From Oscillospiraceae bacterium (lineage in GTDB: Bacteria; Bacillota; Clostridia; Oscillospirales; Oscillospiraceae), in the NCBI GenBank assembly GCA_015068495.1, contig SVKL01000008.1:13892-77891 (forward strand): DNA of 64,000 bases, given 5' to 3'. Positions 1-64,000 of this stretch are shown one piece after another (within the stretch, counting starts at the first letter, position 1; each line of letters starts with the position of its first letter). The notes beneath the pieces are model-generated. The model was not told the origin of the DNA. It did not search any database and saw nothing but the letters and a program-made list of their open reading frames with translations. The translations under genes were made by a program, and so were the position numbers.

Positions 1-155
1 AGTTTCCGCCGGAGCAGATTGGCAAAATTCTGGAAGAAGGAAACCGCACCGCCGCCGGCCCTACCGTACCTCCCGGCGGTCTGTATATGACCCATCTGTG
101 GTATGATAACGGATTGGATAAATTTGAATGTCCTTTTTCTACTGAAAATTCATAA
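1..155 (+). CDS. truA: tRNA pseudouridine(38-40) synthase, C-terminal fragment (runs off window start)
   Basis: Frame from nt 3 reads FPPEQIGKILEEGNRTAAGPTVPPGGLYMTHLWY...stop at 153-155, matching the TruA C-terminal R-x-x-AGPT-x-PP-x-GL-x-L motif. Not in the ORF track. Confidence 0.85.
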   Translation, partial: FPPEQIGKILEEGNRTAAGPTVPPGGLYMTHLWYDNGLDKFECPFSTENS

Positions 156-217
156 AATGTTTTCCCATTTCCGGTTTTCGTGTGTTATTCTACCGGAAGA
201 AAGGTTGTGAGAAATGT

Positions 218-2497
218 ATGCAGCCCAAATTGTGTACCAAATGTAAGAAAAATATGGCAGTTTTGTTCATCACGAAGATAGAAAACGGCGTGACGATGAA
301 CGAAGGCTACTGCTTGAAATGCGCCCGTAGCTTGGGAATTCCCCAAATCGATGCGGCAGTGAAGCAAATGGGCTTTTCCGAGGAGGATTTGGAGAATCTG
401 TCAGACGAGATGAGCAATATGTTCGGTCAGATGGAAGCTGAGGATTCCGACGAAACGGAAAGCCGCACAGCCACATTTCCTATGATGAACCAGTTCCTCA
501 GTCAGTTAGGCGGCGAGAAAGGGGAACTAGCTGCCCAAAAACAGGAAGAGGGCAAGGAAGAAAAAGCTTCTAAGGAAAAATCCAAAAAACATAAATTCTT
601 GGACAGCTATTGTATGGATCTTACCGGACGGGCCAAGAAAGGCGCGTTGGATAAGGTGATTGGCAGAGATGTGGAAACCGAGCGTGTTATTCAAATTCTC
701 AACCGCCGGCAGAAAAACAATCCCTGCCTGATTGGTGAACCGGGCGTGGGTAAAACCGCCATTGCCGAGGGTCTTGCCCAGCGGATTGTGGCAGGGGATG
801 TGCCCTATAAACTGCGGGACAAAGAGGTTTTTCTCTTGGACTTGACAGCCTTGGTTGCAGGTACCCAGTTCCGCGGCCAGTTTGAAAGCCGTATGAAGAG
901 CCTCATTACAGAGATTAAAGCCTGTGGCAACATTATTCTGGTAATTGATGAGGTTCATAACCTTGTGGGCGCAGGGGATGCAGAAGGCTCTATGAACGCC
1001 GCAAACATTCTGAAACCTGCCCTTTCCCGTGGTGAAATTCAGGTAATCGGCGCTACCACCTTTAATGAATACCGTAAGCATATTGAAAAGGATGCTGCTT
1101 TGGAGCGGCGCTTCCAGCCCGTAACCGTAAGCGAGCCCTCTATCGAGGAAGCCTGTCAGATTATGCAGGGGATTGCCAAGGCATACGGTGAATTCCACGG
1201 TGTTTCCATATCTCCGGAGATTGCAAGACAGTGTGTCATCCTCTCTGAGCGTTATATCACTGACCGCTTTTTGCCGGACAAAGCAATCGACCTTTTGGAC
1301 GAGGCCTGCTCCGATGTGAATCTGCGCTGCAAGGAAATTTCCCTGCGTGCTGAGAAGAAGAAAGAGCGGGATGACTACGAGCTGGAGCTGCGTATGCTCA
1401 CCGAGGATACAGAAAACGAGCACTACGAGCGTCTTGCGACGATTCGCAGTAAGCTTTGCCAGCTGGCAGCGGAGATTGAGGAACTGGATAAAATCCCTGC
1501 CCCCGCAGTTACGCTGGAGAATCTGGCCCGTATCATTGAACTTTGGACAAAAATCCCTGCCAGCAAAATCAAAGCGCAGGAGTATGAGCAAATCAAAGGC
1601 CTTGCTGACCGCTTGAAAAAGCACATTGTCGGACAGGACGAGGCGGTGGAAGCTGTTGCAAAGGCGATTCGCAGAAATCGCGTCGGCATCAGCCCCAAGA
1701 AGAAACCGGTTTCCTTTATCTTTGTAGGCCCTACCGGCGTGGGTAAGACCGAGCTGGTGAAGTGCTTAGCTAACGATATGTTTGATTCCGTGGATGCCCT
1801 TATCCGGTTGGATATGTCCGAATTTATGGAGAAGCACACGGTTTCCAAGCTGATCGGCTCTCCTCCCGGCTATGTGGGATATGACGAAGCAGGACAGCTG
1901 ACGGAGAAGATTCGCAGAAAACCCTACTCCGTGGTGCTGTTTGATGAAATTGAAAAGGCACATCCGGATGTGCTGAATGTGCTGCTGCAGGTCCTTGACG
2001 ACGGACGGATTACCGACGCCCAAGGCAGAGTGGTCAATTTTGAAAATGCGATTATCGTAATGACCTCCAACGCAGGCTCAGAGGGCAGAGTAGGGGGCTT
2101 AGGCTTCGGCAGAACCGACAATGATATGATTAAGGAAAAGACTATGGGAGCACTTAAGGAGTTCCTGCGTCCTGAATTCCTCAACCGTGTGGATGAGATT
2201 ATCACCTTCAACCGCTTGACGGAAGAAAATTTCCTTGGAATTGCCGATATTATGCTGGAGGAGCTTCGCCAAAGTCTGCAAAATCGTGGCTTAAAGCTCA
2301 CCATCCACGAGGATGTGCGAAAATACTTGGTGGATAAGGCCTATTCCGTCACCTACGGTGCCCGGAATCTCCGCCGGGAAATCCAGAGAAGCTTGGAAGA
2401 TCCTATCAGTGAGAAAATCATTGATTCCTTCGAAAATCCTATTTCTTCCATTGCTGTTTCTGTGAAAAACGGTGAAATCCAGTTAAAAACCAAATAA
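218..2497 (+). CDS. clpC: ATP-dependent Clp protease ATP-binding subunit (ClpC/ClpE type) with N-terminal Cys4 zinc finger
   Basis: Two AAA+ modules ([13 protein letters not shown]; [25 protein letters not shown]-like RLDMSE). N-terminal CxxC...CxxC as in ClpE/McsA. ATG at 218 preferred over GTG at 182. Confidence 0.92.
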
Positions 2498-2503
2498 AAC
2501 AGT

Positions 2504-2543
2504 CAACGGGCACAGAGTTTTTTTGTGCCCGTTGTATCTTTTT
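2504..2543 (+). terminator. Rho-independent terminator after clp
   Basis: caacgggcaca / tgtgcccgttg stem followed by tatcttttt. Confidence 0.75.
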
Positions 2544-2592
2544 GGGTGTTATGCTATTATAATAAAAACGCCAAATATAAAGGAGCAGATTT

Positions 2593-3147
2593 ATGCAGTT
2601 GGAAACAGAAAGACTGATTCTGCGGCCGTGGACAGAAGCGGATGCAGAAAGCTTATATGAATATGCAAAAGACCCTGCTGTAGGCTCTGTTGCCGGCTGG
2701 CCGCCTCACAGATGTGTGGATGAAAGTCTGAATGTTATCAGAAATGTGCTGAATGGTCCGCAGTGTTACGCCATTTGCGAAAAAGCCGACAACAAGGCAA
2801 TCGGCGCAGTGGAGTTGAAATTAAAGGGCCACACAGATATGACCCAGCGAGAGGACGAGTGCGAGCTGGGTTATTGGCTGGGCAAGCCCTTTTGGGGCAG
2901 AGGGTATACACCCGAGGCGGCAAAGGCACTTTTGCGTTACGGCTTTGAAACCCTTGGAATGACCACTGTTTGGTGCGGATATTACGATGGAAATGAAAAG
3001 TCAAAACGGGTACAGGAAAAGCTGGGCTTTACGTACCACCATACCTGCGAGCAAGTTGAAGTTCCTTTACTGAACGAAATACGGGGCGGTCATACCAGCT
3101 TTTTGACAAAACAAAATTGGGAAAAGCTGAACAACAAAGATAGCTAA
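2593..3147 (+). CDS. GNAT N-acetyltransferase, RimJ/RimL family
   Basis: LETERLILRPW, ELGYWLGKPFWGRGY, N-x-x-S-x-RVQEKLGF motifs; RBS AAGGAG. Confidence 0.9.
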   Translation: MQLETERLILRPWTEADAESLYEYAKDPAVGSVAGWPPHRCVDESLNVIRNVLNGPQCYAICEKADNKAIGAVELKLKGHTDMTQREDECELGYWLGKPFWGRGYTPEAAKALLRYGFETLGMTTVWCGYYDGNEKSKRVQEKLGFTYHHTCEQVEVPLLNEIRGGHTSFLTKQNWEKLNNKDS

Positions 3148-3152
3148 ATTGT

Positions 3153-3182
3153 AATGGAGCGCATCGTTTGATACGCTCCATT
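3153..3182. terminator. Terminator between convergent GNAT gene and small ORF
   Basis: aatggagcg / cgctccatt inverted repeat. Confidence 0.65.
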
Positions 3183-3204
3183 CGTTACTTTCCAAAATAA
3201 GAAA

Positions 3205-3381
3205 TCAAAGGTCAAATTCGTCGGTAAGCTTGCTGGAAACGCGCCAGGCAACATCCTCTACCTTGTCAGCAGCCTTTGCTGCAAGCCGGCGTGTGGGATT
3301 GTTCCGCGGCATCGCAAGAATTGCCACTGCGCCTGCGGCAGCACCCAGTCCAAGCGCAATTGCCCATCCTTTCATTTGCAT
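3205..3381 (-). CDS. 58-aa small membrane-anchored protein (YtxH-like architecture)
   Basis: MQMKGWAIALGLGAAAGAVAILAMPRNNPTRRLAAKAADKVEDVAWRVSSKLTDEFDL; RBS AAAGGGGG upstream; N-terminal Gly/Ala hydrophobic helix then a charged helix. Below the ORF-track cutoff. Confidence 0.75.
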   Translation of the reverse strand: MQMKGWAIALGLGAAAGAVAILAMPRNNPTRRLAAKAADKVEDVAWRVSSKLTDEFDL

Positions 3382-3467
3382 CTTTTTTCGCCCCCTTTCG
3401 CCCTTAGTATTCCCCGTGAAACAGGAATCACCAGTGGAAAGGTTTCACACTTTATGTAGAAAATCAG

Positions 3468-3488
3468 GGCGTGCTGCTTGCACGCCCC
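3468..3488 (-). terminator. Terminator after small lipoprotein gene
   Basis: gggcgtgc / gcacgccc stem, T-rich tail on the minus strand. Confidence 0.6.
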
Positions 3489-3493
3489 GTTTT

Positions 3494-3751
3494 TTACATA
3501 GGGGAAAATCTTGCCTGACCGGTTGTGCCGTTGTTTTCAGGAAGCATATCAGGCATTGCGGTGTCTACGGTTGGGTCGGGGATGTTGGTCTCCGGAACGG
3601 GGACAACCATAGTTTCCGTAGGCATTGCGTTATTGGTGCTGGGGGTTGTGTTTGTAGAAGGTGTTGTGGCGGGGGCTGTGTTGGTACATGCGCAGGCGCA
3701 CAGAGAAAGTGCCAAAACAAGACACAGAGCGAAAATAGCAATCTTTTTCAT
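3494..3751 (-). CDS. 85-aa Thr/Pro/Asn-rich lipoprotein
   Basis: MKKIAIFALCLVLALSLCAC lipoprotein signal, then a low-complexity T/P/N tail; RBS AGGAGG. Confidence 0.75.
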   Translation of the reverse strand: MKKIAIFALCLVLALSLCACACTNTAPATTPSTNTTPSTNNAMPTETMVVPVPETNIPDPTVDTAMPDMLPENNGTTGQARFSPM

Positions 3752-3868
3752 AAAAATCCTCCTGTTATTTGATTTCAGAATTAGTATTTCCCCGAATAAT
3801 GTCCTTAGACTGGAAAGATATAACAATATATTATTTTTGAATTTGAACGAAAAAATGAAAATAAGCCA

Positions 3869-3897
3869 TTGCTATTTTCTGTTTGGTAGAGTATAAT
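3869..3897 (+). promoter_or_regulatory. sigma-A-type promoter of ferredoxin gene
   Basis: TTGCTA-17-TATAAT. Confidence 0.65.
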
Positions 3898-3935
3898 ATA
3901 CGGGAAATATATGAAATAAAGGAGAATTCATTTCT

Positions 3936-4322
3936 ATGAAGAAGCTCGCTGTAAAAAAGGATATCCAGTGTATGGCTTGCTTGGAGTGCGTCAGCGCTTG
4001 CTCCAAGGCTTTCTATAAGGAATTTCATCAGGACTTGTCCTGCATCCAAATTGTGGAGAAAAACGGATCTCCTAAGCCTATGACCTGCATTCAGTGCGGT
4101 AAGTGCGCAAAGGTTTGCGAAGCCGGCGCCATTACCCAGAACCCCAAGACAGGCGTTTATATGATCAACAAGAAACTGTGTACCTCCTGTGGCAAGTGCG
4201 TGGAAGCCTGCCCCATGAAGGTGATGGTTGCACCTAAGGAAGGTCCTACAAGCAAGTGCATCGCTTGCGGAATCTGTGTAAAGGCTTGTCCTATGGAGCT
4301 TTTGGAAATCGTAGAGAAGTAA
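3936..4322 (+). CDS. Four-cluster 4Fe-4S ferredoxin-like electron transfer protein (DmsB/HydN/CooF-like)
   Basis: Four CxxCxxCxxxC motifs; RBS AAGGAG. Confidence 0.88.
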   Translation: MKKLAVKKDIQCMACLECVSACSKAFYKEFHQDLSCIQIVEKNGSPKPMTCIQCGKCAKVCEAGAITQNPKTGVYMINKKLCTSCGKCVEACPMKVMVAPKEGPTSKCIACGICVKACPMELLEIVEK

Positions 4323-4335
4323 AATCTACATATTT

Positions 4336-4365
4336 AACAGTCGGGATTTTTCCCGACTGTTTTTT
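4336..4365 (+). terminator. Rho-independent terminator
   Basis: aacagtcggga / tcccgactgtt plus T tract. Confidence 0.8.
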
Positions 4366-4398
4366 GTAGAAATAATTGAAAATTAACAGCTGTAATAA

Positions 4399-4427
4399 TT
4401 GCATATTGTTACGAAATATGCTATACT
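4399..4427 (+). promoter_or_regulatory. sigma-A promoter of murB-whiA-dnaE
   Basis: TTGCAT-17-TATACT with extended -10 TG. Confidence 0.6.
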
Positions 4428-4455
4428 GTAACCAATCATACGCCCGGAGGAGTTT

Positions 4456-5367
4456 ATGACAATTATGACTGATTTTCAGCAGAAAATATCCGCTTTATTG
4501 CCAAATATTGAACTTCGTCTGGAAGAACCTATGGCAAAGCATACCTCGTTTCACATCGGAGGTCCGGTTGAGGTAATGGCGTTTCCCCAAAATAAGGAAG
4601 CGTTGAGAGAAATTTTGAAAGTGTCCGCTTTGTTGGACTGTAAGCCTGCTATTCTAGGGGCAGGAACAAACATTTTAGCTCCGGATGAGGGTATCCGCGG
4701 GTTAATTGTGTGCCTGAAGAACTGCGAAGACAGCCTCGTACAATTGGATGCTACCCACATTCAGGTATCCGCAGGGGTGAGTATGGCGCGGTGCGCTGCC
4801 TTTGCAGCGAATTTAGGCTTGTCCGGCCTTGAATTTGCCCACGGGATTCCCGGCTCTGTTGGCGGCGGCGTGTATATGAACGCAGGCGCCTACGGCGGCG
4901 AAATCTGTCAGGTCTGCACGCAGGTAGAGATTATGGACTTAGACGGCAGCAGCCGCACAATAAGCGGCGAGGAGATGGCGTTTTCCTATCGCCACAGCCG
5001 GTTGGAGGACGAGGGTGGCATTGTGGTCAGCGCCACATTTTCCCTTGTGCCCAAAGCTGCAGATGAAATCCGCAGCACAATGCAGGAGCTGATGTGCCGG
5101 CGCAGAAACTCTCAGCCGCTGGATATGCCTTCGGCCGGCTCCACATTCAAGCGTCCGGTTGGCGGCTATGCCGCAGAGCTTATCGACCGCACCGGTCTGA
5201 AGGGCTATCGCGTCGGCGGCGCGGCTGTTTCCGAAAAGCACGCAGGTTTTGTGGTAAATTTAGGGGGTGCAACATCCCGTGATGTGCAGAAGCTAATGGA
5301 GGAGGTCTCCTGCAAGGTACTTGCGCATACGGGAATTCAGCTGGAACCTGAGGTTCGTATCTGGTAA
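4456..5367 (+). CDS. murB: UDP-N-acetylmuramate dehydrogenase
   Basis: HTSFHIGG, GAGTN, GIPGSVGG..MNAGAYG, PSAGSTFKRP, SEKHAGF, LEPEV motifs. Confidence 0.96.
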   Translation: MTIMTDFQQKISALLPNIELRLEEPMAKHTSFHIGGPVEVMAFPQNKEALREILKVSALLDCKPAILGAGTNILAPDEGIRGLIVCLKNCEDSLVQLDATHIQVSAGVSMARCAAFAANLGLSGLEFAHGIPGSVGGGVYMNAGAYGGEICQVCTQVEIMDLDGSSRTISGEEMAFSYRHSRLEDEGGIVVSATFSLVPKAADEIRSTMQELMCRRRNSQPLDMPSAGSTFKRPVGGYAAELIDRTGLKGYRVGGAAVSEKHAGFVVNLGGATSRDVQKLMEEVSCKVLAHTGIQLEPEVRIW

Positions 5368-5379
5368 GGAGTGTTCTTT

Positions 5380-6291
5380 ATGGCGGTGTCTTTTTCCGGC
5401 AATACAAAGGCAGAAATCTGCCGTTATAATCCGGCGAAGCGCTGCTGTGCCTTAGCGGAATGCTTTGGAATTTTGCTTTTTTGCAACAGCTTTCGCTGGG
5501 ATGGGATTCGTATCATCACGGAAAGCCGTGAGTTTGCCCAGCTGCTTCCCAAGCTGTTCAAGAAAGCCTTTGGTATCACCTTCGATATGATGCCAGAGGA
5601 GAGAAACACAGGAAAACTGAATTTTCAAATTATCAATCGGGATAAAATCCATCAAATTATGGATGCTTACGGCTTTAATGCAAACGATACCCTGTCGCTG
5701 CACATTAACCTTCCTATTGTGGAAGAGGATTGCTGCAAAGCCGCTTTTTTCAAGGGTGCTTTTCTGGCAGGCGGCTCTGTAACAGACCCGGCTAAGGGCT
5801 ACCATATTGAATTAACCACCACCCACAGCAGCGTGGCGCGGGAATGTGACAGCTTGATGCAGGAGATTCTGCATTTTCAGCCGAAATTCACTACCCGCGG
5901 CGGCAGCCACGTACTGTACCTGAAGCAGAGCGATTTGATTTCCGATTGCCTGACCTATCTGGGTGCTCCGGTTGCCGCAATGGGCATTATGGAAGCCAAG
6001 CTGGAAAAGGAACTGAACAACAAGGTGAACCGCCGGTGTAATTGCGATGATGCCAATACATCCAAGGTGGTGGAGGCTGCGCAGGAGCAGCTGTCTGCCA
6101 TTCGCATTCTCAAAGATAGGGGAGCCTATCAAAATTTACCTGTTAAACTACAGCAGGCAGCACGCGCAAGGGAAGAAAATCCGGAAGCATCCCTGACGGA
6201 GCTTGCCGCGATGATGTCACCGCCCATCAGCAAACCCGCTATGAACCATCGGTTGCAAAAGCTGGTACTGCTGTCACAGGAGGAAACGTAA
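5380..6291 (+). CDS. whiA: DNA-binding protein WhiA
   Basis: GAFLAGGSVTDP..YHIE, NRRCNCDDAN, LTELA..SKPAMNHRL motifs; ATG 5380 after RBS AAGGAG. Confidence 0.92.
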   Translation: MAVSFSGNTKAEICRYNPAKRCCALAECFGILLFCNSFRWDGIRIITESREFAQLLPKLFKKAFGITFDMMPEERNTGKLNFQIINRDKIHQIMDAYGFNANDTLSLHINLPIVEEDCCKAAFFKGAFLAGGSVTDPAKGYHIELTTTHSSVARECDSLMQEILHFQPKFTTRGGSHVLYLKQSDLISDCLTYLGAPVAAMGIMEAKLEKELNNKVNRRCNCDDANTSKVVEAAQEQLSAIRILKDRGAYQNLPVKLQQAARAREENPEASLTELAAMMSPPISKPAMNHRLQKLVLLSQEET

Positions 6292-9200
6292 ATGAGCTTT
6301 GTACATCTACATTTGCATACAGAATACAGCCTCTTGGACGGTGCCTGTCGGATTGAGGGACTAATGGACAGAGTCAAGGAGCTGGGGCAGGACGCGGTTG
6401 CCATTACCGACCACGGCGTTATGTACGGCTGTATTGACTTTTATAAGGCGGCAAAGGCTGCCGGAGTGAAGCCCATCATCGGCTGTGAGGTGTATGTTGC
6501 GCCTCGTGCTATGTCCGACCGGGTCCACGGAATCGATAATGACCCGTATCACTTGGTTCTCCTATGTAAAGACAGAACCGGCTATGAAAACCTGTGTTAT
6601 TTGGTGTCCCAAGCCTTTCAAGAGGGCTTTTACGGCAAGCCCCGTGTGGACTTGGTACTTTTGCGAGAGCATCACGAGGGCTTGATTGCTACCTCTGCCT
6701 GCCTTGCCGGCGGTGTTGCCCGGCAGCTTTTGCAGGAGGATTATGACGCGGCAAAAGCTTATGCTATTTCTCTTGCGGATATTTTTGGCGAGGATAACTT
6801 CTATTTGGAGCTGCAGGACCACGGCATTCCGGAGCAGACCCCTGTGAATCAGAGGATTATGCGGATTGCCCGGGAGACGGGGCTGCCGCTGATTGTTTCC
6901 AACGATGCCCACTATCTGCGCAAAGAGGATGCGCAGATGCAGGACGTTCTGCTGTGCGTCCAAACAGGCAAAACAGTGGACGACCCCAACCGAATGAAAT
7001 TCCAAACGGAGGAGTTTTACCTTAAAAGCGAGGAGGAACTGCGCCGTCTATTTCCCAATTGTGAGGAAGCCTTTGAAAATACGCAAAAGATTGCAGACCG
7101 CTGCAATTTAGAGTTTGTTTTTAACGAGTATCACCTGCCGTCATTCCCTGTGCCGGAGGGGTACACCAATGAGCAATATTTCCGTAAGCTCTGTGAAGAC
7201 GGCTTTGCAGAGCGCTACCCCCATGCACCGGAAGAATATCGGGAACGGTTAGAATATGAAATCGGTGTTATCAGCCGAATGGGTTATATCAACTATTATC
7301 TGATTGTTTGGGATTTTATCCGCTACGCAAAAGAGCAGGGGATTCCTGTAGGCCCGGGCCGTGGCTCAGGCGCAGCGTCGATTGTTGCCTACTGTATGCA
7401 CATTACAGAGGTTGACCCTATGAAGTATGCGCTGATTTTTGAGCGCTTCTTAAATCCCGAGCGTGTCAGTATGCCCGATTTTGATACGGACTTTTGCCAA
7501 GAGCGCCGTGGCGAAGTGATTGACTACGTTATGCGCAAATACGGTGCAGATCACGTGGCGCAGATTGCCACATTCGGTACAATGGCAGCCCGTGGCGCTA
7601 TTCGCGATGTGGGCAGAGCCTTGAATTTTACCTACGCGGAAACAGACGTGGTTGCAAAGCTGGTGCCCACGATGCCCCTGCACATTACGCTGAAGGATGC
7701 ACTGAATGTATCTCCGAAGCTGAAAGAAATGTACGACGGTGACGTGCGTGTAAAAACCCTCATCGATACTGCGATGAGTTTGGAGGGAATGCCCAGAAAC
7801 ACCTCCACTCACGCCGCCGGTGTGGTGATTACAGCCCAGCCTGTGCATACCTATGTACCTTTGGCCCGCAATGACGAAACCACTGTCACCCAGTATACGA
7901 TGACCACCATTGAAGAGCTTGGACTTTTGAAGATGGACTTTTTGGGCCTGCGGAACTTAACGGTTATTGAGGACGCAGAGCGGCAAATCCGTGAGCTTGA
8001 GCCGGATTTTGATATTGACAAGGTGCCGGACGATGATCCTGAAACCTTCCAAATGCTTGCCGAGGGCAAGACACAAGGCGTGTTCCAGCTGGAATCTGCA
8101 GGCATTACCGGCGTTTGTATCAATATGAAGCCCACCTCTATCGAGGATATGACGGCAATTGTTGCCCTTTACCGTCCGGGACCAATGGACTCCATTCCAA
8201 AGTTTATTGCCAATAAGCTGGACCACAGCAAAATCACTTACAAAACACCGCTTTTGGAGCCGATTTTGAAGGTGACCTACGGCTGTATCGTCTATCAGGA
8301 GCAGGTTATTGAGATCTTCCGTTCCTTAGGCGGCTACACTATGGGACAAGCAGATAACATTCGCCGGGCCATCTCCAAAAAGAAGATGAAGGTTATTGAC
8401 GCTGAGCGTAATATCTTTGTCTACGGCGATAAGGAAAACGGAATCCCCGGCGCAGTAGCAAAGGGTGTGCCGGAGCAGGTTGCCCAGTCCATTTACGATG
8501 AAATCGTTGACTTTGCAAACTATGCTTTTAACAAGGCCCACGCGGTGTGTTACGCGGTGGTATCCTACCAAACGGCGTACCTGAAGTGCCATTATCCAAA
8601 GCAGTATATGGCGGCGCTGATGACATCAGTTTTGGATTCTGCCACCAAAATCTCCGGCTATATTGCCGAGTGTAAGGACTTGGGTATTGCCACTCTGCCG
8701 CCGGATGTGAACCATTCTATGGACAATTTTGCAGTGGAGGGTGACTCAATCCGGTTTGGTCTTGGCGCTGTGAAAAATGTGGGCAGAGGCCTCATTCGCA
8801 GTATGGTTGCCAAGCGTAATGAAGACGGACCTTTCCAATCTCTGGAGGATTTTATCCAAAGAATGGGTGACGAACTGAACAAGCGGGCAGTGGAGAACTT
8901 TATCAAATGCGGCGCTATGGACTGCTTTGGTCACCACCGCAGCGAGCTGCTTGCGGTTTATGACAGTATGATGGATGCGATTTCCGCTTCCCGGAAGAAA
9001 AATCTGGACGGTCAAATCGGGATGTTTGCGATGCTGCAGGATACCGAGGATGCAATTGCCATTCCCATTCCAAAGCTTGCGGAGATGAACAAAGCGGATT
9101 TGATGCTGCTGGAAAAGGAAACCACAGGCATTTATCTGTCCGGTCACCCGATGGATGACTACCGGCATCTGCTGAAGGGGACACACGTTGTGCCCATTGG

Positions 9201-9744
9201 CGCGTTGCTGGATGAGGAAAACGCCTATCAGGATGACCAGATTGTGAGCATTGCCGGCGTGGTGCAGACCATTAAGATGAAGACCACCCGGAATAACTCT
9301 ATGATGGCATACGTAACCTTAGAGGACGATACGGCATCCATTGAGATGCTGGCATTTTCCAACGTGCTGAATCAGTACGGCGGTTATCTGAAAGAGAATC
9401 AGCCTGTAGTGATTGTGGGCAGAATTTCAATGCGTGACGACAAGGAACCGCAGATTGTGATCAATCGGGCACGCCCTATGTCAGATTTTGCCAACCAACC
9501 CTACGTAGAAGAACAGTCACCTACAGTGCAGCACACAGGCACGCTGTATTTGCGTCTGCCCAGTGAAGCAGAGCCGCTGTTTGGTAGGATACGCGCCATA
9601 CTCAATATGTTCCCCGGTGAAAGTCCGGTGGTTGTCTATTTTGCAGATACCAAGAAGCGGCGGGGAAGCACCTGCACCTTGCACAGCCGTATGCTGAGCG
9701 AGCTGACTCACGTGCTGGGGCAGGAGAATGTTGTTGTAAAATAG
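6292..9744 (+). CDS. dnaE: DNA polymerase III alpha subunit
   Basis: PHP domain HLHLHTEYSLLDG, GPGRGSGA, FERFLNPERVSMPDFDTDF, YAFNKAHA, OB fold. Confidence 0.98.
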   Translation: MSFVHLHLHTEYSLLDGACRIEGLMDRVKELGQDAVAITDHGVMYGCIDFYKAAKAAGVKPIIGCEVYVAPRAMSDRVHGIDNDPYHLVLLCKDRTGYENLCYLVSQAFQEGFYGKPRVDLVLLREHHEGLIATSACLAGGVARQLLQEDYDAAKAYAISLADIFGEDNFYLELQDHGIPEQTPVNQRIMRIARETGLPLIVSNDAHYLRKEDAQMQDVLLCVQTGKTVDDPNRMKFQTEEFYLKSEEELRRLFPNCEEAFENTQKIADRCNLEFVFNEYHLPSFPVPEGYTNEQYFRKLCEDGFAERYPHAPEEYRERLEYEIGVISRMGYINYYLIVWDFIRYAKEQGIPVGPGRGSGAASIVAYCMHITEVDPMKYALIFERFLNPERVSMPDFDTDFCQERRGEVIDYVMRKYGADHVAQIATFGTMAARGAIRDVGRALNFTYAETDVVAKLVPTMPLHITLKDALNVSPKLKEMYDGDVRVKTLIDTAMSLEGMPRNTSTHAAGVVITAQPVHTYVPLARNDETTVTQYTMTTIEELGLLKMDFLGLRNLTVIEDAERQIRELEPDFDIDKVPDDDPETFQMLAEGKTQGVFQLESAGITGVCINMKPTSIEDMTAIVALYRPGPMDSIPKFIANKLDHSKITYKTPLLEPILKVTYGCIVYQEQVIEIFRSLGGYTMGQADNIRRAISKKKMKVIDAERNIFVYGDKENGIPGAVAKGVPEQVAQSIYDEIVDFANYAFNKAHAVCYAVVSYQTAYLKCHYPKQYMAALMTSVLDSATKISGYIAECKDLGIATLPPDVNHSMDNFAVEGDSIRFGLGAVKNVGRGLIRSMVAKRNEDGPFQSLEDFIQRMGDELNKRAVENFIKCGAMDCFGHHRSELLAVYDSMMDAISASRKKNLDGQIGMFAMLQDTEDAIAIPIPKLAEMNKADLMLLEKETTGIYLSGHPMDDYRHLLKGTHVVPIGALLDEENAYQDDQIVSIAGVVQTIKMKTTRNNSMMAYVTLEDDTASIEMLAFSNVLNQYGGYLKENQPVVIVGRISMRDDKEPQIVINRARPMSDFANQPYVEEQSPTVQHTGTLYLRLPSEAEPLFGRIRAILNMFPGESPVVVYFADTKKRRGSTCTLHSRMLSELTHVLGQENVVVK

Positions 9745-9794
9745 CTTTTCATTTACACAGCAATGTGTTATACTATCTTGAAGGGGGTGTTGCC

Positions 9795-11117
9795 GTGAAA
9801 AGAAGAATCAAATATGCGGTATTTTTGCTTGCGGTAGCACTTTTTGCCTCCGGCTGCTCTATGCGGACGGTGGATGAAATGTACGTGCTTCCGAAGCGCT
9901 CAGAGGATTACAGCAATTTGCAGTCTGCAATGGATCAGGCAATGGTTAATCTAGAGTTCAGCGCTCCGCTGAGCGGTGACAATCAGCAGTCTGTTCAAAT
10001 GGCAGACGTGGACGGTGACGGAGAGCAGGAATATATGGTGTTTGCCAAGGCAAACTCCGAATTGCCGCTGCGGATTTTGATTTTTGACCGCAAGGGAGAT
10101 CAATTTGTACATACGGATACCGTCGAGAGTAACGGCACGGCCTTTGATCAAGTAGAGTACATCCAAATGGATGATAAACCCGGAGTTGAAATGGTGTTGG
10201 GCCGACAGGTCAGCGACCAGCTGGTTCGTTCCGTTTCTGTGTACACCTTCTCAAGCGGTGAGGCTGAGCAGCTGATGACAGCCAACTACCAAAAATTTGT
10301 TACTGTGGATTTGGATGACAATGGCTATGATGAGCTGTTCCTTCTTCATCCCGGTCTGACAGAGACAGATAACGGTGTTGCAGAGCTCTACGGAATGGAA
10401 AACGGCATTATGGTGCGTTCCAACGAGATGCCTATGTCAGGACCGGTTGGACAGCTGAAGCGCATACTGGTGGGTAAGCTCCACGATAAAAAGACAGCTG
10501 TCTATGTTGCAAGCACTGTGAATGACACGTCCCTGATTACAGATGTTTACACCAAAGCCGGGCAGCGACTGGTGAATGTAAGCCTGTCCAATGAATCCGG
10601 CACCAGCGTTCAGACGCTGCGGAACTATTATGTATACGCGGATGATATGGATGATGACGGCGTGGTGGAGCTACCCCGGTTGTCGGTGATGGTTCCGCTG
10701 GATACAGCATCCGATTATACCCAGAGCGATTTGCTTATGTGGTATGCCCTTAACAGCGATGGCACAATCGAAGAAAAGCTCTACACCTATTATGATGCAA
10801 CCGGCGGATGGTATCTTGAACTGGATAAAGCGCTTGCGCCCCGGGTCACAGTAGAACGAAAAACAAATTTGTTTGAGTTTTATATTTGGAATGAAGACTA
10901 TTCCTTAGCGCAAAAGGTATTGACAATCTACACCCTTACGGCGCAGAACCGGGAGGAGCAGAGCCTTGCAGACGGACGCTTCGTGCTGATGCGGACCGAT
11001 ACCGTCACTTACGCCGCCAGTTTGGATGCGGCTGCAGCGAATTATCAAATAACCAAAGAAAGCATTGTGAGTAGTTTCCGCCTAATCCATCGGGATTGGA
11101 ATTCGGGAGAAATGTAA
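9795..11117 (+). CDS. Lipoprotein with FG-GAP/VCBS-like Ca-binding repeats
   Basis: GTG start after AAGGGGG; lipobox FASGC; DxDxDG repeats (DVDGDG, DLDDNG, DMDDDG). Confidence 0.75.
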   Translation: MKRRIKYAVFLLAVALFASGCSMRTVDEMYVLPKRSEDYSNLQSAMDQAMVNLEFSAPLSGDNQQSVQMADVDGDGEQEYMVFAKANSELPLRILIFDRKGDQFVHTDTVESNGTAFDQVEYIQMDDKPGVEMVLGRQVSDQLVRSVSVYTFSSGEAEQLMTANYQKFVTVDLDDNGYDELFLLHPGLTETDNGVAELYGMENGIMVRSNEMPMSGPVGQLKRILVGKLHDKKTAVYVASTVNDTSLITDVYTKAGQRLVNVSLSNESGTSVQTLRNYYVYADDMDDDGVVELPRLSVMVPLDTASDYTQSDLLMWYALNSDGTIEEKLYTYYDATGGWYLELDKALAPRVTVERKTNLFEFYIWNEDYSLAQKVLTIYTLTAQNREEQSLADGRFVLMRTDTVTYAASLDAAAANYQITKESIVSSFRLIHRDWNSGEM

Positions 11118-11129
11118 AGAGGGACAGAA

Positions 11130-11816
11130 ATGAAAAAAGTACTGATTTTGGAAGACGAAGTAAATATACGAAGCTTTGTTGTGATTAACCTCAAGCGCGC
11201 CGGCTATGACGCAATCGAGGCAAGCACCGGTATGGAGGCGCTGGAAAAGCTGAACCGATACCCGGACATTGGCGTTGCAATTTTGGATGTGATGCTGCCG
11301 GATATAGACGGATTCGAGGTGTGCCGCCGTATTCGTGCCACCAGCAAGCAGATTGGCATTATTATGCTCACAGCCCGTACTCAGGAGATGGATAAGGTCA
11401 CCGGCCTTATGACCGGCGCAGATGACTATGTAACAAAGCCCTTTTCTCCTGCGGAGCTCACTGCGCGTATTGATGCTTTGTACCGCCGCATTGGCGGGGA
11501 CAGTGGCGTTGATTCCGAGCTCATAAGCCAAGGGCCCTTTGTGATGAACACACGCAATCATACGCTGGAGAAAGCCGGCGTGCGGGTGCGATTAACACAG
11601 GTTGAGTACGCCATACTGAAGCTCTTTATGCAAAATCCCGGCAGAGCACTGTCCCGTGAGGATATCCTCTCTGCTGTTTGGGGAAGAGATTATGAGGGCG
11701 AATTGAAAATCGTTGATGTGAACATTCGCCGTCTGCGTATTAAAATTGAGGACGATACCGCAAACCCGACCTATATCACCACGGTATGGGGTTTCGGCTA
11801 TAAATGGGGCGCATGA
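11130..11816 (+). CDS. OmpR/PhoB-family response regulator
   Basis: LILED, LDVMLP, GADDYVTKPF, winged-helix ITTVWGFGY. Confidence 0.95.
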   Translation: MKKVLILEDEVNIRSFVVINLKRAGYDAIEASTGMEALEKLNRYPDIGVAILDVMLPDIDGFEVCRRIRATSKQIGIIMLTARTQEMDKVTGLMTGADDYVTKPFSPAELTARIDALYRRIGGDSGVDSELISQGPFVMNTRNHTLEKAGVRVRLTQVEYAILKLFMQNPGRALSREDILSAVWGRDYEGELKIVDVNIRRLRIKIEDDTANPTYITTVWGFGYKWGA

Positions 11817-13249
11817 AAATAAAGAAACAAAAGTGGCGCGCAATCAAAATTAAGGGCTTGCGTCGCCGGTGGTTAATTAACACCCTGTCTGTGGTTTGCT
11901 CCTTGGGTTTGGTCTGTGTTCTGGCTGTAACAGCCGCCTTTTCCGCATATTACTATTCTTCTATGGAATCGGATATGCGTTATCGCGCCCGGTCAACTAC
12001 AGAGTTCTTTGCAGACTATTTGAACCAAAGTTATAAGGCTTACTATCAGTCCTGCATTACTTATGCCCAAACCTTTGATGACCGGAATGTGATTGAGCTG
12101 CAGTTTATCAGCGCTGACGGAACGATGGTGGCATCCTCCTACGGAAAATGGGTAGGCAGGGCGCCGGAAACACCGGACATTGCCGAGGCAATCCAGTCCC
12201 GGGGGATTTGCTCCTTTGTGGGTAAGAACCCACAAACCGGAGAGCGCATTATGGCAGTTTCCAGCCCGATGATTTATACCAACGGTGAGGTTATCGGCGT
12301 GCTGCGGTACGTGACCTCCACTGTGAGAATGGATGCTCAGATTGTTGCCATTGCCATTATTTCATTGGGTGTTTTGGCTGTGTTTATTGTGCTGGTGCTG
12401 TTTAGCAGTAACTACTACATCCGTTCTATTTTGGTTCCCTTGGGGGAAATCATTGATAAAGCGGAAAAGATTGCCAACGGCAGTTATGGCATTCAGATTC
12501 AAACAGAGTTTGATGACGAAATCGGCGATTTGGCCCGTATGATCAATGAAATGTCACTGAAAATCAATGAAAACGAGAAAATTCAGCGGGATTTCATATC
12601 ATCTCTTTCCCACGAACTGCGCACACCGCTGACAGCAATTACCGGCTGGAGCGAAACCCTGCTCAGCTCGGATATGCTGGACAATGACACCCGCCGCGGC
12701 ATCCGCATCATCCACAGAGAGGCAGATCGCCTTACCGAAATGGTTGTGGACTTGCTGGACTTCACCCGGATTCAGGATGACAGAATGACCTTAAATATGG
12801 AGGTTGTGGACATTCGCGGTGAATTTGAGGATACGGTGTTTATGTATGGCAGCCGTCTTGCGGAAGAGGGTATCAGCCTGAAATACGTAGATAATGATCA
12901 GGATATACCGGAAATTTCCTGTGACCCCAGACGTTTGCGTCAGGTGTTCCTGAATATCCTGAACAATGCGGTAAAGCACGGCGGAGACGGCAAGCAGATC
13001 GACGCCAGCATTACCTATCAAAATGACTATGTGGTGGTTCGCATCCGCGATTACGGTCCCGGAATTCCGGAGGATGAGCTGCCGCTTGTAAAGAAGAAGT
13101 TTTATAAGGGAAGTTCAAAGGCAAGAGGTTCCGGTATCGGTCTTGCCGTTAGCGATGAAATTGTGCAAATGCACGGTGGAGAACTGACCTTGGAGAATGC
13201 ACTTGCCGGAGGTACATTGGTGACAGTACGGTTACCTGCCTCTCAGTAA
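11813..13249 (+). CDS. Sensor histidine kinase (two TM, HAMP, HisKA, HATPase)
   Basis: SHELRTPLT H-box, NAVKH N-box, DYGPGI and GSGIGL G-boxes; ATGA overlap with the regulator. Confidence 0.95.
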   Translation: MKIKKQKWRAIKIKGLRRRWLINTLSVVCSLGLVCVLAVTAAFSAYYYSSMESDMRYRARSTTEFFADYLNQSYKAYYQSCITYAQTFDDRNVIELQFISADGTMVASSYGKWVGRAPETPDIAEAIQSRGICSFVGKNPQTGERIMAVSSPMIYTNGEVIGVLRYVTSTVRMDAQIVAIAIISLGVLAVFIVLVLFSSNYYIRSILVPLGEIIDKAEKIANGSYGIQIQTEFDDEIGDLARMINEMSLKINENEKIQRDFISSLSHELRTPLTAITGWSETLLSSDMLDNDTRRGIRIIHREADRLTEMVVDLLDFTRIQDDRMTLNMEVVDIRGEFEDTVFMYGSRLAEEGISLKYVDNDQDIPEISCDPRRLRQVFLNILNNAVKHGGDGKQIDASITYQNDYVVVRIRDYGPGIPEDELPLVKKKFYKGSSKARGSGIGLAVSDEIVQMHGGELTLENALAGGTLVTVRLPASQ

Positions 13250-13261
13250 GAAAGGAGCATT

Positions 13262-14245
13262 ATGGCAAATCAAGAAAAATTCAAAACGATGATTGGCGGA
13301 CAAGCGCTGATTGAGGGTCTGATGATGCGTGGTCCTCAAAAGGATGCAATTGTGGTCCGCGGAAAGGAAGGACTGACTGTTGAGGTGTCCGACCGAAAGG
13401 TCCGCCCCAAGGAGTCTCCGCTGAATTGGCCCATTATCCGCGGCGCGGTGGTCTTTTTTGATTCCCAGCTGACAGGCGTAAAGGCGCTGATGCGCTCTGC
13501 AGACCTTTCTCCCGAGGAAAATCAGGAAGAGCCGTCAAAATTGGATAAGTGGCTGGAGAAAAAGCTGGGGGATAAAAAATTTCAACAGCTTGTGGTTGGA
13601 ATTGCAGTTGCAATGGGACTTGCGCTGTCCATCTTTTTGTTCTTCCTGCTGCCAATGGTAATCGGAAGCTTTTTCGACCGCTGGATACGCAGCAATTTGT
13701 TGCTGAATTTGGTGGAGGGTTTCATTAGAATCCTGCTTTTCAGCGGTTATATGATTCTGGTCTCCCGTATGGGCGAGATGAAGCGTGTTTTTGCCTATCA
13801 CGGCGCAGAGCATAAGACCATCCGCTGTTATGAAGCAGGCCTGCCGCTGACCGTTGAAAATGTACGGCAGCAGACGCGTCTTCACCCCCGCTGCGGCACC
13901 AGCTTTTTGCTGGTTGTGATGATCATTTCCATTTTGCTGTTTTCTGTGGCGTCTTCACTGCTGCTGACGATTGTGCCCAGTCTGGCCGCCATACACGGCA
14001 GCTTCCTGTACCGGCTGATTATGATTGCCTTTAAGCTGCTGCTGCTGCCGCTGGTGGTTTCCTTCAGCTATGAGATAAACCGCTGGGTGGGACGTCACGA
14101 CAATACGTTTACCCGTATTCTTTCTGCCCCGGGTATGTGGTTTCAGTATTTTACCACCAACGAGCCGGATGACAGTATGATCGAGGTAGGCATTACCGCG
14201 CTGGAGGCAGTGCTCCCTGAAAATGAGGGTGATGACCTTTGGTAA
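13262..14245 (+). CDS. DUF1385 family membrane protein
   Basis: GGQALIEGLMM, FAYHGAEHKTI, HPRCGTSF, TTNEP motifs; usual neighbour of prmC. Confidence 0.88.
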   Translation: MANQEKFKTMIGGQALIEGLMMRGPQKDAIVVRGKEGLTVEVSDRKVRPKESPLNWPIIRGAVVFFDSQLTGVKALMRSADLSPEENQEEPSKLDKWLEKKLGDKKFQQLVVGIAVAMGLALSIFLFFLLPMVIGSFFDRWIRSNLLLNLVEGFIRILLFSGYMILVSRMGEMKRVFAYHGAEHKTIRCYEAGLPLTVENVRQQTRLHPRCGTSFLLVVMIISILLFSVASSLLLTIVPSLAAIHGSFLYRLIMIAFKLLLLPLVVSFSYEINRWVGRHDNTFTRILSAPGMWFQYFTTNEPDDSMIEVGITALEAVLPENEGDDLW

Positions 14246-15114
14246 GGACACTTTCCCAATTGTATTTGCATACCCGCAATTTGCTTATGCCCCGTGAGGA
14301 CGCCGACTCGGCATCCTTCATTGCCAGACAGCTGCTGTGCCACGCCTCCGGCTTGACGCGGGAGCAGGTGATTGCCAATCGGGATATGCCTGCAACGGAA
14401 AAATGCTGCACGGAAATGGAACGAATGACGGCCCGCGTTATGATGGGTGAGCCGCTGCCTTACGTGTTAGGGGAGTGGGAGTTCTATGGAATGAAGCTGT
14501 TGGTTAATGCCGACGTGCTGATTCCCCGGGACGATACCTGTGCTGTTGCGGATTTGGCAATCCAACAGGCACGGTTTTTGGATTCCAACCCACGGATTCT
14601 TGATTTGTGTACCGGCTCCGGCTGTATCGGCTTGGCAATCGCCAATCGTATCAAGGATGCGAAGGTTACTTTAGGCGATATTTCTGCCGCGGCGCTGCAA
14701 GTGGCGAAAAAGAATGTGGCGCTGCAAAAACTTTCCGGCAGAGTGTCCTGTGTGCAGGTCAATGCGCTGGAAAAGCCTGCGGCATTTTTGGGTAAATTTG
14801 ACTTAATCGTTTCCAATCCTCCATATATTACTACCGATGAAATGCAGCAGCTTCCGGGCAGTGTGGCTAACTTCGAGCCGCACCTTGCGCTCCATGGAGG
14901 CACAGACGGATTGGATTTCTACAGAGCCATCGCAGAGAATTTTACCGCTGCCCTCAAGCCCGGGGGATTCCTTTGCTTTGAATTCGGTATGGGGCAAGGG
15001 GATGCGGTGTGTAGAATTTTAGAAAACAACGGATTTACAATACTGGAGCGTTCCAGAGATTATAACGAAAGAGAACGGGCAGTTTTGGCCCGCTACGACA
15101 GGAAGGACGGGTAA
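14239..15114 (+). CDS. prmC: Peptide chain release factor N5-glutamine methyltransferase
   Basis: [29 protein letters not shown] motifs. Confidence 0.93.
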
Positions 15115-15116
15115 TT

Positions 15117-16217
15117 ATGGCAACAAAGAAAACGGCTTATGAAGCCCCCACACCTGCAACCGACAAGAAAAAAGCGTTGCAGACCGCACTCTCCCAAATT
15201 GAAAAGAACTTTGGTAAAGGCACTGTGATGCGCTTGGGCGACAAGCCGGAGATGAACGTAGATGCCATTCCCACCGGCTCCTTGGCATTGGATGCTGCGC
15301 TGGGTATCGGCGGTGTTCCCAAGGGACGTATCATCGAGATTTACGGTCCGGAATCCTCCGGTAAAACCACCTTGGCGCTGCATATTCTGGCGGAGGCGCA
15401 GAAGATGGGCGGCGAAGTGGCCTTTGTGGACGCAGAGCACGCATTGGACCCTGTCTATGCGGCTGCCTTGGGCGTAAATACCGACGATATGCTGGTCTCC
15501 CAGCCGGATACCGGTGAGCAGGCACTGGAAATTACCGACGCACTGGTGCGCAGCGGCGCTGTGGATGCAGTGGTTGTGGACTCTGTTGCTGCGCTGGTTC
15601 CCAAGCAGGAGATTGAAGGCGAGATGGGCGATACCTTTGTGGGCTTGCAGGCTAGACTGATGAGTCAGGCACTGCGTAAGCTGGCAGGCACCATTGCCAA
15701 AACCAATTGTGTGGTAATTTTCATTAACCAGCTGCGTATGAAGATTGGCGTGATGTACGGCAATCCGGAGACCACCACCGGCGGTAACGCGCTGAAGTTC
15801 TATTCCTCCGTACGTCTGGATGTCCGCCGCGTAGAGTCCCTGAAGGAAGGCGGCAATGTGGTAGGCAACAAGACCCGTGTTAAGGTTGTGAAAAACAAAG
15901 TCGCACCTCCTTTCCGTGAGGCATACTTCGACATTATGTACGGAGAAGGCATCAGCAAGTGGGGCGAACTGGTGGATTTGGCTGTGCAGATGGAAATTGT
16001 CCAAAAAAGCGGCAGCTGGTTCAGTATGGGCGATGAGCGAATCGGTCAAGGCAAGGACAGTGTAAAGGCATTTTTGCAGGCAAATCCCGATGTTGCAGAG
16101 CAGGTAGAAGCGCAGGTCCGTGAGAACTTGTTGGCCGGCGCAGTGGGCAGAACCCCCGCGAAGGCAGCAGAGCGTCCTGTTGCAATCAGCGCAGATGACT
16201 TTGATGATGAAGATTGA
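15117..16217 (+). CDS. recA: Recombinase RecA
   Basis: [42 protein letters not shown]. Confidence 0.99.
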
Positions 16218-16839
16218 GTCGATTACCGCCCAGCCGGACAGAGCTGGGCGGTATACCGTAAAATTTGACACTGGCGCAGTGATGCGCCTGTATCGACAGA
16301 CGGTTGAGGATTTCTGCCTCTATGCCGGAAAGAGCCTAGACGACGGAGAATGGAAACAGCTGCAAGCAGCGGCGGGGCAGATGTCTGCCAAAATGCGAGC
16401 AGTCCGGATTGTGTCTGCCAGTAGTGTTTCCAAGGCTGACTTAGAGTACCGCTTGGTGCAAAAGGGCGAGGACAAAGCCGATGCCCACAGGGCGGTGGCT
16501 TGGATGGAAGAATTGCATCTACTGGACGATTGGAAGACCGCCGAAGCGGTGGTACAGCGCTGTATTTCCAAGGGCTACGGCCGTTCCCGCGCCAAGCAGA
16601 TGTTGTTTGAAAAACGGATTCCCAAGGAATATTGGGAGCAGGCTCTGGAGGATTACCCTGACCAGAGCGAAAAAATACTGGCTTTTCTCCAATCACGGTT
16701 GGGGGACAGCCGGGAGGAAAAGGACCTGCGGCGGGCAGTGGATGCGCTGATTCGCCGTGGGCATAGCTATCAGGAGATTCGCACAGTACTGAATCAGTTT
16801 TTGGAGGATGCGGATTTTCAGGAGGATATGTATGGCTAA
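16204..16839 (+). CDS. recX: Regulatory protein RecX
   Basis: Directly after recA; helical repeats with [17 protein letters not shown] and LIRRGHSY. Start at ATG 16204 or 16207. Confidence 0.85.
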
Positions 16840-18160
16840 TGTTGGCTTTATTTCTTTGGGATGCGCAAAGAATCAAGTAGATTGCGAGCGGATGATGTAC
16901 CGGGTGCAGGAGGCTGGCTTTACTGTTCAGCCCGATGTGCTCCACGCGGATGTTGTGGTTATTAACACCTGCGGTTTTATCGACTCTGCAAAAGCAGAAG
17001 CAATTGATTTCATTCTGCAAATGGGTCAGTTGAAGCAGCAGGGGCTGATTGGCAAAATTCTGGTTACCGGTTGTTTGTCTCAGCGTTATCAGCAGGAGAT
17101 TATCAAGGAAATGCCGGAGGTAGACGGTATTTTGGGCACAGGCAGCTACACGGAAATCGTTCCGGCAATTGAAAGCCTGCTGAATAACAAAGCTGTCAGT
17201 GATTTTGCCTCCATTGATACACCGGAGCAGGAATGTGGCCGGATACTCACCACACCGGAGCATTATGCTTATATAAAGATTGCAGAAGGCTGCGATAACC
17301 GCTGTTCCTACTGCATTATTCCTTATTTACGCGGCAAGTACCGCAGCCGCCAAATGGATGACATTTTGTATGAGGCGAGGGTGCTGGCAGCCAACGGCGT
17401 GAAGGAACTGCTGGTGGTTGCGCAGGATACCAGCCGCTACGGCACAGATTTTGCCGAGCATAAACGTCTTCTTCCGGAGCTGCTGCGCCGCCTTTGTGAG
17501 GTGGAGGGCTTGGAGTGGATTCGCATCCACTATACCTATCCGGATGAAATTGATGATGAACTGATTGAAGTAATAGCATCCCAGCCGAAAATTGTGAAAT
17601 ACTTGGATATTCCCATACAGCATTGCAACAGCAAGATATTGAAGCTGATGAATCGCCGTGGGGACGAGAAGTTTCTGCGAGAGTTATTTGCAAAGCTGCG
17701 CCAGAGAATTCCCGGTCTGATTCTGCGTACCAGTGTAATTACCGGCTTGCCCGGTGAGGGTGAGGAAGAGTTTAACGAACTGTGCGCATTTTTGAAGGAG
17801 CAACGCCTTGAGCGTGTCGGCGCATTTCCTTTCTCACCGGAGGAGGGAACACCGGCTGCGGAAATGGAATTTGTGGATTCTGAGGTTGCCCAATTACGTG
17901 CCCAGCAGGTAGAATTGATTCAGTCCCGCATTATGGACGATTATAATGCCTCTATGCAGGGAAAAGTTGTTCAGGTGCTGGTGGACGGTTTCGATGAGGA
18001 AATGGAGCAATTCTACGGACGTACTTATGCCGATTCGCCGGAAATTGACAGCCGTGTGTGGCTTGCATCTCAGGATGCCTTGACAGAGGGAAGCTTTGTG
18101 AATGTACGCATTGACGGCGTGGCAGACGGAGAACTGTCCGGCTATGTTTTGGAGGATTAA
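16832..18160 (+). CDS. rimO: Ribosomal protein S12 methylthiotransferase
   Basis: SLGCAKN, INTCGFI, IAEGCDNRCSYCIIP radical-SAM motif, C-terminal TRAM with DSPEID. Confidence 0.93.
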   Translation: MANVGFISLGCAKNQVDCERMMYRVQEAGFTVQPDVLHADVVVINTCGFIDSAKAEAIDFILQMGQLKQQGLIGKILVTGCLSQRYQQEIIKEMPEVDGILGTGSYTEIVPAIESLLNNKAVSDFASIDTPEQECGRILTTPEHYAYIKIAEGCDNRCSYCIIPYLRGKYRSRQMDDILYEARVLAANGVKELLVVAQDTSRYGTDFAEHKRLLPELLRRLCEVEGLEWIRIHYTYPDEIDDELIEVIASQPKIVKYLDIPIQHCNSKILKLMNRRGDEKFLRELFAKLRQRIPGLILRTSVITGLPGEGEEEFNELCAFLKEQRLERVGAFPFSPEEGTPAAEMEFVDSEVAQLRAQQVELIQSRIMDDYNASMQGKVVQVLVDGFDEEMEQFYGRTYADSPEIDSRVWLASQDALTEGSFVNVRIDGVADGELSGYVLED

Positions 18161-18163
18161 AAA

Positions 18164-18697
18164 ATGACTTTGGCAAGCAAAATTACACTAATCCGAGTTG
18201 CATTCATACCCGCATTTATGGCGCTTATGTATTTAAGCGGCGGTCAGCCGGGACTGTGGATGTGGCTGTCGCTGGCTGTGTTCATTGTTGCCAGCTTAAC
18301 CGACTACGTGGACGGTCAAATTGCCCGTCGCTGCAATCAGGTAAGCGACTTTGGTAAGTTTTTAGATCCCTTGGCAGACAAGCTGCTGACTATTGCAGCG
18401 ATGGTTATGTTCTGCCAGTGGGGTATGATGCCTGCGTGGGCGCTGATGATTGTGCTCACCCGGGAATTTGCCGTTACCGGTTTGCGACTTGTGGCTGTGG
18501 GTAAGGGCAAGGTGATTGCTGCCGGCTGGAGCGGTAAAGTGAAAACCGCAAGCACGATGATTGGCCTTTGCGCATTGATGGCATTTCCCACAGTTATCTG
18601 GCTGGCAACTGTAGTCAATACCGTGATTGTGCTGACCACCGTGTATTCCGGTGTGGAGTATTTTATCCAGAACTGGAACTGTTTGTGGGATAAATAA
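18164..18697 (+). CDS. pgsA: CDP-diacylglycerol--glycerol-3-phosphate 3-phosphatidyltransferase
   Basis: TDYVDGQIARR..SDFGKFLDPLADK CDP-alcohol phosphotransferase motif. Confidence 0.94.
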   Translation: MTLASKITLIRVAFIPAFMALMYLSGGQPGLWMWLSLAVFIVASLTDYVDGQIARRCNQVSDFGKFLDPLADKLLTIAAMVMFCQWGMMPAWALMIVLTREFAVTGLRLVAVGKGKVIAAGWSGKVKTASTMIGLCALMAFPTVIWLATVVNTVIVLTTVYSGVEYFIQNWNCLWDK

Positions 18698-18740
18698 TCA
18701 TTAGAAGGAAATTACCAAATACGGTTTTAGGAGACTATTT

Positions 18741-19490
18741 ATGCTGATATCAGAGATTATGAAGTTTCTGTACGACTGGACACCCATTGATCCGGAGCAT
18801 CCCATTGTCAATAAGAACCGGGTTGACGGCTGTGTTTATAACGAAGAAGACAGAGATGTTTCCAAGGTAGCTGTTTGCTTGATTGCTACACCCAATGTGC
18901 TGAAAAAAGCCGGTGAAATAGGCGCGGAGCTGATTATCACCCACGAAAACACTTTCTTTGGGTGTCCGCTGAAGAAAGAGCTCGTTGAGAATCTGGATAT
19001 ACCCATTTACCGCATCCATGACTATATGCACTTTTCAAAAGTGGATAAAATCCACGCCGGTTTTGTGCAGCAGCTGGGATTGGAAGTGGAGTATGACGGT
19101 TTCCGCACCCTTGAGCTAAAAAATCCGATTTCCATCACAGAATTGGAAAAAGCAATGTGTGATAATTTGGGATTAAAGCACATTCGTTTTGTGGGCCAGC
19201 GGAACAAGATGGTGAAGCGCATTTCTCTTAACTGCGGCGCGTGGGGCAGTATGGTATCTCAGGAGCTGCACCGTGAGGATATTGACGTGGCTATCTGCGG
19301 TGAGGTGGATGAGGCCAGCACCTGCGAATACGTCCGTGATTCCGCCCAGTTGGGCATAGATAAAGCGCTGTTTATCCTTGGACATATGGGCTCAGAACGC
19401 AGCGGTATGTCCTATATGTGCGACTATATGAATGAAAATCTGGACGGTGTCACAGCAACGTATATTGAATGTGAAGAAGTTTATAATTAA
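18741..19490 (+). CDS. NIF3-like dinuclear metal protein (divergent)
   Basis: LIITHE, IYRIHD, GHMGSERSGM correspond to NIF3 metal ligands. Confidence 0.75.
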   Translation: MLISEIMKFLYDWTPIDPEHPIVNKNRVDGCVYNEEDRDVSKVAVCLIATPNVLKKAGEIGAELIITHENTFFGCPLKKELVENLDIPIYRIHDYMHFSKVDKIHAGFVQQLGLEVEYDGFRTLELKNPISITELEKAMCDNLGLKHIRFVGQRNKMVKRISLNCGAWGSMVSQELHREDIDVAICGEVDEASTCEYVRDSAQLGIDKALFILGHMGSERSGMSYMCDYMNENLDGVTATYIECEEVYN

Positions 19491-19501
19491 TTGAGGCAGA
19501 T

Positions 19502-20647
19502 ATGAACGAAAAGGAAATTGGTGAAATTCGCCGGAGAATCCGGCGAGACCGTAGTAATATGACGGCTATTTACGGCTGCTACGTAAATGACCAAAAGGAA
19601 ATTGTTTCGGAATTTAAGCAAAGCACGGGGATTATGCCGGAAAACGAAGCGGAAAAATACTTCGGTTTACTCAAGCGTGTGTTGTCCGGCGGTGTGGGTA
19701 AAAACCTAATTGATATTTGCTTTAAGACGGCGCAGGTTGCCAATAGTCCGGAGCATAAACTGCTGATGGACTTGCGAAACACCGGCTTAAAGGATGACGG
19801 GCTTCGCGCAGAGCTGTACACAAAAATCATCCAAAATGTCAATTTGGACGACGGTTTTTTGATTCTCCTTGGCTGCGACAGCTATGATGTGCCCTTTAAG
19901 AGCACAGACGGAGAAACCCAGCAGGATAACTCGCAGGAAACCTATACTTATCTACTGTGCGCCGTGTGCCCTGTGAAACAGACCAAATCGAATTTGCGTT
20001 ATGTAGCAGAAGAAAAGGCGTTTCACGATGGCGGGATTTCACAGGTACCCTCTGCGCCTGCGGTGGGCTTTCTGTTCCCGTCCTTTGATAATCGGGCTAC
20101 CAATATCTATAACGCGCTTTTCTATACCCAGAGTCCGAAGGAAAACCACGAGCAATTGGCTAACAGCCTGTTTTGTGTCCCTGTGCCAAAGCCTGCAGCA
20201 GAGCAGAAAAAATCCTTTGAGGCGCTCTTGGGCACATCTTTGCAGAAGGAGTCCAGTCTGTCTGTGGCGCAAACCGTTCACGAGCAGCTGTGTCAAAGCA
20301 TTATGCTGCATAAGGAAAGCCGCGCTGAGGAGCCGCTGCTGATTTCCAAGGAGCAGGTTAAGGGCGCTTTGGCAGAGTGCGGTGTGTCCCAGGAAAGTTT
20401 GTCTAAATTCTCTGTTGCATACGACGAGGTGTTTGGCTTTGAGGCGCAGCTGCATCCGAAGAATATTATCAACAACAAGCGCTTTGAGATTATCACTCCG
20501 GATGTGAAAATTCAGGTCGCACCGGAGCGGAGCGACCTGATTGAAACACGGATTATCGACGGTGTAAAGTACATTCTTATCTGCGCAGACGAGAACGTGG
20601 AGGTAAACGGCATTCCCATTACCATTACTGAAGATGAACATAAATAA
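19502..20647 (+). CDS. DUF4317 family protein
   Basis: MNEKEIGEIRRR, IYGCYV, YDVP, GFLFPSFDNR motifs typical of this clostridial family. Confidence 0.8.
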   Translation: MNEKEIGEIRRRIRRDRSNMTAIYGCYVNDQKEIVSEFKQSTGIMPENEAEKYFGLLKRVLSGGVGKNLIDICFKTAQVANSPEHKLLMDLRNTGLKDDGLRAELYTKIIQNVNLDDGFLILLGCDSYDVPFKSTDGETQQDNSQETYTYLLCAVCPVKQTKSNLRYVAEEKAFHDGGISQVPSAPAVGFLFPSFDNRATNIYNALFYTQSPKENHEQLANSLFCVPVPKPAAEQKKSFEALLGTSLQKESSLSVAQTVHEQLCQSIMLHKESRAEEPLLISKEQVKGALAECGVSQESLSKFSVAYDEVFGFEAQLHPKNIINNKRFEIITPDVKIQVAPERSDLIETRIIDGVKYILICADENVEVNGIPITITEDEHK

Positions 20648-20651
20648 AAAA

Positions 20652-20681
20652 ACAGCCCGACAGGTTCTTCTGCCGGGCTGT
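20652..20681. terminator. Terminator between convergent genes
   Basis: acagcccg / cgggctgt stem with an A tract on the left. Confidence 0.65.
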
Positions 20682-20684
20682 ATC

Positions 20685-21299
20685 TTATATTTTCTCACCG
20701 CGCATCAGCTTAACAAGAATGTCTGTGCAGGTTTCGATACCCAGTCTGCTGCTGTCAAGGCTGATGTCATAGTTTTGCGCCTGACCCCAAGTGCGGCCGG
20801 TGTAGTGCTGATAGTTCACCTTGCGGCGCTTGTCTTTTTCGTTTAACCGCGCCTGAGGGCTCTTTTCAGATTCGCCGTAAAGCCGTACGATTCTCTCTGC
20901 ACGGTAGTCCTTGTTGGCGTAAATAAAAGCGTGCAGGCAATCGGGACGGTCTTTAAGGATGTAGTCTGCATTTCTGCCCACGATTACGCAGGGACCTTTT
21001 TCTGCCAGCTGCATAATGACATTGCATTGAATACTCCACAAAAAATCTGCCGTGGACAGTCCGTTCATAACGCCCGGTACACCCTGAGAGGCGAAGGCGT
21101 AGGAGAATATACTTTTTCCGGGAGAGTGCTCGCCGTGTTCTTCCACAAACTTAGATGCAAAGCCGGACTCCAGGGCTATGTGTTCGACCAGTTCTTTATC
21201 ATAAAACGGAATACCCAAAGCTTCCGCAACCTGATGACCGATGGTACGACCGCCGCTGCCGAATTCACGGCTGATTGTGATCATTTTCATTTTTTCCAT
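20685..21299 (-). CDS. Cytidylate kinase-like family protein
   Basis: ITISREFGSGG, CVIVGRNAD, DKRRK..Y, YDISLDS; ATG 21299 after AAGGAGG. Confidence 0.88.
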   Translation of the reverse strand: MEKMKMITISREFGSGGRTIGHQVAEALGIPFYDKELVEHIALESGFASKFVEEHGEHSPGKSIFSYAFASQGVPGVMNGLSTADFLWSIQCNVIMQLAEKGPCVIVGRNADYILKDRPDCLHAFIYANKDYRAERIVRLYGESEKSPQARLNEKDKRRKVNYQHYTGRTWGQAQNYDISLDSSRLGIETCTDILVKLMRGEKI

Positions 21300-21399
21300 A
21301 GTACGTCCTCCTTTTAATTTGTTAATTATATTATAGAGGAACAGCGGAAAATTGTCAATCATTCATTAATAAAGGGTGCACACATGTGCACCCTTTTTA

Positions 21400-23298
21400 T
21401 TATTTGATTTTAATTCCGCAGACAAGACCGCCGCGTGTACCTACAACCAGTGTGTTTTCGTATACAGCAGGGGATGCCTCAATGTTGGTTTCCAAGGAGA
21501 TTGTGGACAGGGTCTTGCCTGTGCCATCCAGCATTGTCAGGTTGCCCATAGAATCGCCTACAACAATGTAGGCGTTGCCGGACTGGTCATAGACAGCAAC
21601 AGGGGAACTCCAAGAGTAGTTGTCCATAGCTTTTTCCCAGACGATTTCGCCGGTTTCTGTGCTGATGGCAACCAGCTTGCCGTTCCATTCGTTGGGGGTA
21701 CGGGCCACAGTGTAGAGGATAAGGCCCTCAAGCTGCGTGCCGGGCTTGCCCAGCAGCGGGGAAGACTGAACGCCGCCGGAAACGCCGCTGACTGTGTAGC
21801 AGTCAAACTTCTGTTCCCAAACAATCTCGCCGGTTTTTGCGTTGAGCTTGTAGATGCTGATATAGCCCTTGCCGCCGTTTGCTGTCCAGTGCAGGGAGGG
21901 GGCGGTGTAAATGTAGCCGCCATCCAAACCGGCCCACTCAAAGACAGGGGTGGAGTTGGAATCATCCCGGGTGTCCTGCGCCCATACCAAGGACATAGTA
22001 TCCAAATCAATGCAGAAGAACATACCGTCATTTTCAGAGATATACAAATATCTGTCCACAATCACAGCGCTGGGCTCATAACCGACCCAGTGGGTGTTCT
22101 TGTTGGAACGGCTGGTCGCATATCTTGTTTTAACAATTTCCTCCGGCGCGATGGTCAAGGAGCCGGCAGCTTTGTCATAGGCGGTGTTTAGCTTTATACT
22201 GTAAAGCAGTCCATTTTCGCCGGGCCAAATCAAGGTGTCGGTTTCCTTGTCTACCAAAGGCGCAGAGTCGAAAGCGTACCATTTGCGGTCGCCAAAGGCA
22301 TCCATACCGCTCTTTTCGTACAGTATTTTGCCGTCAATCAAGCTGATAATATACATTCTGGGCGTTTTGCTGCCAATGTCATCACCGGAGCCCACATACA
22401 TAAGGGGATATCCTCTGGGATCCAAAGAGCCGGCACCCTTGAAGTTCATACCCACATTGATGGGGTCACGGGTGAATGAGCCGTCATCCAAATCGTAGAA
22501 GTAAATGTTTCCGTCCAGCGTTGCGTAGATAACCTCAACCAAATTTTCCTTTGCCTTCTTATCGGCGCGCATATTCATAATGGCTTTGGTTTCTGCATCC
22601 CATTTGACCATTAGGGGCTGGCCGGTCCAGCCGCATCCGGGCCATCCGTTCAGAGAGCCAACATTGTTCTTTACCCATTGCTTCTCCAGCACTTTTTCGG
22701 TAACGGTTGCCGTGCCGTAAACAGCGCTGTTGCGGAAGTTGTTGCCACGGAAGGTAGCAATGCCGGGAAGCGCGAAGTATTCCTCCGGTTTGCCAAAGGA
22801 GATGGGATTCGCCGTTTGATAGCTGTCTACCACAGCGCCTTTGTTGATGATTTCCCACTTGATGCCCCATTTGTCCGGATTGCTGGAGTCAGCCATTGTC
22901 GGGGTGAAGGTAGGCTCGGGAACAGGGTCAGTAGGTTCAGCGCTCTGCTGTGTCGTGTTGTCAGTTGTGTTTTGAATACTGCTTCCGGTTGTGGAAGGCG
23001 CCGGTGTGGAATCGTCATTGCCTGCTTCCGCCATTTTTTTACCAACAGAGCAGTAACGGAAGGCGCAAGCAATCGTACATATCAGAACAAAAACAGTAAC
23101 AATGCGCATCATACGCAGGATGGTTCTTTGCGTTCTGCGCCAACTGCGACTGCTTTTGATTTTCACACCTAAAAGGGGGAAGGCAATGCAGCCTGCCGTC
23201 AAAATCACCGAAATGAATACCATCAAAAACATAAGAGGCTTCATACTTTGGTAATGCTGAGCATACAGCGCATTCGCCTGAAGAATCGGGAAATACAT
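21400..23298 (-). CDS. Membrane-anchored PQQ-like beta-propeller protein
   Basis: Two N-terminal hydrophobic segments, T/S/P linker, repeated SSP..., G..VW tryptophan-docking motifs; ATG 23298 after GGAGGAG. Confidence 0.8.
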   Translation of the reverse strand: MYFPILQANALYAQHYQSMKPLMFLMVFISVILTAGCIAFPLLGVKIKSSRSWRRTQRTILRMMRIVTVFVLICTIACAFRYCSVGKKMAEAGNDDSTPAPSTTGSSIQNTTDNTTQQSAEPTDPVPEPTFTPTMADSSNPDKWGIKWEIINKGAVVDSYQTANPISFGKPEEYFALPGIATFRGNNFRNSAVYGTATVTEKVLEKQWVKNNVGSLNGWPGCGWTGQPLMVKWDAETKAIMNMRADKKAKENLVEVIYATLDGNIYFYDLDDGSFTRDPINVGMNFKGAGSLDPRGYPLMYVGSGDDIGSKTPRMYIISLIDGKILYEKSGMDAFGDRKWYAFDSAPLVDKETDTLIWPGENGLLYSIKLNTAYDKAAGSLTIAPEEIVKTRYATSRSNKNTHWVGYEPSAVIVDRYLYISENDGMFFCIDLDTMSLVWAQDTRDDSNSTPVFEWAGLDGGYIYTAPSLHWTANGGKGYISIYKLNAKTGEIVWEQKFDCYTVSGVSGGVQSSPLLGKPGTQLEGLILYTVARTPNEWNGKLVAISTETGEIVWEKAMDNYSWSSPVAVYDQSGNAYIVVGDSMGNLTMLDGTGKTLSTISLETNIEASPAVYENTLVVGTRGGLVCGIKIK

Positions 23299-23331
23299 GT
23301 TTACTCCTCCCATAAATCTTAAACTCATTGT

Positions 23332-23360
23332 ATTATACCACCGAATTTGTTTCGGTGCAA
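23332..23360 (-). promoter_or_regulatory. sigma-A promoter of the beta-propeller gene
   Basis: TTGCAC-17-TATAAT with extended -10 TG on the minus strand. Confidence 0.7.
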
Positions 23361-23390
23361 GGGTAAAGCTGGAAATCATAGTAATTTAGA

Positions 23391-23419
23391 TTGAAAAACC
23401 GCTGTTTTTGTGGTATAAT
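23391..23419 (+). promoter_or_regulatory. sigma-A promoter of tex
   Basis: TTGAAA-17-TATAAT with extended -10 TG. Confidence 0.7.
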
Positions 23420-23445
23420 TTTCTATCATATTGCAGGAGAAAACT

Positions 23446-25602
23446 ATGGAAAACATTATTGAAGCATTATCTCTGGAACTGAAACAAAAGACCGACTATG
23501 TGCGCAATGTTGTGGAGCTTTTGGATGAGGGAAACACCATTCCTTTTATTGCCCGCTACCGCAAAGAGCTTCACGGCAGTATGGACGACACCACCTTGCG
23601 TGATTTGGAAACCCGCCTGAAATATCTGCGGAATTTGCAGGAGCGTAAAGAAGAGGTAATCAAATCTATCGATGCCCAAGAGAAGCTGACCGATGAACTA
23701 AAGGAAGCCATCCTGTCAGCTAAGACCTTGGCAGAGGTGGAAGACCTGTATCGCCCTTATAAGCAGAAAAGACGTACAAGAGCAACAGTTGCCAAGGAAA
23801 AAGGCCTTGAGCCGCTGGCACTGGCGATTTTTGAGCAGACGGGGGAAGATCCCGCAGAACTGGCGAAGGACTATGTTGACCCGGAAAAGGGCGTAGAGAC
23901 ACTGGAAGATGCGCTGCAAGGCGCATCGGATATCATCGCGGAGATTATCTCCGATGATGCGGATATCCGCAAGGCGCTTCGTCTGAAAATGGAGCGTTCT
24001 GCGATCATCTCCGTACAGGCTGTAGATGCAGAAACCGATAGCGTTTACAGGCTGTATTACAGCTTTACCTCCCCGGTTGCCCGTCTGCTGAATCACCAGA
24101 TTCTGGCAATTAACCGAGGTGAAAGGGAAGGCTTTTTGAAAGTATCTGCGGCGCTGCCCGGCGCAGAGGGGCAGGCACTGGTATGCCGAATGGCGCTAAA
24201 GCCCACCAAATGGGTATCTGCTTTTGTAAAGGCCGCGGCAGAGGATGCTTTTGACAGATTGATTGCCCCCAGTATTGAGCGTGAGCTGCGAAACACCTTG
24301 ACAGACAGAGCGGCAGAATCTGCAATTTCCAATTTTGCGCTGAATCTGAAGCCCCTTTTGATGCAACCGCCGGTGAAGGGGTTCGTCACAATGGGCTTGG
24401 ACCCCGGATACAAAAACGGCTGTAAGGTTGCTGTTGTAGACCCGATTGGCCGCGTGCTGGATACAACGGTTGTGTATCCTACCTTCTCTCAGCGGAAAAA
24501 AGAGGAGGCAATTGAGCTGCTTACAGCGATGATCCGGAAGCATAATGTCAAGCATATCGCCATCGGCAACGGCACTGCCTCCCGGGAAACGGAAGCAATG
24601 ACGGTGGAGATGCTCCGGAAGCTGCCGGATGTAAGCTATATGATTGTGAATGAAGCCGGGGCATCGGTGTATTCTGCGTCTAAGTTGGCAGCAGAGGAAT
24701 TTCCCGATTACGATGTAAATCTCCGTTCTGCGGTGTCAATTGCCCGCCGCCTGCAGGACCCGCTGGCGGAGCTGGTAAAGATTGACCCCAAGGCCATCGG
24801 TGTGGGTCAGTATCAGCACGATTGTCCCCAAAAGCGCTTGGATGAGGCGCTGGGCGGTGTGGTAGAGGATTGCGTGAACGCGGTGGGCGTTGATTTGAAT
24901 ACCGCATCTGTCAGCTTGCTGCAGCAGGTTTCCGGACTGAATGGAACGACGGCAAAGAACGTAGTTGCCTATCGGGAGGAAAACGGTGCGTTTACCGCCA
25001 GAAGCCAATTGAAAAAAGTGCCCAAACTAGGGCCAAAAGCATACGAGCAATGCGCCGGCTTCCTGCGTGTGCCGGAGAGTAAGGAGATTCTGGACAATAC
25101 CGGCGTCCACCCGGAGAGCTACAAGGCGGCAGAAACGCTGCTGATGCTGTGCGGTTATACCAAAGCGGATGTTGCCAATGGCGGTCTTGACGAGCTGGAA
25201 AAGCGCTTAGAGCAAATTGGTACGCAAGAGGCTGCCCAGCGCTGCGGCGTAGGTGTTCCCACGCTGGAGGATGTGGTTAAGGAATTGGGAAAACCGGGTC
25301 GTGATCCCCGTGATGACCTACCGGCGCCTATCCTCCGCACAGATGTGCTGGAGATGAAGGATTTGAAGGTGGGGATGGTCCTTTCCGGCACTGTGCGAAA
25401 TGTAATTGACTTTGGTGTATTTGTGGATATCGGCGTCCATCAGGACGGATTGGTGCATATCTCACAGGTGTGCAATCGGAAAATCCGTCACCCGTCGGAA
25501 ATCGTTAAAGTGGGCGATGTGGTAAAGGTTGCCGTTCTGGAAGTGGACGAGCAGCGTAAGCGCATCGGTTTGACAATGAAAAATATCCCCAAAGAGGCAT
25601 AA
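23446..25602 (+). CDS. tex: Tex family RNA-binding transcriptional accessory protein
   Basis: TIPFIARYRKE, YqgF-like GLDPG..GNGTASRET, HhH repeats, C-terminal S1 DFGVFVDIGVHQDGLVHISQ. Confidence 0.94.
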   Translation: MENIIEALSLELKQKTDYVRNVVELLDEGNTIPFIARYRKELHGSMDDTTLRDLETRLKYLRNLQERKEEVIKSIDAQEKLTDELKEAILSAKTLAEVEDLYRPYKQKRRTRATVAKEKGLEPLALAIFEQTGEDPAELAKDYVDPEKGVETLEDALQGASDIIAEIISDDADIRKALRLKMERSAIISVQAVDAETDSVYRLYYSFTSPVARLLNHQILAINRGEREGFLKVSAALPGAEGQALVCRMALKPTKWVSAFVKAAAEDAFDRLIAPSIERELRNTLTDRAAESAISNFALNLKPLLMQPPVKGFVTMGLDPGYKNGCKVAVVDPIGRVLDTTVVYPTFSQRKKEEAIELLTAMIRKHNVKHIAIGNGTASRETEAMTVEMLRKLPDVSYMIVNEAGASVYSASKLAAEEFPDYDVNLRSAVSIARRLQDPLAELVKIDPKAIGVGQYQHDCPQKRLDEALGGVVEDCVNAVGVDLNTASVSLLQQVSGLNGTTAKNVVAYREENGAFTARSQLKKVPKLGPKAYEQCAGFLRVPESKEILDNTGVHPESYKAAETLLMLCGYTKADVANGGLDELEKRLEQIGTQEAAQRCGVGVPTLEDVVKELGKPGRDPRDDLPAPILRTDVLEMKDLKVGMVLSGTVRNVIDFGVFVDIGVHQDGLVHISQVCNRKIRHPSEIVKVGDVVKVAVLEVDEQRKRIGLTMKNIPKEA

Positions 25603-25642
25603 AGAAAAGGTCTGTTATCCATTGGGATAACAGACCTTTTCT
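25603..25642. terminator. Bidirectional terminator tex/glyA
   Basis: Perfect 18-bp stem agaaaaggtctgttatcc / ggataacagaccttttct. Confidence 0.88.
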
Positions 25643-25643
25643 A

Positions 25644-26897
25644 TTACTTATATAGGGGGAATTTCTCGCAAATAGCAGCGACAGTTTCCTTTACTTCCTT
25701 GGCAGTGCCCTCAAAATCACGAGCAGTCATAGCAATACAGCGGGCAATTTGCTGCATTTCCGCTGCGCCGAGACCGCGGGTTGTGACGGCGGCAGTACCG
25801 ATACGCACACCGCTGGTGATGGTGGGCTTTTCCGGATCGCCGGGGATGGCGTTTTTGTTCAGTGTGATGTGATTTTGGTCGCAGCGGGACTGCATTTCCT
25901 TGCCGGTGATGTGCATAGGACGCAAGTCAGCCAGCATCAGATGGTTATCCGTACCGCCAGTGACCAAATCAAAGCCTTCTTCAAGCAGTGCGCCTGCGAG
26001 AACCTTAGCGTTGCTGACAATGTTATGCGCATATTCCTTAAATTCAGGAGACATTGCTTCCTTGAAGCAAACCGCCTTTGCAGCAATGATATGCTCCAGT
26101 GGACCGCCCTGTGTGCCGGGGAATACGGCGGAATTCAGCTTCTTTGCAAATTCCTCTTTTGCCAGAATCAAGCCGCCGCGGGGACCGCGCAGGGTCTTGT
26201 GGGTGGTTGTGGTGACGATGTCAGCGTAGGGGACGGGATTCATATGGGCGCCGCCGGCAACCAAGCCTGCAATATGCGCCATATCCACCATCAGTACTGC
26301 ACCAACCTCGTGGGCAATATCGGCAAAAACTTTGAAATCAATGGCTCTGGGGTAGGCAGATGCGCCGGCAATGATCAGCTTGGGCTGGTTCTTTTTTGCC
26401 ATATCCCGAATTTGGTCATAGTCAATCAAACCGGTTTCGTGGTTTACGTCGTAGGAAACAACGTTGTAATACTTGCCGGAGATGTTGGCGGGGCTGCCGT
26501 GAGACAAGTGACCGCCGTTGGCAAGACTCATACCCATTAAGGTATCGCCGGGGTTTAGCAGCGCAACCTCTACAGCCATATTGGCCTGTGCGCCGGAGTG
26601 GGGCTGTACGTTGGCAAACTCAGCGCCAAACAAATCCTTAGCACGTTGAATACACAGCGACTCCAGTTCGTCAACGTGCTGACAGCCGCCGTAGTACCGC
26701 TTGCCGGGCAAGCCTTCTGCATATTTGTTGGTCAAAACAGAACCCATAGCGGCAATTACAGCAGGGGAGGCAAAATTCTCAGAGGCAATCAGCTCCAAGC
26801 CATCCTGCTGACGGGTCAATTCCTGTTCCATTATTTTAGCAACTTCGTTGTCAAACTGGGAAACGAAGCCAATGGAGTCCAAAGTCTTTGATAGCAT
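25644..26897 (-). CDS. glyA: Serine hydroxymethyltransferase
   Basis: [41 protein letters not shown] (PLP Lys), FPGTQGGP. Confidence 0.98.
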
Positions 26898-26925
26898 AGT
26901 ATATATCCTTCTTTCCTAAATTACA

Positions 26926-26956
26926 AACAAAAGCAGGTAGCCGGAAGACTACCTGC
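26926..26956 (-). terminator. Leader terminator (attenuator) upstream of glyA
   Basis: Minus strand GCAGGTAG-tcttccgg-CTACCTGC followed by TTTTGTT. Confidence 0.75.
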
Positions 26957-26997
26957 ACACACGCAATATAATCCTGACAAGAAATTGTCGGGAATCA

Positions 26998-27083
26998 TAT
27001 CTCCGTCCATTTGCCTGAGAGATTCGGCTAACGCCTTGCACCTTCGGCACACAACTGAATGTGTTCTCCAGAGAGTCCTCCAC
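26998..27083 (-). ncRNA. Glycine riboswitch, single aptamer
   Basis: Minus strand GGACTCTCTGGAGA...GCCGAAGGTGCAA...AATCTCTCAGGCAAATGGACGGAGA carries the GGAGA, CCGAAG and CUCUCAGG core; sits in the glyA leader. Confidence 0.9.
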
Positions 27084-27140
27084 CTCCGGTTCCGGCCAGC
27101 GTATCCGAAGGATTCACAGGGTATTTTGTTTATAGACACA

Positions 27141-27168
27141 ATTATACAGGAAATTTCCTGTTTGTCAA
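27141..27168 (-). promoter_or_regulatory. sigma-A promoter of glyA with a palindromic spacer
   Basis: TTGACA-16-TATAAT; the spacer holds the perfect palindrome ACAGGAAATTTCCTGT (27146-27161). Confidence 0.75.
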
Positions 27169-27191
27169 CAGTAATATAATGGATGCATAAT

Positions 27192-28112
27192 TTATAGATT
27201 TTTCTGGCAGAATGTGTCCAATGCCTCGTCGGTAAGGGAAGGCAGCTGCGCCTTTTGCAAGGACCAGTATTCCGTGTGCTCGGTGTGTTCCCCAGGATTC
27301 AGCGTAACCAGTTCCCCAAGAGATTCCACCTCTAAAAACAGAGGGTTGGTGTAGGTTTCAAAGGCCATACCGCCGTCAGAATAATTGCCGTTGGGGTTGA
27401 CGTGGAAGCGTTTGATAAACAAATCTCCGTGATTGAAATAAAGGGCAAAGCCGTGTTGGCTGTTCATACCGATTTTGAAGTAATCGGTGTTGTCCTTATC
27501 CTGCCGCAATGCAAAATACCGATCCATCCAAGTAAGCCGTTTGTCGTGGATTTTTGCCTTGGGCCAAAGGGTGATATAGCGGTTTGGCTGGGTGTATGTG
27601 TCGGCTGTGGGCTGGGGCGCAATCAGAGTGCCACCGGCAGACAGGGGAGATACGCCCCAAGGCGCCAGCGTAACAGCGGTACTTCCGCAGTTGGTAACTC
27701 TGTGGGTCACAGATACTTGGCTCTCGCTGTCAACGGCAAGCTCAATCTGAAACTGATATCCGTTTTGTTTTTGCGCAGGCGGTGTGAAAATTGCGCCGTT
27801 TTCCGTAAGGGAATACGCTACCGGGTCATTGTCGGGATAATAGGTCTTGGGCATATTTTCCGGAGAAATCCACAGACGGTGACCGCCGTAGATGTACCAC
27901 GTGGCGCCACTGCCGTAAAGCGCATCCATTTCCGGGCTGCTTGCGGAGAACACACGGGCTTTGTCCTCAAACATAATGTTTTCGCCGCCTACAAAGGAGA
28001 AGCGAATGATACGGGGACCAAAGTCCAAGGTGACCAAAAGTGTTATTTTCTCGTCAGTAATTTCAAGGCAGTTGCCAAAGCCTTCATATTCCACAACGCG
28101 CTTATAAACCAT
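27192..28112 (-). CDS. Hypothetical protein, DUF4380-like (galactose mutarotase-like fold)
   Basis: GPRII, GGHRLW.SPE, YTN..FLEVESLG motifs; ATG 28112 after AAAGGAG. Confidence 0.65.
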   Translation of the reverse strand: MVYKRVVEYEGFGNCLEITDEKITLLVTLDFGPRIIRFSFVGGENIMFEDKARVFSASSPEMDALYGSGATWYIYGGHRLWISPENMPKTYYPDNDPVAYSLTENGAIFTPPAQKQNGYQFQIELAVDSESQVSVTHRVTNCGSTAVTLAPWGVSPLSAGGTLIAPQPTADTYTQPNRYITLWPKAKIHDKRLTWMDRYFALRQDKDNTDYFKIGMNSQHGFALYFNHGDLFIKRFHVNPNGNYSDGGMAFETYTNPLFLEVESLGELVTLNPGEHTEHTEYWSLQKAQLPSLTDEALDTFCQKNL

Positions 28113-28179
28113 AACAATGCTCCTTTTGTGTTTATATTTGCAGTATAGCACACGGCGCGGCAAAATTCAATGAATATGT

Positions 28180-28215
28180 AAAATCGACAAGGTTACACAG
28201 AACCTTGTCGATTTT
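28180..28215 (-). terminator. Terminator after tRNA-Ala
   Basis: Perfect 15-bp stem aaaatcgacaaggtt / aaccttgtcgatttt. Confidence 0.85.
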
Positions 28216-28291
28216 TGGTGGACTTGAGGAGATTCGAACTCCCGACCCCCACAATGCGAATGTGGTGCGCTCCCAACTGCGCTACAAGCCC
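28216..28291 (-). tRNA. tRNA-Ala (anticodon CGC), CCA encoded
   Basis: GGGCTTG...CAAGTCC-ACCA acceptor with G3:U70; anticodon stem CCACA-TTCGCAT-TGTGG; T loop TTCGAAT; 76 nt. Confidence 0.97.
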
Positions 28292-28306
28292 AAATAAATC
28301 ACTTGC

Positions 28307-28335
28307 ATTATAATTCCAAAAGAATGGTTTGTCAA
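28307..28335 (-). promoter_or_regulatory. Consensus sigma-A promoter of tRNA-Ala
   Basis: TTGACA-17-TATAAT on the minus strand. Confidence 0.85.
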
Positions 28336-28434
28336 TTGCTTTCCTTATTTTGATGGCCTGTCGCATTTCTGCTATTTCTTTTTTTGCTGAATTGTGATAT
28401 AGTGATGAAAAACGATAGAAAAGAGGTGCTGCCT

Positions 28435-30381
28435 GTGGATTTGCTTGAGGCCCGCGAAGAATACATCAGCGCAAGACGTTTGGCGCAAAAAGAAGTGAAA
28501 GAAATGCGCCTGCAGGGAAAGGATACAGAGCCTGCAGTGCTGGATGATATTTTAGGCGATGACTTTGCCAATACTGCGCAGGAGATCGGTGTGGTCAATA
28601 TCCCCATTGAGCGGATTGTCGGCACCAAGACGGCAGGCCGTATTTCTGCTTTTTCTGCCGGTTTTATGCCCCTGTTAGACCCGGAAACCGAGTTCGCACA
28701 AAAATGGATGCACCTTTGCGCAGACCATATGTCCGACGAGGGAATTCGCAATCCCATTGTCTGCTACGAATACTTAGGGGACTTCTATGTCCAAGAGGGC
28801 AATAAGCGGGTCAGCGTACTAAAGCACTTTGGCGCTTCACAAATTCCCGGAACAGTCTACCGCATATTGCCGCAGATGAGCGAGGAGCCCCACATTAGGG
28901 CGTATTACGAATTTTTGGACTTTTATAAAGCATCCGGTCTGTACGATGTCCGTTTCCGCCAGCCCGGCGATTATGAAAAGCTGATTTCTTACCTGGGCAA
29001 GGATATGGATCAGGTTTGGACAGAGCGGGAGCAGCGAACATTCCGGGCATATTTTCGCTATTTCAAGGAAGCCTTTCACGCTTTACGCGGTGATAAACTG
29101 GACATTCTTCCGGAGGAAGCGCTGCTATTGTGGCTCAAGGTTTACTCCTTCCGTGACTTGGGACAGCTGACCGCAGAGGAAATCAAGCAGGCACTCTTTG
29201 CCCTGTGGGATGATGTGGTGTCTGTTTCTCAGGAAAGTCCTGTGCAGGTGGAAACCGAAGCTGATGTGACGGGTAGAGAGAGCTTTTTGAATATGCTGCT
29301 GCCTACAACCCTGAAGGTTGCATTTGTTTACCAGCTGAATCCTGAAATCAGTACGTGGGCAAAGGGACACTGGGAAGGCGCAGAGTATATGCATAAGGTG
29401 CTTTCCGAAAGAGTGTCTATCCGGCATTATTTCCACGCAGACAGCCCCGAGGAGGCAGAGCAGCTGCTGGAACAGGCGGTGGAGGACGGCGCCAATGTGG
29501 TGTTTGCCACCACGCCAAAGCTGAGCCGTCCGACGCTGAAAATGGCGGTTAAGTACCCCCGGGTCCGGTTTTTGAACTGTTCCGTGGATGCGCCGTATTC
29601 CAGTGTCCGTACATACTACAGCCGGATTTACGAGGCAAAATTTATCACCGGTGCCATTGCCGGCGCAATGGCGAATAATGACCGCATCGGCTATATCGGG
29701 TCTTACCCGATTTTCGGCGTGCCTGCATCCGTCAATGCCTTTGCGCTGGGTGCGCAGCTGACCAATCCCCGGGCAAAAATTGCATTGCGCTGGTCTTGCT
29801 TGGGCGGCAATCCCGTTGAGGAATTCATCCAAAGCGGAATCAATGTGATTTCCAACCGGGATGTTCCCACAGCGGACAAAAAGTACTTGGAATTCGGCAC
29901 ATATGGCACATATATGGTAGAAGATGGGAAGCTGTACCCGTTAGGGTCTCCCTGCTGGCTGTGGGGGCACTTTTATGAAAATGTCATCCGCTCCATTCTC
30001 AACGGCAGCTGGGAAAAGGGAAGAAGCAACCGTCACGCGGTGAACTACTGGTGGGGAATGGACAGCGGCGTAATTGATGTCAAGCTGGCAGAGACCCTGC
30101 CCGAAGGACTTACCCAGCTGTGCAATATGCTCCGGGATGGTTTGCGGAACGGCACTGTGGATCCCTTCCGCAGAAGGCTGGTTGACCAGTTTGGCTGTGT
30201 TCGCAACACCGGCACACGCAGCCTGACCCCGGAAGAACTGCTGCATATGGATTGGCTGTGCGAAAATGTTGAGGGAAAAATTCCGCCCTTTGACCAAATT
30301 GCACCGTTTGCCCAAGATATGGTGAGAGAATTGGGCGTGTACCGTGATACCATTCCTATGGAAAAGGAGGGAGAGCTGTGA
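28435..30381 (+). CDS. ParB/Srx-like N-terminal domain fused to a BMP/PnrA-type binding domain, no signal peptide
   Basis: N-terminal IPIERIVGT..FMPL..PI..YEYLGDFYVQEGNKRVSV; C-terminal KVAFVY..WAKGH..YEAKFITGAIAGAM..IGYIG..NAFALGA..YWWGMDSGVID. GTG 28435 follows AAGAGGTG; ATG 28405 is the alternative. Confidence 0.8.
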   Translation: MDLLEAREEYISARRLAQKEVKEMRLQGKDTEPAVLDDILGDDFANTAQEIGVVNIPIERIVGTKTAGRISAFSAGFMPLLDPETEFAQKWMHLCADHMSDEGIRNPIVCYEYLGDFYVQEGNKRVSVLKHFGASQIPGTVYRILPQMSEEPHIRAYYEFLDFYKASGLYDVRFRQPGDYEKLISYLGKDMDQVWTEREQRTFRAYFRYFKEAFHALRGDKLDILPEEALLLWLKVYSFRDLGQLTAEEIKQALFALWDDVVSVSQESPVQVETEADVTGRESFLNMLLPTTLKVAFVYQLNPEISTWAKGHWEGAEYMHKVLSERVSIRHYFHADSPEEAEQLLEQAVEDGANVVFATTPKLSRPTLKMAVKYPRVRFLNCSVDAPYSSVRTYYSRIYEAKFITGAIAGAMANNDRIGYIGSYPIFGVPASVNAFALGAQLTNPRAKIALRWSCLGGNPVEEFIQSGINVISNRDVPTADKKYLEFGTYGTYMVEDGKLYPLGSPCWLWGHFYENVIRSILNGSWEKGRSNRHAVNYWWGMDSGVIDVKLAETLPEGLTQLCNMLRDGLRNGTVDPFRRRLVDQFGCVRNTGTRSLTPEELLHMDWLCENVEGKIPPFDQIAPFAQDMVRELGVYRDTIPMEKEGEL

Positions 30382-31028
30382 AAATCCTCGCGTTGTCCGA
30401 CGAAGTATGCCCGGCGCTATATGATTTTTACACACCGGGGAAATTAGACGGTTACGATTTGATTATCTCCTGCGGAGATCTGAAGCCCAGTTATCTCTCC
30501 TTTTTGGTTACGATGACCCGGGTGCCGCTTATGTATGTTCACGGAAACCACGACGTTCTCTATGCAACAAAACCCCCTGAGGGCTGCGACTGCATTGAAG
30601 ATAAGCTGGTGGTCTATAAGGGCTTGCGGATTTTAGGTTTAGGCGGAAGCCCCAGTTACAATGGGGGAGAGCACCAGTATTCGGAAGGTCAAATGCGTTG
30701 GCGCATTTTTAAGCTCCGGCGGAAAATCCTGCGCCACGGTGGTGTGGATGTGGTGGTATCTCATGCGCCCCTTGCAGGAGTGGGAGACGGGGATGACTAT
30801 GCCCACAGAGGCTTTCACGAATTTCTGCGTTTCGTGGACAAGTACCATCCTGCCTACTGGCTCCACGGGCATATGCACCTGAATTACGGCGTGGACAATA
30901 CCCGTGTTCGCACCTACAACGGCACAAAGGTAATCAATGCCTGCGAGCGTTATGTTTTGGAGATTCCGGACGCGGAAATTCCCGCCAAATCCAAAAAAGG
31001 CGATATCGATTACAGCCATTACAAATAA
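30378..31028 (+). CDS. Calcineurin-like metallophosphoesterase
   Basis: LSD, CGDL, HGNHD, SHAP, HGHMH motifs; GTGA overlap with the upstream gene. Confidence 0.9.
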   Translation: MKILALSDEVCPALYDFYTPGKLDGYDLIISCGDLKPSYLSFLVTMTRVPLMYVHGNHDVLYATKPPEGCDCIEDKLVVYKGLRILGLGGSPSYNGGEHQYSEGQMRWRIFKLRRKILRHGGVDVVVSHAPLAGVGDGDDYAHRGFHEFLRFVDKYHPAYWLHGHMHLNYGVDNTRVRTYNGTKVINACERYVLEIPDAEIPAKSKKGDIDYSHYK

Positions 31029-31029
31029 T

Positions 31030-31061
31030 AAAACCCAGAAGCCAATTGGCTTCTGGGTTTT
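31030..31061. terminator. Bidirectional terminator
   Basis: Perfect 32-bp palindrome aaaacccagaagccaattggcttctgggtttt. Confidence 0.85.
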
Positions 31062-31071
31062 GATTTATGTA

Positions 31072-31902
31072 TTAGATAATGTCGGGGATTTCGTCGTCGG
31101 CGTGCTCGTCCATCCACTTCTGACACTCTTGATAAGCGGGCAGCTCCAAGTCGCCCATAGTGTTGGTGTGGAGGATGATACCTTCAATTTCACCGCAGAG
31201 CATCTTCTCACGGCAGAATTCCAGCTGCTCGCGAACAGACTTCACAGTAGCCTGCTTGCCCTGACCGAAGTTCCACAGATAAACGCCCATCAGACGGCGC
31301 TTGCCGGCGGTCATACGCAGGAACTTATCCCACTTTTCGTAAACTTCGTGGTAGTCGTCCTCATTCCAGCACCACAGAGTGATGCCGTCCAGAGGCTCCA
31401 TGTACTTAACAGCAGCCTCTTCGGGAACCTCATCGGTGCAGATATCGTTGGTGTAGATAACCATCCAGTAGTCCAGAGGACGTACTTCATTGTTCTTCAA
31501 ACGGTCACGGATCATATGGAGCTGTTCAACAGGGATGTTGTTGAATGCGCCGTCACGACGGAAGAAGTCATCCAAAACAACACCGGTGATGTTGTCGAAA
31601 TCCTTAGCTTCGTCAATGTAGCGCTGAATCTTATCAATGTCGGAGGTAGCATCAAAGCACTCCCAAGCCACATCGGTCATTCTGCGGAAAGACAGATTGT
31701 ACTGACGGCGGTTTACATCCACATCCAGAGGAATCATAAAGACCTTCTTGATGTCGAAGTAGTGACAGAACTCGGCGGGTGTCATTCTGGACTTTACTTC
31801 ATTAATCTCAGCTTCCTCTTCGGGAACTCCCTTTTCCTTCCAAGTGAAGTTATAGCGGCCTTCGGGGTGACCCCACAGCCAGCAACGATCCTTTAATTTC
31901 AT
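31072..31902 (-). CDS. Hypothetical protein, possible glycoside-hydrolase-like TIM barrel
   Basis: 276-aa ORF with RBS GGAGG, alternating beta/alpha pattern and NITGVVLDDFF. The fold call is inference. Confidence 0.7.
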   Translation of the reverse strand: MKLKDRCWLWGHPEGRYNFTWKEKGVPEEEAEINEVKSRMTPAEFCHYFDIKKVFMIPLDVDVNRRQYNLSFRRMTDVAWECFDATSDIDKIQRYIDEAKDFDNITGVVLDDFFRRDGAFNNIPVEQLHMIRDRLKNNEVRPLDYWMVIYTNDICTDEVPEEAAVKYMEPLDGITLWCWNEDDYHEVYEKWDKFLRMTAGKRRLMGVYLWNFGQGKQATVKSVREQLEFCREKMLCGEIEGIILHTNTMGDLELPAYQECQKWMDEHADDEIPDII

Positions 31903-32073
31903 TTATTATATCCTCCAATATAATATTTTTTAACAGCAGATCACTGTTTGGAATATAATAGTTCATTTTCTGTTAAAAATCAATAGGATATTCGGTCATT
32001 GTATTACGTGTTTTGGTCAAATAGAGGCAAAATTAAGCGGTACGGAACAGGGTTGTCGGGATAAAGTTAAAAA

Positions 32074-32100
32074 AACAGACCACCAAAAAGGTGGTCTGTT
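32074..32100 (-). terminator. Terminator after rpsI
   Basis: aacagaccacc / ggtggtctgtt stem with a minus-strand T tract. Confidence 0.8.
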
Positions 32101-32117
32101 GCAAAGTGGCACAGTAA

Positions 32118-32522
32118 TTATCTCTTGGAGAACTGGGGTGCACGACGAGCGCCCTTCAAGCCGTACTTCTTTCTTTCCTTCATTCTGGGGTCACGGGTCA
32201 GGAAGCCGGCAGCCTTCAGAGAACCGCGGAACTCGGGGTTCAGGGTTACCAAAGCGCGGGACAGACCGTGGCGAATAGCGCCAGCCTGACCGGAAACGCC
32301 ACCGCCGGTAACGGTAACAATCAGGTCAACCTTGTCAGCCAGACCCAGAGCAGCCAGAGGCTGACGGACAATCAGCTTCAAGGTCTCCAGACCAAAGTAA
32401 TCGTCGATGTCGCGGCCGTTGATGATGATGGAGCCGGTGCCGTTCTCGAACAGACGAACACGGGCAACAGAGGACTTACGGCGGCCGGTGCCGTAGTTAT
32501 ACTTCTTCTTGCTTTCGTACAT
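32118..32522 (-). CDS. rpsI: 30S ribosomal protein S9
   Basis: [45 protein letters not shown]. Confidence 0.99.
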
Positions 32523-32538
32523 AATCAGTTACCTCCCA

Positions 32539-32970
32539 TTAGTCCAGAGTCCATGCTTCAGGCTTCTGAGCAGCGTGGTTGTGCTCAGCACCCTTGCACA
32601 GATGCAGACGGCCCAGGCAGTTGCGACCCAGAGTGTTCTTGGGCAGCATACCCTTAACAGCCAGCTCCATAGCGTAGTCGGAGCGACCTTCCATCATAAC
32701 ACGAGCCTTGGTTTCCTTCAGACCGCCGATCCAGCCGGATACACGGTAGTAGGACTTCTGATCCAGCTTCTTACCGGTCAGAACAGCCTTGTCGGTGTTG
32801 ATGACGATGACATAGTCGCCGCAGTCAACGTTGGGAGTGAATGTGGTCTTGTGCTTACCGCGCAGCAGGTTAGCAGCGATAACAGCGGTACGGCCCAGAG
32901 GCTTGCCGGCTGCATCGATGACATACCACTTGCGCTCAACAGTTTCAAGTTTCGCCAAAGTAGTGGACAT
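32539..32970 (-). CDS. rplM: 50S ribosomal protein L13
   Basis: RKWYVIDA..LGR, LRGKHK..FTPNVDCGDYV, VKGMLPKN; ATG 32970 after GGAGG. Confidence 0.99.
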   Translation of the reverse strand: MSTTLAKLETVERKWYVIDAAGKPLGRTAVIAANLLRGKHKTTFTPNVDCGDYVIVINTDKAVLTGKKLDQKSYYRVSGWIGGLKETKARVMMEGRSDYAMELAVKGMLPKNTLGRNCLGRLHLCKGAEHNHAAQKPEAWTLD

Positions 32971-33000
32971 TATGCTTTCCTCCATATAGGTTAATTTATT

Positions 33001-33029
33001 TTGACAAATTCATATATAAGCAGTACAAT
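33001..33029 (+). promoter_or_regulatory. sigma-A promoter pointing toward ttcA, overlapping the rplM leader
   Basis: TTGACA-17-TACAAT. Confidence 0.6.
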
Positions 33030-33188
33030 GACTGCAAAACGCTTGATTATTTAACCACATTGGAAGTCGATTGTCAACCGATTTTTTGAAAAAATTTCTG
33101 AAATACATTATAAACTCTTAAAAACGCGTAAATTCTCCTAAATGCTCTTAAATGCTAACTTCCTATTTTGAAATTTGGAGGGATAAAA

Positions 33189-33929
33189 ATGCAGAGATTG
33201 GTAGGCTTGCTCCGCCGTTGTGTGGATGACTATAATATGATAAAAGCCGGTGACCGCATTGGCGTCGGTGTGTCCGGCGGCAAGGATTCCCTTGTGCTGC
33301 TGGTGCTTTTGGCAGAGCTCCGGAAATATAACGCCAACCCCTTTACCATAGAAGCTATTACTATTGATATGGGGCTGGGTATGGATTTTTCCGATATTGA
33401 AAAGCTGTGTAAGGACTTGGATGTACCGTTCCATTTAATAAAGACAGAGATTGCACCGATTATTTTTGACCACCGGAAAGAGAAGAATCCCTGCTCTATG
33501 TGTTCCAAAATGCGCCGTGGCGCACTGAATCAGGCGCTGCTGGATTTGGGGCTGAATAAGCTGGCATTGGGGCATCATTACGATGATGCGGTGGAGACCT
33601 TTGTGATGAGCCTGATTTACGAAGGACGTATCAGCTGTTTCCAGCCGGTGACGGACTTGGACAGAACGGGTATCATTCAGATTCGTCCTATGCTTTATAT
33701 CCACGAAAAAACGGTGGACAGCTTTGCTACCCGACAAAACCTGCCGGTGCTGAAAAACCGCTGTCCTGTGGATAAAAACACCAAGCGGGAGGAAATCAAG
33801 CAGCTGGTGTACGACCTGTCTGCCACCTATCCTGATTTGAAGGAGCGAATTTTCGGCGCTATGCAGCGCCTGCCCCTGCCGGAATGGGAGCCGCAGGGTC
33901 GCTACAAAAGACCCAAAGAACAGGAATGA
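33189..33929 (+). CDS. ttcA: tRNA 2-thiocytidine biosynthesis TtcA family protein
   Basis: PP-loop VSGGKDS, PCSMCSKMRRG, GHHYDD, IRPM, RCP. Confidence 0.88.
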   Translation: MQRLVGLLRRCVDDYNMIKAGDRIGVGVSGGKDSLVLLVLLAELRKYNANPFTIEAITIDMGLGMDFSDIEKLCKDLDVPFHLIKTEIAPIIFDHRKEKNPCSMCSKMRRGALNQALLDLGLNKLALGHHYDDAVETFVMSLIYEGRISCFQPVTDLDRTGIIQIRPMLYIHEKTVDSFATRQNLPVLKNRCPVDKNTKREEIKQLVYDLSATYPDLKERIFGAMQRLPLPEWEPQGRYKRPKEQE

Positions 33930-33977
33930 AAAATTTGCCATTGGGAATACTGCCTATAAGTAAGGAGGCGGTAGCCA

Positions 33978-34235
33978 ATGGTAAAGGGAATCTCCCGACA
34001 GGTAATTGTGGTTCGTTCACCGGACCAAAAGCTGTTTGAGCAGGCAATTTTTATTCTCAATGATGAGGCGGTGGCCAAGGGCGTGACAGACGAAATGCTG
34101 CTAAAGTCTGCCGATAAGCTGCTCCGTGGCTCACAAAAAACGAAAAAACCCGGTATTTTTATGTACGGCTCTGTGTGGGCTTGCGCGGGGGCGTTGCTTA
34201 CCGGACTTGTGTGGCTGCTGACATCACTAATATAA
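33978..34235 (+). CDS. Conserved small protein with a C-terminal TM helix
   Basis: MVKGISRQVIVV...FEQAIFIL; RBS AAGGAGG; hydrophobic C-terminus. Confidence 0.75.
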   Translation: MVKGISRQVIVVRSPDQKLFEQAIFILNDEAVAKGVTDEMLLKSADKLLRGSQKTKKPGIFMYGSVWACAGALLTGLVWLLTSLI

Positions 34236-34291
34236 CTTGCAAAAAGAGCGCTTTTGTGCTATAATCTCCCGGTATTTGGGAGGTGAGCAGA

Positions 34292-35257
34292 GTGAATATT
34301 GGCTCGTTGCAAGTGAATAATCCCATAGCCCTTGGCCCTATGGCAGGGGTGACCGACTGGGCATTTCGCACTATCTGCGCGGAATTGGGCGCCAATATCA
34401 CCGTGACGGAGATGGTCTCCTCCCGGGCGTTGGTATATAAGGATAAGAAAAGCGCAGCGCTGCTCCGTAAAAACGAGGGCAGCCTTTGCGGCGCGCAAAT
34501 TTTCGGCAATAATCCGGAGATTATGGCAGAGGGCGCACGGCTTGCTCTTGAAATCTCCGGATGTGACTTTATCGATATCAATATGGGCTGCCCTATGCCG
34601 AAAATTGCAAATAGCGGTGACGGCTGCGGCCTTATGCGCACACCGGAGCTGGCGGGGGAGATTGTAAAGGCAGTTGTAAACGCCGTGGATGTTCCCGTGA
34701 CAGTAAAATGCCGTTTGGGCTGGGATAAGGGCAATATCAATGTGCTGGACTTTACCAAGCGGATGGAGGATAACGGCGCAGCGATGCTCACCGTCCACGG
34801 CAGAACGCGGAGCATGCTTTATTCCGGCGTTGCCGATTGGGACACCATCACCAAGGTCAAGCAGCAGCTTTCTGTTCCTGTGATTGCCAACGGCGACATT
34901 GTGGACGGACAGACAGCGGTGAAATGCTTAAACCGTACCAAAGCCGACGGCGTGATGATAGGCAGAGCCACCTTCGGCAATCCTTGGGTTTTTGCCGATA
35001 CAGTGGCGGCGCTTTCCGGTAATATAGACTATCAGCGTCCGCCTTTAGCAAAGCGGATTGACACCGCAGTGCGGCAGTTTGAACTCGCCTTGGAAGACAA
35101 AGGCGAGCATATCACCTGTTTGGAGGCAAGAAAGCATTTTGCCTGGTATCTCCGGGGCGTTGCCTACGCATCCTATTATAAGGAGCAGATTTCTTCTATT
35201 CAAAAAATGGACGACATCTACCGCATTGCCGAAGGCATCCGCAAGGATTTGCAATAA
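34292..35257 (+). CDS. dusB: tRNA-dihydrouridine synthase
   Basis: PMAGVTD, IDINMGCP, VTVKCRLG, VHGRT, VIANGDI, GVMIGRA; GTG 34292 after GGGAGGTG. Confidence 0.93.
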   Translation: MNIGSLQVNNPIALGPMAGVTDWAFRTICAELGANITVTEMVSSRALVYKDKKSAALLRKNEGSLCGAQIFGNNPEIMAEGARLALEISGCDFIDINMGCPMPKIANSGDGCGLMRTPELAGEIVKAVVNAVDVPVTVKCRLGWDKGNINVLDFTKRMEDNGAAMLTVHGRTRSMLYSGVADWDTITKVKQQLSVPVIANGDIVDGQTAVKCLNRTKADGVMIGRATFGNPWVFADTVAALSGNIDYQRPPLAKRIDTAVRQFELALEDKGEHITCLEARKHFAWYLRGVAYASYYKEQISSIQKMDDIYRIAEGIRKDLQ

Positions 35258-35261
35258 TTGT

Positions 35262-35297
35262 AAAAGCCACCTGGAAGCATCCCTCCAGGTGGCTTTT
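35262..35297. terminator. Bidirectional terminator
   Basis: aaaagccacctgga / tccaggtggctttt. Confidence 0.85.
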
Positions 35298-35301
35298 GAA
35301 A

Positions 35302-36408
35302 TTATGACTCAATTCTGCTTTCTTTCTTTGGTGATAACTTGTTCCAATCCGTAGCGTCATCAATATAGGAATTTAATTCATTAAACACTTGTGTTTTGAG
35401 TTGTTTGAGATGTCCGTGGAACGAATTGTGGCTCTTGCAGGTTATTATAGCGTCGTCAATAATTGATTGAATTTTTACAAGCATTTGTGAATATTTATGA
35501 ATATCTTTATTTGTAGTATCAGACATTTTTGAAACGGCATAATTAAAGATTAAGTCGTTCATATCCCCACATAATTTAACAATTTCATCAAAGGCGATTT
35601 GGTAGTACGCACATACGATTAAATCCGTTTTTGGACCTTTGGCATCTGTGAATTCTCGATTCACATATCCAAGTATGAGTTTCATCAAATCTGTTTTTCT
35701 TACTAAGTCATTTTCGTTAGTTACCTTTGCAATTTGCTGTTTTATAATTTTGCGAGCATTTTCAATAAAACCTTCTGTTAATTCGGTTTCGATAATTTCG
35801 TAATTTCCAACGTTGTCTATGTTGTTTTTTGGGGAAAATGGGGTTGTTTTTTTCAAAGATTGATGTATAGATGTAATCGGAGCAATGGTTTGAGACTTAC
35901 GTTGTATAGTTGTTTTATCAAAAAATAAATGTGCACGCTTTTTGAAGTATTTGATGTTTATGAATGCCATTGTCAACCCAAGAATTAACGACAACGCTGC
36001 ATTCAAGGTAATAAATTGTGAAATGACTATTGCTTCTAAAACATAATAAATAAACAGAACTCCAACTGGGAGAAAAAAGTAAGTGTAAATAAATTTGAGG
36101 GCATCGTGCTCATAGTTAGACAATTTTTCTCGAACTATAAGTGCGAATGCGCCAAAACCTATCAGAAAAAGTCCGTATATAATGTTCATTACTTGCAGTG
36201 CGCTGCCATAGTAGGCGTATACGTCTTCCGCTGTTACTTGTCCATTTGTTTCACTCGCATAAATTGTACCTGTTAGGTATGCAAAGCTATAGAGAATATT
36301 GATTACCGCCCCTGCACCAATTCCAAAACGTACAAGGTAATTATACCAACTCAAACCAATCGGTTTGCCGTTGATATCAGTCGTTGCAATTAGTAATTCT
36401 TTTTTCAT
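35302..36408 (-). CDS. AT-rich hypothetical membrane protein (about 4 N-terminal TM helices plus a soluble C-terminal domain)
   Basis: 368-aa ORF with RBS AAGGAG, visibly much more AT-rich than its neighbours; TM block ends in YFKKRAHLF. Confidence 0.75.
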   Translation of the reverse strand: MKKELLIATTDINGKPIGLSWYNYLVRFGIGAGAVINILYSFAYLTGTIYASETNGQVTAEDVYAYYGSALQVMNIIYGLFLIGFGAFALIVREKLSNYEHDALKFIYTYFFLPVGVLFIYYVLEAIVISQFITLNAALSLILGLTMAFINIKYFKKRAHLFFDKTTIQRKSQTIAPITSIHQSLKKTTPFSPKNNIDNVGNYEIIETELTEGFIENARKIIKQQIAKVTNENDLVRKTDLMKLILGYVNREFTDAKGPKTDLIVCAYYQIAFDEIVKLCGDMNDLIFNYAVSKMSDTTNKDIHKYSQMLVKIQSIIDDAIITCKSHNSFHGHLKQLKTQVFNELNSYIDDATDWNKLSPKKESRIES

Positions 36409-36579
36409 TTCATTTCTCCTTAATATAGTCTTCGATATTGGGCAAGTATATTCTCTTCCTATATTTTACCGCTCATCATAATTTGTGTCAAGTTTAGATG
36501 TTTGTTGTCAAATAAGATTTGCAATAATTGTAAGGAATGATTTATCCATCGTTTCGCAAACTACTTTAGAGGTGGTTTT

Positions 36580-37533
36580 GTGAAACGATGGATTTGCTTT
36601 ATGCTGATACTTGCCTTGCTGCCAATTCTGCCTGCAAAGGCAGAACCTATCAAATGGGTGAATTTTGATGTACCCTACGAATCTTTGAAACTGGCGATGG
36701 ACACGGACATTGCCACCGCAGAGCAGGAAAAGCACATCAGTTGGATTGATACACTGGCGCTTTCTGCCTGCCGGACAGGAGGCAAATGTGGCTTAGCCTC
36801 CGTAAAGAAAGCAATAGCAGACCTGAAAGGGGACAAGTCCCCGGAAGAATTGCTTGGCAACCTATATAAATATTATTCCTATTATCACGAAGCCTACTCA
36901 GCGGTGCTGGGCGGACTTTTAGGAAACTATTCCGTGGAAATCGACGGGGAGTGGAAATCCGCCTATGGTCTTAAGGCTTTTAGTCCTGTTGCTGCAGGCT
37001 ATGGCTATAGCCACTGCTCTGATTTTGGCAACAGCCGCAGCTTCGGCTTTGCCCGGAAGCACTTGGGCAATGACCTGATGGGCAGCTTAGGAACACCCAT
37101 TGTGGCGGTGGAAGGCGGTGTTGTTGAGGCATTGGGCTGGAACCGGTACGGCGGCTGGCGAGTAGGGATTCGCTCCTTTGATTCCAAGCGATACTATTAT
37201 TATGCCCATCTGCAAAAGGACACACCCTTTGCCAAGGATATGTACGAGGGAAAAATTGTCCAGCCGGGAGATGTGATCGGTTTTATGGGCCGCACCGGCT
37301 ATTCCGATAAGGAAAATGTCAACAATATCGAAACTGTCCACCTGCATTTTGGGATGCAGCTTGTTTTCGACGAGAGCCAAAAGGAGTGCAATTCCGAGAT
37401 TTGGATTGATGTGTATCCCATCGTCAAGCTACTGAGCCAACACCGCAGCAGTGTGGAGAAAACTGAGGGTGTGTGGCAGCGGAAATATCCCTTTGTGGAT
37501 TTGGACACACAGATGCTGTTACAGGGGCAATAA
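36580..37533 (+). CDS. M23 family metallopeptidase with signal peptide
   Basis: HLGND..G.PIVAVEGG, YYYYAHL, HLHFG zinc motifs; GTG after GAGGTGG. Confidence 0.9.
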   Translation: MKRWICFMLILALLPILPAKAEPIKWVNFDVPYESLKLAMDTDIATAEQEKHISWIDTLALSACRTGGKCGLASVKKAIADLKGDKSPEELLGNLYKYYSYYHEAYSAVLGGLLGNYSVEIDGEWKSAYGLKAFSPVAAGYGYSHCSDFGNSRSFGFARKHLGNDLMGSLGTPIVAVEGGVVEALGWNRYGGWRVGIRSFDSKRYYYYAHLQKDTPFAKDMYEGKIVQPGDVIGFMGRTGYSDKENVNNIETVHLHFGMQLVFDESQKECNSEIWIDVYPIVKLLSQHRSSVEKTEGVWQRKYPFVDLDTQMLLQGQ

Positions 37534-37560
37534 TTTGTATAAATTTTATGCAATCTCCGT

Positions 37561-37589
37561 TTGACAAAAAAATACTTCTGTGCTACAAT
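37561..37589 (+). promoter_or_regulatory. sigma-A promoter of the pyr operon
   Basis: TTGACA-17-TACAAT with extended -10 TG; leader is short with no attenuator visible. Confidence 0.75.
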
Positions 37590-37622
37590 TTACTGGATAA
37601 TGTAACATAGGAGGGATACGGA

Positions 37623-38837
37623 ATGATGGGCTCTGAAATGAAGGTCAAGGCTGTTGGCTTTTGTGATGGTGTCTCTGTTTCCGCTATTGCCCCGTTGATG
37701 AATGATTTGTCCGTTGATGACGTATCTGAATATGCTGTTTTTCCCGGCTTTTGTGATGTGCACGTGCATTTCCGAGAGCCGGGATTTTCTTATAAAGAGA
37801 CCATTGAAAGCGGTTCAAAGGCATCTGCGCGGGGCGGTTACACAGCGGTTTGTACAATGCCCAACTTAAACCCCGTGCCGGACAGCGTGGCACATTTGGA
37901 CGAGCAGCTGAAACTGATTGAGGAGCAGGCGGTGATTCACGTCTACCCCTACGGCGCGATTACAGTGGGTGAGAAAGGTGAGCTGCTTGCAGATTTAGAG
38001 GGTATGGCGCCCAACTGTATTGCTTTTTCCGATGACGGACGAGGTGTGCAGAGCGATGATATGATGCGGCAGGCTATGCGCCGTGCCAAGGCACTGGGCA
38101 AAATGATTGTTGCCCACTGTGAGGTAAACGAGCTGCTGAAAGGCGGCTATATCCACGATGGTCAGTACGCAGCGGCTCATAACCACAAGGGCATCTGCAG
38201 CGCCAGCGAGTACGAACAAATCGCAAGAGATTTGCGCCTAGTGAGGGAAATCGGCTGCGCCTACCACGTGTGCCACATCTCCACGAAAGAGAGTGTGGAG
38301 CTGATCCGGCAGGCGAAGGCGGAAGGCTTGGATGTGACCTGTGAAACCGGCCCTCACTATCTGACGATGGACGACAGCTTCCTGCAGGAGGACGGCAGAT
38401 TCAAAATGAATCCTCCTTTGCGGGATAAAGCTGACAGGGAAGCGCTGGTTGCCGGTATTGTGGACGGCACAATCGATATGATTGCCACTGACCACGCGCC
38501 CCACAGCGCAGAAGAAAAGAGCAAGGGCTTAGCCGGCAGCGCCTTCGGTGTGGTTGGTATTGAAACAGCCTTCCCGGTGATGTATACCCACTTGGTAAAG
38601 TCCGGCGTGATTACTCTTGAAAAGCTTATTGACCTACTGAGCAATAACCCCCGTAAACGGTTTGGTCTGCCGGCAGGAAATGATTTTACAGTGTGGAATC
38701 TGAGTAAAGAATTTACAGTAGACCCGGCGCAATTCCTGTCTATGGGTAAGGCGACGCCCTTTGCTGGCTGGAAGTTAAATGGTGAATGTTTGCTGACCGT
38801 CTGCGACGGCAAGGCAGTGTATAAATTGGAGGAATGA
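37623..38837 (+). CDS. pyrC: Dihydroorotase (type I)
   Basis: DVHVHFREPG, TMPN, FSDDG, HVCHIST, KMNPPLR, ATDHAPH. Confidence 0.94.
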   Translation: MMGSEMKVKAVGFCDGVSVSAIAPLMNDLSVDDVSEYAVFPGFCDVHVHFREPGFSYKETIESGSKASARGGYTAVCTMPNLNPVPDSVAHLDEQLKLIEEQAVIHVYPYGAITVGEKGELLADLEGMAPNCIAFSDDGRGVQSDDMMRQAMRRAKALGKMIVAHCEVNELLKGGYIHDGQYAAAHNHKGICSASEYEQIARDLRLVREIGCAYHVCHISTKESVELIRQAKAEGLDVTCETGPHYLTMDDSFLQEDGRFKMNPPLRDKADREALVAGIVDGTIDMIATDHAPHSAEEKSKGLAGSAFGVVGIETAFPVMYTHLVKSGVITLEKLIDLLSNNPRKRFGLPAGNDFTVWNLSKEFTVDPAQFLSMGKATPFAGWKLNGECLLTVCDGKAVYKLEE

Positions 38838-38840
38838 AAA

Positions 38841-41800
38841 ATGGCAAAGAGAACGGACTTAAAGAAAATTCTGATTATCGGCTCCGGTCCTATCGTAATC
38901 GGTCAGGCCGCTGAATTTGACTATGCAGGTACACAGGCTTGCTTGGCGCTGAAGGAAGAGGGCTACGAGGTTGTCCTGTGCAACTCCAACCCTGCAACCA
39001 TTATGACGGATACTACCATTGCCGACAAGGTGTATATGGAGCCTCTGACACTGGAATATGTGGCAAAGATTATCCGCTACGAGCGTCCCGATGCCATTCT
39101 GCCCGGCATCGGCGGACAGACCGGTCTGAATCTTGTTATGCAGCTGGAGAAGAAGGGCGTTTTGAAGGAATGCCGCGTGGAGCTGCTGGGTACTTCCAGT
39201 GAATCCATCGAGCGGGCTGAGGACAGAGAACTGTTCAAGGAGCTGTGCCAGTCCATCGGCGAGCCTGTCATTCCCTCCGAGATTACCTATTCTATCGAGG
39301 AAGCGAAAGCGGCGGCTAAGCGGATTGGCTATCCTGTGGTGCTTCGTCCTGCCTTTACCTTGGGCGGCACCGGTGGCGGCTTTGCATATAGTGAAGAAGA
39401 GCTGGTGGAAATCGGCTTAAACGCATTTAAGCTGTCTCCTGTGCATCAGGTGCTCATTGAGAAATCCGTCAAGGGTTATAAGGAAATCGAATTTGAGGTT
39501 ATGCGTGACGGCAACGATCACGCCATCACCATCTGCGGTATGGAAAACATTGACCCTGTAGGCGTCCATACCGGCGATAGCTTGGTGGTTGCGCCGATTA
39601 TGACTCTGAGCGACCACGATTTGAAGATGCTGAACGATTCTGCTATCAAGATCATCAAGGAATTGAAGATTGCAGGTGGCTGTAACGTGCAGTTTGCCCT
39701 GAATCCCAATAGCTCTGAATACTACCTCATTGAGGTAAATCCCAGAGTTTCCCGTTCTTCCGCTTTGGCATCCAAGGCTTCCGGCTATCCCATTGCCCGC
39801 GTAACGGCTAAAATTGCCGTGGGTATGGCGCTGGAGGACATTAAGATTGCCAACACCAACGCTGCTTTCGAGCCGAAGCTGGACTATGTCATTGCCAAGC
39901 TGCCCCGTTTCCCCTTCGATAAGTTCACCTCTGCAACCAACCTGCTGGGCACCCAGATGAAAGCCACCGGTGAGGTTATGGGTATCGGCTCCAATCTGGA
40001 AGAAGCGCTGTTAAAGGGTATCCGTTCTCTGGAAATCGGCGCAAACCACCTGTACCTGTCCAAGTTTGACAATATGAGCGTGGAGGAGCTGCTGGACTAC
40101 ATCAAGCAGTTCCGTTCCGATAACATCTTTGCTATTGCGGAACTGCTGTACCACGGTGTTTCTGTGGAGAAGATTCACGAAATTACACAAATTACACCCT
40201 ACTTCCTGGAATCCATTCGCAAGATTATCGATATGGAGGAAGTCCTTCGGGTTAAGGTAAACGACGTGGATGCCCTGAAGCAGGCAAAGGTTATGGGCTT
40301 CAGCGACAGATATGTTGCACGGCTGTGGAAGTGCGCAGAAATGGATGTTTACAAGCTGCGTAAGGCCAACAATATGTTCCCGGTATTCAAGATGGTGGAT
40401 ACCTGCCATACCGGTGCATACATTCCTTATTTCTACTCCTCCTACACCGGAGAGAACACCTCTGTTCTTACCGATAAAAAGAAAATTGTGGTGCTGGGCG
40501 CCGGTCCTATCCGTATCGGTCAGGGTGTGGAATTTGACTATTCCACCGTTCACTCTGTAATGACCATTCGGGATGCAGGCTACGAGGCCATCATCATTAA
40601 CAACAACCCCGAAACCGTTTCCACCGACTACACCACCGCTGACAAGCTGTACTTTGAGCCACTGACACCTGAGGATGTTATGAACATCATTGAGTTTGAG
40701 AATCCTGTGGGTGTGGTTGCATCCCTTGGCGGTCAAACGGCTATCAATCTTGCTCAGCCTTTGGATGACCGGGGTGTAAAGATTATCGGCACAGATTGCG
40801 CTGCCATCGACAGAGCAGAGGACAGAAATGCCTTTGAAAACCTGCTCAACGACCTGAACATTCCCCGGGCTAAGGGTCAGGCTGTTACCAAGCTGGAAGA
40901 CGGTATTGCCGCCGCAGCGGAGATCGGCTATCCTGTGCTGGTGCGTCCTTCCTTTGTGCTGGGCGGCCGGGCAATGCAGATTGTTGCCAACGAGCAGCAG
41001 CTGCGTCACTACTTGCGTACCGCGGTTGAAATTGACGAGGACAAGCCCGTCTTGGTGGATAAGTATATTGAAGGCCGTGAAGTGGAGATTGACGCCATTT
41101 GCGACGGCCGGGATGTGTTTGTTCCCGGCATTATGGAGCTGGTAGAGCGTACCGGCGTCCACTCCGGCGACTCCATTTCTGTCTATCCCACCTTCTCTAT
41201 TTCCAACAAGGTTAAGGGTATCATCCTGCAGTATGCCAAAAAGCTGGGCTTGGGCATCGGCATTGTGGGTCTGTTCAATATCCAGTTCATCGTGGATAAG
41301 GACGATAATGTGTTTATTATCGAGGTAAATCCCCGTTCCTCCCGTACCGTGCCGTTCCTGAGTAAGGCAACCGGCTATTCCTTGGCAGATATTGCCACCG
41401 AGGTTATTTTGGGCAAGAGCCTGAAGGAGCAGGGCCTGTTTGACATCTACCCCGATGAGAAGGATCGCTGGTATGCCAAAGCACCTGTGTTCTCCTTCAA
41501 TAAAATCCGCGGACTGGACGCTTATCTGTCACCTGAAATGAAGTCCACCGGCGAAGCCATCGGCTACGACAGCACGATGAACCGCGCTTTGTATAAGGCG
41601 CTGCAGGCCTCCGGTATGCACCTGCAGAATTATGGTACTGTGCTGGTTACCATTGCAGACAAGGATAAGGAAGAGGCCCTGCCTTTGATTCGCCGCTTCT
41701 ATCAGCTGGGCTTCAACATTGAAGCAACTGAGGGCACTGCGGACTTCTTGAAAGCAAACGGAATCCGTACCCACAAGCTGGGCAAGATCGGCGACGGCAG

Positions 41801-42008
41801 CGAAGAGATTCCCAATGCGCTGCGTCAGGGCCACATTGCCTACGTGATTAACACCAAAGACCCCGGCAGCAACGGCAGTGACGGTGTGCAGATCCGTCAG
41901 ATTGCCACCGAGCATAATGTTTCTCTGTTCACTGCGTTGGATACCGTAAAGGTGCTGCTGGACGTTTTGGAAGAAACTACGCTGACCATTTCTACCATTG
42001 ATGCTTGA
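38841..42008 (+). CDS. carB: Carbamoyl-phosphate synthase large subunit
   Basis: GSGPIVIGQAAEFDYAG, two ATP-grasp halves, IEVNPRVSRSS and IEVNPRSSRT, C-terminal MGS domain. Confidence 0.97.
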   Translation: MAKRTDLKKILIIGSGPIVIGQAAEFDYAGTQACLALKEEGYEVVLCNSNPATIMTDTTIADKVYMEPLTLEYVAKIIRYERPDAILPGIGGQTGLNLVMQLEKKGVLKECRVELLGTSSESIERAEDRELFKELCQSIGEPVIPSEITYSIEEAKAAAKRIGYPVVLRPAFTLGGTGGGFAYSEEELVEIGLNAFKLSPVHQVLIEKSVKGYKEIEFEVMRDGNDHAITICGMENIDPVGVHTGDSLVVAPIMTLSDHDLKMLNDSAIKIIKELKIAGGCNVQFALNPNSSEYYLIEVNPRVSRSSALASKASGYPIARVTAKIAVGMALEDIKIANTNAAFEPKLDYVIAKLPRFPFDKFTSATNLLGTQMKATGEVMGIGSNLEEALLKGIRSLEIGANHLYLSKFDNMSVEELLDYIKQFRSDNIFAIAELLYHGVSVEKIHEITQITPYFLESIRKIIDMEEVLRVKVNDVDALKQAKVMGFSDRYVARLWKCAEMDVYKLRKANNMFPVFKMVDTCHTGAYIPYFYSSYTGENTSVLTDKKKIVVLGAGPIRIGQGVEFDYSTVHSVMTIRDAGYEAIIINNNPETVSTDYTTADKLYFEPLTPEDVMNIIEFENPVGVVASLGGQTAINLAQPLDDRGVKIIGTDCAAIDRAEDRNAFENLLNDLNIPRAKGQAVTKLEDGIAAAAEIGYPVLVRPSFVLGGRAMQIVANEQQLRHYLRTAVEIDEDKPVLVDKYIEGREVEIDAICDGRDVFVPGIMELVERTGVHSGDSISVYPTFSISNKVKGIILQYAKKLGLGIGIVGLFNIQFIVDKDDNVFIIEVNPRSSRTVPFLSKATGYSLADIATEVILGKSLKEQGLFDIYPDEKDRWYAKAPVFSFNKIRGLDAYLSPEMKSTGEAIGYDSTMNRALYKALQASGMHLQNYGTVLVTIADKDKEEALPLIRRFYQLGFNIEATEGTADFLKANGIRTHKLGKIGDGSEEIPNALRQGHIAYVINTKDPGSNGSDGVQIRQIATEHNVSLFTALDTVKVLLDVLEETTLTISTIDA

Positions 42009-42016
42009 TTTAATGT

Positions 42017-42042
42017 TGTAGCGCGGGGGCTTGCCCCCGCCG
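42017..42042 (+). repeat. GTAG-type REP-like palindrome
   Basis: TGTAG-CGCGGGGGC-TT-GCCCCCGCCG in the carB-pyrK gap. Confidence 0.55.
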
Positions 42043-42070
42043 AACAATACTATGTCAAACGGAGGAAACA

Positions 42071-42808
42071 ATGAAACAATCGAGTTTTACTGTTGTCAGC
42101 AATACCTCTCTGACTGACAATGTTTATAAAATGGTTCTGCAGGGCGACGTATCGGCTATTACTGCGCCGGGCCAGTTTGTCAACCTCAAGCTGGAGGGCC
42201 TGTATCTGCGCCGTCCCATCTCCGTGTGTGATTTGGATGGGGACAAGCTGACCATTGTTTATAAGGCGGTAGGTAAGGGAACAGAGCAGATGTCCCGTAT
42301 GACAGCAGGGGAGAAGCTGGATATTCTCACCGGCTTGGGCAACGGCTATGACCTGAGCCTGTCCGGCGAGAAGCCTGTGCTGCTGGGTGGCGGCGTAGGC
42401 GTGCCTCCTATGTATCTGCTTGCCAAAGAATTGCTGAAACAGGGCAAAAAAGTTTCTGTTATCTTGGGATTCAACACAAAATCCGAGATTTTCTACGAAG
42501 AAGAATTTGAAAAGCTTGGCTGCAATGTAACCGTTACAACCGTGGACGGTAGCTTTGGCACAAAAGGCTTTGTCACCACTGCATTGGAAGGGGTGGACTA
42601 TTCCTACTTCTATACCTGCGGTCCTGAGCCAATGCTGAAGGCTGTATATAAGGCATCCAATACTTCTGGGCAGATGAGCTTTGAAAAGAGGATGGGGTGT
42701 GGCTTTGGCGCATGTATGGGCTGCTCCTGCAAGACCCTCACCGGCTACAAGCGTATCTGCAAGGAAGGCCCTGTGATGAAAAAGGAGGAAATTCTATGGG
42801 AAGATTAA
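42071..42808 (+). CDS. pyrK: Dihydroorotate dehydrogenase electron transfer subunit
   Basis: PGQFV, RRPIS, GGGVG, CGPEPM, MGCGFGACMGC 2Fe-2S motif. Confidence 0.94.
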   Translation: MKQSSFTVVSNTSLTDNVYKMVLQGDVSAITAPGQFVNLKLEGLYLRRPISVCDLDGDKLTIVYKAVGKGTEQMSRMTAGEKLDILTGLGNGYDLSLSGEKPVLLGGGVGVPPMYLLAKELLKQGKKVSVILGFNTKSEIFYEEEFEKLGCNVTVTTVDGSFGTKGFVTTALEGVDYSYFYTCGPEPMLKAVYKASNTSGQMSFEKRMGCGFGACMGCSCKTLTGYKRICKEGPVMKKEEILWED

Positions 42809-43707
42809 GTGTTGACCTGTGTGGAATTACCCTTGATAATCCTGTAATTCCTGCCTCCGGCACCTTCGGCTACGGCTATGAGTATGCTGAAATTTATGAT
42901 ATCAACTGCCTTGGCACGTTCTCTTTTAAGGGCACAACCAAGGAGCCCCGTTTCGGCAACCCTACGCCCCGGATCGCTGAATGTACCGCCGGTATGATCA
43001 ATGCCGTTGGCTTGCAGAATCCCGGTGTGGAAAAGGTTATTGCCGAGGAACTACCGAAGCTGAAAAAATGCTTCCACAAGCCTGTTATGGCAAATATCAG
43101 CGGTTTTGGGGTAGAGGAGTATGCCTACACCTGCGAAAAGCTGGATAAGGAGGCGCAAGTCGGCTGGCTGGAAGTGAACGTCAGCTGTCCCAATGTCCAC
43201 GGCGGCGGTATGAGCTTCGGTACTGACCCGAAAGCAGCCGCTGAGGTGACGAAGGCAGTAAAGAAGGTCACCACCAAGCCGGTGATTGTAAAGCTGTCCC
43301 CCAACGTGACGGACATCGTTTCTATTGCAAAAGCCTGTGAAGATGCCGGCGCTGACGGTATCAGCCTGATTAACACAATGCTGGGTATGCGCATTGACCT
43401 GAAAACCCGCAAGCCGGTAATTGCCAACAAGATGGGCGGCTTCTCCGGCGCAGCAATTTTCCCTGTGGCGGTGCGTATGGTCTATCAGGTCGCCAATGCC
43501 GTCAAGATTCCCGTGGTGGGTATGGGCGGCGTAAGCAGTGCTGAGGACGTGATTGAGATGATGCTGGCTGGCGCAACTGCCGTTGAGGTGGGCGCAGCAA
43601 ACCTTGTGAACCCCTGCATTTGTCGGGATATTATCGAAGAACTTCCCGCAGTTATGGATAAATACAGAATCAATACATTAAGTGAAATTATCGGAGGTGC
43701 GAAATAA
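42796..43707 (+). CDS. pyrD: Dihydroorotate dehydrogenase B catalytic subunit
   Basis: [36 protein letters not shown]; ATG 42796 after AGGAGG. Confidence 0.95.
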
Positions 43708-44405
43708 TGGGTAAGGACGTGATTGTAGCCTGTGATTTTGCCAGCGCAGAGCAGACCTTTGCGTTTTTGGACAAGTTCACCGGCCGGAAGCCTTTCGTGA
43801 AAATCGGCATGGAGCTGTACTACGCAGAAGGCCCTGCCATCGTCAAGGAAATCAAGGCAAGAGGTCATAAGATTTTCTTGGATTTGAAGCTCCACGACAT
43901 TCCCAACACTGTCAAAAAGGCAATGGCAGTTTTGCGGAATCTGGATGTGGATATCACAAACCTGCACGCCGCCGGCACCAAGAATATGATGCGCGCCGCC
44001 TTGGAGGGCTTGACCCGTGAGGACGGCACCCGTCCGCTGCTGATTGCTGTGACCCAGCTGACCTCCACCGATCAGGAGAGTATGGAAAAGGACCTGCTCA
44101 TTGAAAAGCCTATTGATCAGGTGGTTATGCACTACGCCAAATGCGCCGAAGAGGCAGGTCTCGACGGCATCGTATGCTCACCGCTGGAGGCAGGCAAGGT
44201 CCACGATACCTGCGGCAAGAGCTTTTTGACTGTTACCCCCGGTGTCCGCTTTGCTGACGGCGATGTGGGTGACCAGAAGCGGGTTATGACCCCTGCGCAG
44301 GCTAAGGAAATCGGCTCCGACTATATTGTTGTGGGCCGTCCGATTACTGCTGCCGCCGACCCCGTGGCCGCCTACGAGCGCTGCATTGATGAATTCTGCG
44401 ACTAA
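43707..44405 (+). CDS. pyrF: Orotidine-5-phosphate decarboxylase
   Basis: [34 protein letters not shown]. Confidence 0.96.
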
Positions 44406-44408
44406 AAT

Positions 44409-44487
44409 TGTAGGGACCGGCGTCCTCGACGGTCCTATTGCAGAAGTCCGCTTTGCTGACGGACTGTCCGGGAGGCCAGTCCCTACA
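44409..44487. repeat. Inverted doublet of GTAG-type REP units (REPIN/BIME-like)
   Basis: TGTAGGGACCGGCGTCCTCGACGGTCC (44409-44435) and the reverse complement of TGTAGGGACTGGCCTCCCGGACAGTCC (44461-44487). Confidence 0.75.
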
Positions 44488-44512
44488 CATTTATCTTCAA
44501 AGGAGAACCATT

Positions 44513-45166
44513 ATGGAAGCCTATAAAAGAGAATTCATTGAATTCCTGCAGGATGCAGGTGTGTTGAAATTTGGCGATTTTACAGCCAAATCCGGCCGTA
44601 AAATTCCTTATTTTGTCAATGCCGGTATGATTAAGACCGGTGACCAAATTACCAAAATGGGCGAGTTCTACGCCAAGGCTTATTTTGACAAGCTGGGTAA
44701 AAAGCAGGCTGTCCTGTACGGACCTGCCTATAAGGGTATTTCTCTGTCCATTTCTGCCGCTGTGGCGCTGTCCCGTAACGGTCTGAATGTTCCTTTCTTC
44801 TTTAACCGTAAGGAAGTGAAAGACCACGGTGAAGGCGGTACATTCGTAGGCTACGTTCCTCAGGCCGGCGAAGAAATCGTCATAATTGAAGACGTAATTA
44901 CAGCCGGCACTGCTATCCGTGAGTCTATGGAAATCCTCAGCCACTTGGATGGCACGAAAGTTATTGCCACCTTCATTATGGTTGACCGGAAAGAGAAGGG
45001 TCAGACCGAGAAGGGTGCTATGCAGGAGATTGAAGAGCAGTTCGGCTTCCCTGTGTACTCTGTTGTGGACGTTTATGACATTATCGAGTATTTGGAGGAA
45101 GACCCTGCCAACGAAGAAAACGTTACCCGTATTAAGAACTATCTGGCTGTGAATGGAGCGAAATAA
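44513..45166 (+). CDS. pyrE: Orotate phosphoribosyltransferase
   Basis: [40 protein letters not shown]; ATG 44513 after AAGGAG. Confidence 0.95.
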
Positions 45167-46254
45167 TGAGAAGCTTGATTGACATTGTAGATTTTTCCGT
45201 TGAGGAAATTCAGCAGCTGCTGGAGACTGCCTGCGACATCAGCGAAAATCCTGCAAAGTATGCAGAACGCTGCCGTGGCAAGAAGCTGGCAACGCTGTTC
45301 TATGAGCCTTCCACCCGTACCCGCCTTAGCTTTGAAGCGGCTATGTATGAGTTGGGCGGTAACGTGCTGGGCTTTAGCGAGGCGGCATCTTCTTCTGCCG
45401 CAAAGGGAGAGAGCATGGCAGACACTGCAAAAATGCTCTCCTGCTATGCGGATATTATGGCAATCCGTCATCCCAAGGAGGGTGCGCCTTTCGTAGCTGC
45501 AACCAATGCCACCATTCCCGTTATCAATGCCGGTGATGGCGGCCATTGCCACCCCACACAGACCTTGGCTGACCTGCTGACCGTTTATCGGGAAAACGGA
45601 AGACTCCACGATTTGACCATCGGCTGCTGTGGTGATTTGAAATATGGCAGAACGGTGCACTCCTTGATATCTGCTTTTTCACGGTACGACAATATCAAGT
45701 TTGTCCTGATTTCTCCCGAAGAGCTGAAGCTACCCAAGTACGTAAAGTATGAGGTGCTGGATAAAAACGGTATGCAGTATGTGGAAACAACCTCTTTGGA
45801 GGAGGCAATGCCGCAGCTGGATGTTTTGTATATGACCCGTATCCAACGGGAGCGCTTTGACAGCTTTGACGAGTATGAGCGTTTGAAGGACAGCTATATT
45901 CTGACACCTGAGAAGATGGCAGCGGCTAAGCCCACTATGCGCGTGCTGCACCCCCTTCCCAGAGTGAATGAAATCAGCGTAAAGGTGGATGAAGATCCCC
46001 GGGCAGCCTATTTCCGCCAGGCGCTGAACGGCAAGTATATGCGTATGGCGCTGATTCTCAAGCTGCTCAAAGAGGCTGAGGAAGGCAAGCAGATGGAGCC
46101 GGTGAATGCTGTGGAGAACAGTGCTCTTATCTGTGATAACCCCCGCTGTATTTCCTCTACCGAGCAGGAGCTTCCCCACAGATTTAAGCTGGTGGATGCA
46201 GAACGTGGCATTTACCGGTGCATCTATTGCGAGGGTAAAAAAACCTTGGGTTGA
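45166..46254 (+). CDS. pyrB: Aspartate carbamoyltransferase with a fused C-terminal PyrI-type zinc domain
   Basis: [29 protein letters not shown]; extension CDNPRC...RCIYCE. Confidence 0.94.
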
Positions 46255-46323
46255 TATCTTTCACAAAACAAAGGTTTCAAACGCCAAATTTCGTGTAAAA
46301 AACAGAGAAACGCACGGCTTTGC

Positions 46324-46352
46324 TTGACACCAAAACCCAGCCGTGATAAACT
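46324..46352 (+). promoter_or_regulatory. sigma-A promoter of the pur operon
   Basis: TTGACA-17-TAAACT with extended -10 TG. Confidence 0.7.
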
Positions 46353-46369
46353 GTTTACAGTGATGAATA

Positions 46370-46443
46370 TCGTTCTTTGCGACTGACGGAAATGTGGAGC
46401 ACCACAAGGGACCAAAGAATGTAAAAGCCGACCGTCTGGGCGC
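46370..46443 (+). ncRNA. ZMP/ZTP (pfl) riboswitch
   Basis: P1 TTCTTTG/CAAAGAA, GCGACTGACGGA junction, P2 GTGG/CCAC, P3 GCCGACCGTCTGGGC whose loop can pseudoknot with GACGG; upstream of purE. Confidence 0.92.
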
Positions 46444-46478
46444 ATTTGACAGTAACCTTAGTCAAGTGCGCCCTTTTT
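46438..46478 (+). terminator. Expression-platform terminator of the ZTP riboswitch
   Basis: GGGCGCATTTGAC / GTCAAGTGCGCCC + TTTTT; the 5-prime arm overlaps P3. Confidence 0.85.
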
Positions 46479-46497
46479 AGGTTTTAGGAGGTAATGT

Positions 46498-46986
46498 ATG
46501 AAAAAAGTTGGCATTGTAATGGGCAGTGACAGTGATTTGCCCATCGTCCAAAAGGCAATTGATATGCTAAAGAGCCTTGAAATTCCTTATGAGGTGCACA
46601 TCTATTCTGCCCACAGAACGCCTGTTGAAGCGCGGGATTTTGCGCTCAATGCAAGAGTAAACGGTTTTGGAGCGATTATCTGTGCTGCCGGTATGGCGGC
46701 GCATTTGGCAGGCGCGATTGCCGCCAACACAACCCTTCCTGTGGTGGGAATTCCCTGCAAGGGTGGAATGATGGACGGAATGGACGCGTTGCTGTCTACA
46801 GTGCAGATGCCCACAGGTATCCCTGTGGCTACCGTCGCGATTAATGGTGCGGCCAATGCGGCGCTTCTGTGTGCACAAATTTTGGCTGTTGAAGACAAGG
46901 GGTTGGCTGAAAAATTGGATGCCAAACGCAAGAGCGATGCCGCTAAGGTCCTGCAAAAGGATGCGGATATTGCTGCAAATCTGTAA
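46498..46986 (+). CDS. purE: AIR carboxylase / N5-CAIR mutase
   Basis: MGSDSD, SAHRTP, AGMAAHLAG, PVVGIP, QMPTGIPVATV. Confidence 0.96.
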   Translation: MKKVGIVMGSDSDLPIVQKAIDMLKSLEIPYEVHIYSAHRTPVEARDFALNARVNGFGAIICAAGMAAHLAGAIAANTTLPVVGIPCKGGMMDGMDALLSTVQMPTGIPVATVAINGAANAALLCAQILAVEDKGLAEKLDAKRKSDAAKVLQKDADIAANL

Positions 46987-47028
46987 TTTCTGAGTTATAC
47001 ACTCACTATGATAAAGGAGAAATTGATT

Positions 47029-47715
47029 ATGGAAAAGAAGCTTATTTACACCGGTAAGACCAAAAATGTTTATGAACTGCCCAACGGTAACTGCCTGTTG
47101 CTGTTTAAGGACGACTGCACCGGTAAGGACGGTGTGTTTGATCCCGGTGAGAACGCCGTTGGCTTGACCATCGAGGGTGTAGGTGATGTAAACCTGCGTA
47201 TGTCCATTTACTTCTTCGAAAAAATCAATGCTGCCGGTATTAAGACCCACTATGTGTCTGCTGATTTGGCTAGCACCACTATGGAAGTTTTGCCCGCCAA
47301 GGTGTTTGGTAAGGGTCTGGAGGTTATCTGCCGTTGTAAAGCAGTAGGCTCCTTCTTCCGCCGCTACAATGAATATTGTACCGAGGGTCAGGACCTGCCT
47401 TTCTATGTTGAGACCACCTTCAAGAACGATGCACTGGGTGATCCTCTGGTTACCAAGGACGGTCTTGTTGATTTGGGCGTTATGACTGCAGAGCAGTATG
47501 ATTCTCTGAAGGCTCAGACACAGGCAATTACCAAGATCGTTGCCGATGATTTGGCAGCCAAGGGTTTGGATCTGTATGATATCAAGTTTGAATTCGGTTA
47601 CGACCCTGATGGCAACGTAATGCTCATTGATGAGGTTGCATCCGGCAATATGCGTGTCTATAAGGACGGTCAGTACATTGACCCCATGACCCTGAACAAG
47701 CTGTTCTTTGCCTAA
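47029..47715 (+). CDS. purC: SAICAR synthetase
   Basis: YTGKTK, FKDD, LEVICR, ETTFKND, DIKFEFG, LIDE; ATG 47029 after AAGGAG. Confidence 0.93.
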
Positions 47716-47738
47716 ATTCTGATTAAGGAGCTTGCCCC

Positions 47739-49163
47739 ATGGGAGGATTTTTTGGAGTTACATCCAAGGTCGATTGTATGATGGATGTATTTTTCGGTGT
47801 GGATTACCATTCTCATTTGGGTACTCGCCGCGGCGGTATGGCTGCGTGGGACCCGGAGATTGGTTTGCAGCGGAAGATTCACAGTATTGAAAATTCCCCG
47901 TTTCGCACCAAATTTGAGCATATTTTTGATGAGATGCAAGGCACCTCTGTTATCGGCTGCATCAGCGATACAGACCCCCAACCTATGCTGATTCGTTCCC
48001 ATTTGGGAACCTACGCCATTTCCACTGTCGGCGTTATCAACAATGCTGACGAGCTGATTCAGCAGGTGATGGACAACCACGGCGGTTACTTTGACGCAAT
48101 GACCGGTGGCAGAGTCAATTCCACTGAGCTGGTTGCGGCGCTGATTAACCGGAAAGAGAACTTCGTTGCCGGTATTCAGTATGCCCAATCCGTGATTGAC
48201 GGAACAGCGAATATTTTGATTCTTACCGATAAGGGCAGTTTGATTGCCGCCCGTGACCGTCTGGGCAGAATCCCCGTGCAGATCGGCAGGGACGAAAACG
48301 GATACTGCGCCTCTTTTGAGGAATTTGCATTTACCAAGCTGGGCTATGAAAAAGTATGTGAGCTTGGCCCCAGCGAAATTGTGGAGCTGACGCCGGATTC
48401 TATGACCCAGTTGGCTGCCCCCGGAGACAAGATGAAGGTCTGCGCCTTCCTGTGGAGCTACTATGGCTATCCTACCTCTACCTACGAGGGGATTAACGTG
48501 GAATCTATGCGCTACCGTAACGGCGCGACCATTGCCGAGCGGGATATGGAAAAAGGCCGCAGTATGGACATTGACTATGTAGGCGGTGTTCCCGACTCCG
48601 GCACACCCCACGCCATTGGCTATGCCAATCGGACGGGTAAGCCCTTTGCCCGGGCATTTATTAAATACACACCTACCTGGTCCCGTTCCTTCACCCCTGC
48701 CAAGCAGGCCGACCGGAAAAAGGTGGCGAAGATGAAGCAGATTCCTGTCCACGATTTGATTAAAGGCAAAAAGCTTTTGTTTGTGGACGATTCCATTGTC
48801 CGTGGCACCCAGCTGCAGGAAACGGTGGAATTCCTTTACGAAAACGGTGCGAAGGAAGTCCATATGCGGTCTGCCTGCCCGCCGATTATGTATGGCTGTA
48901 AATATCTGAACTTTTCCCGTTCTACCTCGGATATGGATCTCATTTCCCGCCGTGTGATTATGGAGCTGGAAGGTGAGGAAGGGTTCAAGCACATAGAGGA
49001 GTATGCCGACGGCAACACAGAGCGTGGCAAAAAAATGCGCCAGACTATCTGTGAGAAGTTTAAGTTTGCATCCTTAGGCTTCCAGACGGTGGACGGCGTT
49101 GTCAAGGCAATCGGCATTGAGCCTTGCAAGCTTTGCACCTACTGCTGGAACGGTAAAGAATAA
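47739..49163 (+). CDS. purF: Amidophosphoribosyltransferase, variant lacking catalytic Cys1
   Basis: PRT domain VPDSG, FVDDSIVRGT, ACPP and C-terminal CTYC; N-terminus MGGFFG. Confidence 0.93.
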   Translation: MGGFFGVTSKVDCMMDVFFGVDYHSHLGTRRGGMAAWDPEIGLQRKIHSIENSPFRTKFEHIFDEMQGTSVIGCISDTDPQPMLIRSHLGTYAISTVGVINNADELIQQVMDNHGGYFDAMTGGRVNSTELVAALINRKENFVAGIQYAQSVIDGTANILILTDKGSLIAARDRLGRIPVQIGRDENGYCASFEEFAFTKLGYEKVCELGPSEIVELTPDSMTQLAAPGDKMKVCAFLWSYYGYPTSTYEGINVESMRYRNGATIAERDMEKGRSMDIDYVGGVPDSGTPHAIGYANRTGKPFARAFIKYTPTWSRSFTPAKQADRKKVAKMKQIPVHDLIKGKKLLFVDDSIVRGTQLQETVEFLYENGAKEVHMRSACPPIMYGCKYLNFSRSTSDMDLISRRVIMELEGEEGFKHIEEYADGNTERGKKMRQTICEKFKFASLGFQTVDGVVKAIGIEPCKLCTYCWNGKE

Positions 49164-49177
49164 ATAAGGAGAAGCGT

Positions 49178-50230
49178 ATGGAACATAAGAATTCCCAGTC
49201 TGCCAGCTATGCTGCTGCCGGTGTGGACATTACCGCCGGCTATAAGGCTGTTGAACTGATGAAGAAGCATATCAAGCGCACAAAAAATGAGGGCTGCTTG
49301 GACGATGTTGGCGGCTTTGGCGGCTGCTTTGGTCTGAACATTGCCGGTATGGAAGAGCCTGTGCTGGTCTCCGGTACAGACGGCTGCGGCACAAAAGTCA
49401 AGCTTGCTATTTTAATGGACAAGCACGATACCATCGGTATTGACGCGGTGGCAATGTGCGTTAACGATATTATCTGCTGCGGCGCAAAGCCTTTGTTTTT
49501 CCTTGATTACATTGCTTGCGGTAAGAATTATCCCGAGAAAATCGCGGCCATTGTGGGCGGCGTAGCAGAGGGCTGCGTTCAGTCCGGCGCAGCGCTCATC
49601 GGCGGTGAAACTGCCGAGCATCCCGGCTTGATGCCGCTTGAAGACTATGACCTTGCAGGCTTTGCAGTTGGTGTTGTGGACAAGAAGAAAATTATCGACA
49701 ACACCCGTATGGCAGCAGGGGATGTGGTGATTGCGCTGGCATCTACCGGTATCCATTCTAACGGTTTCTCTCTGTGCCGTAAGGTGTTTGATATTGATAA
49801 CAACCCGGCAGAGCTGTATGTTGCCCGTGAGGAGTTGGACGGTAAGAGTGTTGCAGAAGCGTTGCTCGTACCTACACGTATCTACGTAAAGTCCATCCTT
49901 GCTCTGTTGGAGCAGGTGGATGTAAAGGGTATCTCCCACATCACCGGCGGCGGCTTTTATGAGAATATTCCCCGTTCCATCCCCGATGGCTTGGGTGCAG
50001 TAATCGAAAAGAATGCTGTTAAGGTGCTGCCTATTTTCGATATGATTGCCAAGACCGGCAATATCCCTGAGCGTGATATGTTCAACACCTACAATATGGG
50101 TGTGGGTATGAGCGTCGTGGTAAAGCCTGAGGAAGTAGAGAAGGCATTGGAAATCCTTACCGCCCACGGGGAAAATGCCTATGTGATCGGTAAGATTGTA
50201 GCCTCTGACGAGAAGATTACCATTGTGTGA
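49178..50230 (+). CDS. purM: Phosphoribosylformylglycinamidine cyclo-ligase
   Basis: YAAAGVDI, GTDGCGTK, AMCVND, GGETAEHPG, SHITGGG. Confidence 0.97.
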   Translation: MEHKNSQSASYAAAGVDITAGYKAVELMKKHIKRTKNEGCLDDVGGFGGCFGLNIAGMEEPVLVSGTDGCGTKVKLAILMDKHDTIGIDAVAMCVNDIICCGAKPLFFLDYIACGKNYPEKIAAIVGGVAEGCVQSGAALIGGETAEHPGLMPLEDYDLAGFAVGVVDKKKIIDNTRMAAGDVVIALASTGIHSNGFSLCRKVFDIDNNPAELYVAREELDGKSVAEALLVPTRIYVKSILALLEQVDVKGISHITGGGFYENIPRSIPDGLGAVIEKNAVKVLPIFDMIAKTGNIPERDMFNTYNMGVGMSVVVKPEEVEKALEILTAHGENAYVIGKIVASDEKITIV

Positions 50231-50238
50231 GGTAGGAA

Positions 50239-50835
50239 ATGGTGAAAGCGAGAATTGCTGTGCTGGTGTCCGGCGGCGGCACGAACCTGCAGGCGCTGAT
50301 TGACGCGCAAGGCAGCGGAATTATTCACAGCGGAGAAATCTGCCTTGTGATTTCCAATAATCGGGATGCCTATGCTTTGCAGCGCGCGGCAAATGCGGGA
50401 ATAGCCACCGAGGTTGTCCTGAAAAAGGAACTGGGCAGCCAAGCCGCATTTGAAGAGAAAATCAAAGAATTGCTCACCGAAAATAGGATTGACATCATTG
50501 TTCTTGCGGGCTTTATGTCCATTTTAAGTGAGGCGTTCACCTCCTGCTATCCCAAGCGGATTCTCAATGTCCACCCGTCGCTGATTCCGTCTTTTTGCGG
50601 TGAGGGCTTTTATGGTCTCCGGGTTCACGAGGCAGCGCTTAATTATGGCGTGAAGGTCACCGGCGCAACCGTTCACTTTGTTAACGAGATTCCCGACGGC
50701 GGTGAGATCATTCTCCAAAAGGCTGTGGAAATTCAGCCGGAGGACACACCTGAAACCCTGCAAAAACGGGTGATGGAACAAGCAGAATGGAAGATTTTAC
50801 CTGCCGCAGTTGAGCAGGTTTGCAGTATGCTGTGA
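50239..50835 (+). CDS. purN: Phosphoribosylglycinamide formyltransferase
   Basis: SGGGTNLQA, LAGFM, NVHPSLIP, GATVHFV..DGG. Confidence 0.96.
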   Translation: MVKARIAVLVSGGGTNLQALIDAQGSGIIHSGEICLVISNNRDAYALQRAANAGIATEVVLKKELGSQAAFEEKIKELLTENRIDIIVLAGFMSILSEAFTSCYPKRILNVHPSLIPSFCGEGFYGLRVHEAALNYGVKVTGATVHFVNEIPDGGEIILQKAVEIQPEDTPETLQKRVMEQAEWKILPAAVEQVCSML

Positions 50836-50851
50836 GAAAGGAATTTGCAAT

Positions 50852-51565
50852 ATGAATGTTTATGAAGTTGGCTCTCTTGCTGAGAAGCTGTCTACCAATG
50901 TGTATCCCGGCCGTGGCATTGTGTTAGGTGTAACTCCCGACGGCACTAAGTCTGTTGCTGCTTATTTCATTATGGGCCGCAGCGTCAATAGTCGCAACCG
51001 TGTGTTTGTACAGGAGCCGGACGGTATCCGCACCGAAGCTCATGATCCCAGCCTGATGAAAGACCCTCATCTGATTATTTACCATCCTGTCCGTGAAGCA
51101 GGCTGTGGTTTGATTGTTACCAACGGTGACCAGACCGATACCATTTGGGAATACCTTGCCAAGGGCGAAAGCTGGGAAGCTGCTCTGCGTACCCGTTGTT
51201 TCGAAGATGACGGCCCTAACTGGACACCTCGTATTTCCGGCTTGCTGGCAGGTGACGGAAGCTACAAGATGTCCATTTTGAAGTCTGCTGATGCAGAGGG
51301 CACAGCCTGCGCAAGATTTTTCTATGAGTATCCTGCAATCGCCGGACTGGGTCACTTTATCCACACCTATGTGTGCGATGGTAACCCCGTAATCCCCACA
51401 TTCCAAGGGGAGCCGGAGCGTGTGGCTATGGATAACGATATGGATGCCTTTGCGGAAATGCTGTGGAACAACTTGAATGAAGACAATAAAATCTCCCTGT
51501 TCGTCCGTTACACTGATTTGAAGACCGGCAGCTACGAGCAGAAGATTTACAACAAACATAACTAA
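50852..51565 (+). CDS. purO: Stand-alone IMP cyclohydrolase, PurO-like (Ntn fold)
   Basis: YPGRGI, YFIMGRS.NSRNR, LIIY, VTNGDQTD, FEDD.PNWTPRISG; ATG 50852. Confidence 0.85.
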   Translation: MNVYEVGSLAEKLSTNVYPGRGIVLGVTPDGTKSVAAYFIMGRSVNSRNRVFVQEPDGIRTEAHDPSLMKDPHLIIYHPVREAGCGLIVTNGDQTDTIWEYLAKGESWEAALRTRCFEDDGPNWTPRISGLLAGDGSYKMSILKSADAEGTACARFFYEYPAIAGLGHFIHTYVCDGNPVIPTFQGEPERVAMDNDMDAFAEMLWNNLNEDNKISLFVRYTDLKTGSYEQKIYNKHN

Positions 51566-51577
51566 GGAGTAGGGAAG

Positions 51578-52762
51578 ATGAAAGAGTTTGAACTGAAATA
51601 CGGCTGTAACCCCAATCAAAAGCCTGCAAAGATTTATATGCACGACGGCACCGACCTGCCCATCCAGATTCTCAACGGCCGCCCCGGCTTTATTAATTTC
51701 CTGGATGCCTTCAACTCTTGGCAGCTGGTGAAGGAGCTGAAGGAAGCTACCGGTATGTGCGCTGTTACCTCTTTTAAGCACGTTTCTCCTACTTCTGCCG
51801 CTGTTGGCAAGAAGCTGCCTATAGAGCTGAAAAAGGCTTGCTTTGTGGAAGATATCGAAGGCTTGGATGAGAATCCTTTGGCTTGCGCATATGCCCGTGC
51901 CCGTGGTGCAGACCGTCTGTGCTCCTTTGGCGACTGGGTGGCACTGAGTGACACCTGCGACGCGCTGACAGCCAAGCTCATTGCCCGCGAGGTATCCGAC
52001 GGCGTGATTGCTCCCGGCTACACCGATGAGGCGCTGGAGATTCTGAAGACCAAACGTGGCGGCAACTATAACGTAGTTGCTATTGACCCCAACTTCGTTC
52101 CTGCTGAACAGGAAACCAAGCAGGTGTTCGGTATTACTTTCCAGCAGGGCCGCAACAACTTCAAAATTGACAATGCACTTTTGGAGAACATTGTTACTGA
52201 TAATAAGAACTTTACCGAGGACGCAAAGACTGACTTGATCATCTCCCTGATTACCCTGAAGTACACACAGTCTAATTCCGTCTGCTTTGCTTATGACGGA
52301 CAGGCTATCGGTGTTGGTGCCGGTCAGCAGTCCCGTGTGCACTGCGTAAGACTTGCAGGCGGTAAGGCTGACACTTGGTTCCTCCGCCAGCACCCCAAGA
52401 CCTTGAATCTTCCTTTCCGCGAGGACTTGGGCCGTCCCGGCCGTGACAATGCCATCGACGGCTATATCAACGGCAACGAGGAGGATGTCTGCGCTGAGGG
52501 TATCTGGCAGAACTACTTTACCACCCGTCCCGAGCCTCTGACCGAGGCTGAAAAGCGTGCATTCTTGGATGCGCAGACCGGTGTTGCGCTGGGTTCTGAC
52601 GCTTTCTTCCCGTTCCCGGACAGTATTAAGCGTGCTAAAGCCTCCGGTGTTTCCTACGTCGCTGAGCCCGGCGGCTCTATCCGTGATGACCTTGTGATTG
52701 CTGAGTGCAATAAGAATAATATGGTTATGGCATTCACCGGAATGCGTCTGTTCCACCACTAA
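51578..52762 (+). CDS. purH: AICAR transformylase lacking the IMP cyclohydrolase domain
   Basis: LKYGCNPNQ, FKHVSP, KYTQSNSV, GAGQQSRVHC, SDAFFPF, GMRLFHH; no MGS-like N-terminal domain. Confidence 0.92.
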   Translation: MKEFELKYGCNPNQKPAKIYMHDGTDLPIQILNGRPGFINFLDAFNSWQLVKELKEATGMCAVTSFKHVSPTSAAVGKKLPIELKKACFVEDIEGLDENPLACAYARARGADRLCSFGDWVALSDTCDALTAKLIAREVSDGVIAPGYTDEALEILKTKRGGNYNVVAIDPNFVPAEQETKQVFGITFQQGRNNFKIDNALLENIVTDNKNFTEDAKTDLIISLITLKYTQSNSVCFAYDGQAIGVGAGQQSRVHCVRLAGGKADTWFLRQHPKTLNLPFREDLGRPGRDNAIDGYINGNEEDVCAEGIWQNYFTTRPEPLTEAEKRAFLDAQTGVALGSDAFFPFPDSIKRAKASGVSYVAEPGGSIRDDLVIAECNKNNMVMAFTGMRLFHH

Positions 52763-52837
52763 AATACCTTTGCCACACCGTCTTTTGCGGTGTGGCAATC
52801 GGTCTGTTTTACGAATCTGACATTTTGGAGAGTATCT

Positions 52838-54106
52838 ATGAAAATATTGGTTGTTGGCGGTGGCGGAAGAGAACATGCCATCATTAAAAAACTGAAAGAG
52901 AATAAGACAGTTACAGAAATTTTTGCAACCCCCGGCAATGGCGGTATTGCCAAGGATGCTACCTGTGTAGACATCGGCGCAAAGGAGATTGATAAAATTG
53001 TTGCCTTTGCAGTTGAGAATGCCATTGACTATGCGGTGGTTGCTCCCGATGACCCTCTGGTGCTGGGTTGCGTAGACGCATTGGAGGAGAAGGGGATTCC
53101 TTGCTTTGGACCTCGCGCCAATGCTGCCATTATTGAAGGCAGTAAGGTTTTTTCCAAAAACCTGATGAAAAAATATAATATTCCCACTGCAGCGTATGAA
53201 GTGTTCACCGATATGGATGCGGCAATTTCCTATTTGGAAACTGCTCCAATTCCTACGGTCATCAAGGCTGACGGACTTGCATTGGGCAAGGGCGTTATTA
53301 TTGCGGAAACCCGTGAGGATGCCAAGGCTGCTGTGAAATCTATGATGTCCGATAAGGTCTTCGGCAAAAGCGGTGACCAGATTGTCATTGAGGAATTCCT
53401 CACCGGTCCTGAGGTGTCTGTGCTTGCCTTTACCGACGGCAAGACAGTGAAGCCTATGATTTCCTCTATGGACCATAAGCGGGCAGGGGATAACGATACA
53501 GGCCTCAACACCGGCGGCATGGGCACGGTTGCTCCCAACCCCTACTACACTGCCGATATTGCTAAGGTGTGTATGGAAACCATTTTCCTGCCTACCATCG
53601 CCGCAATGAATGCCGAGGGCCGTACCTTTAAGGGCTGCTTGTACTTTGGCTTGATGCTCACCCCCAACGGCCCTAAGGTTATTGAGTACAACTGCCGTTT
53701 CGGCGACCCGGAGACGCAGGTGGTGCTGCCGCTGCTGGAAAGTGATCTGCTCACCGTTATGCAGGCAACCACCAACGGCACCTTGGCAGAAACCGAGGTT
53801 AAATTTGCCGACAAGAACGCCTGCTGCGTGATTATGGCGTCCAAGGGTTATCCCACCGCCTACGAAAAGGGCTTTGAGATGACCGTTCCGGAGGCAATTT
53901 GGAATAATGTCTATGTGGCAGGCGCTGCATTAAAGGACGGAAAGCTTCTGACAAACGGCGGCCGTGTCCTTGGCGCAACTGCTGTTGCTGACACCTTAGA
54001 GAACGCCATTAACGAGGCTTATAAAATGGTAGAAACCATTCATTTTGACAATGCTTATTATCGTCACGATATTGGCGCGAAGGCTATGAAAGCCGGGAGG
54101 AATTAA
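52838..54106 (+). CDS. purD: Phosphoribosylamine--glycine ligase
   Basis: VVGGGGREHA, KADGLALGKGV, EYNCRFGDPE, TNGGRVL; ATG 52838. Confidence 0.97.
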   Translation: MKILVVGGGGREHAIIKKLKENKTVTEIFATPGNGGIAKDATCVDIGAKEIDKIVAFAVENAIDYAVVAPDDPLVLGCVDALEEKGIPCFGPRANAAIIEGSKVFSKNLMKKYNIPTAAYEVFTDMDAAISYLETAPIPTVIKADGLALGKGVIIAETREDAKAAVKSMMSDKVFGKSGDQIVIEEFLTGPEVSVLAFTDGKTVKPMISSMDHKRAGDNDTGLNTGGMGTVAPNPYYTADIAKVCMETIFLPTIAAMNAEGRTFKGCLYFGLMLTPNGPKVIEYNCRFGDPETQVVLPLLESDLLTVMQATTNGTLAETEVKFADKNACCVIMASKGYPTAYEKGFEMTVPEAIWNNVYVAGAALKDGKLLTNGGRVLGATAVADTLENAINEAYKMVETIHFDNAYYRHDIGAKAMKAGRN

Positions 54107-54108
54107 CA

Positions 54109-57100
54109 TTGGTTTATAGAGTATATGTAGAGAAAAAAGAAGCGCTTGCAAACGAAGCAAAGGCTCTTTTGAACGATGCCCGCAACCTGCTGGGGATTAA
54201 GGCGCTGGAGAATGTTCGCCTGCTGAACCGCTATGATGCAGAAAATATTACAAAAGAGCTGTTCGATTATGCAATCGATACCGTGTTTTCTGAGCCCCAG
54301 CTGGACATTGCCACAGCTGAATATGAGTTAGCAGGCGCTACGGTGTTTGCCGTTGAGCCGCTGCCCGGTCAGTTTGACCAGCGAGCCGACTCCGCTGCTC
54401 AGTGTATTCAGATTATTTCTCAAGGTGAGCGTCCGCTGATTCGCTCCGCTAAGGTGTACGGTCTGTACGGCAAGCTGACAGAGGAAGAAATCACCGCGAT
54501 TAAAAAACACGTGATTAACCCTGTGGAATGCCGTGAAGCAGAGCTGACCCTGCCCGAAACGTTGAAAGCAGATTACGCTATCCCGCAGTCCGTTGCTACC
54601 GTTGACGGCTTCATCGGATTAGACGAAAAGGGCCTTTCTGATTTGCTGGACAAGCTGGGTCTTGCGATGGATCTGGACGATTTGAAGTTCCTGCAGAACT
54701 ACTTCCGTGACGAAGAAAAGCGCGACCCTACGATTACCGAAATCCGTGTTGTGGATACCTACTGGTCTGACCACTGCCGTCACACTACCTTCTCCACCAT
54801 CATTGACGATGTAAAAATTTCCGATCCCGCAGTGGCTGCTGCCTACAAGCGTTATTTGGATGCCCGTGTGGAAGTCTATGGAGAAGAGAAGGCTGCAAAG
54901 CGTCCTCAGACACTGATGGATATTGCCACTATCGGCGCAAAGACTTTGAAGAAGCGTGGATTGCTGCCCGAGCTGGACGAGAGCGAGGAAATCAACGCCT
55001 GCTCTATCCACGTTACTGCAAAGGTAAATGGCGAAGATCAGGACTGGCTGCTGATGTTCAAGAACGAGACCCACAACCATCCCACCGAGATTGAGCCTTT
55101 TGGCGGCGCAGCCACCTGTATCGGCGGCTGTATCCGTGACCCTTTGTCCGGCCGTGCATACGTCCATCAAGCAATGCGTGTTACCGGCGCAGCTGATCCC
55201 CGCAAGCCTCTGAATGAGACCATTCCCGGCAAGCTGCCCCAGCGTAAGCTGTGTCAGACTGCCGCAGCCGGCTATTCCTCATACGGCAACCAAATCGGTC
55301 TTGCTACCGGTCACGTTGCAGAAATCTATCACGATGGCTACGCCGCAAAGCGCTTGGAGTGTGGCGCAGTTGTTGGCGCAGCGCCTGCCTACAACGTACG
55401 CCGTGAGCGTCCCGCAGCCGGCGATGTGGTTGTGCTGCTGGGTGGCCGTACCGGCCGTGACGGTATCGGCGGCGCTACCGGTTCTTCCAAGAGTCACAAT
55501 ATGAAATCCCTGACCACAATGGCTTCCGAAGTCCAAAAGGGTAATGCTCCCGAGGAACGGAAGATTCAGCGCTTGTTCCGGGATAGCGCTGTTACCCGTT
55601 TGATTAAGCGCTGCAACGACTTTGGCGCAGGCGGTGTGTCTGTTGCTATCGGTGAGTTGGCTGCCGGTCTGCAGATTGACTTGGATGCTGTTCGCAAGAA
55701 GTATGATGGCTTGGACGGTACCGAAATCGCTATCTCCGAATCTCAGGAGCGTATGGCAGTTGTGGTTGCAGCTGAGGATGCGGATACCTTTATCGCAGCA
55801 GCCCAGAAAGAAAATCTGGAAGCTTATCGTGTGGCTGTGGTCACCGAAGAAGAAAGAATGGTGATGGTCTGGAAGGGTCAGACAGTTGCAAATCTGTCCC
55901 GCGCATTTTTGGACACCAACGGCGCCAGCAAGCATACCAAGGTTGACGTTACCGAAAAGGACCTGTCCGTGCTGAGCAACGCCCTGTACGGCAGCCTGCG
56001 TGAGATGGCAGGGGATTTGAAGACTGCCAGCCGCAGAGGCCTTGTGGAGCGTTTTGACGGTAGTATCGGCGCAGGCTCTGTGCTGATGCCCTTTGGCGGC
56101 AAAACACAGACCACTCCCGCCCAAGCAATGGCAGCTGTGCTGCCCGTCCTGCCCGGTCAGGAAACCAGTCAGGGCAGTGTAATGGCTTGGGGTCTAGATC
56201 CCGATATGATGAGCGTGGATCCTTACACCGGCTCCCGCGCCGCCATCTATACTTCTATGGCAAAGCTGGTTGCAGCCGGCGCTGACTATAAGAAAGCTTA
56301 CCTGACCCTACAGGAGTTCTTTGAAAAGCTGAAAGCTGAGCCTGCCCGCTGGGGCAAGCCCTTTGCAGCGCTCCTTGGCGCACTGGATGCCCAGCTGGAG
56401 CTGGGTGCTGCTGCCATCGGCGGTAAGGATTCTATGTCCGGTTCCTTTATGGATATGGACGTGCCGCCCACGCTGATTTCTTTTGCAATCGCTCCCATTG
56501 ATAAGGAGCAGGTGCTCACTCCCGAATTTAAGACCGCCGGCAATCCGGTTTACCTCTTCGGACCTACCGATGAGACCGCTGAGAGCCAAAAGCAGGCTTG
56601 GGAATACTTCCACCAGCTGCACCTTGCCGGTAAAGTCAACGCCGGCTGGGCGGTGGAGAATGGCTTGGGCGAAGCGGTGATGAAGATGTCCTTCGGTAAC
56701 CGCATCGGTTTTGCCTCCTGCGGCGCTGTGGGCGAGGAATGGCACAAGAACCTCTACGGCTTTATTGTGGCTGAGCTGACCGAAGATGTTGACCTGCCCG
56801 GCGTGCTGAAGATTGGCGAAACCACTGCCGAAGCAGCAATTGTTTTGGACGGTGACAGCGCATCTATCGACGAGCTGCTTGCCATCAATGAAGGCATTTT
56901 GGAGGATGTATATACCACTGTTGTTCCTGAGGATAAGGGTCAGATTCCTGCCTTTAACTACACCGGCACGGTTGCGAAGGCACCTGCTGTAAAGTGTGCA
57001 AAGCCCAAGGTGCTGATCCCTGTATTCCCCGGTACCAACTGTGAGTTTGACTCCGCCCGTGCGGTTATTGCAGCAGGCGCTGACGCAGAAATCGCCGTAA

Positions 57101-57801
57101 TTCGCAACCTGACCGCTGATGATGTTGCCAAGAGCGTGGAAAGCGTAGCTGCGAAGATTGCAGACAGCCAGATGATTTTCATTCCCGGCGGTTTCTCCGG
57201 CGGTGACGAGCCGGACGGCTCTGCCAAGTTCATTACCGCCTTCTTCCGCAACCCTGCCATCAAGGAGCAGGTGACAAAGCTGCTGGAAGAGCGGGACGGC
57301 TTGATGTGCGGCATCTGTAACGGCTTCCAAGCGCTGATTAAGCTGGGCTTGGTGCCTTACGGCAAGATTATTGATACCGACGAGAATTGCCCCACCTTGA
57401 CCTTCAATACCATTTCCCGTCACCAGTCCAAAATTGTCCGTACCCGTATCGCATCCAACAAGTCGCCTTGGCTGAGGCTGATGAATGTGGGTGACGTTGT
57501 GAATGTTCCCATTTCCCACGGCGAGGGTCGCTTCTATGCATCTGAGGAATTGGCAATGAAATTGGCTGAAAACGGTCAGATTGCCACCCAGTATGTGGAC
57601 TTGGACGGCAATCCCACTATGGATACCGCTTTCAACCCCAACGGCTCTCTGTTTGCTATCGAGGGTATTACCTCTCCCGACGGCAGAGTCATCGGTAAGA
57701 TGGGTCACAGCGAGCGTATCGGCGCAGGCCTTTACAAGAACGTACCTGGTAACTACGATATCCGTATGTTTGAAGCCGCAGTTAAATATTTTAAGGGCTA
57801 A
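54109..57801 (+). CDS. purL: Fused large FGAM synthase (PurS-PurL-PurQ)
   Basis: WSDHCRH, KNETHNHPTEIEPFGGAAT, DFGAGG, ISESQERM; GATase FPGTNCE, GICNGFQ, GHSER. TTG start. Confidence 0.97.
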   Translation: MVYRVYVEKKEALANEAKALLNDARNLLGIKALENVRLLNRYDAENITKELFDYAIDTVFSEPQLDIATAEYELAGATVFAVEPLPGQFDQRADSAAQCIQIISQGERPLIRSAKVYGLYGKLTEEEITAIKKHVINPVECREAELTLPETLKADYAIPQSVATVDGFIGLDEKGLSDLLDKLGLAMDLDDLKFLQNYFRDEEKRDPTITEIRVVDTYWSDHCRHTTFSTIIDDVKISDPAVAAAYKRYLDARVEVYGEEKAAKRPQTLMDIATIGAKTLKKRGLLPELDESEEINACSIHVTAKVNGEDQDWLLMFKNETHNHPTEIEPFGGAATCIGGCIRDPLSGRAYVHQAMRVTGAADPRKPLNETIPGKLPQRKLCQTAAAGYSSYGNQIGLATGHVAEIYHDGYAAKRLECGAVVGAAPAYNVRRERPAAGDVVVLLGGRTGRDGIGGATGSSKSHNMKSLTTMASEVQKGNAPEERKIQRLFRDSAVTRLIKRCNDFGAGGVSVAIGELAAGLQIDLDAVRKKYDGLDGTEIAISESQERMAVVVAAEDADTFIAAAQKENLEAYRVAVVTEEERMVMVWKGQTVANLSRAFLDTNGASKHTKVDVTEKDLSVLSNALYGSLREMAGDLKTASRRGLVERFDGSIGAGSVLMPFGGKTQTTPAQAMAAVLPVLPGQETSQGSVMAWGLDPDMMSVDPYTGSRAAIYTSMAKLVAAGADYKKAYLTLQEFFEKLKAEPARWGKPFAALLGALDAQLELGAAAIGGKDSMSGSFMDMDVPPTLISFAIAPIDKEQVLTPEFKTAGNPVYLFGPTDETAESQKQAWEYFHQLHLAGKVNAGWAVENGLGEAVMKMSFGNRIGFASCGAVGEEWHKNLYGFIVAELTEDVDLPGVLKIGETTAEAAIVLDGDSASIDELLAINEGILEDVYTTVVPEDKGQIPAFNYTGTVAKAPAVKCAKPKVLIPVFPGTNCEFDSARAVIAAGADAEIAVIRNLTADDVAKSVESVAAKIADSQMIFIPGGFSGGDEPDGSAKFITAFFRNPAIKEQVTKLLEERDGLMCGICNGFQALIKLGLVPYGKIIDTDENCPTLTFNTISRHQSKIVRTRIASNKSPWLRLMNVGDVVNVPISHGEGRFYASEELAMKLAENGQIATQYVDLDGNPTMDTAFNPNGSLFAIEGITSPDGRVIGKMGHSERIGAGLYKNVPGNYDIRMFEAAVKYFKG

Positions 57802-57811
57802 TCGGCTTAAT

Positions 57812-57844
57812 AAAACCCGGAAGGCAAATGCCTTCCGGGTTTTT
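57812..57844 (+). terminator. Terminator of the pur operon
   Basis: aaaacccggaaggca / tgccttccgggtttt. Confidence 0.85.
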
Positions 57845-57914
57845 ACGATAAAAATTTTGTGAAATAGAAATAAAAACGTCCTTCTCAAATGTCTAATGGG
57901 TACAAGGAGGTGAA

Positions 57915-58391
57915 GTGGCTGTGAATAACGATGAATTTGCACTGCGGATTGGCACTGTGCGTACGAAGCTTTATAAGACTGCACTGACCTATTTGGAAAG
58001 TGAAGCTTTGGCAATAGATGCTGTGGATGAGGCTGTATATAAAGCGCTGTGCGGCAAATGGAGACTCCGTCAGCCGGAGTACTTTGACACTTGGATTACC
58101 CGTATTCTGATTAACGAATGCTACAATGAACTACGCCGGCAAAAGCGGTATCAACCTCTGGAAGCACTGCCCGATACGGCAGTGGAGGAATTTGATTCAT
58201 TGCCATTGAGGGAGGCACTTCAGAAGCTTCCCCAAGACCTGAAAGATGTGATTATTTTGCGATTCTTTGGTGGATACACCGTGGCCGAAACTGCCCAAGC
58301 GTTACGCATACCCCCGGGAACAGTTGCCACACGTCAGAGAAAGGCGCTACAGCTGCTTCGCCTTGAACTGGAAGAGGAGGTGCTTTTATGA
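57915..58391 (+). CDS. ECF RNA polymerase sigma factor
   Basis: Region 2 (A.DAVDEA..KA, WITRILINEC) and region 4.2 (ETAQALRIPPGTVATR); GTG after AAGGAGG. Confidence 0.9.
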   Translation: MAVNNDEFALRIGTVRTKLYKTALTYLESEALAIDAVDEAVYKALCGKWRLRQPEYFDTWITRILINECYNELRRQKRYQPLEALPDTAVEEFDSLPLREALQKLPQDLKDVIILRFFGGYTVAETAQALRIPPGTVATRQRKALQLLRLELEEEVLL

Positions 58392-59737
58392 ATCGAAAAA
58401 ACGAGTTTGACGCTATGAAGGCGGCGTTTAATCAGCCATTTCCCGAACTGGAGGATGTTTTGCAGCGCGCTTACAGGAGAAAAAGAAAGAGAACCGCAAA
58501 AAATATTCTCTGCCCACTGGGAGGACTGGCTGCCTGTTTTGTCACTTTTGTTTTGCTGGTTAATATGTCTGTGACGGTGGCCAATGCCTGTGCGCAATTT
58601 CCTGTCCTGCGTCAGTTAGCCAAAGCGGTAACCTTCTCCCGCTCGCTATCCAGTGCGGTGGAAAACAATTATGTGCAGAAGATAAATCAAAAGAAAACGC
58701 AAAATGATATAACAGCCCAGATCGAATATCTGATAGTAGATCAAAAGCAGGTAAATATTTTCTACCGCTTAACATCTGAAAAATATACCGGGGAATATGA
58801 AAATCTTGCGGCTAATCCTGTTATCACCTGTGATGATGAAAATACGTCTTTTTACGTATATAATCACAGTTTTGGTGAAGAAAATGGGGAATTACTGTCT
58901 GCGACGGTTGACTTTACCCAAGGAAATGTACCTGATAAATTACAATGCACGCTGAAAGTGTTTTTCCAGAATTGGCATTTATTCAATGCTTCAATAGAAA
59001 GCGGTCCTGAATATTTGGCAGAAATAGAATTTGATTTGGAGTTTGACCCGCAGTTTACAGCCGCCGGAAAGGTGTTTCCAGTGAATGAGACGGTGATTCT
59101 GGACGGGCAAGAGATTTCTGTAAAAAATATTGAGGTATATCCCACCCATCTGAGAGTTGAAATTACGGAATCGGAGGATAACACTGCTTGGCTGAAAAGC
59201 TTGGACTTCTATATTGAAACCGAACAAGGTACGAAGTTTGTACCTGTTTCCAGTGGTGTTACCGCTACCGGTTCTGCGGATTCTCCTTCTATGGTTTCCT
59301 ACCGGGCAGACAGCACCTATTTCTATGAGGCTGAGCATCTGAAGCTTGTTATAACCGGAGCAAAATGGCTGGAAAAGGATATGGAATCAACATATTTGAA
59401 TTTGGTTACGAAAGAACACGGTGAGCTTCCGGATGGAGTATCCTTTGATTCCGTTCAGAAGCAGGGAGATAACTGGTCGGTTACAGTTCGCAGTACTCCC
59501 GATGAAAACGGTGAAATACCCATACCATTTAGTGATGTATATCTAGACTCGGCAGGAAACAGATACAGCACTGGGAATTTGCGTGTTTCAGTCGGTAAGC
59601 TGAACAAAAATGACACTATACAATACTACTATACGTTTCTTTCACTGAAAAACTATCCCTATGATGAAGTTTGGCTCACACCGCAGCATTCCCATATTTG
59701 GACGGCAGAGCAACCAATAGAAATTACAGTACAATAA
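58388..59737 (+). CDS. Putative membrane anti-sigma factor (DUF4179-like)
   Basis: ATGA-coupled to the sigma gene; one TM helix then FVLLVN.S..VANACAQFPVL; large extracellular beta domain. Confidence 0.75.
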   Translation: MNRKNEFDAMKAAFNQPFPELEDVLQRAYRRKRKRTAKNILCPLGGLAACFVTFVLLVNMSVTVANACAQFPVLRQLAKAVTFSRSLSSAVENNYVQKINQKKTQNDITAQIEYLIVDQKQVNIFYRLTSEKYTGEYENLAANPVITCDDENTSFYVYNHSFGEENGELLSATVDFTQGNVPDKLQCTLKVFFQNWHLFNASIESGPEYLAEIEFDLEFDPQFTAAGKVFPVNETVILDGQEISVKNIEVYPTHLRVEITESEDNTAWLKSLDFYIETEQGTKFVPVSSGVTATGSADSPSMVSYRADSTYFYEAEHLKLVITGAKWLEKDMESTYLNLVTKEHGELPDGVSFDSVQKQGDNWSVTVRSTPDENGEIPIPFSDVYLDSAGNRYSTGNLRVSVGKLNKNDTIQYYYTFLSLKNYPYDEVWLTPQHSHIWTAEQPIEITVQ

Positions 59738-59744
59738 ATTGAAA

Positions 59745-59774
59745 AAACCCCCTGTGTGTATACACAGGGGGTTT
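59745..59774. terminator. Bidirectional terminator
   Basis: aaaccccctgtgt / acacagggggttt. Confidence 0.8.
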
Positions 59775-59776
59775 CT

Positions 59777-61033
59777 TTATAACTTTGCACCGTTTTCAAC
59801 GAGGGTAGCTTTCAGCTTTTGAATATCAACGTGCTTGGTGTCGGTGTTTGTCTTCTTTGCAATGGCGGCGGCAGTGCCTGCAGCCTGACCGATGCAGGCG
59901 CAAATGGGCATAATTCTTATGGATGCCTGCGCTTCGTGGGTTACGGAGATACATCTGCCTGCAACAAGCATATTGTCATATTCCTTCGGCAGAAGACTGC
60001 GGTAAGGAATGTTATAATAAGCGCCGGCAGGGAAGTAGTAGTGAGAGGTTCCGGAGCCTGTGGGGCTGTGGATATCCAAATCGTAGTTTCCGAGGGCAAT
60101 GGAATCCTCAAAGCGGCAGCAGGAACACAAATCCTCAGCAGTAAGAATGTACTCGCCCTTTAATTTCCGGCTTTCTCTAACGCCAATTTGATTTGAAAGG
60201 GTGACAATTGTGCTGTGTGCAAAGGCGGTTGAATTGGTTTTCAGGAATTGCTCCATTTCATATACCTGCCGTCTTGCCAGCATTTCGGCGCGGCTGATCT
60301 CCAACGCATCGGTGGGATTATGCTTGATAACACGTGTGGTGTTGAAGTGAAGCACATCTTCACCTACACCGTAAAACAGAAGAATGTCCTCACGGGGGTT
60401 TTTGATCTCGCCTTTGGACTGCAGCTGCTTGTATTTGGCTTGAAGCTCGGGAAGTTCTTTCTTGAACTGTTCCACATCAACGCCGCACATACGGAAGCAA
60501 GTTGTCATGGGCTGACAGTATCCGTCACTGTCTCTGCCCAACTGGTAATCACAGCCGGCAAGAGAGAACAGGTTGCCGTCACCTGTGGCATCAATGAAGA
60601 AATCCGCCTGCAGCGTGACGGTTTCGCCAATGGTTGTAGCAGTGATTTCGGTAATTTTCTTGCCCGTTTTGGTAACGGAAAAGACCTTTGTATGGAACAG
60701 GACATCCACGCCTGCCTCGCACAGCATATCGTCTAAAATGAACTTATAATACTCCGGGCCGCTGAAGCGGATGCCTACATCAGTGCCGCAGTATTCCTTT
60801 TGCCTATTGAGAAGCTCCCGATAAATGCCCTCAGACAGCTGTTTTGTTTCGCCGGTCTCCGGGTCCTTGGTGCGATTGGGCATAAAGGGATATACAAGGC
60901 AATTCGTCATAGCGCCACCCAGCGCGCCGGACTGCTCAATCAGCAAAACCGAAACACCCAGCCTTGCAGCACAGGTTGCAGCAGCAACGCCGGAAAAACC
61001 GCCGCCAACCACAATCAAATCATATTTCTTCAT
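59777..61033 (-). CDS. FAD-dependent oxidoreductase (FAD_oxidored-like family)
   Basis: IVVGGGFSGVAAA, FIDATGDG, GVRESR, DIH, YNIPYRSLLP, VAGRCIS. Confidence 0.88.
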   Translation of the reverse strand: MKKYDLIVVGGGFSGVAAATCAARLGVSVLLIEQSGALGGAMTNCLVYPFMPNRTKDPETGETKQLSEGIYRELLNRQKEYCGTDVGIRFSGPEYYKFILDDMLCEAGVDVLFHTKVFSVTKTGKKITEITATTIGETVTLQADFFIDATGDGNLFSLAGCDYQLGRDSDGYCQPMTTCFRMCGVDVEQFKKELPELQAKYKQLQSKGEIKNPREDILLFYGVGEDVLHFNTTRVIKHNPTDALEISRAEMLARRQVYEMEQFLKTNSTAFAHSTIVTLSNQIGVRESRKLKGEYILTAEDLCSCCRFEDSIALGNYDLDIHSPTGSGTSHYYFPAGAYYNIPYRSLLPKEYDNMLVAGRCISVTHEAQASIRIMPICACIGQAAGTAAAIAKKTNTDTKHVDIQKLKATLVENGAKL

Positions 61034-61110
61034 AGGAAAACCTCCTTTGCTTTCTATTCTTCATTATAGGCACACCCACCATAAAAATCTTGTATTTTTT
61101 TCACCGGATA

Positions 61111-61139
61111 TTGAACAGATTATACATTAGTGCTATAAT
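61111..61139 (+). promoter_or_regulatory. sigma-A promoter of the AraC gene
   Basis: TTGAAC-17-TATAAT with extended -10 TG. Confidence 0.65.
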
Positions 61140-61171
61140 AATGAAAAAACTATTCTATTTCCGGAGGGGTT

Positions 61172-61993
61172 ATGGACTGCGCTTCTCTTTGTGATCTAAT
61201 AAAATGTATCGAGTATGGCAATAAACTGCATATTGGTGTGATTATGCTGAGCAATCAAATGAATGAAAAAATGCTGTTGCCACTGGAGATGAAAATACAC
61301 GCCTCAGCCATTTGCTCAGAAATTAAAGAAATGAACGGCGGCTACCAAACCTGCTATGCCTGCCGTAATGCAGCAATTGAAAAAGTGCTGGCAACCAAAA
61401 GCAGTAGTTACGGTCTTTGTATCCACGGTGTGTATGAATATATGCAGCCGGTTCTTTTTCGTGACGAGGTGATTGCGATCATTTTTGTGGGGAATATTCT
61501 CACAGACCGAGGCCGTGAGCGCTTGATGAACATCAGTGAGGCTCTGCCGCTGGATACGATGGAGATAAATTGCGATTTGCAAAAATGCGTTGAGATTTCC
61601 AATCTGATTGAAGGGTATATACAGATACTGCTTGAAAAATACGGCAGCAATCTGAAAAATCCTGTAATTGACCATATCAAGTCCTATATCGCGGAGAATA
61701 TGGAAAATGATATTTCTGTCGTTGAACTCTCCCAACGCTTCGGCTACAACGAAGCGTACTTAGGAAGACTTTTTAAGACAGAAACCGGCTATGCAATCAG
61801 GGAATATGTCAATAGGGAGAGGATCAAAAAAGCAAAATCACGCCTTCTGACCGGAGAAAGCGTGATTGAGATTGCTCAAAGCGTTGGCTTTAATAATGTT
61901 ACATACTTTAATAAGATTTTTAAGCAGCAGGTGGGTACAACGCCCACACAGTACCGAAAGGCACATAACGCCACAAAGCAAGAAACGTGGTAA
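61172..61993 (+). CDS. AraC/XylS regulator with a PocR-like ligand-binding domain
   Basis: N-terminal H...C..C..C..G (PocR-like); C-terminal YLGRLFK..TG, IAQSVGFNNVTYFNKIFK..G.TP.QYR. Confidence 0.88.
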   Translation: MDCASLCDLIKCIEYGNKLHIGVIMLSNQMNEKMLLPLEMKIHASAICSEIKEMNGGYQTCYACRNAAIEKVLATKSSSYGLCIHGVYEYMQPVLFRDEVIAIIFVGNILTDRGRERLMNISEALPLDTMEINCDLQKCVEISNLIEGYIQILLEKYGSNLKNPVIDHIKSYIAENMENDISVVELSQRFGYNEAYLGRLFKTETGYAIREYVNRERIKKAKSRLLTGESVIEIAQSVGFNNVTYFNKIFKQQVGTTPTQYRKAHNATKQETW

Positions 61994-61998
61994 GCTTT

Positions 61999-63186
61999 TT
62001 ACTGTTTAAGCAGCGCCATTGCTTTTCTGGCTACAATGATTTCTTCGTTGGTGTCCACAACAAAGATCCGCACCTTGCTGCCTGCGGCAGAAATGTCATC
62101 CCCACCGTCGGGGGTGGCATTTTTTGCGTCATCCAGCGAAACACCAAGGAATTCCAAGCCTTCAAGGCTCATTGCACGAACAGTGTCGCTCTTTCTGCCG
62201 ATGCCGCCGCCAAACACAATGGCATCTAAGCCGCCCATAGCCGCGGCATAAGCGCCAATATACTTTTTGATGCCATAGGCGTATGCTTTGATGGCGTTCT
62301 GACAGTCCACGTTGCCGTTTTTGGCAGCTTCCTGAATATCCCGCAGGTCATTGGAGACACCGCCGGACATACCAAGCAAACCACTCTTGGTTTGCAGCAT
62401 TGACTTAATTTCCCTTAGTTCCATACCGCATTCTTCTGCCAAATGGAAGATAATATAGGGGTCCATATCTCCAATACGGTTGTTCTGCAGAACGCCGCAT
62501 TGTAAGCCCATACCCATTGTGGTGTCAATGCTGACGCCATTCTTTACAGCGCACAGGCTGCCGCTGCCACCTAAGTGACAGCAAACCAGCTTCAAATCAT
62601 CCCGACCCATTTTTTCAGCAGTCCAAGTAGACAGATATTCCAGTGAAGCGCCGTGGAAGCCGTAGCGGCGGATTGCGTGCTTCTTGCTCAGCTCCAGCGG
62701 AATGGGATAGAGGTAGGCTTCCGGGGGCATATTGGCGTGGAAGGCGGTTTCAAAGGAGCCGATCATAGGGGTGTCCGGCATCAGATTCTTAAACTGCCGA
62801 ATAGCGGCAATATACGGGGGATTGTGAGCCGGCGCAACGGAGTTGAAATCTGCCATTGCCCGGAGCACTTCTTCCGTCAGATATTGCACGCCGGTTACAC
62901 CCTTTGCGTGGACAACCTTAAAGCCTACGCAAGAAATCTCGGAAAGAGATTCAATGCAGCCGCACAGCAGCTGTTCCAGCATAGCGCAGATTGCTTCCCG
63001 GTGGGTGGGAAAGACCGCCTCTTGATTCACCGCGTCGCCTGTCAAGTTGTTTTTATGATAGAATAAGGATTTTTCTGCGCCTACTCGCTCAGCGCCGCCG
63101 GCGCACAGCACCTTTTCGCCCGCATCCATATCAAAAAGCTGATATTTTAGTGATGTGCTGCCTACATTGCAGATTAAAATATTCAT
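61999..63186 (-). CDS. ackA: Acetate/propionate kinase family protein (divergent)
   Basis: NVGSTSLK, APAHNP, RRYGFHG, CHLG, SGLLG, TNEE; several catalytic motifs differ from canonical (see findings). Confidence 0.85.
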   Translation of the reverse strand: MNILICNVGSTSLKYQLFDMDAGEKVLCAGGAERVGAEKSLFYHKNNLTGDAVNQEAVFPTHREAICAMLEQLLCGCIESLSEISCVGFKVVHAKGVTGVQYLTEEVLRAMADFNSVAPAHNPPYIAAIRQFKNLMPDTPMIGSFETAFHANMPPEAYLYPIPLELSKKHAIRRYGFHGASLEYLSTWTAEKMGRDDLKLVCCHLGGSGSLCAVKNGVSIDTTMGMGLQCGVLQNNRIGDMDPYIIFHLAEECGMELREIKSMLQTKSGLLGMSGGVSNDLRDIQEAAKNGNVDCQNAIKAYAYGIKKYIGAYAAAMGGLDAIVFGGGIGRKSDTVRAMSLEGLEFLGVSLDDAKNATPDGGDDISAAGSKVRIFVVDTNEEIIVARKAMALLKQ

Positions 63187-63866
63187 AGCTTACAAACTTC
63201 CTTTACATATAGTGTGTCATTGTCTACTGAAAACCGGATATCAAATCCCGCAAAGGAAAGACCGTATATTCTGTCAGACTGTTCTTGATAGGAGGGTCTT
63301 GGATCGTGGGACAAAAGCTCCAATGCCGCTTCCTGCTTCTCCTTAGGAAGAATTTCAAGAAGCTCCTGCGGGAAGTCTACCTGCAGCAGATATTCCTTTG
63401 CAGTGGATGTGAAGCCGCCCAAAGCATCCGGATGACAATCTCCATACGGGATATAGGGTTTTATATCAAATATAGGTGTTCCGTCCATTAAATCTGCGCC
63501 GGCAACGTGAATCACAGTTCCGTTTTCGGCGGTCTGCTCGATTCCGATAACCTTCACACAGGAAAGTCCCAAAGCGTTTGGACGGAAAGGGGAGCGGGTG
63601 GCAAACACACCCATACGGGTATTCCCTCCCAAACGGGGCGGACGGACTGTGGGTGTCCACTCCTTACGCACAGCCTCGGAAAATTGCCAAATCAGCCAAA
63701 TGTGGGAGAAATCCTCCAAGCCCCGCAGGGCGTCGGGGTTACGATATTCCGGCTCAAACACAATGGTGGAACGCAGACTATTCACAAGCCCACTCTGACG
63801 GGGGATTCCAAACTTTGTGGGGAAATCGCTGCGCATAACCGCAATGGGGCGAATGATTGCTTCCAT
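63183..63866 (-). CDS. trmO: tRNA N6-threonylcarbamoyladenosine(37)-N6-methyltransferase
   Basis: KFGIPRQS, SHIWLIWQF, VRPPRLGGN, FATRSPFRPN, DGTPIFDIKPY, DPRPSY. Confidence 0.92.
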   Translation of the reverse strand: MEAIIRPIAVMRSDFPTKFGIPRQSGLVNSLRSTIVFEPEYRNPDALRGLEDFSHIWLIWQFSEAVRKEWTPTVRPPRLGGNTRMGVFATRSPFRPNALGLSCVKVIGIEQTAENGTVIHVAGADLMDGTPIFDIKPYIPYGDCHPDALGGFTSTAKEYLLQVDFPQELLEILPKEKQEAALELLSHDPRPSYQEQSDRIYGLSFAGFDIRFSVDNDTLYVKEVCKL

Positions 63867-63867
63867 A

Positions 63868-64000
63868 TCAGCAACGCACCTTTCTCAAACAGAAGGATAT
63901 AACAAAAATACCGGCCAAGACCAAGGAAATTGCCGCACCGGCAGAAGTGCCGAGGTAATAGGAAATCACAAGACCGGCGATACCGGAAATTAGCGCAAAC
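63868..64000 (-). CDS. C-terminal fragment of a metal ABC transporter permease (ZnuB/ABC-3 type)
   Basis: Reads FALISGIAGLVISYYLGTSAGAAISLVLAGIFVISFCLRKVRC-stop, matching the G...S..L....GA.I permease end; runs off the window. Confidence 0.7.
   Translation of the reverse strand, partial: FALISGIAGLVISYYLGTSAGAAISLVLAGIFVISFCLRKVRC

Follow-up and report, generated by a model that had tools for sequence, protein, structure and literature searches.

What feeds nitrogen to a carbamoyl-phosphate synthase (CPS) large subunit that has no small subunit at its side? In the textbook view, bacterial CPSs are glutamine-dependent. The pyr operon of an uncultured gut Oscillospiraceae bacterium, which lies in the window analysed here (the whole 64,000-nucleotide stretch of DNA, numbered from its first letter), raises this question by carrying carB, the gene of the large subunit, among the genes of pyrimidine synthesis with no carA.

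Results

The operon has the gene order pyrC-carB-pyrK-pyrD-pyrF-pyrE-pyrB, and by Pfam no carA is among these genes:

37623-38837, forward strand: pyrC (dihydroorotase; Pfam Amidohydro_1 and DHOase), TGA stop at 38835-38837
38828-38833, forward strand: Shine-Dalgarno sequence GGAGGA for carB, within the last pyrC codons, 7 nt upstream of the ATG (direct read)
38841-42008, forward strand: carB, full-length CPS large subunit of 1055 aa, ATG at 38841
42071-42808, forward strand: pyrK, electron-transfer subunit of dihydroorotate dehydrogenase B (Pfam DHODB_Fe-S_bind and NAD_binding_1)
42697-43707, forward strand: pyrD as maximal ORF; the Pfam DHO_dh match begins at ORF residue 37 and translation probably starts near 42805
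43707-44405, forward strand: pyrF (Pfam OMPdecase)
44438-45166, forward strand: pyrE (Pfam Pribosyltran)
45166-46254, forward strand: pyrB fused to a PyrI zinc domain (Pfam OTCace_N, OTCace and PyrI_C)

The junction sequence places the carB start 3 nt after the pyrC stop, which, together with the Pfam gene order, confirms the original prediction that pyrC abuts carB in an operon without carA. The pyrB product is one of two consumers of carbamoyl phosphate in the genome.

No CarA was detected elsewhere. The CarA N-terminal domain (PF00988) has no match in this 1.77-Mb, 92.9%-complete genome, as opposed to 14 of 14 positive control genomes, and a tblastn search of the genome with a same-genus CarA found nothing. 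The genome holds a single CarB and encodes ArgF, ArgG, ArgH and PyrB, and no carbamate kinase scores above cut-off in it, the match being ProB. This CarB is the only carbamoyl phosphate source in the genome, for PyrB in the same operon and for ArgF.

It may be argued that carA and the rest of a glutamine-dependent cluster are present in the organism and merely missing from the assembly, in which case the cell would not be restricted to ammonia and CarB might borrow a CarA. The assembly is in 40 contigs and short of complete, purA, purB and glmS, which adjoin carAB in relatives, are missing here too, and in the CarB tree six of the seven nearest neighbours of this CarB come from carA-positive genomes. 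The relatives G027 and G022 carry the cluster purA-purB-guaA-glmS-pyrG-purF-carA-carB, with a Cys-bearing purF and carAB at the end. None of these cluster genes is found in our genome, in which the flanks of both clusters are rearranged or absent and which instead encodes PyrJ/DUF1846, a PurF without the catalytic Cys, a GuaA frame without the GATase domain, and NagB.

The absence of purA, however, is shared by all searched small-genome carriers of this CarB, including 9/9 small same-genus genomes, and these purA-negative carriers include assemblies that are 96-100% complete and in as few as 20 contigs (G049, G051, G062, G098, G102 and G088), whereas purA is present in 8/8 searched same-genus genomes of at least 1.9 Mb. 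PurB follows the same split between small and large genomes in the nine genomes searched. Since near-complete small-genome carriers also lack purA and PurB splits alike, this absence is a trait of the lineage and not an assembly gap. Two unassigned operon ORFs considered as a hidden PurB were rejected, the 251-aa ORF being an IMP cyclohydrolase and the 449-aa ORF a DUF4179/DUF5643 protein.

The relatives also show which CarB accompanies a CarA. Among 36 same-genus genomes, 15 have carA, each time directly upstream of a separate CarB paralogue that is 66-74% identical to the stand-alone CarB. The stand-alone type in the same genus is 80-91% identical and set in pyrC-carB-pyrK, and carA lies beside a carB of this type in 0 of 157 loci. 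In genomes with both paralogues, the stand-alone CarB carries the same changed motifs as the one studied here. Moreover, in one relative (G002, 99% complete) the linked carB is reduced to its last 300 codons, which follow pyrG, and carA is gone, so that the loss is seen in progress. On this evidence, we regard a carA hidden by the assembly as quite unlikely.

The stand-alone CarBs form a single clade (SH-aLRT 100), which lies within a larger one, also supported at 100, that includes the CarA-linked paralogues. The latter (for example in G027, L035:2194-5370) lie at the end of a purF-carA-carB block. There, the last codons of carA (L035:1107-2204 in this example) overlap the carB start, and the Cys-His-Glu triad of the CarA is complete. 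In two protein searches directed at the lone CarB2 of Bacteroides thetaiotaomicron (BT3866), the matches listed bear Clostridia and Erysipelotrichaceae names only.

We then aligned the protein to E. coli CarB (1BXR chain A) and compared it with 20 CarA-linked CarBs ranging from E. coli to Clostridia, 12 of them close paralogues of the same clade, and with 34 stand-alone CarBs. Four segments stand out:

39594-39638, forward strand: motif 1, PIMTLSDHDLKMLND, versus PAQTLTDKEYQIMRN at E. coli 252-266
39846-39866, forward strand: motif 2, IANTNAA, part of a loop that lacks 4 residues relative to E. coli
40122-40196, forward strand: Asn428 (E. coli Arg435) and Thr452 (E. coli Asp459) in the oligomerisation domain
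40398-40418, forward strand: motif 3, DTCHTGA, versus DTCAAEFAT at E. coli 530-538

The original prediction had located and read the three motifs exactly, and the residues that it gave for Gln262, Arg265 and Asn266 (Lys, Asn and Asp) are correct. Two of its readings as signs of CarA loss did not hold. Position 266 is variable among CarA-partnered CarBs (Asp in 11 of the 12 close ones, Ser or Thr in distant ones), so its change is uninformative, and the shortened NxITGxTxA loop of motif 2 recurs in 12/12 close paralogues that have a CarA, so this deletion is not a marker of CarA loss.

The remaining changes behave differently. In motif 1, Gln254 is replaced by Met, Tyr261 by Leu, Gln262 by Lys and Arg265 by Asn, substitutions specific to the stand-alone clade, and positions 254-265 are more variable among stand-alone than among linked CarBs. 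In motif 3, Ala533 is replaced by His and Glu535-Phe536 are deleted; this change is likewise specific to the clade and is invariant within it, which indicates a segment remodelled and then fixed. Motif 3 is under a new constraint rather than in plain decay, and so may serve another purpose. Back-translated, it was found in more than 120 species of gut Clostridia. The close CarA-linked paralogues keep Tyr261 (11/12), Arg265 (12/12) and CA(x)EF (12/12). Among CarBs with an adjacent carA, motif 2 is shared while motifs 1 and 3 are absent: none shows the stand-alone states of Gln254, Tyr261, Gln262 and Arg265 or of Ala533, Glu535 and Phe536. The original prediction thus stands on this point for motifs 1 and 3 and fails for motif 2.

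Columns at least 90% conserved in the 20 CarA-linked CarBs and present in at most 5% of the 34 stand-alone ones number 16 and all fall in the N-terminal half (E. coli positions 2-567), including positions 260, 261, 265, 435, 459, 533, 535, 536, 546 and 552. Tyr261, Arg265, Arg435, Ala533, Glu535 and Phe536 occur in 19-20 of the 20 linked CarBs (Arg435 in 20/20; Asp459 in 18/20) and are replaced or deleted in the stand-alone CarB. From the work of Raushel and Holden we take Arg265 and Tyr261 to line the tunnel at the subunit interface, and in the E. coli CPS it is established that CarA binds the CarB half that holds all 16 columns.

These changes could instead be unrelated to CarA, reflecting lineage drift or adaptive change in the oligomerisation domain or in regulation. 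Motif 2 and Asn266 did prove unrelated to CarA, and motif 3 is fixed rather than relaxed, both of which fit this explanation. Against it, Tyr261 and the DTCAAEF segment were also lost, independently, in three further CarB lineages from genomes in which no carA was found (a deep clade, L052 and L192-L194; L190; L191), both segments are kept in 20/20 CarA-linked CarBs from E. coli to Clostridia, and the discriminating columns all lie in the CarA-binding half. A cause unconnected with CarA is hence very unlikely. Judged from this convergent loss and from background on the E. coli enzyme, the changed residues probably line the former contact with CarA. A predicted complex of CarB residues 1-560 with the CarA of G027, both entered as alignments, had a score of 0.26 against a mark of 0.32, a value that counts neither for nor against binding.

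The only class-I GATase matches in the genome are HisH and an unassigned 238-aa hydrolase. The latter is an orphan amidotransferase-like protein on another contig (C9:105453-106166) and one candidate for an unrelated glutaminase that would feed ammonia to CarB in trans. It has the class-I GATase fold and matches the CarA C-terminal domain weakly (26-30 bits), but lacks the CarA N-terminal domain, best matches the gamma-glutamyl hydrolase type (75 bits versus a cut-off of 250), stays far below every curated cut-off, and is encoded next to a glycerophosphodiester phosphodiesterase, away from the pyr genes. CarB, for its part, no longer has residues found in every CarA-partnered form, and supply in trans is extremely unlikely.

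The CarB itself scores well above the cut-offs of TIGR01369 (1403 bits; cut-off 1027) and NF003671 (1441 bits; cut-off 599) and has all Pfam CarB domains, namely two ATP-grasp modules, the oligomerisation domain and the MGS-like allosteric domain. Its alignment with the E. coli protein begins at residue 1 of both, with no fused N-terminal glutaminase-like moiety. Both active sites are conserved in the alignment, in agreement with the original report of intact ATP-grasp motifs: Arg129, Arg169, Glu215, Asn236, Asp238, His243, Gln285, Glu299, Asn301, Arg303 and Arg306, and Arg715, Glu761, Gln829, Glu841, Asn843, Arg845 and Arg848 are all retained. The carbamate-tunnel glutamates, the ammonia gate (Cys232/Ala251/Ala314) and the residues of the UMP/IMP (nucleotide effector) site are unchanged with respect to E. 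coli, and dN/dS is 0.05-0.10, indicating strong purifying selection. By these sequence measures the stand-alone CarB is a functional enzyme. A pseudogene or a function other than CPS is ruled out, because the catalytic residues are conserved and dN/dS is low.

Discussion

We hold with considerable confidence that this gene encodes a stand-alone CPS that works without a glutaminase subunit. The original proposal of a single-subunit, ammonia-dependent CPS is supported as the best reading by the lack of a CarA domain, the separate paralogue that partners carA, the loci surveyed and the intact enzyme. Because a CPS large subunit is present without a glutamine-splitting partner, pyrimidine and arginine synthesis most likely start from free ammonia. 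That ammonia is the substrate and that no CarA is bound is what we infer from sequence comparison.

In the mechanism that we propose, free NH3 would enter the carboxyphosphate site directly, through an opening that CarA would otherwise cover, and would react with carboxyphosphate to give carbamate, which would travel along the conserved internal tunnel and be phosphorylated at the second ATP-grasp site. Ammonia serves isolated E. coli CarB as a substrate for carbamoyl-phosphate synthesis, albeit with poor affinity; no adaptation raising ammonia affinity was identified in the CarB studied here. The enzyme goes back to a duplication of a CarA-partnered CarB inside the gut Oscillospirales, after which two surface segments retained by all CarA-partnered CarBs were lost or remodelled.

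For PyrJ, CTP synthesis with ammonia as the sole nitrogen donor has been proven (bioRxiv 10.1101/2024.09.24.614635). Its presence together with the stand-alone CarB, the Cys-less PurF and the glutaminase-less GuaA points to a dependence on high gut ammonia. We give an even chance to a broader proposal, according to which free ammonia supplies nearly all nucleotide and amino-sugar synthesis in this organism and the other small-genome Oscillospirales that have this CarB (stand-alone CarB, PyrJ, Cys-less PurF, GuaA without the glutaminase domain, and NagB replacing GlmS), and larger relatives add a compact guaA-glmS-pyrG-purF-carA-carB cluster that comes and goes roughly as one block. If true, gut Clostridia would be able to switch their nitrogen donor as a modular trait.

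To our knowledge, the only published exception to glutamine dependence among bacterial CPSs concerns Bacteroides CarB2; it was deduced from genetics, and the organism has retained CarAB. The ammonia-fed reading of a lone CarB is accordingly not new, having been proposed for that protein in 2021 by Liu et al., who also state that every bacterial CPS characterised so far depends on glutamine (PMC8121099). Our analysis adds a widespread group of gut Clostridia, marked by a signature motif in more than 120 species, with CarB as sole CPS, so that a single protein suffices for a direct test of the question. In databases these proteins carry the name "glutamine-hydrolyzing" CPS large subunits, which leads metabolic models of the gut and rumen bacteria concerned to a wrong nitrogen donor.

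The closest known case is the lone CarB2 of Bacteroides thetaiotaomicron (BT3866), a proposed ammonium-dependent CPS that the cell requires only in the presence of ammonium (Liu et al. 2021, Cell Rep, PMC8121099). Both are full-length CarBs of gut anaerobes with no cognate carA, and for both, ammonia use is a proposal. CarB2 coexists with a canonical carAB, as the stand-alone type does in relatives of our genome, whereas here CarB is the sole CPS, sits in the pyr operon and has no carAB as back-up. In a comparison that takes BT3866 by its description, our CarB also differs in having arisen inside Clostridia from a CarA-partnered paralogue; the nesting of its clade among Clostridia CarA-linked CarBs suggests that the two have separate origins.

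The glutamine-dependent CPS II of E. coli, CarA-CarB (PDB 1BXR, 1JDB, 1C30), has a large subunit about 46% identical to ours over the full length, with the same domain order, catalytic residues, carbamate tunnel and ammonia gate. In our protein, by contrast, the small subunit is missing and Gln254, Tyr261, Gln262, Arg265, Arg435, Asp459, Ala533, Glu535 and Phe536 are replaced or deleted. With no genomic CarA and the CarA-partner residues gone, it probably does not belong to the glutamine-dependent CPS II heterodimers (EC 6.3.5.5).

The carbamate-kinase-like, ammonia-dependent CPS of Pyrococcus and the Thermococcales needs no glutaminase to form carbamoyl phosphate and has the unrelated fold of the amino-acid kinase family. 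It resembles the enzyme proposed here in using ammonia without a glutaminase, and no such gene scores above cut-off in our genome. Animal CPS I retains a fused, inactive glutaminase-like moiety and requires N-acetylglutamate, whereas in our CarB this moiety is wholly absent. Human CPS1 (PDB 5DOT/5DOU), an animal CPS I, is ammonia-dependent, belongs to the same ATP-grasp family and has the same conserved ammonia gate (PMC4655335).

A carB gene without carA in the pyr operon

In the window, carB comes second in a compact pyr operon, pyrC-carB-pyrK-pyrD-pyrF-pyrE-pyrB:
38841-42008, + strand: carB, open reading frame encoding a 1055-aa protein
45166-46254: pyrB, PyrB catalytic chain fused to the PyrI zinc-binding domain only

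As originally predicted, pyrC abuts carB in an operon lacking carA: the carB ATG lies 3 nt after the pyrC stop, its ribosome-binding site falls within pyrC, and no carA occurs within the window, the pyrC-carB junction being too tight to fit one. Domain annotation of the window reveals no separate pyrI beside the PyrB-PyrI fusion.

The encoded protein and E. coli CarB (PDB 1BXR) align over their full lengths. The window protein greatly exceeds the NCBI curated CarB cut-offs and presents complete domains (two pre-ATP-grasp/ATP-grasp modules, an oligomerisation domain and an MGS-like allosteric domain). The claim that the ATP-grasp motifs are intact holds for the whole stand-alone clade, i.e. the relatives of this CarB not encoded beside carA, in which every checked catalytic residue of both active sites is kept. 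Likewise kept throughout are the five carbamate-tunnel glutamates, the UMP/IMP-site residues and the ammonia gate (Cys232, Ala251 and Ala314, confirmed in PMC8674909 and PMC4655335). The dN/dS of the window carB is 0.05-0.10 against five relatives.

We searched the whole assembly containing the window, G000 (1.77 Mb, 40 contigs, 92.9% complete), for a CarA encoded elsewhere. The CarA N-domain PF00988 gave zero matches in G000 and was positive in 14/14 control genomes, and tblastn of G000 with same-genus CarA returned no match. Only two proteins of G000 contain class-I amidotransferase domains, the retained HisH and a hydrolase-like protein that scores under every curated family cut-off:
Contig C9, 105453-106166 (locus L005, 1231-1944): orphan 238-aa class-I amidotransferase-like (peptidase C26-like) protein, adjoining a glycerophosphodiester phosphodiesterase

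We are highly confident that carA is truly missing from G000. Since G000 encodes a single CarB, has no carbamate kinase above cut-off (the match is ProB) and encodes ArgF, ArgG and ArgH, the window CarB must supply both the arginine and pyrimidine pathways.

A CarA-linked paralogue within the genus

carA is present in 15 of 36 same-genus species genomes, and in all of them it immediately precedes the gene for another CarB paralogue, 66-74% identical to the window CarB; in the loci read, the end of carA and the start of this carB share a few bases. The CarB type 80-91% identical to the window protein, on the other hand, is always found in pyrC-carB-pyrK. In the CarB tree this stand-alone type is monophyletic (SH-aLRT 100) and nested with CarA-linked paralogues in a 100-supported clade; ordinary Firmicute carAB CarBs (~50% identity) fall outside the clade of stand-alone and close linked forms. 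This nesting indicates that the stand-alone type arose by duplication of a partnered CarB.

Of the 12 linked loci of the same clade ("close" loci), 11 encode a CarA with an intact Cys-His-Glu triad; in the remaining one CarA is dead:
Locus L041, 1158-2252 (genome G057, contig C10): CarA without glutaminase triad, GICLGHQ to GIGLGCQ and HPE to QLD

The adjacent CarB has lost Tyr261 and kept Arg265 and CAAEF. Judged from these residues, G057 may represent an intermediate state, with the partner retained but its glutaminase dead.

Changes that track CarA loss

Three degenerate motifs had been proposed as marks of CarA loss: motif 1 (E. coli residues 252-266; 39594-39638), motif 2, a shortened loop (39846-39866), and motif 3, DTCHTGA for DTCAAEF (40398-40418). 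Alignment to E. coli CarB shows these readings and coordinates to be exact, and a comparison of 34 stand-alone with 20 CarA-linked CarBs, E. coli included, separates the motifs. Motifs 1 and 3 are specific to the stand-alone clade. In motif 1, Gln254 becomes Met, Tyr261 Leu, Glu or variable, Gln262 Lys and Arg265 Asn, while linked CarBs have Tyr261 in 19/20 and Arg265 in 20/20. Motif 3 reads DTCHT with a two-residue deletion, against Ala533, Glu535 and Phe536 in 20/20 linked CarBs. Motif 2 is unrelated to CarA loss, as the same deletion occurs in all 12 close linked paralogues. The Asn266 change is equally uninformative, with Asp in 11/12 close linked CarBs and Ser/Thr in distant ones.

The two groups are told apart by just 16 alignment columns, all in the N-terminal half; Arg435 and Asp459, in the oligomerisation domain, are among them. 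From the work of Raushel and Holden, CarA docks on the carboxyphosphate and oligomerisation domains of CarB; Arg265 would contribute to the tunnel wall where the subunits meet, and Tyr261 would hydrogen-bond ammonia there. The stand-alone clade is less variable overall than the linked clade; segment 254-265 is one of the rare stretches in which it is more variable, indicating relaxed constraint. Segment 528-540 is almost invariant, indicating that it was remodelled and then fixed.

A search of 185,579 species genomes with back-translated motif 3 gave at least 120 loci. Among the matches listed (at least 120), all are from gut or rumen Clostridia (Oscillospiraceae, Acutalibacteraceae, Faecousia, Ruminococcus sp. 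and a few Christensenellaceae), and carA is present in none of the 120.

Further CarBs were found among class-level genomes with no carA found. Four fall inside the stand-alone clade, from genomes outside this order per GTDB; the rest form three separate lineages in the tree, namely L190, L191 and a deep clade 43-47% identical to the window CarB:
L052 (1699-4902), L192-L194, L208 (6001-9216) and L210 (6001-9219): deeply diverged stand-alone CarB clade

Deep-clade CarBs are frequent under Lachnospiraceae and Erysipelotrichaceae names, their carB being monocistronic with no carA nearby (two contigs, 2.3 and 2.8 Mb), and may be of the Bacteroides CarB2 type. Tyr261 and the DTCAAEF segment are lost in all three lineages; both are retained in L195, an extra CarB copy at a contig start. 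Such independent loss of both segments is our best evidence that they would exist to serve CarA.

Absence of the glutamine-dependent cluster

In two relatives, carAB are the terminal genes of a cluster encoding glutamine-dependent counterparts of the ammonia-type or glutaminase-less enzymes of G000:
Genome G027, contig C33 (L197, 434-13870) and genome G022, contig C69 (L205, 177-13726): purA-purB-guaA (with GATase)-glmS-pyrG-purF (with catalytic Cys)-carA-carB

Glutamine-type purF or pyrG lies immediately upstream of carA in 8/12 close loci. All genes of this cluster are missing in G000, whose own nitrogen-donor and purine genes include:
Contig C11, 24462-25457 (L184); contig C19, 22219-23154 (L185); contig C9, 110792-111574: PyrJ/DUF1846, GuaA and NagB
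Window 46498-57801: full purE-purC-purF-purM-purN-purO-purH-purD-purL operon
Window 54109-57801: PurL, large single-chain FGAM synthase, predicted PurQ-type glutaminase domain kept

PyrJ, a demonstrated ammonia-only CTP synthase (bioRxiv 10.1101/2024.09.24.614635), stands in place of PyrG. GuaA is a 346-aa open reading frame with no glutaminase domain, too short for a fused one; PurF lacks the catalytic Cys present in the cluster's PurF; and no GlmS was found in G000, which encodes a NagB sharing 58% identity with that of E. coli. The picture would be of an organism that has shed most of its glutaminase partners.

purA, purB and glmS are usually indispensable, and their absence from G000, together with that of carAB, could reflect an assembly gap. 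However, purA is absent in every searched small-genome carrier of the stand-alone CarB type, including assemblies that are 96-100% complete, the least fragmented of them in 20 contigs; it is absent in 9/9 small same-genus genomes and present in 8/8 searched same-genus genomes of at least 1.9 Mb. True PurB splits in the same manner (nine genomes searched). The absence of purA and purB is therefore common to near-complete small-genome carriers and not an assembly gap in G000.

Despite the full pur operon, neither PurA nor PurB was found in the whole of G000, as in the 96-100% complete relatives; in G000 the Lyase_1 family is represented only by ArgH and an AspA-like enzyme. G000 and these relatives share a divergent PurC scoring below the curated cut-off, and no enzyme of G000 was assigned to SAICAR-to-AICAR or IMP-to-AMP.

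Genome G002 (99% complete) has no carA and a linked-carB remnant directly after pyrG:
Contig C26 (L199, 835-7599): purA-purB-pyrG, then the last ~300 codons of linked carB

The glutamine-type purF near this remnant aligns in two overlapping pieces and is possibly frameshifted; the locus looks like carAB decay in progress.

Comparison with known lone CarB proteins

The evidence supports the original prediction that the window CarB is likely a single-subunit, ammonia-dependent carbamoyl-phosphate synthase. Isolated E. coli CarB uses ammonia, as noted by Liu et al. 2021 (PMC8121099), who proposed from fitness data that the lone CarB2 of B. thetaiotaomicron is an ammonium-dependent CPS; our literature searches found no follow-up on this proposal. 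The window CarB thus joins a known kind of enzyme that is yet to be proven. Added here are the control provided by a paralogue within the same genus, the finding that two of the three motifs are valid and one is not, the convergent losses in other CarB lineages and the glutamine-enzyme cluster of the relatives.

Follow-up and report, generated by a model that had tools for sequence, protein, structure and literature searches.

Our analysis showed that the pyrimidine gene string of this Oscillospiraceae bacterium ends in a gene, here called pyrB-Zn, whose product joins the catalytic chain of aspartate carbamoyltransferase (ATCase) to only the zinc domain of the regulatory chain PyrI. The allosteric domain of PyrI is absent from both the protein and the genome. 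The combination of a catalytic chain with the PyrI_C zinc domain alone was confirmed as a distinct and real ATCase architecture; pyrB-Zn is a real, conserved variant of a known enzyme system, and apparently an unstudied one. We favor, with a probability of about 0.55, the reading that the product would be an active ATCase whose tethered zinc-bound domain is docked as a structural and kinetic module, and which has lost control of the PyrI type.

The gene lies in a window of 64,000 nucleotides (the whole stretch of DNA that was analysed), taken from an assembly of 1.77 Mb in 40 contigs that is 92.9% complete. Among named relatives, the closest are Faecousia sp. and further metagenome-assembled genomes (MAGs) of Oscillospiraceae from human and ruminant guts. 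The features discussed below are collected in Table 1. The gene is a single uninterrupted frame, and its ATG shares one base with the stop codon of pyrE.

Table 1. Positions of pyrB-Zn, its parts and the neighbouring features in the window
Feature	Position (nt)	Strand	Basis or remark
pyrC	37623-38837	+	Pfam, ORF map
carB	38841-42008	+	1055 aa; Pfam, ORF map
pyrK	42071-42808	+	Pfam, ORF map
pyrD	ends 43707	+	Pfam, ORF map
pyrF	43707-44405	+	Pfam, ORF map
pyrE	ends 45166	+	Pfam, ORF map
Genes upstream of pyrB-Zn in one string	37623-45166	+	pyrC-carB-pyrK-pyrD-pyrF-pyrE
pyrB-Zn gene, PyrB + PyrI-type zinc domain	45166-46254	+	362 aa plus stop
Catalytic part, residues 1-302	45166-46071	+	Pfam, TIGR00670, PDB 1ml4 alignment
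Linker, residues 303-322	46072-46131	+	sequence and length variable
Zinc-domain core, residues 323-358	46132-46239	+	PF02748, spacing, conservation, dN/dS, AF2 pLDDT
Codons of C323, C328, C352, C355	46132-46134, 46147-46149, 46219-46221, 46228-46230	+	
ZMP/ZTP riboswitch	46369-46448	+	Rfam RF01750, 60.8 bits vs gathering score 39

Three Pfam domains were found in the one 362-residue frame: OTCace_N at residues 2-141 (163 bits), OTCace at residues 149-298 (106 bits) and PyrI_C (PF02748) at residues 321-357 (44.2 bits, the gathering score being 23.4; E 1.7e-11). The catalytic part consists of a carbamoyl-phosphate domain and an aspartate domain with a C-terminal helix at 282-305. The protein scored above the NCBIfam cut-offs of the ATCase equivalog TIGR00670 (353 bits against 237) and of NF002032 (319.5 bits against 263). 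The match to the PyrI equivalog NF002063 was limited to residues 315-358, which correspond to model positions 95-137 of 142 and hence to the final third of a regulatory chain. These results bear out the earlier note on this DNA, which had read the gene as PyrB fused to the zinc domain only, with neither a PyrI allosteric domain nor a separate pyrI, and had named a domain search for PyrI_C without PyrI as the check. The allosteric domain, PF01948, gave no match at E≤1 in the genome, and a control search found it in seven reference genomes; pyrB-Zn was the sole PF02748 match in its own genome. The position given there for the cysteine motif, 46132-46230, was right, but its spacing, written as C-x4-C-x24-C-x2-C, is actually C-x4-C-x23-C-x2-C. 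This is identical to the spacing of C109/C114/C138/C141 in E. coli PyrI (MG1655 record).

The best PDB sequence match was the P. abyssi chain 1ml4 (residues 2-300, 315 bits), followed by 2be7, 2rgw and the E. coli chain. The equivalents of E. coli S52, T53, R54, T55, S80, K84 and R105, and of H134, Q137, R167, R229, Q231, P266 and L267, are present in the query and invariant in the three clades A, B and C described below. As the catalytic residues are all present, the gene product is predicted to be an active ATCase, which forms part of the favored reading and shares its probability. The 53-residue tail alone gave no match at E≤0.01 in a phmmer search against the PDB sequences, and the zinc domain was recognised by profiles only (Pfam, NCBIfam). 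A second OTCace_N match in the genome, 29% identical, is presumably an OTCase; pyrB-Zn is the only ATCase-like gene there. The database name of such proteins is plain 'aspartate carbamoyltransferase' (P0084).

The fused form is widely conserved. All of the best 120 database matches, which are 83-100% identical, carried the three Pfam domains. At least 578 stretches among the contigs of a one-genome-per-species set encode a relative, and the 80 of these that we inspected (66-90% identical) all span residues 1-356 or more. In these 80, the residues C323, C328, C352, C355, N325, E333-Q334-E335, R351, Y354 and E356 vary little or not at all. The four cysteines are invariant in 85 close homologues, and together with N325 they are also invariant in 47 fused homologues with identity down to 38%. 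This conservation is far beyond chance, and from the invariance of the four cysteines we propose that they bind zinc. An artefact, in the form of a frameshifted or misjoined pyrB-pyrI pair or of an error in assembly or gene calling, was ruled out: the gene is one frame, the identical protein (100%, cluster P0001) occurs on 24 contigs, and the 80 relatives come from independent MAGs and are full-span.

Between the two conserved parts, the top-residue frequency drops to 0.41 in the linker against 0.83 in the catalytic part, and residues 302-322 differ among relatives in both sequence and length. The distance from the catalytic end to the first cysteine is nevertheless 14-26 residues in all fused lineages. 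Pairwise dN/dS (NG86) was similarly low in the catalytic part (0.04) and the zinc domain (0.05) and higher in the linker (0.16), these values being approximate as the pairwise dS of about 1.3 is near saturation. It is very improbable that the tail is a functionless remnant whose decay is still to come. One genus of the other fused clade (g8) did lose the tail and keep the gene, as such a view would have it, but the zinc domain holds its low dN/dS over pairs at that dS, the four cysteines are invariant in both the close and the more distant homologues, and the architecture has been kept independently in at least two clades.

pyrB-Zn is the last gene of the string pyrC-carB-pyrK-pyrD-pyrF-pyrE-pyrB(Zn). 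The ZMP/ZTP riboswitch between it and purE heads purE-purC-purF and marks the end of the pyr unit; a GC-rich hairpin with a T-run follows the riboswitch, just 5′ of the purE ribosome-binding site. A PyrR attenuator as an alternative means of control was ruled out, since the PyrR-binding RNA (RF00515, Rfam) has no match in the genome or in the window. The region upstream of pyrC (37534-37622, + strand) holds a promoter-like pair, TTGACA ... TACAAT, and no recognisable attenuator or riboswitch was seen in it. CarB has an MGS-like domain at residues 946-1031 (Pfam). The string contains carB without carA, and the CPSase small-chain domain PF00988, present in 105 of 151 genomes of the family, was found neither in this genome (G000) nor in the second genome sampled from its genus; the carbamoyl-phosphate synthetase here is possibly ammonia-dependent. 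A link between the fusion and the loss of carA was ruled out, as a same-genus genome with split pyrBI lacks carA and a fused genome (G110) has it. Elsewhere in the window we noted a glycine riboswitch aptamer at 26993-27081 on the - strand (55.6 bits, Rfam) and a tRNA gene at 28219-28291, also on the - strand.

We scanned 151 Oscillospiraceae genomes with the protein and with PF02748, and three types were distinguished; the counts per group were read from the match tables of this sample and are approximate. Type A, fused and 66-69% identical to the query, was present in about 6 genomes including the source genome. Type B, with split pyrB and pyrI, a PyrB that ends at about query residue 302 and an identity of 61-74%, was present in about 60-61 of the 151, including the other sampled genome of the query's genus. 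Type C, fused and 47-54% identical, was present in about 52 genomes. Two genomes had an unfused type-C-like gene, and 28 had no match.

The catalytic domain of the query is closer to the split enzymes of type B than to the fused type C. Types A and B form one clade in maximum-likelihood trees of the catalytic domains only, with an SH-aLRT of 96 in the 94-row tree and 100 in the 55-row tree. The trees were built with a 'quick' search. The architecture groups were tested after the first tree had been viewed, but it was domain content, not the tree, that defined them. The zinc domain shows the same affinity: its mean identity to the zinc domains of type-B PyrI is 56%, whereas the means for type C and for the remaining fused forms are 34% and 32%. 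Types A and B also have the locus pyrD-pyrF-pyrE-pyrB(-pyrI)-purE in common, from which type C differs. As the catalytic chains and the zinc domains nearest to the query are both of type B and the locus is shared, the fusion arose by in-frame deletion.

The simplest account is an in-frame deletion of about 83 codons in an ordinary pyrB-pyrI pair. From the pyrB start to the first cysteine there are about 405 codons in type B against 322 in the query. Type-B PyrB stops 2-5 residues past the LKLL of the last helix, where type A reads through. Type-B PyrI carries PF01948 at residues 1-89 and PF02748 at 95-139, and query residues 306-358 align with it from about K94 to its end. The deleted stretch would thus have comprised the pyrB stop codon and roughly PyrI residues 1-85. 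The linker of about 20 residues proposed earlier holds in so far as residues 303-322 are variable; about 17 of them, however, are not new linker but the initial segment of the PyrI zinc domain in degenerated form, with query residues of about 306-322 corresponding to PyrI residues of about 94-108. In split PyrI this segment before the first cysteine is conserved (K94 0.92, L99 0.84, P100 1.0, V106 0.76), and in type A, where it became the linker, conservation is down to 0.19-0.4. Over C109-K144 (E. coli numbering), fused and split forms conserve most of the strongly conserved positions to the same degree (N111, P112, I115, E119, F125, R137, Y140 and E142), whereas type A has relaxed conservation at L127, R130 and Y136. 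The variability of the catalytic part is equal in the two types (mean entropy 0.71 in each).

Free trees scatter three fused rows among the split ones, as several independent deletions within the Faecousia-type clade would do. This possibility was set aside: the tree in which type A is held together has an AU p of 0.63 and a slightly better score than the free tree. Since the type-A-together tree is not rejected, one deletion event suffices for type A.

A different result was obtained for the zinc-fused ATCases taken as a whole. In the 94-row tree, type C forms its own clade (SH-aLRT 96) with three other zinc-fused representatives clustering beside it, and most of the other zinc-fused representatives fall in a third clade (97), which includes full PyrBI and unfused forms as well. 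That all zinc-fused ATCases share a single origin was rejected by the AU test, in which all fused rows were held in one clade (delta lnL 176, AU p 6e-80). This indicates that fused forms arose at least twice, once in type A and once in type C with the rest, and that the fused clade of type C in the Oscillospiraceae is independent of type A. Clade C and the tailed fusions described next have the domain order of the query and the same gap before the first cysteine, and in clade C and the other fusions the four cysteines and the Asn after the first of them are invariant, as in the query. Clade C differs from the query in its identity of only 47-54%, its shorter zinc loop (x20) and its other gene neighbourhood.

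Several variants were seen among these relatives. Two PyrB genes inside clade C (SH-aLRT 96), L130 (genome G140, 1988-2896) and L131 (genome G007, 1976-2863), end after the last helix, and no zinc motif was found downstream of either in any frame. As they are nested in clade C and are followed by no zinc motif, the tail was lost secondarily in this genus, g8. Other proteins extend beyond the zinc domain. P0202 and P0233 have 653-658 residues, and a PRTase (PyrR-like) domain was seen behind the zinc domain in P0202; P0194, P0196, P0221, P0240 and P0262 have 454-490 residues with a tail of about 59-80 residues beyond the zinc domain; and P0156 (544 residues) has a 190-residue tail with a weak Cdc6_C-like match. 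Some genomes of the family have two ATCase-like genes (G130, on C294 and C292; G094; G030; G134). The two genes of G130 are one type-B-like and one type-C-like; this genome may be a mixed bin, as it is 68% complete with 3% contamination. In the closed genome G094 the second copy is 39% identical (C1:3691203-3692105).

An AF2 monomer model built from a 47-sequence alignment had a mean pLDDT of 93.2 and a pTM of 0.92. It places the last helix at 282-305, followed by a block at 311-320 with a pLDDT of 83 and by the zinc domain with three short strands and a pLDDT of 89-91. The high pTM suggests that in the model the tail is packed against the catalytic body and not floating. A Foldseek search of the model against the PDB returned catalytic chains only, over about 300 columns and with identities of 45-52%, and none of the PDB sequence and fold matches was a solved chain spanning the fusion.

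The clearest differences between types A and B are at E. coli positions 165, 230 and 236-241, the last being the 240s loop. Position 165 is Y in type A (0.98) and F in type B. Position 237 is E in 96% of the split forms and is unconstrained in the fused clade (0.96 to 0.32). In the T state of the E. coli enzyme, contacts between trimers and between catalytic and regulatory chains are made by K164/Y165 and the 240s loop. The rows compared are related, and these differences are a weak hint of an altered quaternary arrangement after the fusion; they could mean a changed quaternary structure in place of a simple trimer. In the E. coli T state, regulatory chain r1 contacts catalytic chain c4, and on this model the fused protein might form a minimal cooperative hexamer in which the zinc domain also contacts the 240s-loop region in a second trimer and so would keep two trimers joined, with homotropic cooperativity and no heterotropic control by nucleotides. 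The fused clade has conserved equivalents of K164, Y165, E239 and Y240, and E356 and K358 after the last cysteine are conserved too; the spacing of 14-26 residues between catalytic end and cysteine suggests a geometric constraint. We nevertheless consider such a hexamer unlikely, because class B joins its trimers through an r-r dimer contact within the domain that was deleted, conservation has been lost at position 237 of the 240s loop, and the AF2 model is compact already as a monomer.

The deletion took the whole nucleotide-binding and dimerising domain of PyrI and left its zinc domain, which a short, freely evolving linker now ties to the C-terminal helix of the catalytic chain. On the favored reading, the four cysteines would bind zinc and the domain would dock on a catalytic chain at the carbamoyl-phosphate domain, like the zinc domain of the regulatory chain in the E. 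coli holoenzyme, serving there as an integral module with a structural and kinetic role. The enzyme would then be a (c-Zn)3 trimer without ATP/CTP control of the PyrI type: with the nucleotide-binding and dimerising domain gone, this control and the r2 bridges would be lost together. Control of the pathway would be exerted elsewhere, for example on CarB with its allosteric MGS-like domain. Isolated E. coli c3 keeps its stability and activity when regulatory chains are absent, so the catalytic chain need not depend on the zinc domain, and the loss of the tail in genus g8 of clade C counts against strict dependence. Nucleotides could also act at another site of the fused enzyme; in plant ATCase, UMP is described as acting at the active site (PMC7878868).

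The zinc domain might alternatively serve as an adaptor that recruits another protein, be it a new regulator or, as the earlier note had suggested, PyrC or CarB. The genes pyrC and carB do belong to the same string as pyrB-Zn, and the PRTase domain and the tails of about 70 residues behind the zinc domain elsewhere show that this domain can be connected to sensors. We regard this as improbable: nothing was found that points to docking of PyrC or CarB, no candidate partner gene accompanies the fusion, the neighbours of types A and B being alike apart from the deletion, the genome holds no stand-alone PyrI N-domain, and the conservation of residues in the zinc domain equals that of a PyrI that binds PyrB.

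A broader possibility, which we put forward tentatively, is that the docking domain has become entrenched, so that chains of class B have repeatedly shed the sensor and kept the fused zinc domain for folding, stability or inter-trimer cooperativity. The sensor would have been shed at least twice in one family and again in other lineages. In its strongest version, this possibility would include a cooperative hexamer held by tethered zinc domains alone.

ATCase is a textbook model of allostery, and the layout described here is common in gut Clostridia, being found in about 58 of the 151 sampled Oscillospiraceae genomes. It suggests that abundant gut anaerobes do without nucleotide-sensor control of the PyrI type over pyrimidine synthesis at ATCase. 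Nature provides a control, as sister species have split pyrB-pyrI, about 70% identical, at the same locus. Such a fused and split pair could separate the effect of the zinc domain on the catalytic chain from nucleotide signalling, and it would test whether a docking domain can outlive its former regulatory function. The split sister group, the origin by deletion and the evidence for independent origins are new.

A review of transcarbamylases from 2015 lists three quaternary types of prokaryotic ATCase: the trimer by itself, the enzyme with dihydroorotase, and the enzyme with regulatory chains, which are separate proteins or, in Thermotoga, fused (PMC4581275). PyrB with only the zinc domain is none of these three types, which agrees with the earlier suggestion of a distinct architecture. 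No paper on this layout was found in full-text searches of a literature library, an absence that is not proof.

The catalytic chain of the query is of the same type as that of the class B holoenzyme PyrB6-PyrI6 (E. coli; the archaeal P. abyssi 1ml4 and M. jannaschii 2rgw), its zinc domain shares the four cysteines and their spacing with E. coli PyrI, and the query descends from a split pair in the same family. In contrast to class B, neither the protein nor the genome contains PF01948, the zinc domain is covalently fused, and the class B assembly of two c3 and three r2 cannot form in the same way. Class B is defined by a regulatory chain with PF01948, and the query has none.

The Thermotoga maritima-type PyrBI (NF009916, about 525 residues) likewise has the catalytic and regulatory parts on one chain and in the same order, and has been described as allosteric (Chen et al. 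1998, cited in PMC4581275). It keeps the allosteric domain, as had been stated for such fusions beforehand, whereas the query is without it. The query scored 136 bits against the NF009916 cut-off of 800, over model positions 8-330, which are the catalytic part only. The full PyrBI representatives P0211, P0218 and P0270 carry PF01948 and lie elsewhere in the catalytic tree.

The unregulated trimer of class C (Bacillus subtilis type) probably represents the same outcome, a trimer insensitive to nucleotides. Its chains are distant from the query (148 bits for 3r7d and 147 for 2at2, against 279-315 for class B chains) and are without a zinc domain, which the query has, so that the query does not belong to class C either.

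The nearest functional analogue is an in vitro complex. The isolated zinc domain of E. coli PyrI, 70 residues long, reportedly binds tightly to the catalytic trimer and alters its kinetics. This complex of c3 with the zinc domain has the same composition as the fused protein and no allosteric domains, but it is a laboratory construct of separate chains, whereas the query is natural, covalent and evolutionarily maintained. By analogy with it, altered kinetics without nucleotide control would be expected for the query.

Follow-up and report, generated by a model that had tools for sequence, protein, structure and literature searches.

The window, the stretch of 64,000 nucleotides of DNA that was analysed, encodes a PurF-like protein of 474 amino acids (47739..49163, + strand) that lacks the cysteine nucleophile and other glutamine-site residues of amidophosphoribosyltransferases. 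This protein is probably a glutaminase-dead paralogue of the [4Fe-4S]-type PurF, which would make phosphoribosylamine from PRPP and free ammonia and feed it into the purine operon that contains its gene. We use the label Fx for the family of Cys-less PurF paralogues, of which the window protein is one member. The PRPP plus NH3 route is the simplest reading because the PRPP-site motifs are intact, the glutamine site is gone and a complete pathway lies downstream. An ammonia-only phosphoribosylamine synthase is supported by four lines of evidence, all drawn from sequence comparisons and structure prediction: the position of the gene in the operon, its presence as the sole copy both in the host genome and in a 99%-complete genome of the same genus, the intact phosphoribosyltransferase (PRTase) and Fe-S motifs, and the conserved N-terminal domain of Ntn fold. 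We infer the use of ammonia from the features that are missing in Fx.

The operon has the order purE-purC-Fx-purM-purN-purO-purH-purD-purL and lies behind a ZTP riboswitch. Its features, including those of the Fx gene itself, are as follows:

46369..46448, + strand: aptamer of a ZMP/ZTP riboswitch, preceding purE (Rfam RF01750, 60.8 bits; gathering score 39)
46498..46986, + strand: purE, AIR carboxylase/mutase (Pfam AIRC, 200 bits)
47008..47715, + strand: purC, SAICAR synthetase (Pfam SAICAR_synt, 132 bits)
47725..47730, + strand: ribosome-binding site AAGGAG, 8 nt before the Fx ATG (read from the sequence)
47739..49163, + strand: Fx, Cys-less PurF paralogue, 474 aa (Pfam, TIGR01134, alignments)
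47739..48422, + strand: remodelled Ntn (class-II amidotransferase-like) domain of Fx, residues 1-228 (alignments, family conservation, AlphaFold, Foldseek)
48423..49160, + strand: type-I PRTase domain of Fx (alignments, family conservation)
49178..50230, + strand: purM (Pfam AIRS/AIRS_C)
50239..50835, + strand: purN (Pfam Formyl_trans_N)
50810..51565, + strand: PurO-type IMP cyclohydrolase, exact start uncertain (Pfam IMP_cyclohyd, 200 bits)
51578..52762, + strand: purH, AICAR formyltransferase part only (Pfam AICARFT_IMPCHas, profile positions 76-310)
52790..54106, + strand: purD, consumer of phosphoribosylamine (Pfam GARS_N/A/C)
54109..57801, + strand: purL, large FGAM synthase with glutaminase domain (Pfam GATase_5, 279 bits)

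The riboswitch at 46369..46448 is predicted to control this operon. In an alignment with PurQ and PurL structures, the PurL protein retains both its glutaminase cysteine (GICNGFQ) and the His/Glu pair (MGHSE), and therefore glutamine still feeds step 4 of the purine pathway.

The window protein was aligned by HMMER with the B. subtilis PurF, its best sequence hit (1ao0, E 3e-42), and by MAFFT with canonical PurFs of seven related genomes, and the two alignments agree on the changes at the glutaminase site, which we take to consist in E. coli PurF of Cys1, Arg26, Arg73, Asn101/Gly102 and Asp127. The initial annotation of this DNA had described the absence of Cys1 and the replacement of HRG by HLG, of GHVRYST by GCISDTD, of HNGN by TVGV and of SDTE by NSTE, and every one of these changes is seen in the alignment with the B. 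subtilis protein. Gly2 of Fx falls on Cys1 (as it does in the alignment with the canonical PurFs), His26-Leu27-Gly28 on His25-Arg26-Gly27, Thr-Val97-Gly98-Val on His-Asn102-Gly103-Asn and Asn-Ser128-Thr-Glu on Ser-Asp127-Thr-Glu, while GHVRYATAGG is reduced to GCI followed by a gap of eight residues, with loss of Arg72 and Tyr73. The broader claim that the whole glutamine site has been lost holds for Cys1, Arg26, the Arg/Tyr loop, the Asn and the Asp, but not for the Gly of the oxyanion hole (E. coli Gly102), which is kept. The canonical PurFs of related genomes read ...HEEC-GVFG and LQHRGQE, whereas Fx has no propeptide and begins with Met-Gly; Met1 should be removed before Gly, leaving Gly2 at the N-terminus. 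Judged from these alignments, glutamine hydrolysis by the Ntn mechanism is not possible in Fx, because it has lost the nucleophile, the Asn of the oxyanion hole and the two residues that anchor glutamine.

The PRTase half of the protein presents a different picture. The PPi loop GGVPDSG and the PRPP loop LLFVDDSIVRGTQ (DDSIVRGT at residues 350-357, nucleotides 48786-48809) are both present and invariant across the Fx family, and the domain contains the flexible loop KYTPTWSRSF...Q...R...K. Cys235/387/466/469, with codons at 48441, 48897, 49134 and 49143, align with the [4Fe-4S] ligands Cys236/382/437/440 of 1ao0 and are conserved at 92-100% across the family, which bears out the earlier observation that the PRPP motifs (VPDSG, DDSIVRGT) and four likely Fe-S cysteines have been kept. 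The putative Fe-S cluster fits a strict anaerobe. The TIGR01134 score is 160.5 bits against a curated cut-off of 350 and covers profile positions 80-380 only, and the matches to Pfam GATase_7 and Pribosyltran are weak. Fx thus resembles the B. subtilis-type [4Fe-4S] PurF (EC 2.4.2.14; 1AO0/1GPH; TIGR01134) in its combination of an Ntn and a type-I PRTase domain with PRPP and PPi loops, in its four cluster cysteines, in its association with pur genes and in its operon slot. It differs from the B. subtilis enzyme, to which it is ~26% identical, in falling below the TIGR01134 cut-off, in lacking the propeptide, the Cys1 nucleophile and the glutamine-site residues Arg26, Arg72/Tyr73, Asn102 and Asp127, and in carrying inserts of 10 aa (the NSPFRTKF region) and 5 aa in the N domain and a family-specific insert of 27 aa near the C-terminus.

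In the mechanism that we propose, PRPP and NH3 would be converted into phosphoribosylamine and PPi at the PRTase site of Fx, and the phosphoribosylamine would be passed into the de novo purine operon controlled by the ZTP riboswitch. The Ntn domain would have been retained, most likely to cover the PRTase site as a lid, to form the way into it and to support oligomer assembly; we infer both the catalysis with NH3 and this role of the N domain. The colon and the rumen are ammonia-rich habitats, and such a habitat would make an NH3-fed enzyme workable. The NH3-dependent half-reaction of PurF has long been known, the PRTase domain taking NH3 directly. In the account given of them in a later survey, E. 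coli PurF mutants at Cys1 lose the glutamine-dependent activity and keep the NH3-dependent one (Mei and Zalkin, 1989, cited in PMC3261824). As described there, these mutants provide a laboratory model for the activity proposed for Fx, but each of them changes one residue of a glutamine site that is otherwise intact, in an enzyme without a cluster, whereas in Fx the whole site has been remodelled and the change is fixed across a natural family.

In the literature searched, we came across no account of a bacterial PurF that naturally lacks the Cys; what comes closest is an archaeal survey in which a paralogue with Ser in place of Cys was set aside as non-PurF (PMC3261824). What is new here is therefore a natural, widespread and sole-copy Cys-less enzyme that is apparently unstudied, the NH3 chemistry being already known from the mutants. 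Where ammonia abounds, amidotransfer is also run on free ammonia by NH3-dependent NadE, by AsnA and by the archaeal two-subunit GMP synthase without its glutaminase. These counterparts have no glutaminase domain or subunit, whereas Fx keeps its glutaminase domain in a form that appears dead but conserved.

The Ntn domain had been regarded in the initial annotation as a scaffold. AlphaFold, run on an input alignment of 28 sequences of at least 65% identity, predicted the N domain with pLDDT values mostly of 80-95 and an Ntn-type order of strands and helices, and the PRTase half with values of 30-50, too low for reading a channel or a pocket. Foldseek ranked 1ao0 first (E 3e-21), followed by 1gph, the Arabidopsis PurF and the E. 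coli PurF, and then by the glutaminase domains of GlmS and EgtC. Among the seven genomes that contain both Fx and a canonical PurF, the pairwise identity of Fx orthologues is 0.69 in the N domain and 0.77 in the C domain, against 0.60 and 0.63 for the canonical PurFs of the same genome pairs; because 0.69 exceeds the canonical 0.60, the N domain of Fx is constrained rather than decaying. The scaffold proposal thus agrees with an Ntn fold that is predicted to be kept and is strongly conserved, although the term may understate the role of a domain with conserved motifs of its own (DY[HN]SH and the PFRTKF insert), for which a pure scaffold has no obvious need. It is a minor possibility that the domain is instead a re-purposed module, either a site for the capture or gating of ammonia or a sensor of nitrogen status or of a purine ligand that controls the PRTase. 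Such a module would explain the DY[HN]SH and PFRTKF motifs, the conservation above that of canonical PurF and the retention in many genomes of Fx alongside an ordinary PurF, as an isozyme under different regulation. DYHSH is unlikely to form an H-x-H metal site, since His24 is Asn in ~15% of representatives and some members have Asn or Gln there.

The same motifs and the 10-aa insert, in a domain more conserved than a passive relic needs to be, could also mean that Fx supplies the PRTase to a system of two parts, in which the nitrogen would come from a partner glutaminase or amidase, from another pur enzyme or from some other donor in the N domain. The position of Fx next to purL in Muribaculum and its frequent coexistence, sometimes in tandem, with a Cys-bearing PurF would agree with such an arrangement. 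We nevertheless consider it rather unlikely. No unassigned gene was found in the operon, or conserved beside Fx in seven related loci and in the Muribaculum locus, and the host encodes few proteins of glutaminase fold (HisH, a C26 peptidase, the PurL domain and AsnB). Moreover, the N domain shows no sign of a new nucleophile or metal site conserved across the family, in which residue 2 varies (G, S, T, A, K, D) and His24 is replaced as described above.

Scanning 1.84 billion representative proteins in full with HMMER yielded 572 representatives of the Fx family at E <= 1e-30. The full-length members, with 33-62% identity, start with M-[GSTA]-G-x-x-G, and in them DY[HN]SH[LM]G (DYHSHLG in the window protein) replaces LQHRGQ. 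The window protein and the representatives share a signature composed of a shortened glutamine loop, KYTP(T/G)W and a CTYCW C-terminus, and the PRPP-site residues, the flexible-loop Arg/Lys and the four cysteines are invariant in members down to 33% identity. In the 78 representatives whose N-terminus is intact, position 2 is occupied by Gly 53 times, by Ser 16 times and by Thr 5 times, and by Ala, Asp, Lys and Cys once each. The single sequence with Cys (P0127) joins an AsnB N-terminus to an Fx C-terminus and is probably a chimeric assembly. In databases, the members are labelled simply 'amidophosphoribosyltransferase'.

The genome of the host, a gut bacterium (G000; 1.77 Mb in 40 contigs, 92.9% complete), whose nearest relatives are labelled Faecousia/Oscillospiraceae, gave two matches in a TIGR01134 scan, Fx and an open frame of 642 aa. 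The latter is neither a second PurF nor GlmS, its 630-aa ORF being AsnB according to Pfam. No second PurF homologue was found in this genome: tblastn with three canonical PurFs returned only Fx and AsnB, and the long-type PurF of Bacteroidota used as query gave no match. A canonical purF could in principle be hidden in the missing part of the 92.9%-complete genome. Among 121 genomes of the window family, a canonical PurF is present in ~81 (79 over the cut-off and two truncated), ~23 of which also contain Fx; Fx is the only form in ~26, some of them 99-100% complete, and neither form was detected in ~14. Genomes with Fx only include the 99%-complete genome of the same genus (G057), Evtepia gabavorous KLE1738, a Faecousia MAG, a Lachnospiraceae MAG and an uncultured Christensenella-labelled MAG, in which the match lies on a 1.05-Mb contig.

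The gene lies between purC and purM in all eight loci compared (the window and seven related ones). The operon slot is held by Fx in all seven both-form genomes examined, with the order purE-purC-Fx-purM-purN-purO-purH-purD, and their canonical PurF is encoded elsewhere, except in G034, where it is located directly upstream of Fx in the same operon. A tandem of canonical PurF and Fx also occurs in Agathobaculum stercoravium (Agathobaculum G421). Of 301 genomes sampled evenly across the phylum, 16 contain Fx, which is accompanied by a canonical PurF in 13 of the 15 carriers other than the host. Muribaculum intestinale (Bacteroidota), whose genome is closed, has Fx 24 nt downstream of purL, together with a long-type PurF of 629 aa (L105:643-2532). 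This protein scores 80 bits with TIGR01134, also under the cut-off, but unlike Fx it keeps the propeptide-Cys-Gly junction, HNRGQE, GHLRYSTTG and SDT, and is probably glutamine-dependent. From this distribution, Fx is likely an old paralogue, which in most cases exists alongside a PurF that uses glutamine and which likely became the sole PurF form in part of the Oscillospiraceae, including the host. Given the frequent coexistence outside the window family, Fx need not be the main source of phosphoribosylamine everywhere.

This coexistence with a true PurF in most genomes outside the window family, together with the TIGR01134 score far under the equivalog cut-off, the family-specific inserts in both domains and the incompleteness of the host genome, would also be compatible with an Fx that does not make phosphoribosylamine at all. 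The protein would then be a pseudoenzyme, a regulator or a PRPP enzyme with another acceptor, and phosphoribosylamine would be supplied by a purF that escaped detection or by a side route. We regard this as unlikely in view of the PRPP/PPi motifs, flexible-loop Arg/Lys and Fe-S ligands that are invariant across the family, of the purC-purM slot occupied by Fx in eight loci out of eight, and of the ~26 family genomes in which Fx as sole PurF homologue is accompanied by a full pur operon; a riboswitch-controlled pathway of nine genes without its first step would not persist.

If Fx is indeed an ammonia-dependent phosphoribosylamine synthase, the committed step of purine synthesis would run on ammonia, not glutamine, in many of the Clostridia that are abundant in gut and rumen, many Bacteroidota would possess an ammonia-fed second PurF isozyme, and nucleotide supply would be tied directly to luminal ammonia. 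The step is predicted to be insensitive to the glutamine analogues DON, azaserine and acivicin. Thousands of entries annotated as 'amidophosphoribosyltransferase' would then introduce a wrong glutamine stoichiometry into metabolic models, and Fx would be a natural, family-wide case of an Ntn amidotransferase domain outliving its catalysis. The proposal is testable in the cultured carriers Evtepia gabavorous KLE1738, Agathobaculum and Muribaculum intestinale.

The start of the gene is well defined. As previously read, the ribosome-binding site AAGGAG (47725-47730) is followed by ATG GGA GGA TTT TTT GGA, which gives MGGFFG. An in-frame TAA (47724-47726), which overlaps the ribosome-binding site, closes the Fx frame four codons before the ATG, and the codons in between, GGA GCT TGC CCC, contain no start codon, so that an upstream start is impossible. 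This rules out an upstream start exposing a cysteine at the N-terminus, which the initial annotation had named as the observation that would speak against its proposal. The TGC two codons before the ATG cannot supply a hidden cysteine, being untranslatable and out of register with Cys1. The start MGG[FV]FG is found in 239 of the 240 close homologues listed, which come from independent assemblies; these 239 have 469-474 aa, and the sole deviant is a sequence of 461 aa without the N-terminus. The earlier argument that a single sequencing error is unlikely is strengthened accordingly. Five independent active-site changes are common to Fx members down to 33% identity. Compared with orthologues from other species, dN/dS is ~0.08-0.14 in the N domain (residues 1-228) and 0.04-0.09 in the remainder of the protein (residues 229-474), rough figures since synonymous sites are near saturation, and these values indicate strong purifying selection on both domains. 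The idea that the missing cysteine reflects a mistake in sequencing or assembly, a misplaced start or a pseudogene in decay, to which we give practically no credence, is refuted by the upstream stop, by the shared N-termini of independent assemblies, by the recurrence of the five site changes in distant relatives and by a dN/dS of ~0.1.

Other genes for nitrogen-donor enzymes were surveyed in the host genome. AsnB, HisH and PurL are intact and remain glutamine enzymes, and the shift of the host away from glutamine is thus partial. The only class-I amidotransferase-fold proteins detected in the host are HisH and the C26 peptidase; HisH is encoded within a his-operon-like run of seven co-directional ORFs, among which it alone was confirmed by Pfam. 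No CTP synthase was found in the host genome. The carB gene is located at 38841-42008, and no CarA small-chain domain was found beside it or elsewhere in the host genome. GuaA corresponds to the ATP-pyrophosphatase/synthetase part (333 aa); it lacks a glutaminase domain, and none of the genes adjoining guaA was found to encode a glutaminase. In the family sample, carB occurs without carA in 11 of the 21 Fx-only genomes that have carB and in 6 of 72 PurF-bearing genomes, these being raw counts from related genomes, uncorrected for shared ancestry and given without a statistical test. The presence of carB without carA and of GuaA without a glutaminase suggests a lineage-level shift toward ammonia as the nitrogen donor for nucleotides.

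The carB gene of the window, which follows pyrC, is unaccompanied by carA:

37623-38837, pyrC, upstream of carB
38841-42008, carB (1055 aa)

No CPSase small-chain domain was found across the whole genome (92.9% complete). Among the 121 genomes sampled from the family, such an orphan carB is present in 11 of 21 carB-bearing genomes with only the Cys-less PurF vs 6 of 72 with a canonical PurF, counts that ignore kinship between the genomes. The N-terminal domain of CTP synthase (PF06418) was not found in the whole genome either; either pyrG falls within the 7% missing from the assembly, or the cell has another route to CTP.

The GMP synthase of this genome corresponds to the ATP-pyrophosphatase/dimerisation part alone, with no fused glutaminase domain, and the gene upstream of it encodes a GNAT acetyltransferase. 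The only proteins of the class-I amidotransferase fold in the genome are HisH and a C26 peptidase.

Contig C19, 22156-23157 (locus L097, 781-1782), GMP synthase (333 aa)
Locus L098, 2828-3448, HisH
Locus L099, 2511-3170, C26 peptidase

The last two purine steps are divided in the window between separate genes, a pair that is kept in seven related operons:

50810-51565, PurO-type IMP cyclohydrolase (archaeal-like)
51578-52762, PurH, AICAR formyltransferase part only

In two related genomes, the Cys-less PurF gene presents a TTG, preceded by a good RBS, exactly where the window gene has its ATG:

Locus L004, 10096-11514, Cys-less PurF gene, TTG start
Locus L012, 9685-11109, Cys-less PurF gene, TTG start

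Because of this TTG, the start of Cys-less PurF genes may be misplaced by gene callers. The metagenome representative P0127 (414 aa) combines an AsnB-like N-terminus (MCGFVG...) with the C-terminal 300 residues of a Cys-less PurF and is probably the product of a chimeric contig; it might wrongly pass for a Cys-bearing member of the family.

The Muribaculum intestinale genome (CP021421) carries both the Cys-less form, whose gene adjoins purL, and a long-type PurF:

Locus L105, 643-2532 (-), long-type PurF (629 aa)

The latter scores only 80 bits against the PurF equivalog profile TIGR01134 (cut-off 350 bits); its glutamine site is intact and it bears the propeptide MEPLKHE|CGV. Its neighbour looks, on inspection of the sequence only, like a glutamate-synthase small subunit.

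Finally, the window contains a glycine riboswitch aptamer accompanied by a tRNA:

26993-27081 (-), glycine riboswitch aptamer (55.6 bits)
28219-28291 (-), tRNA
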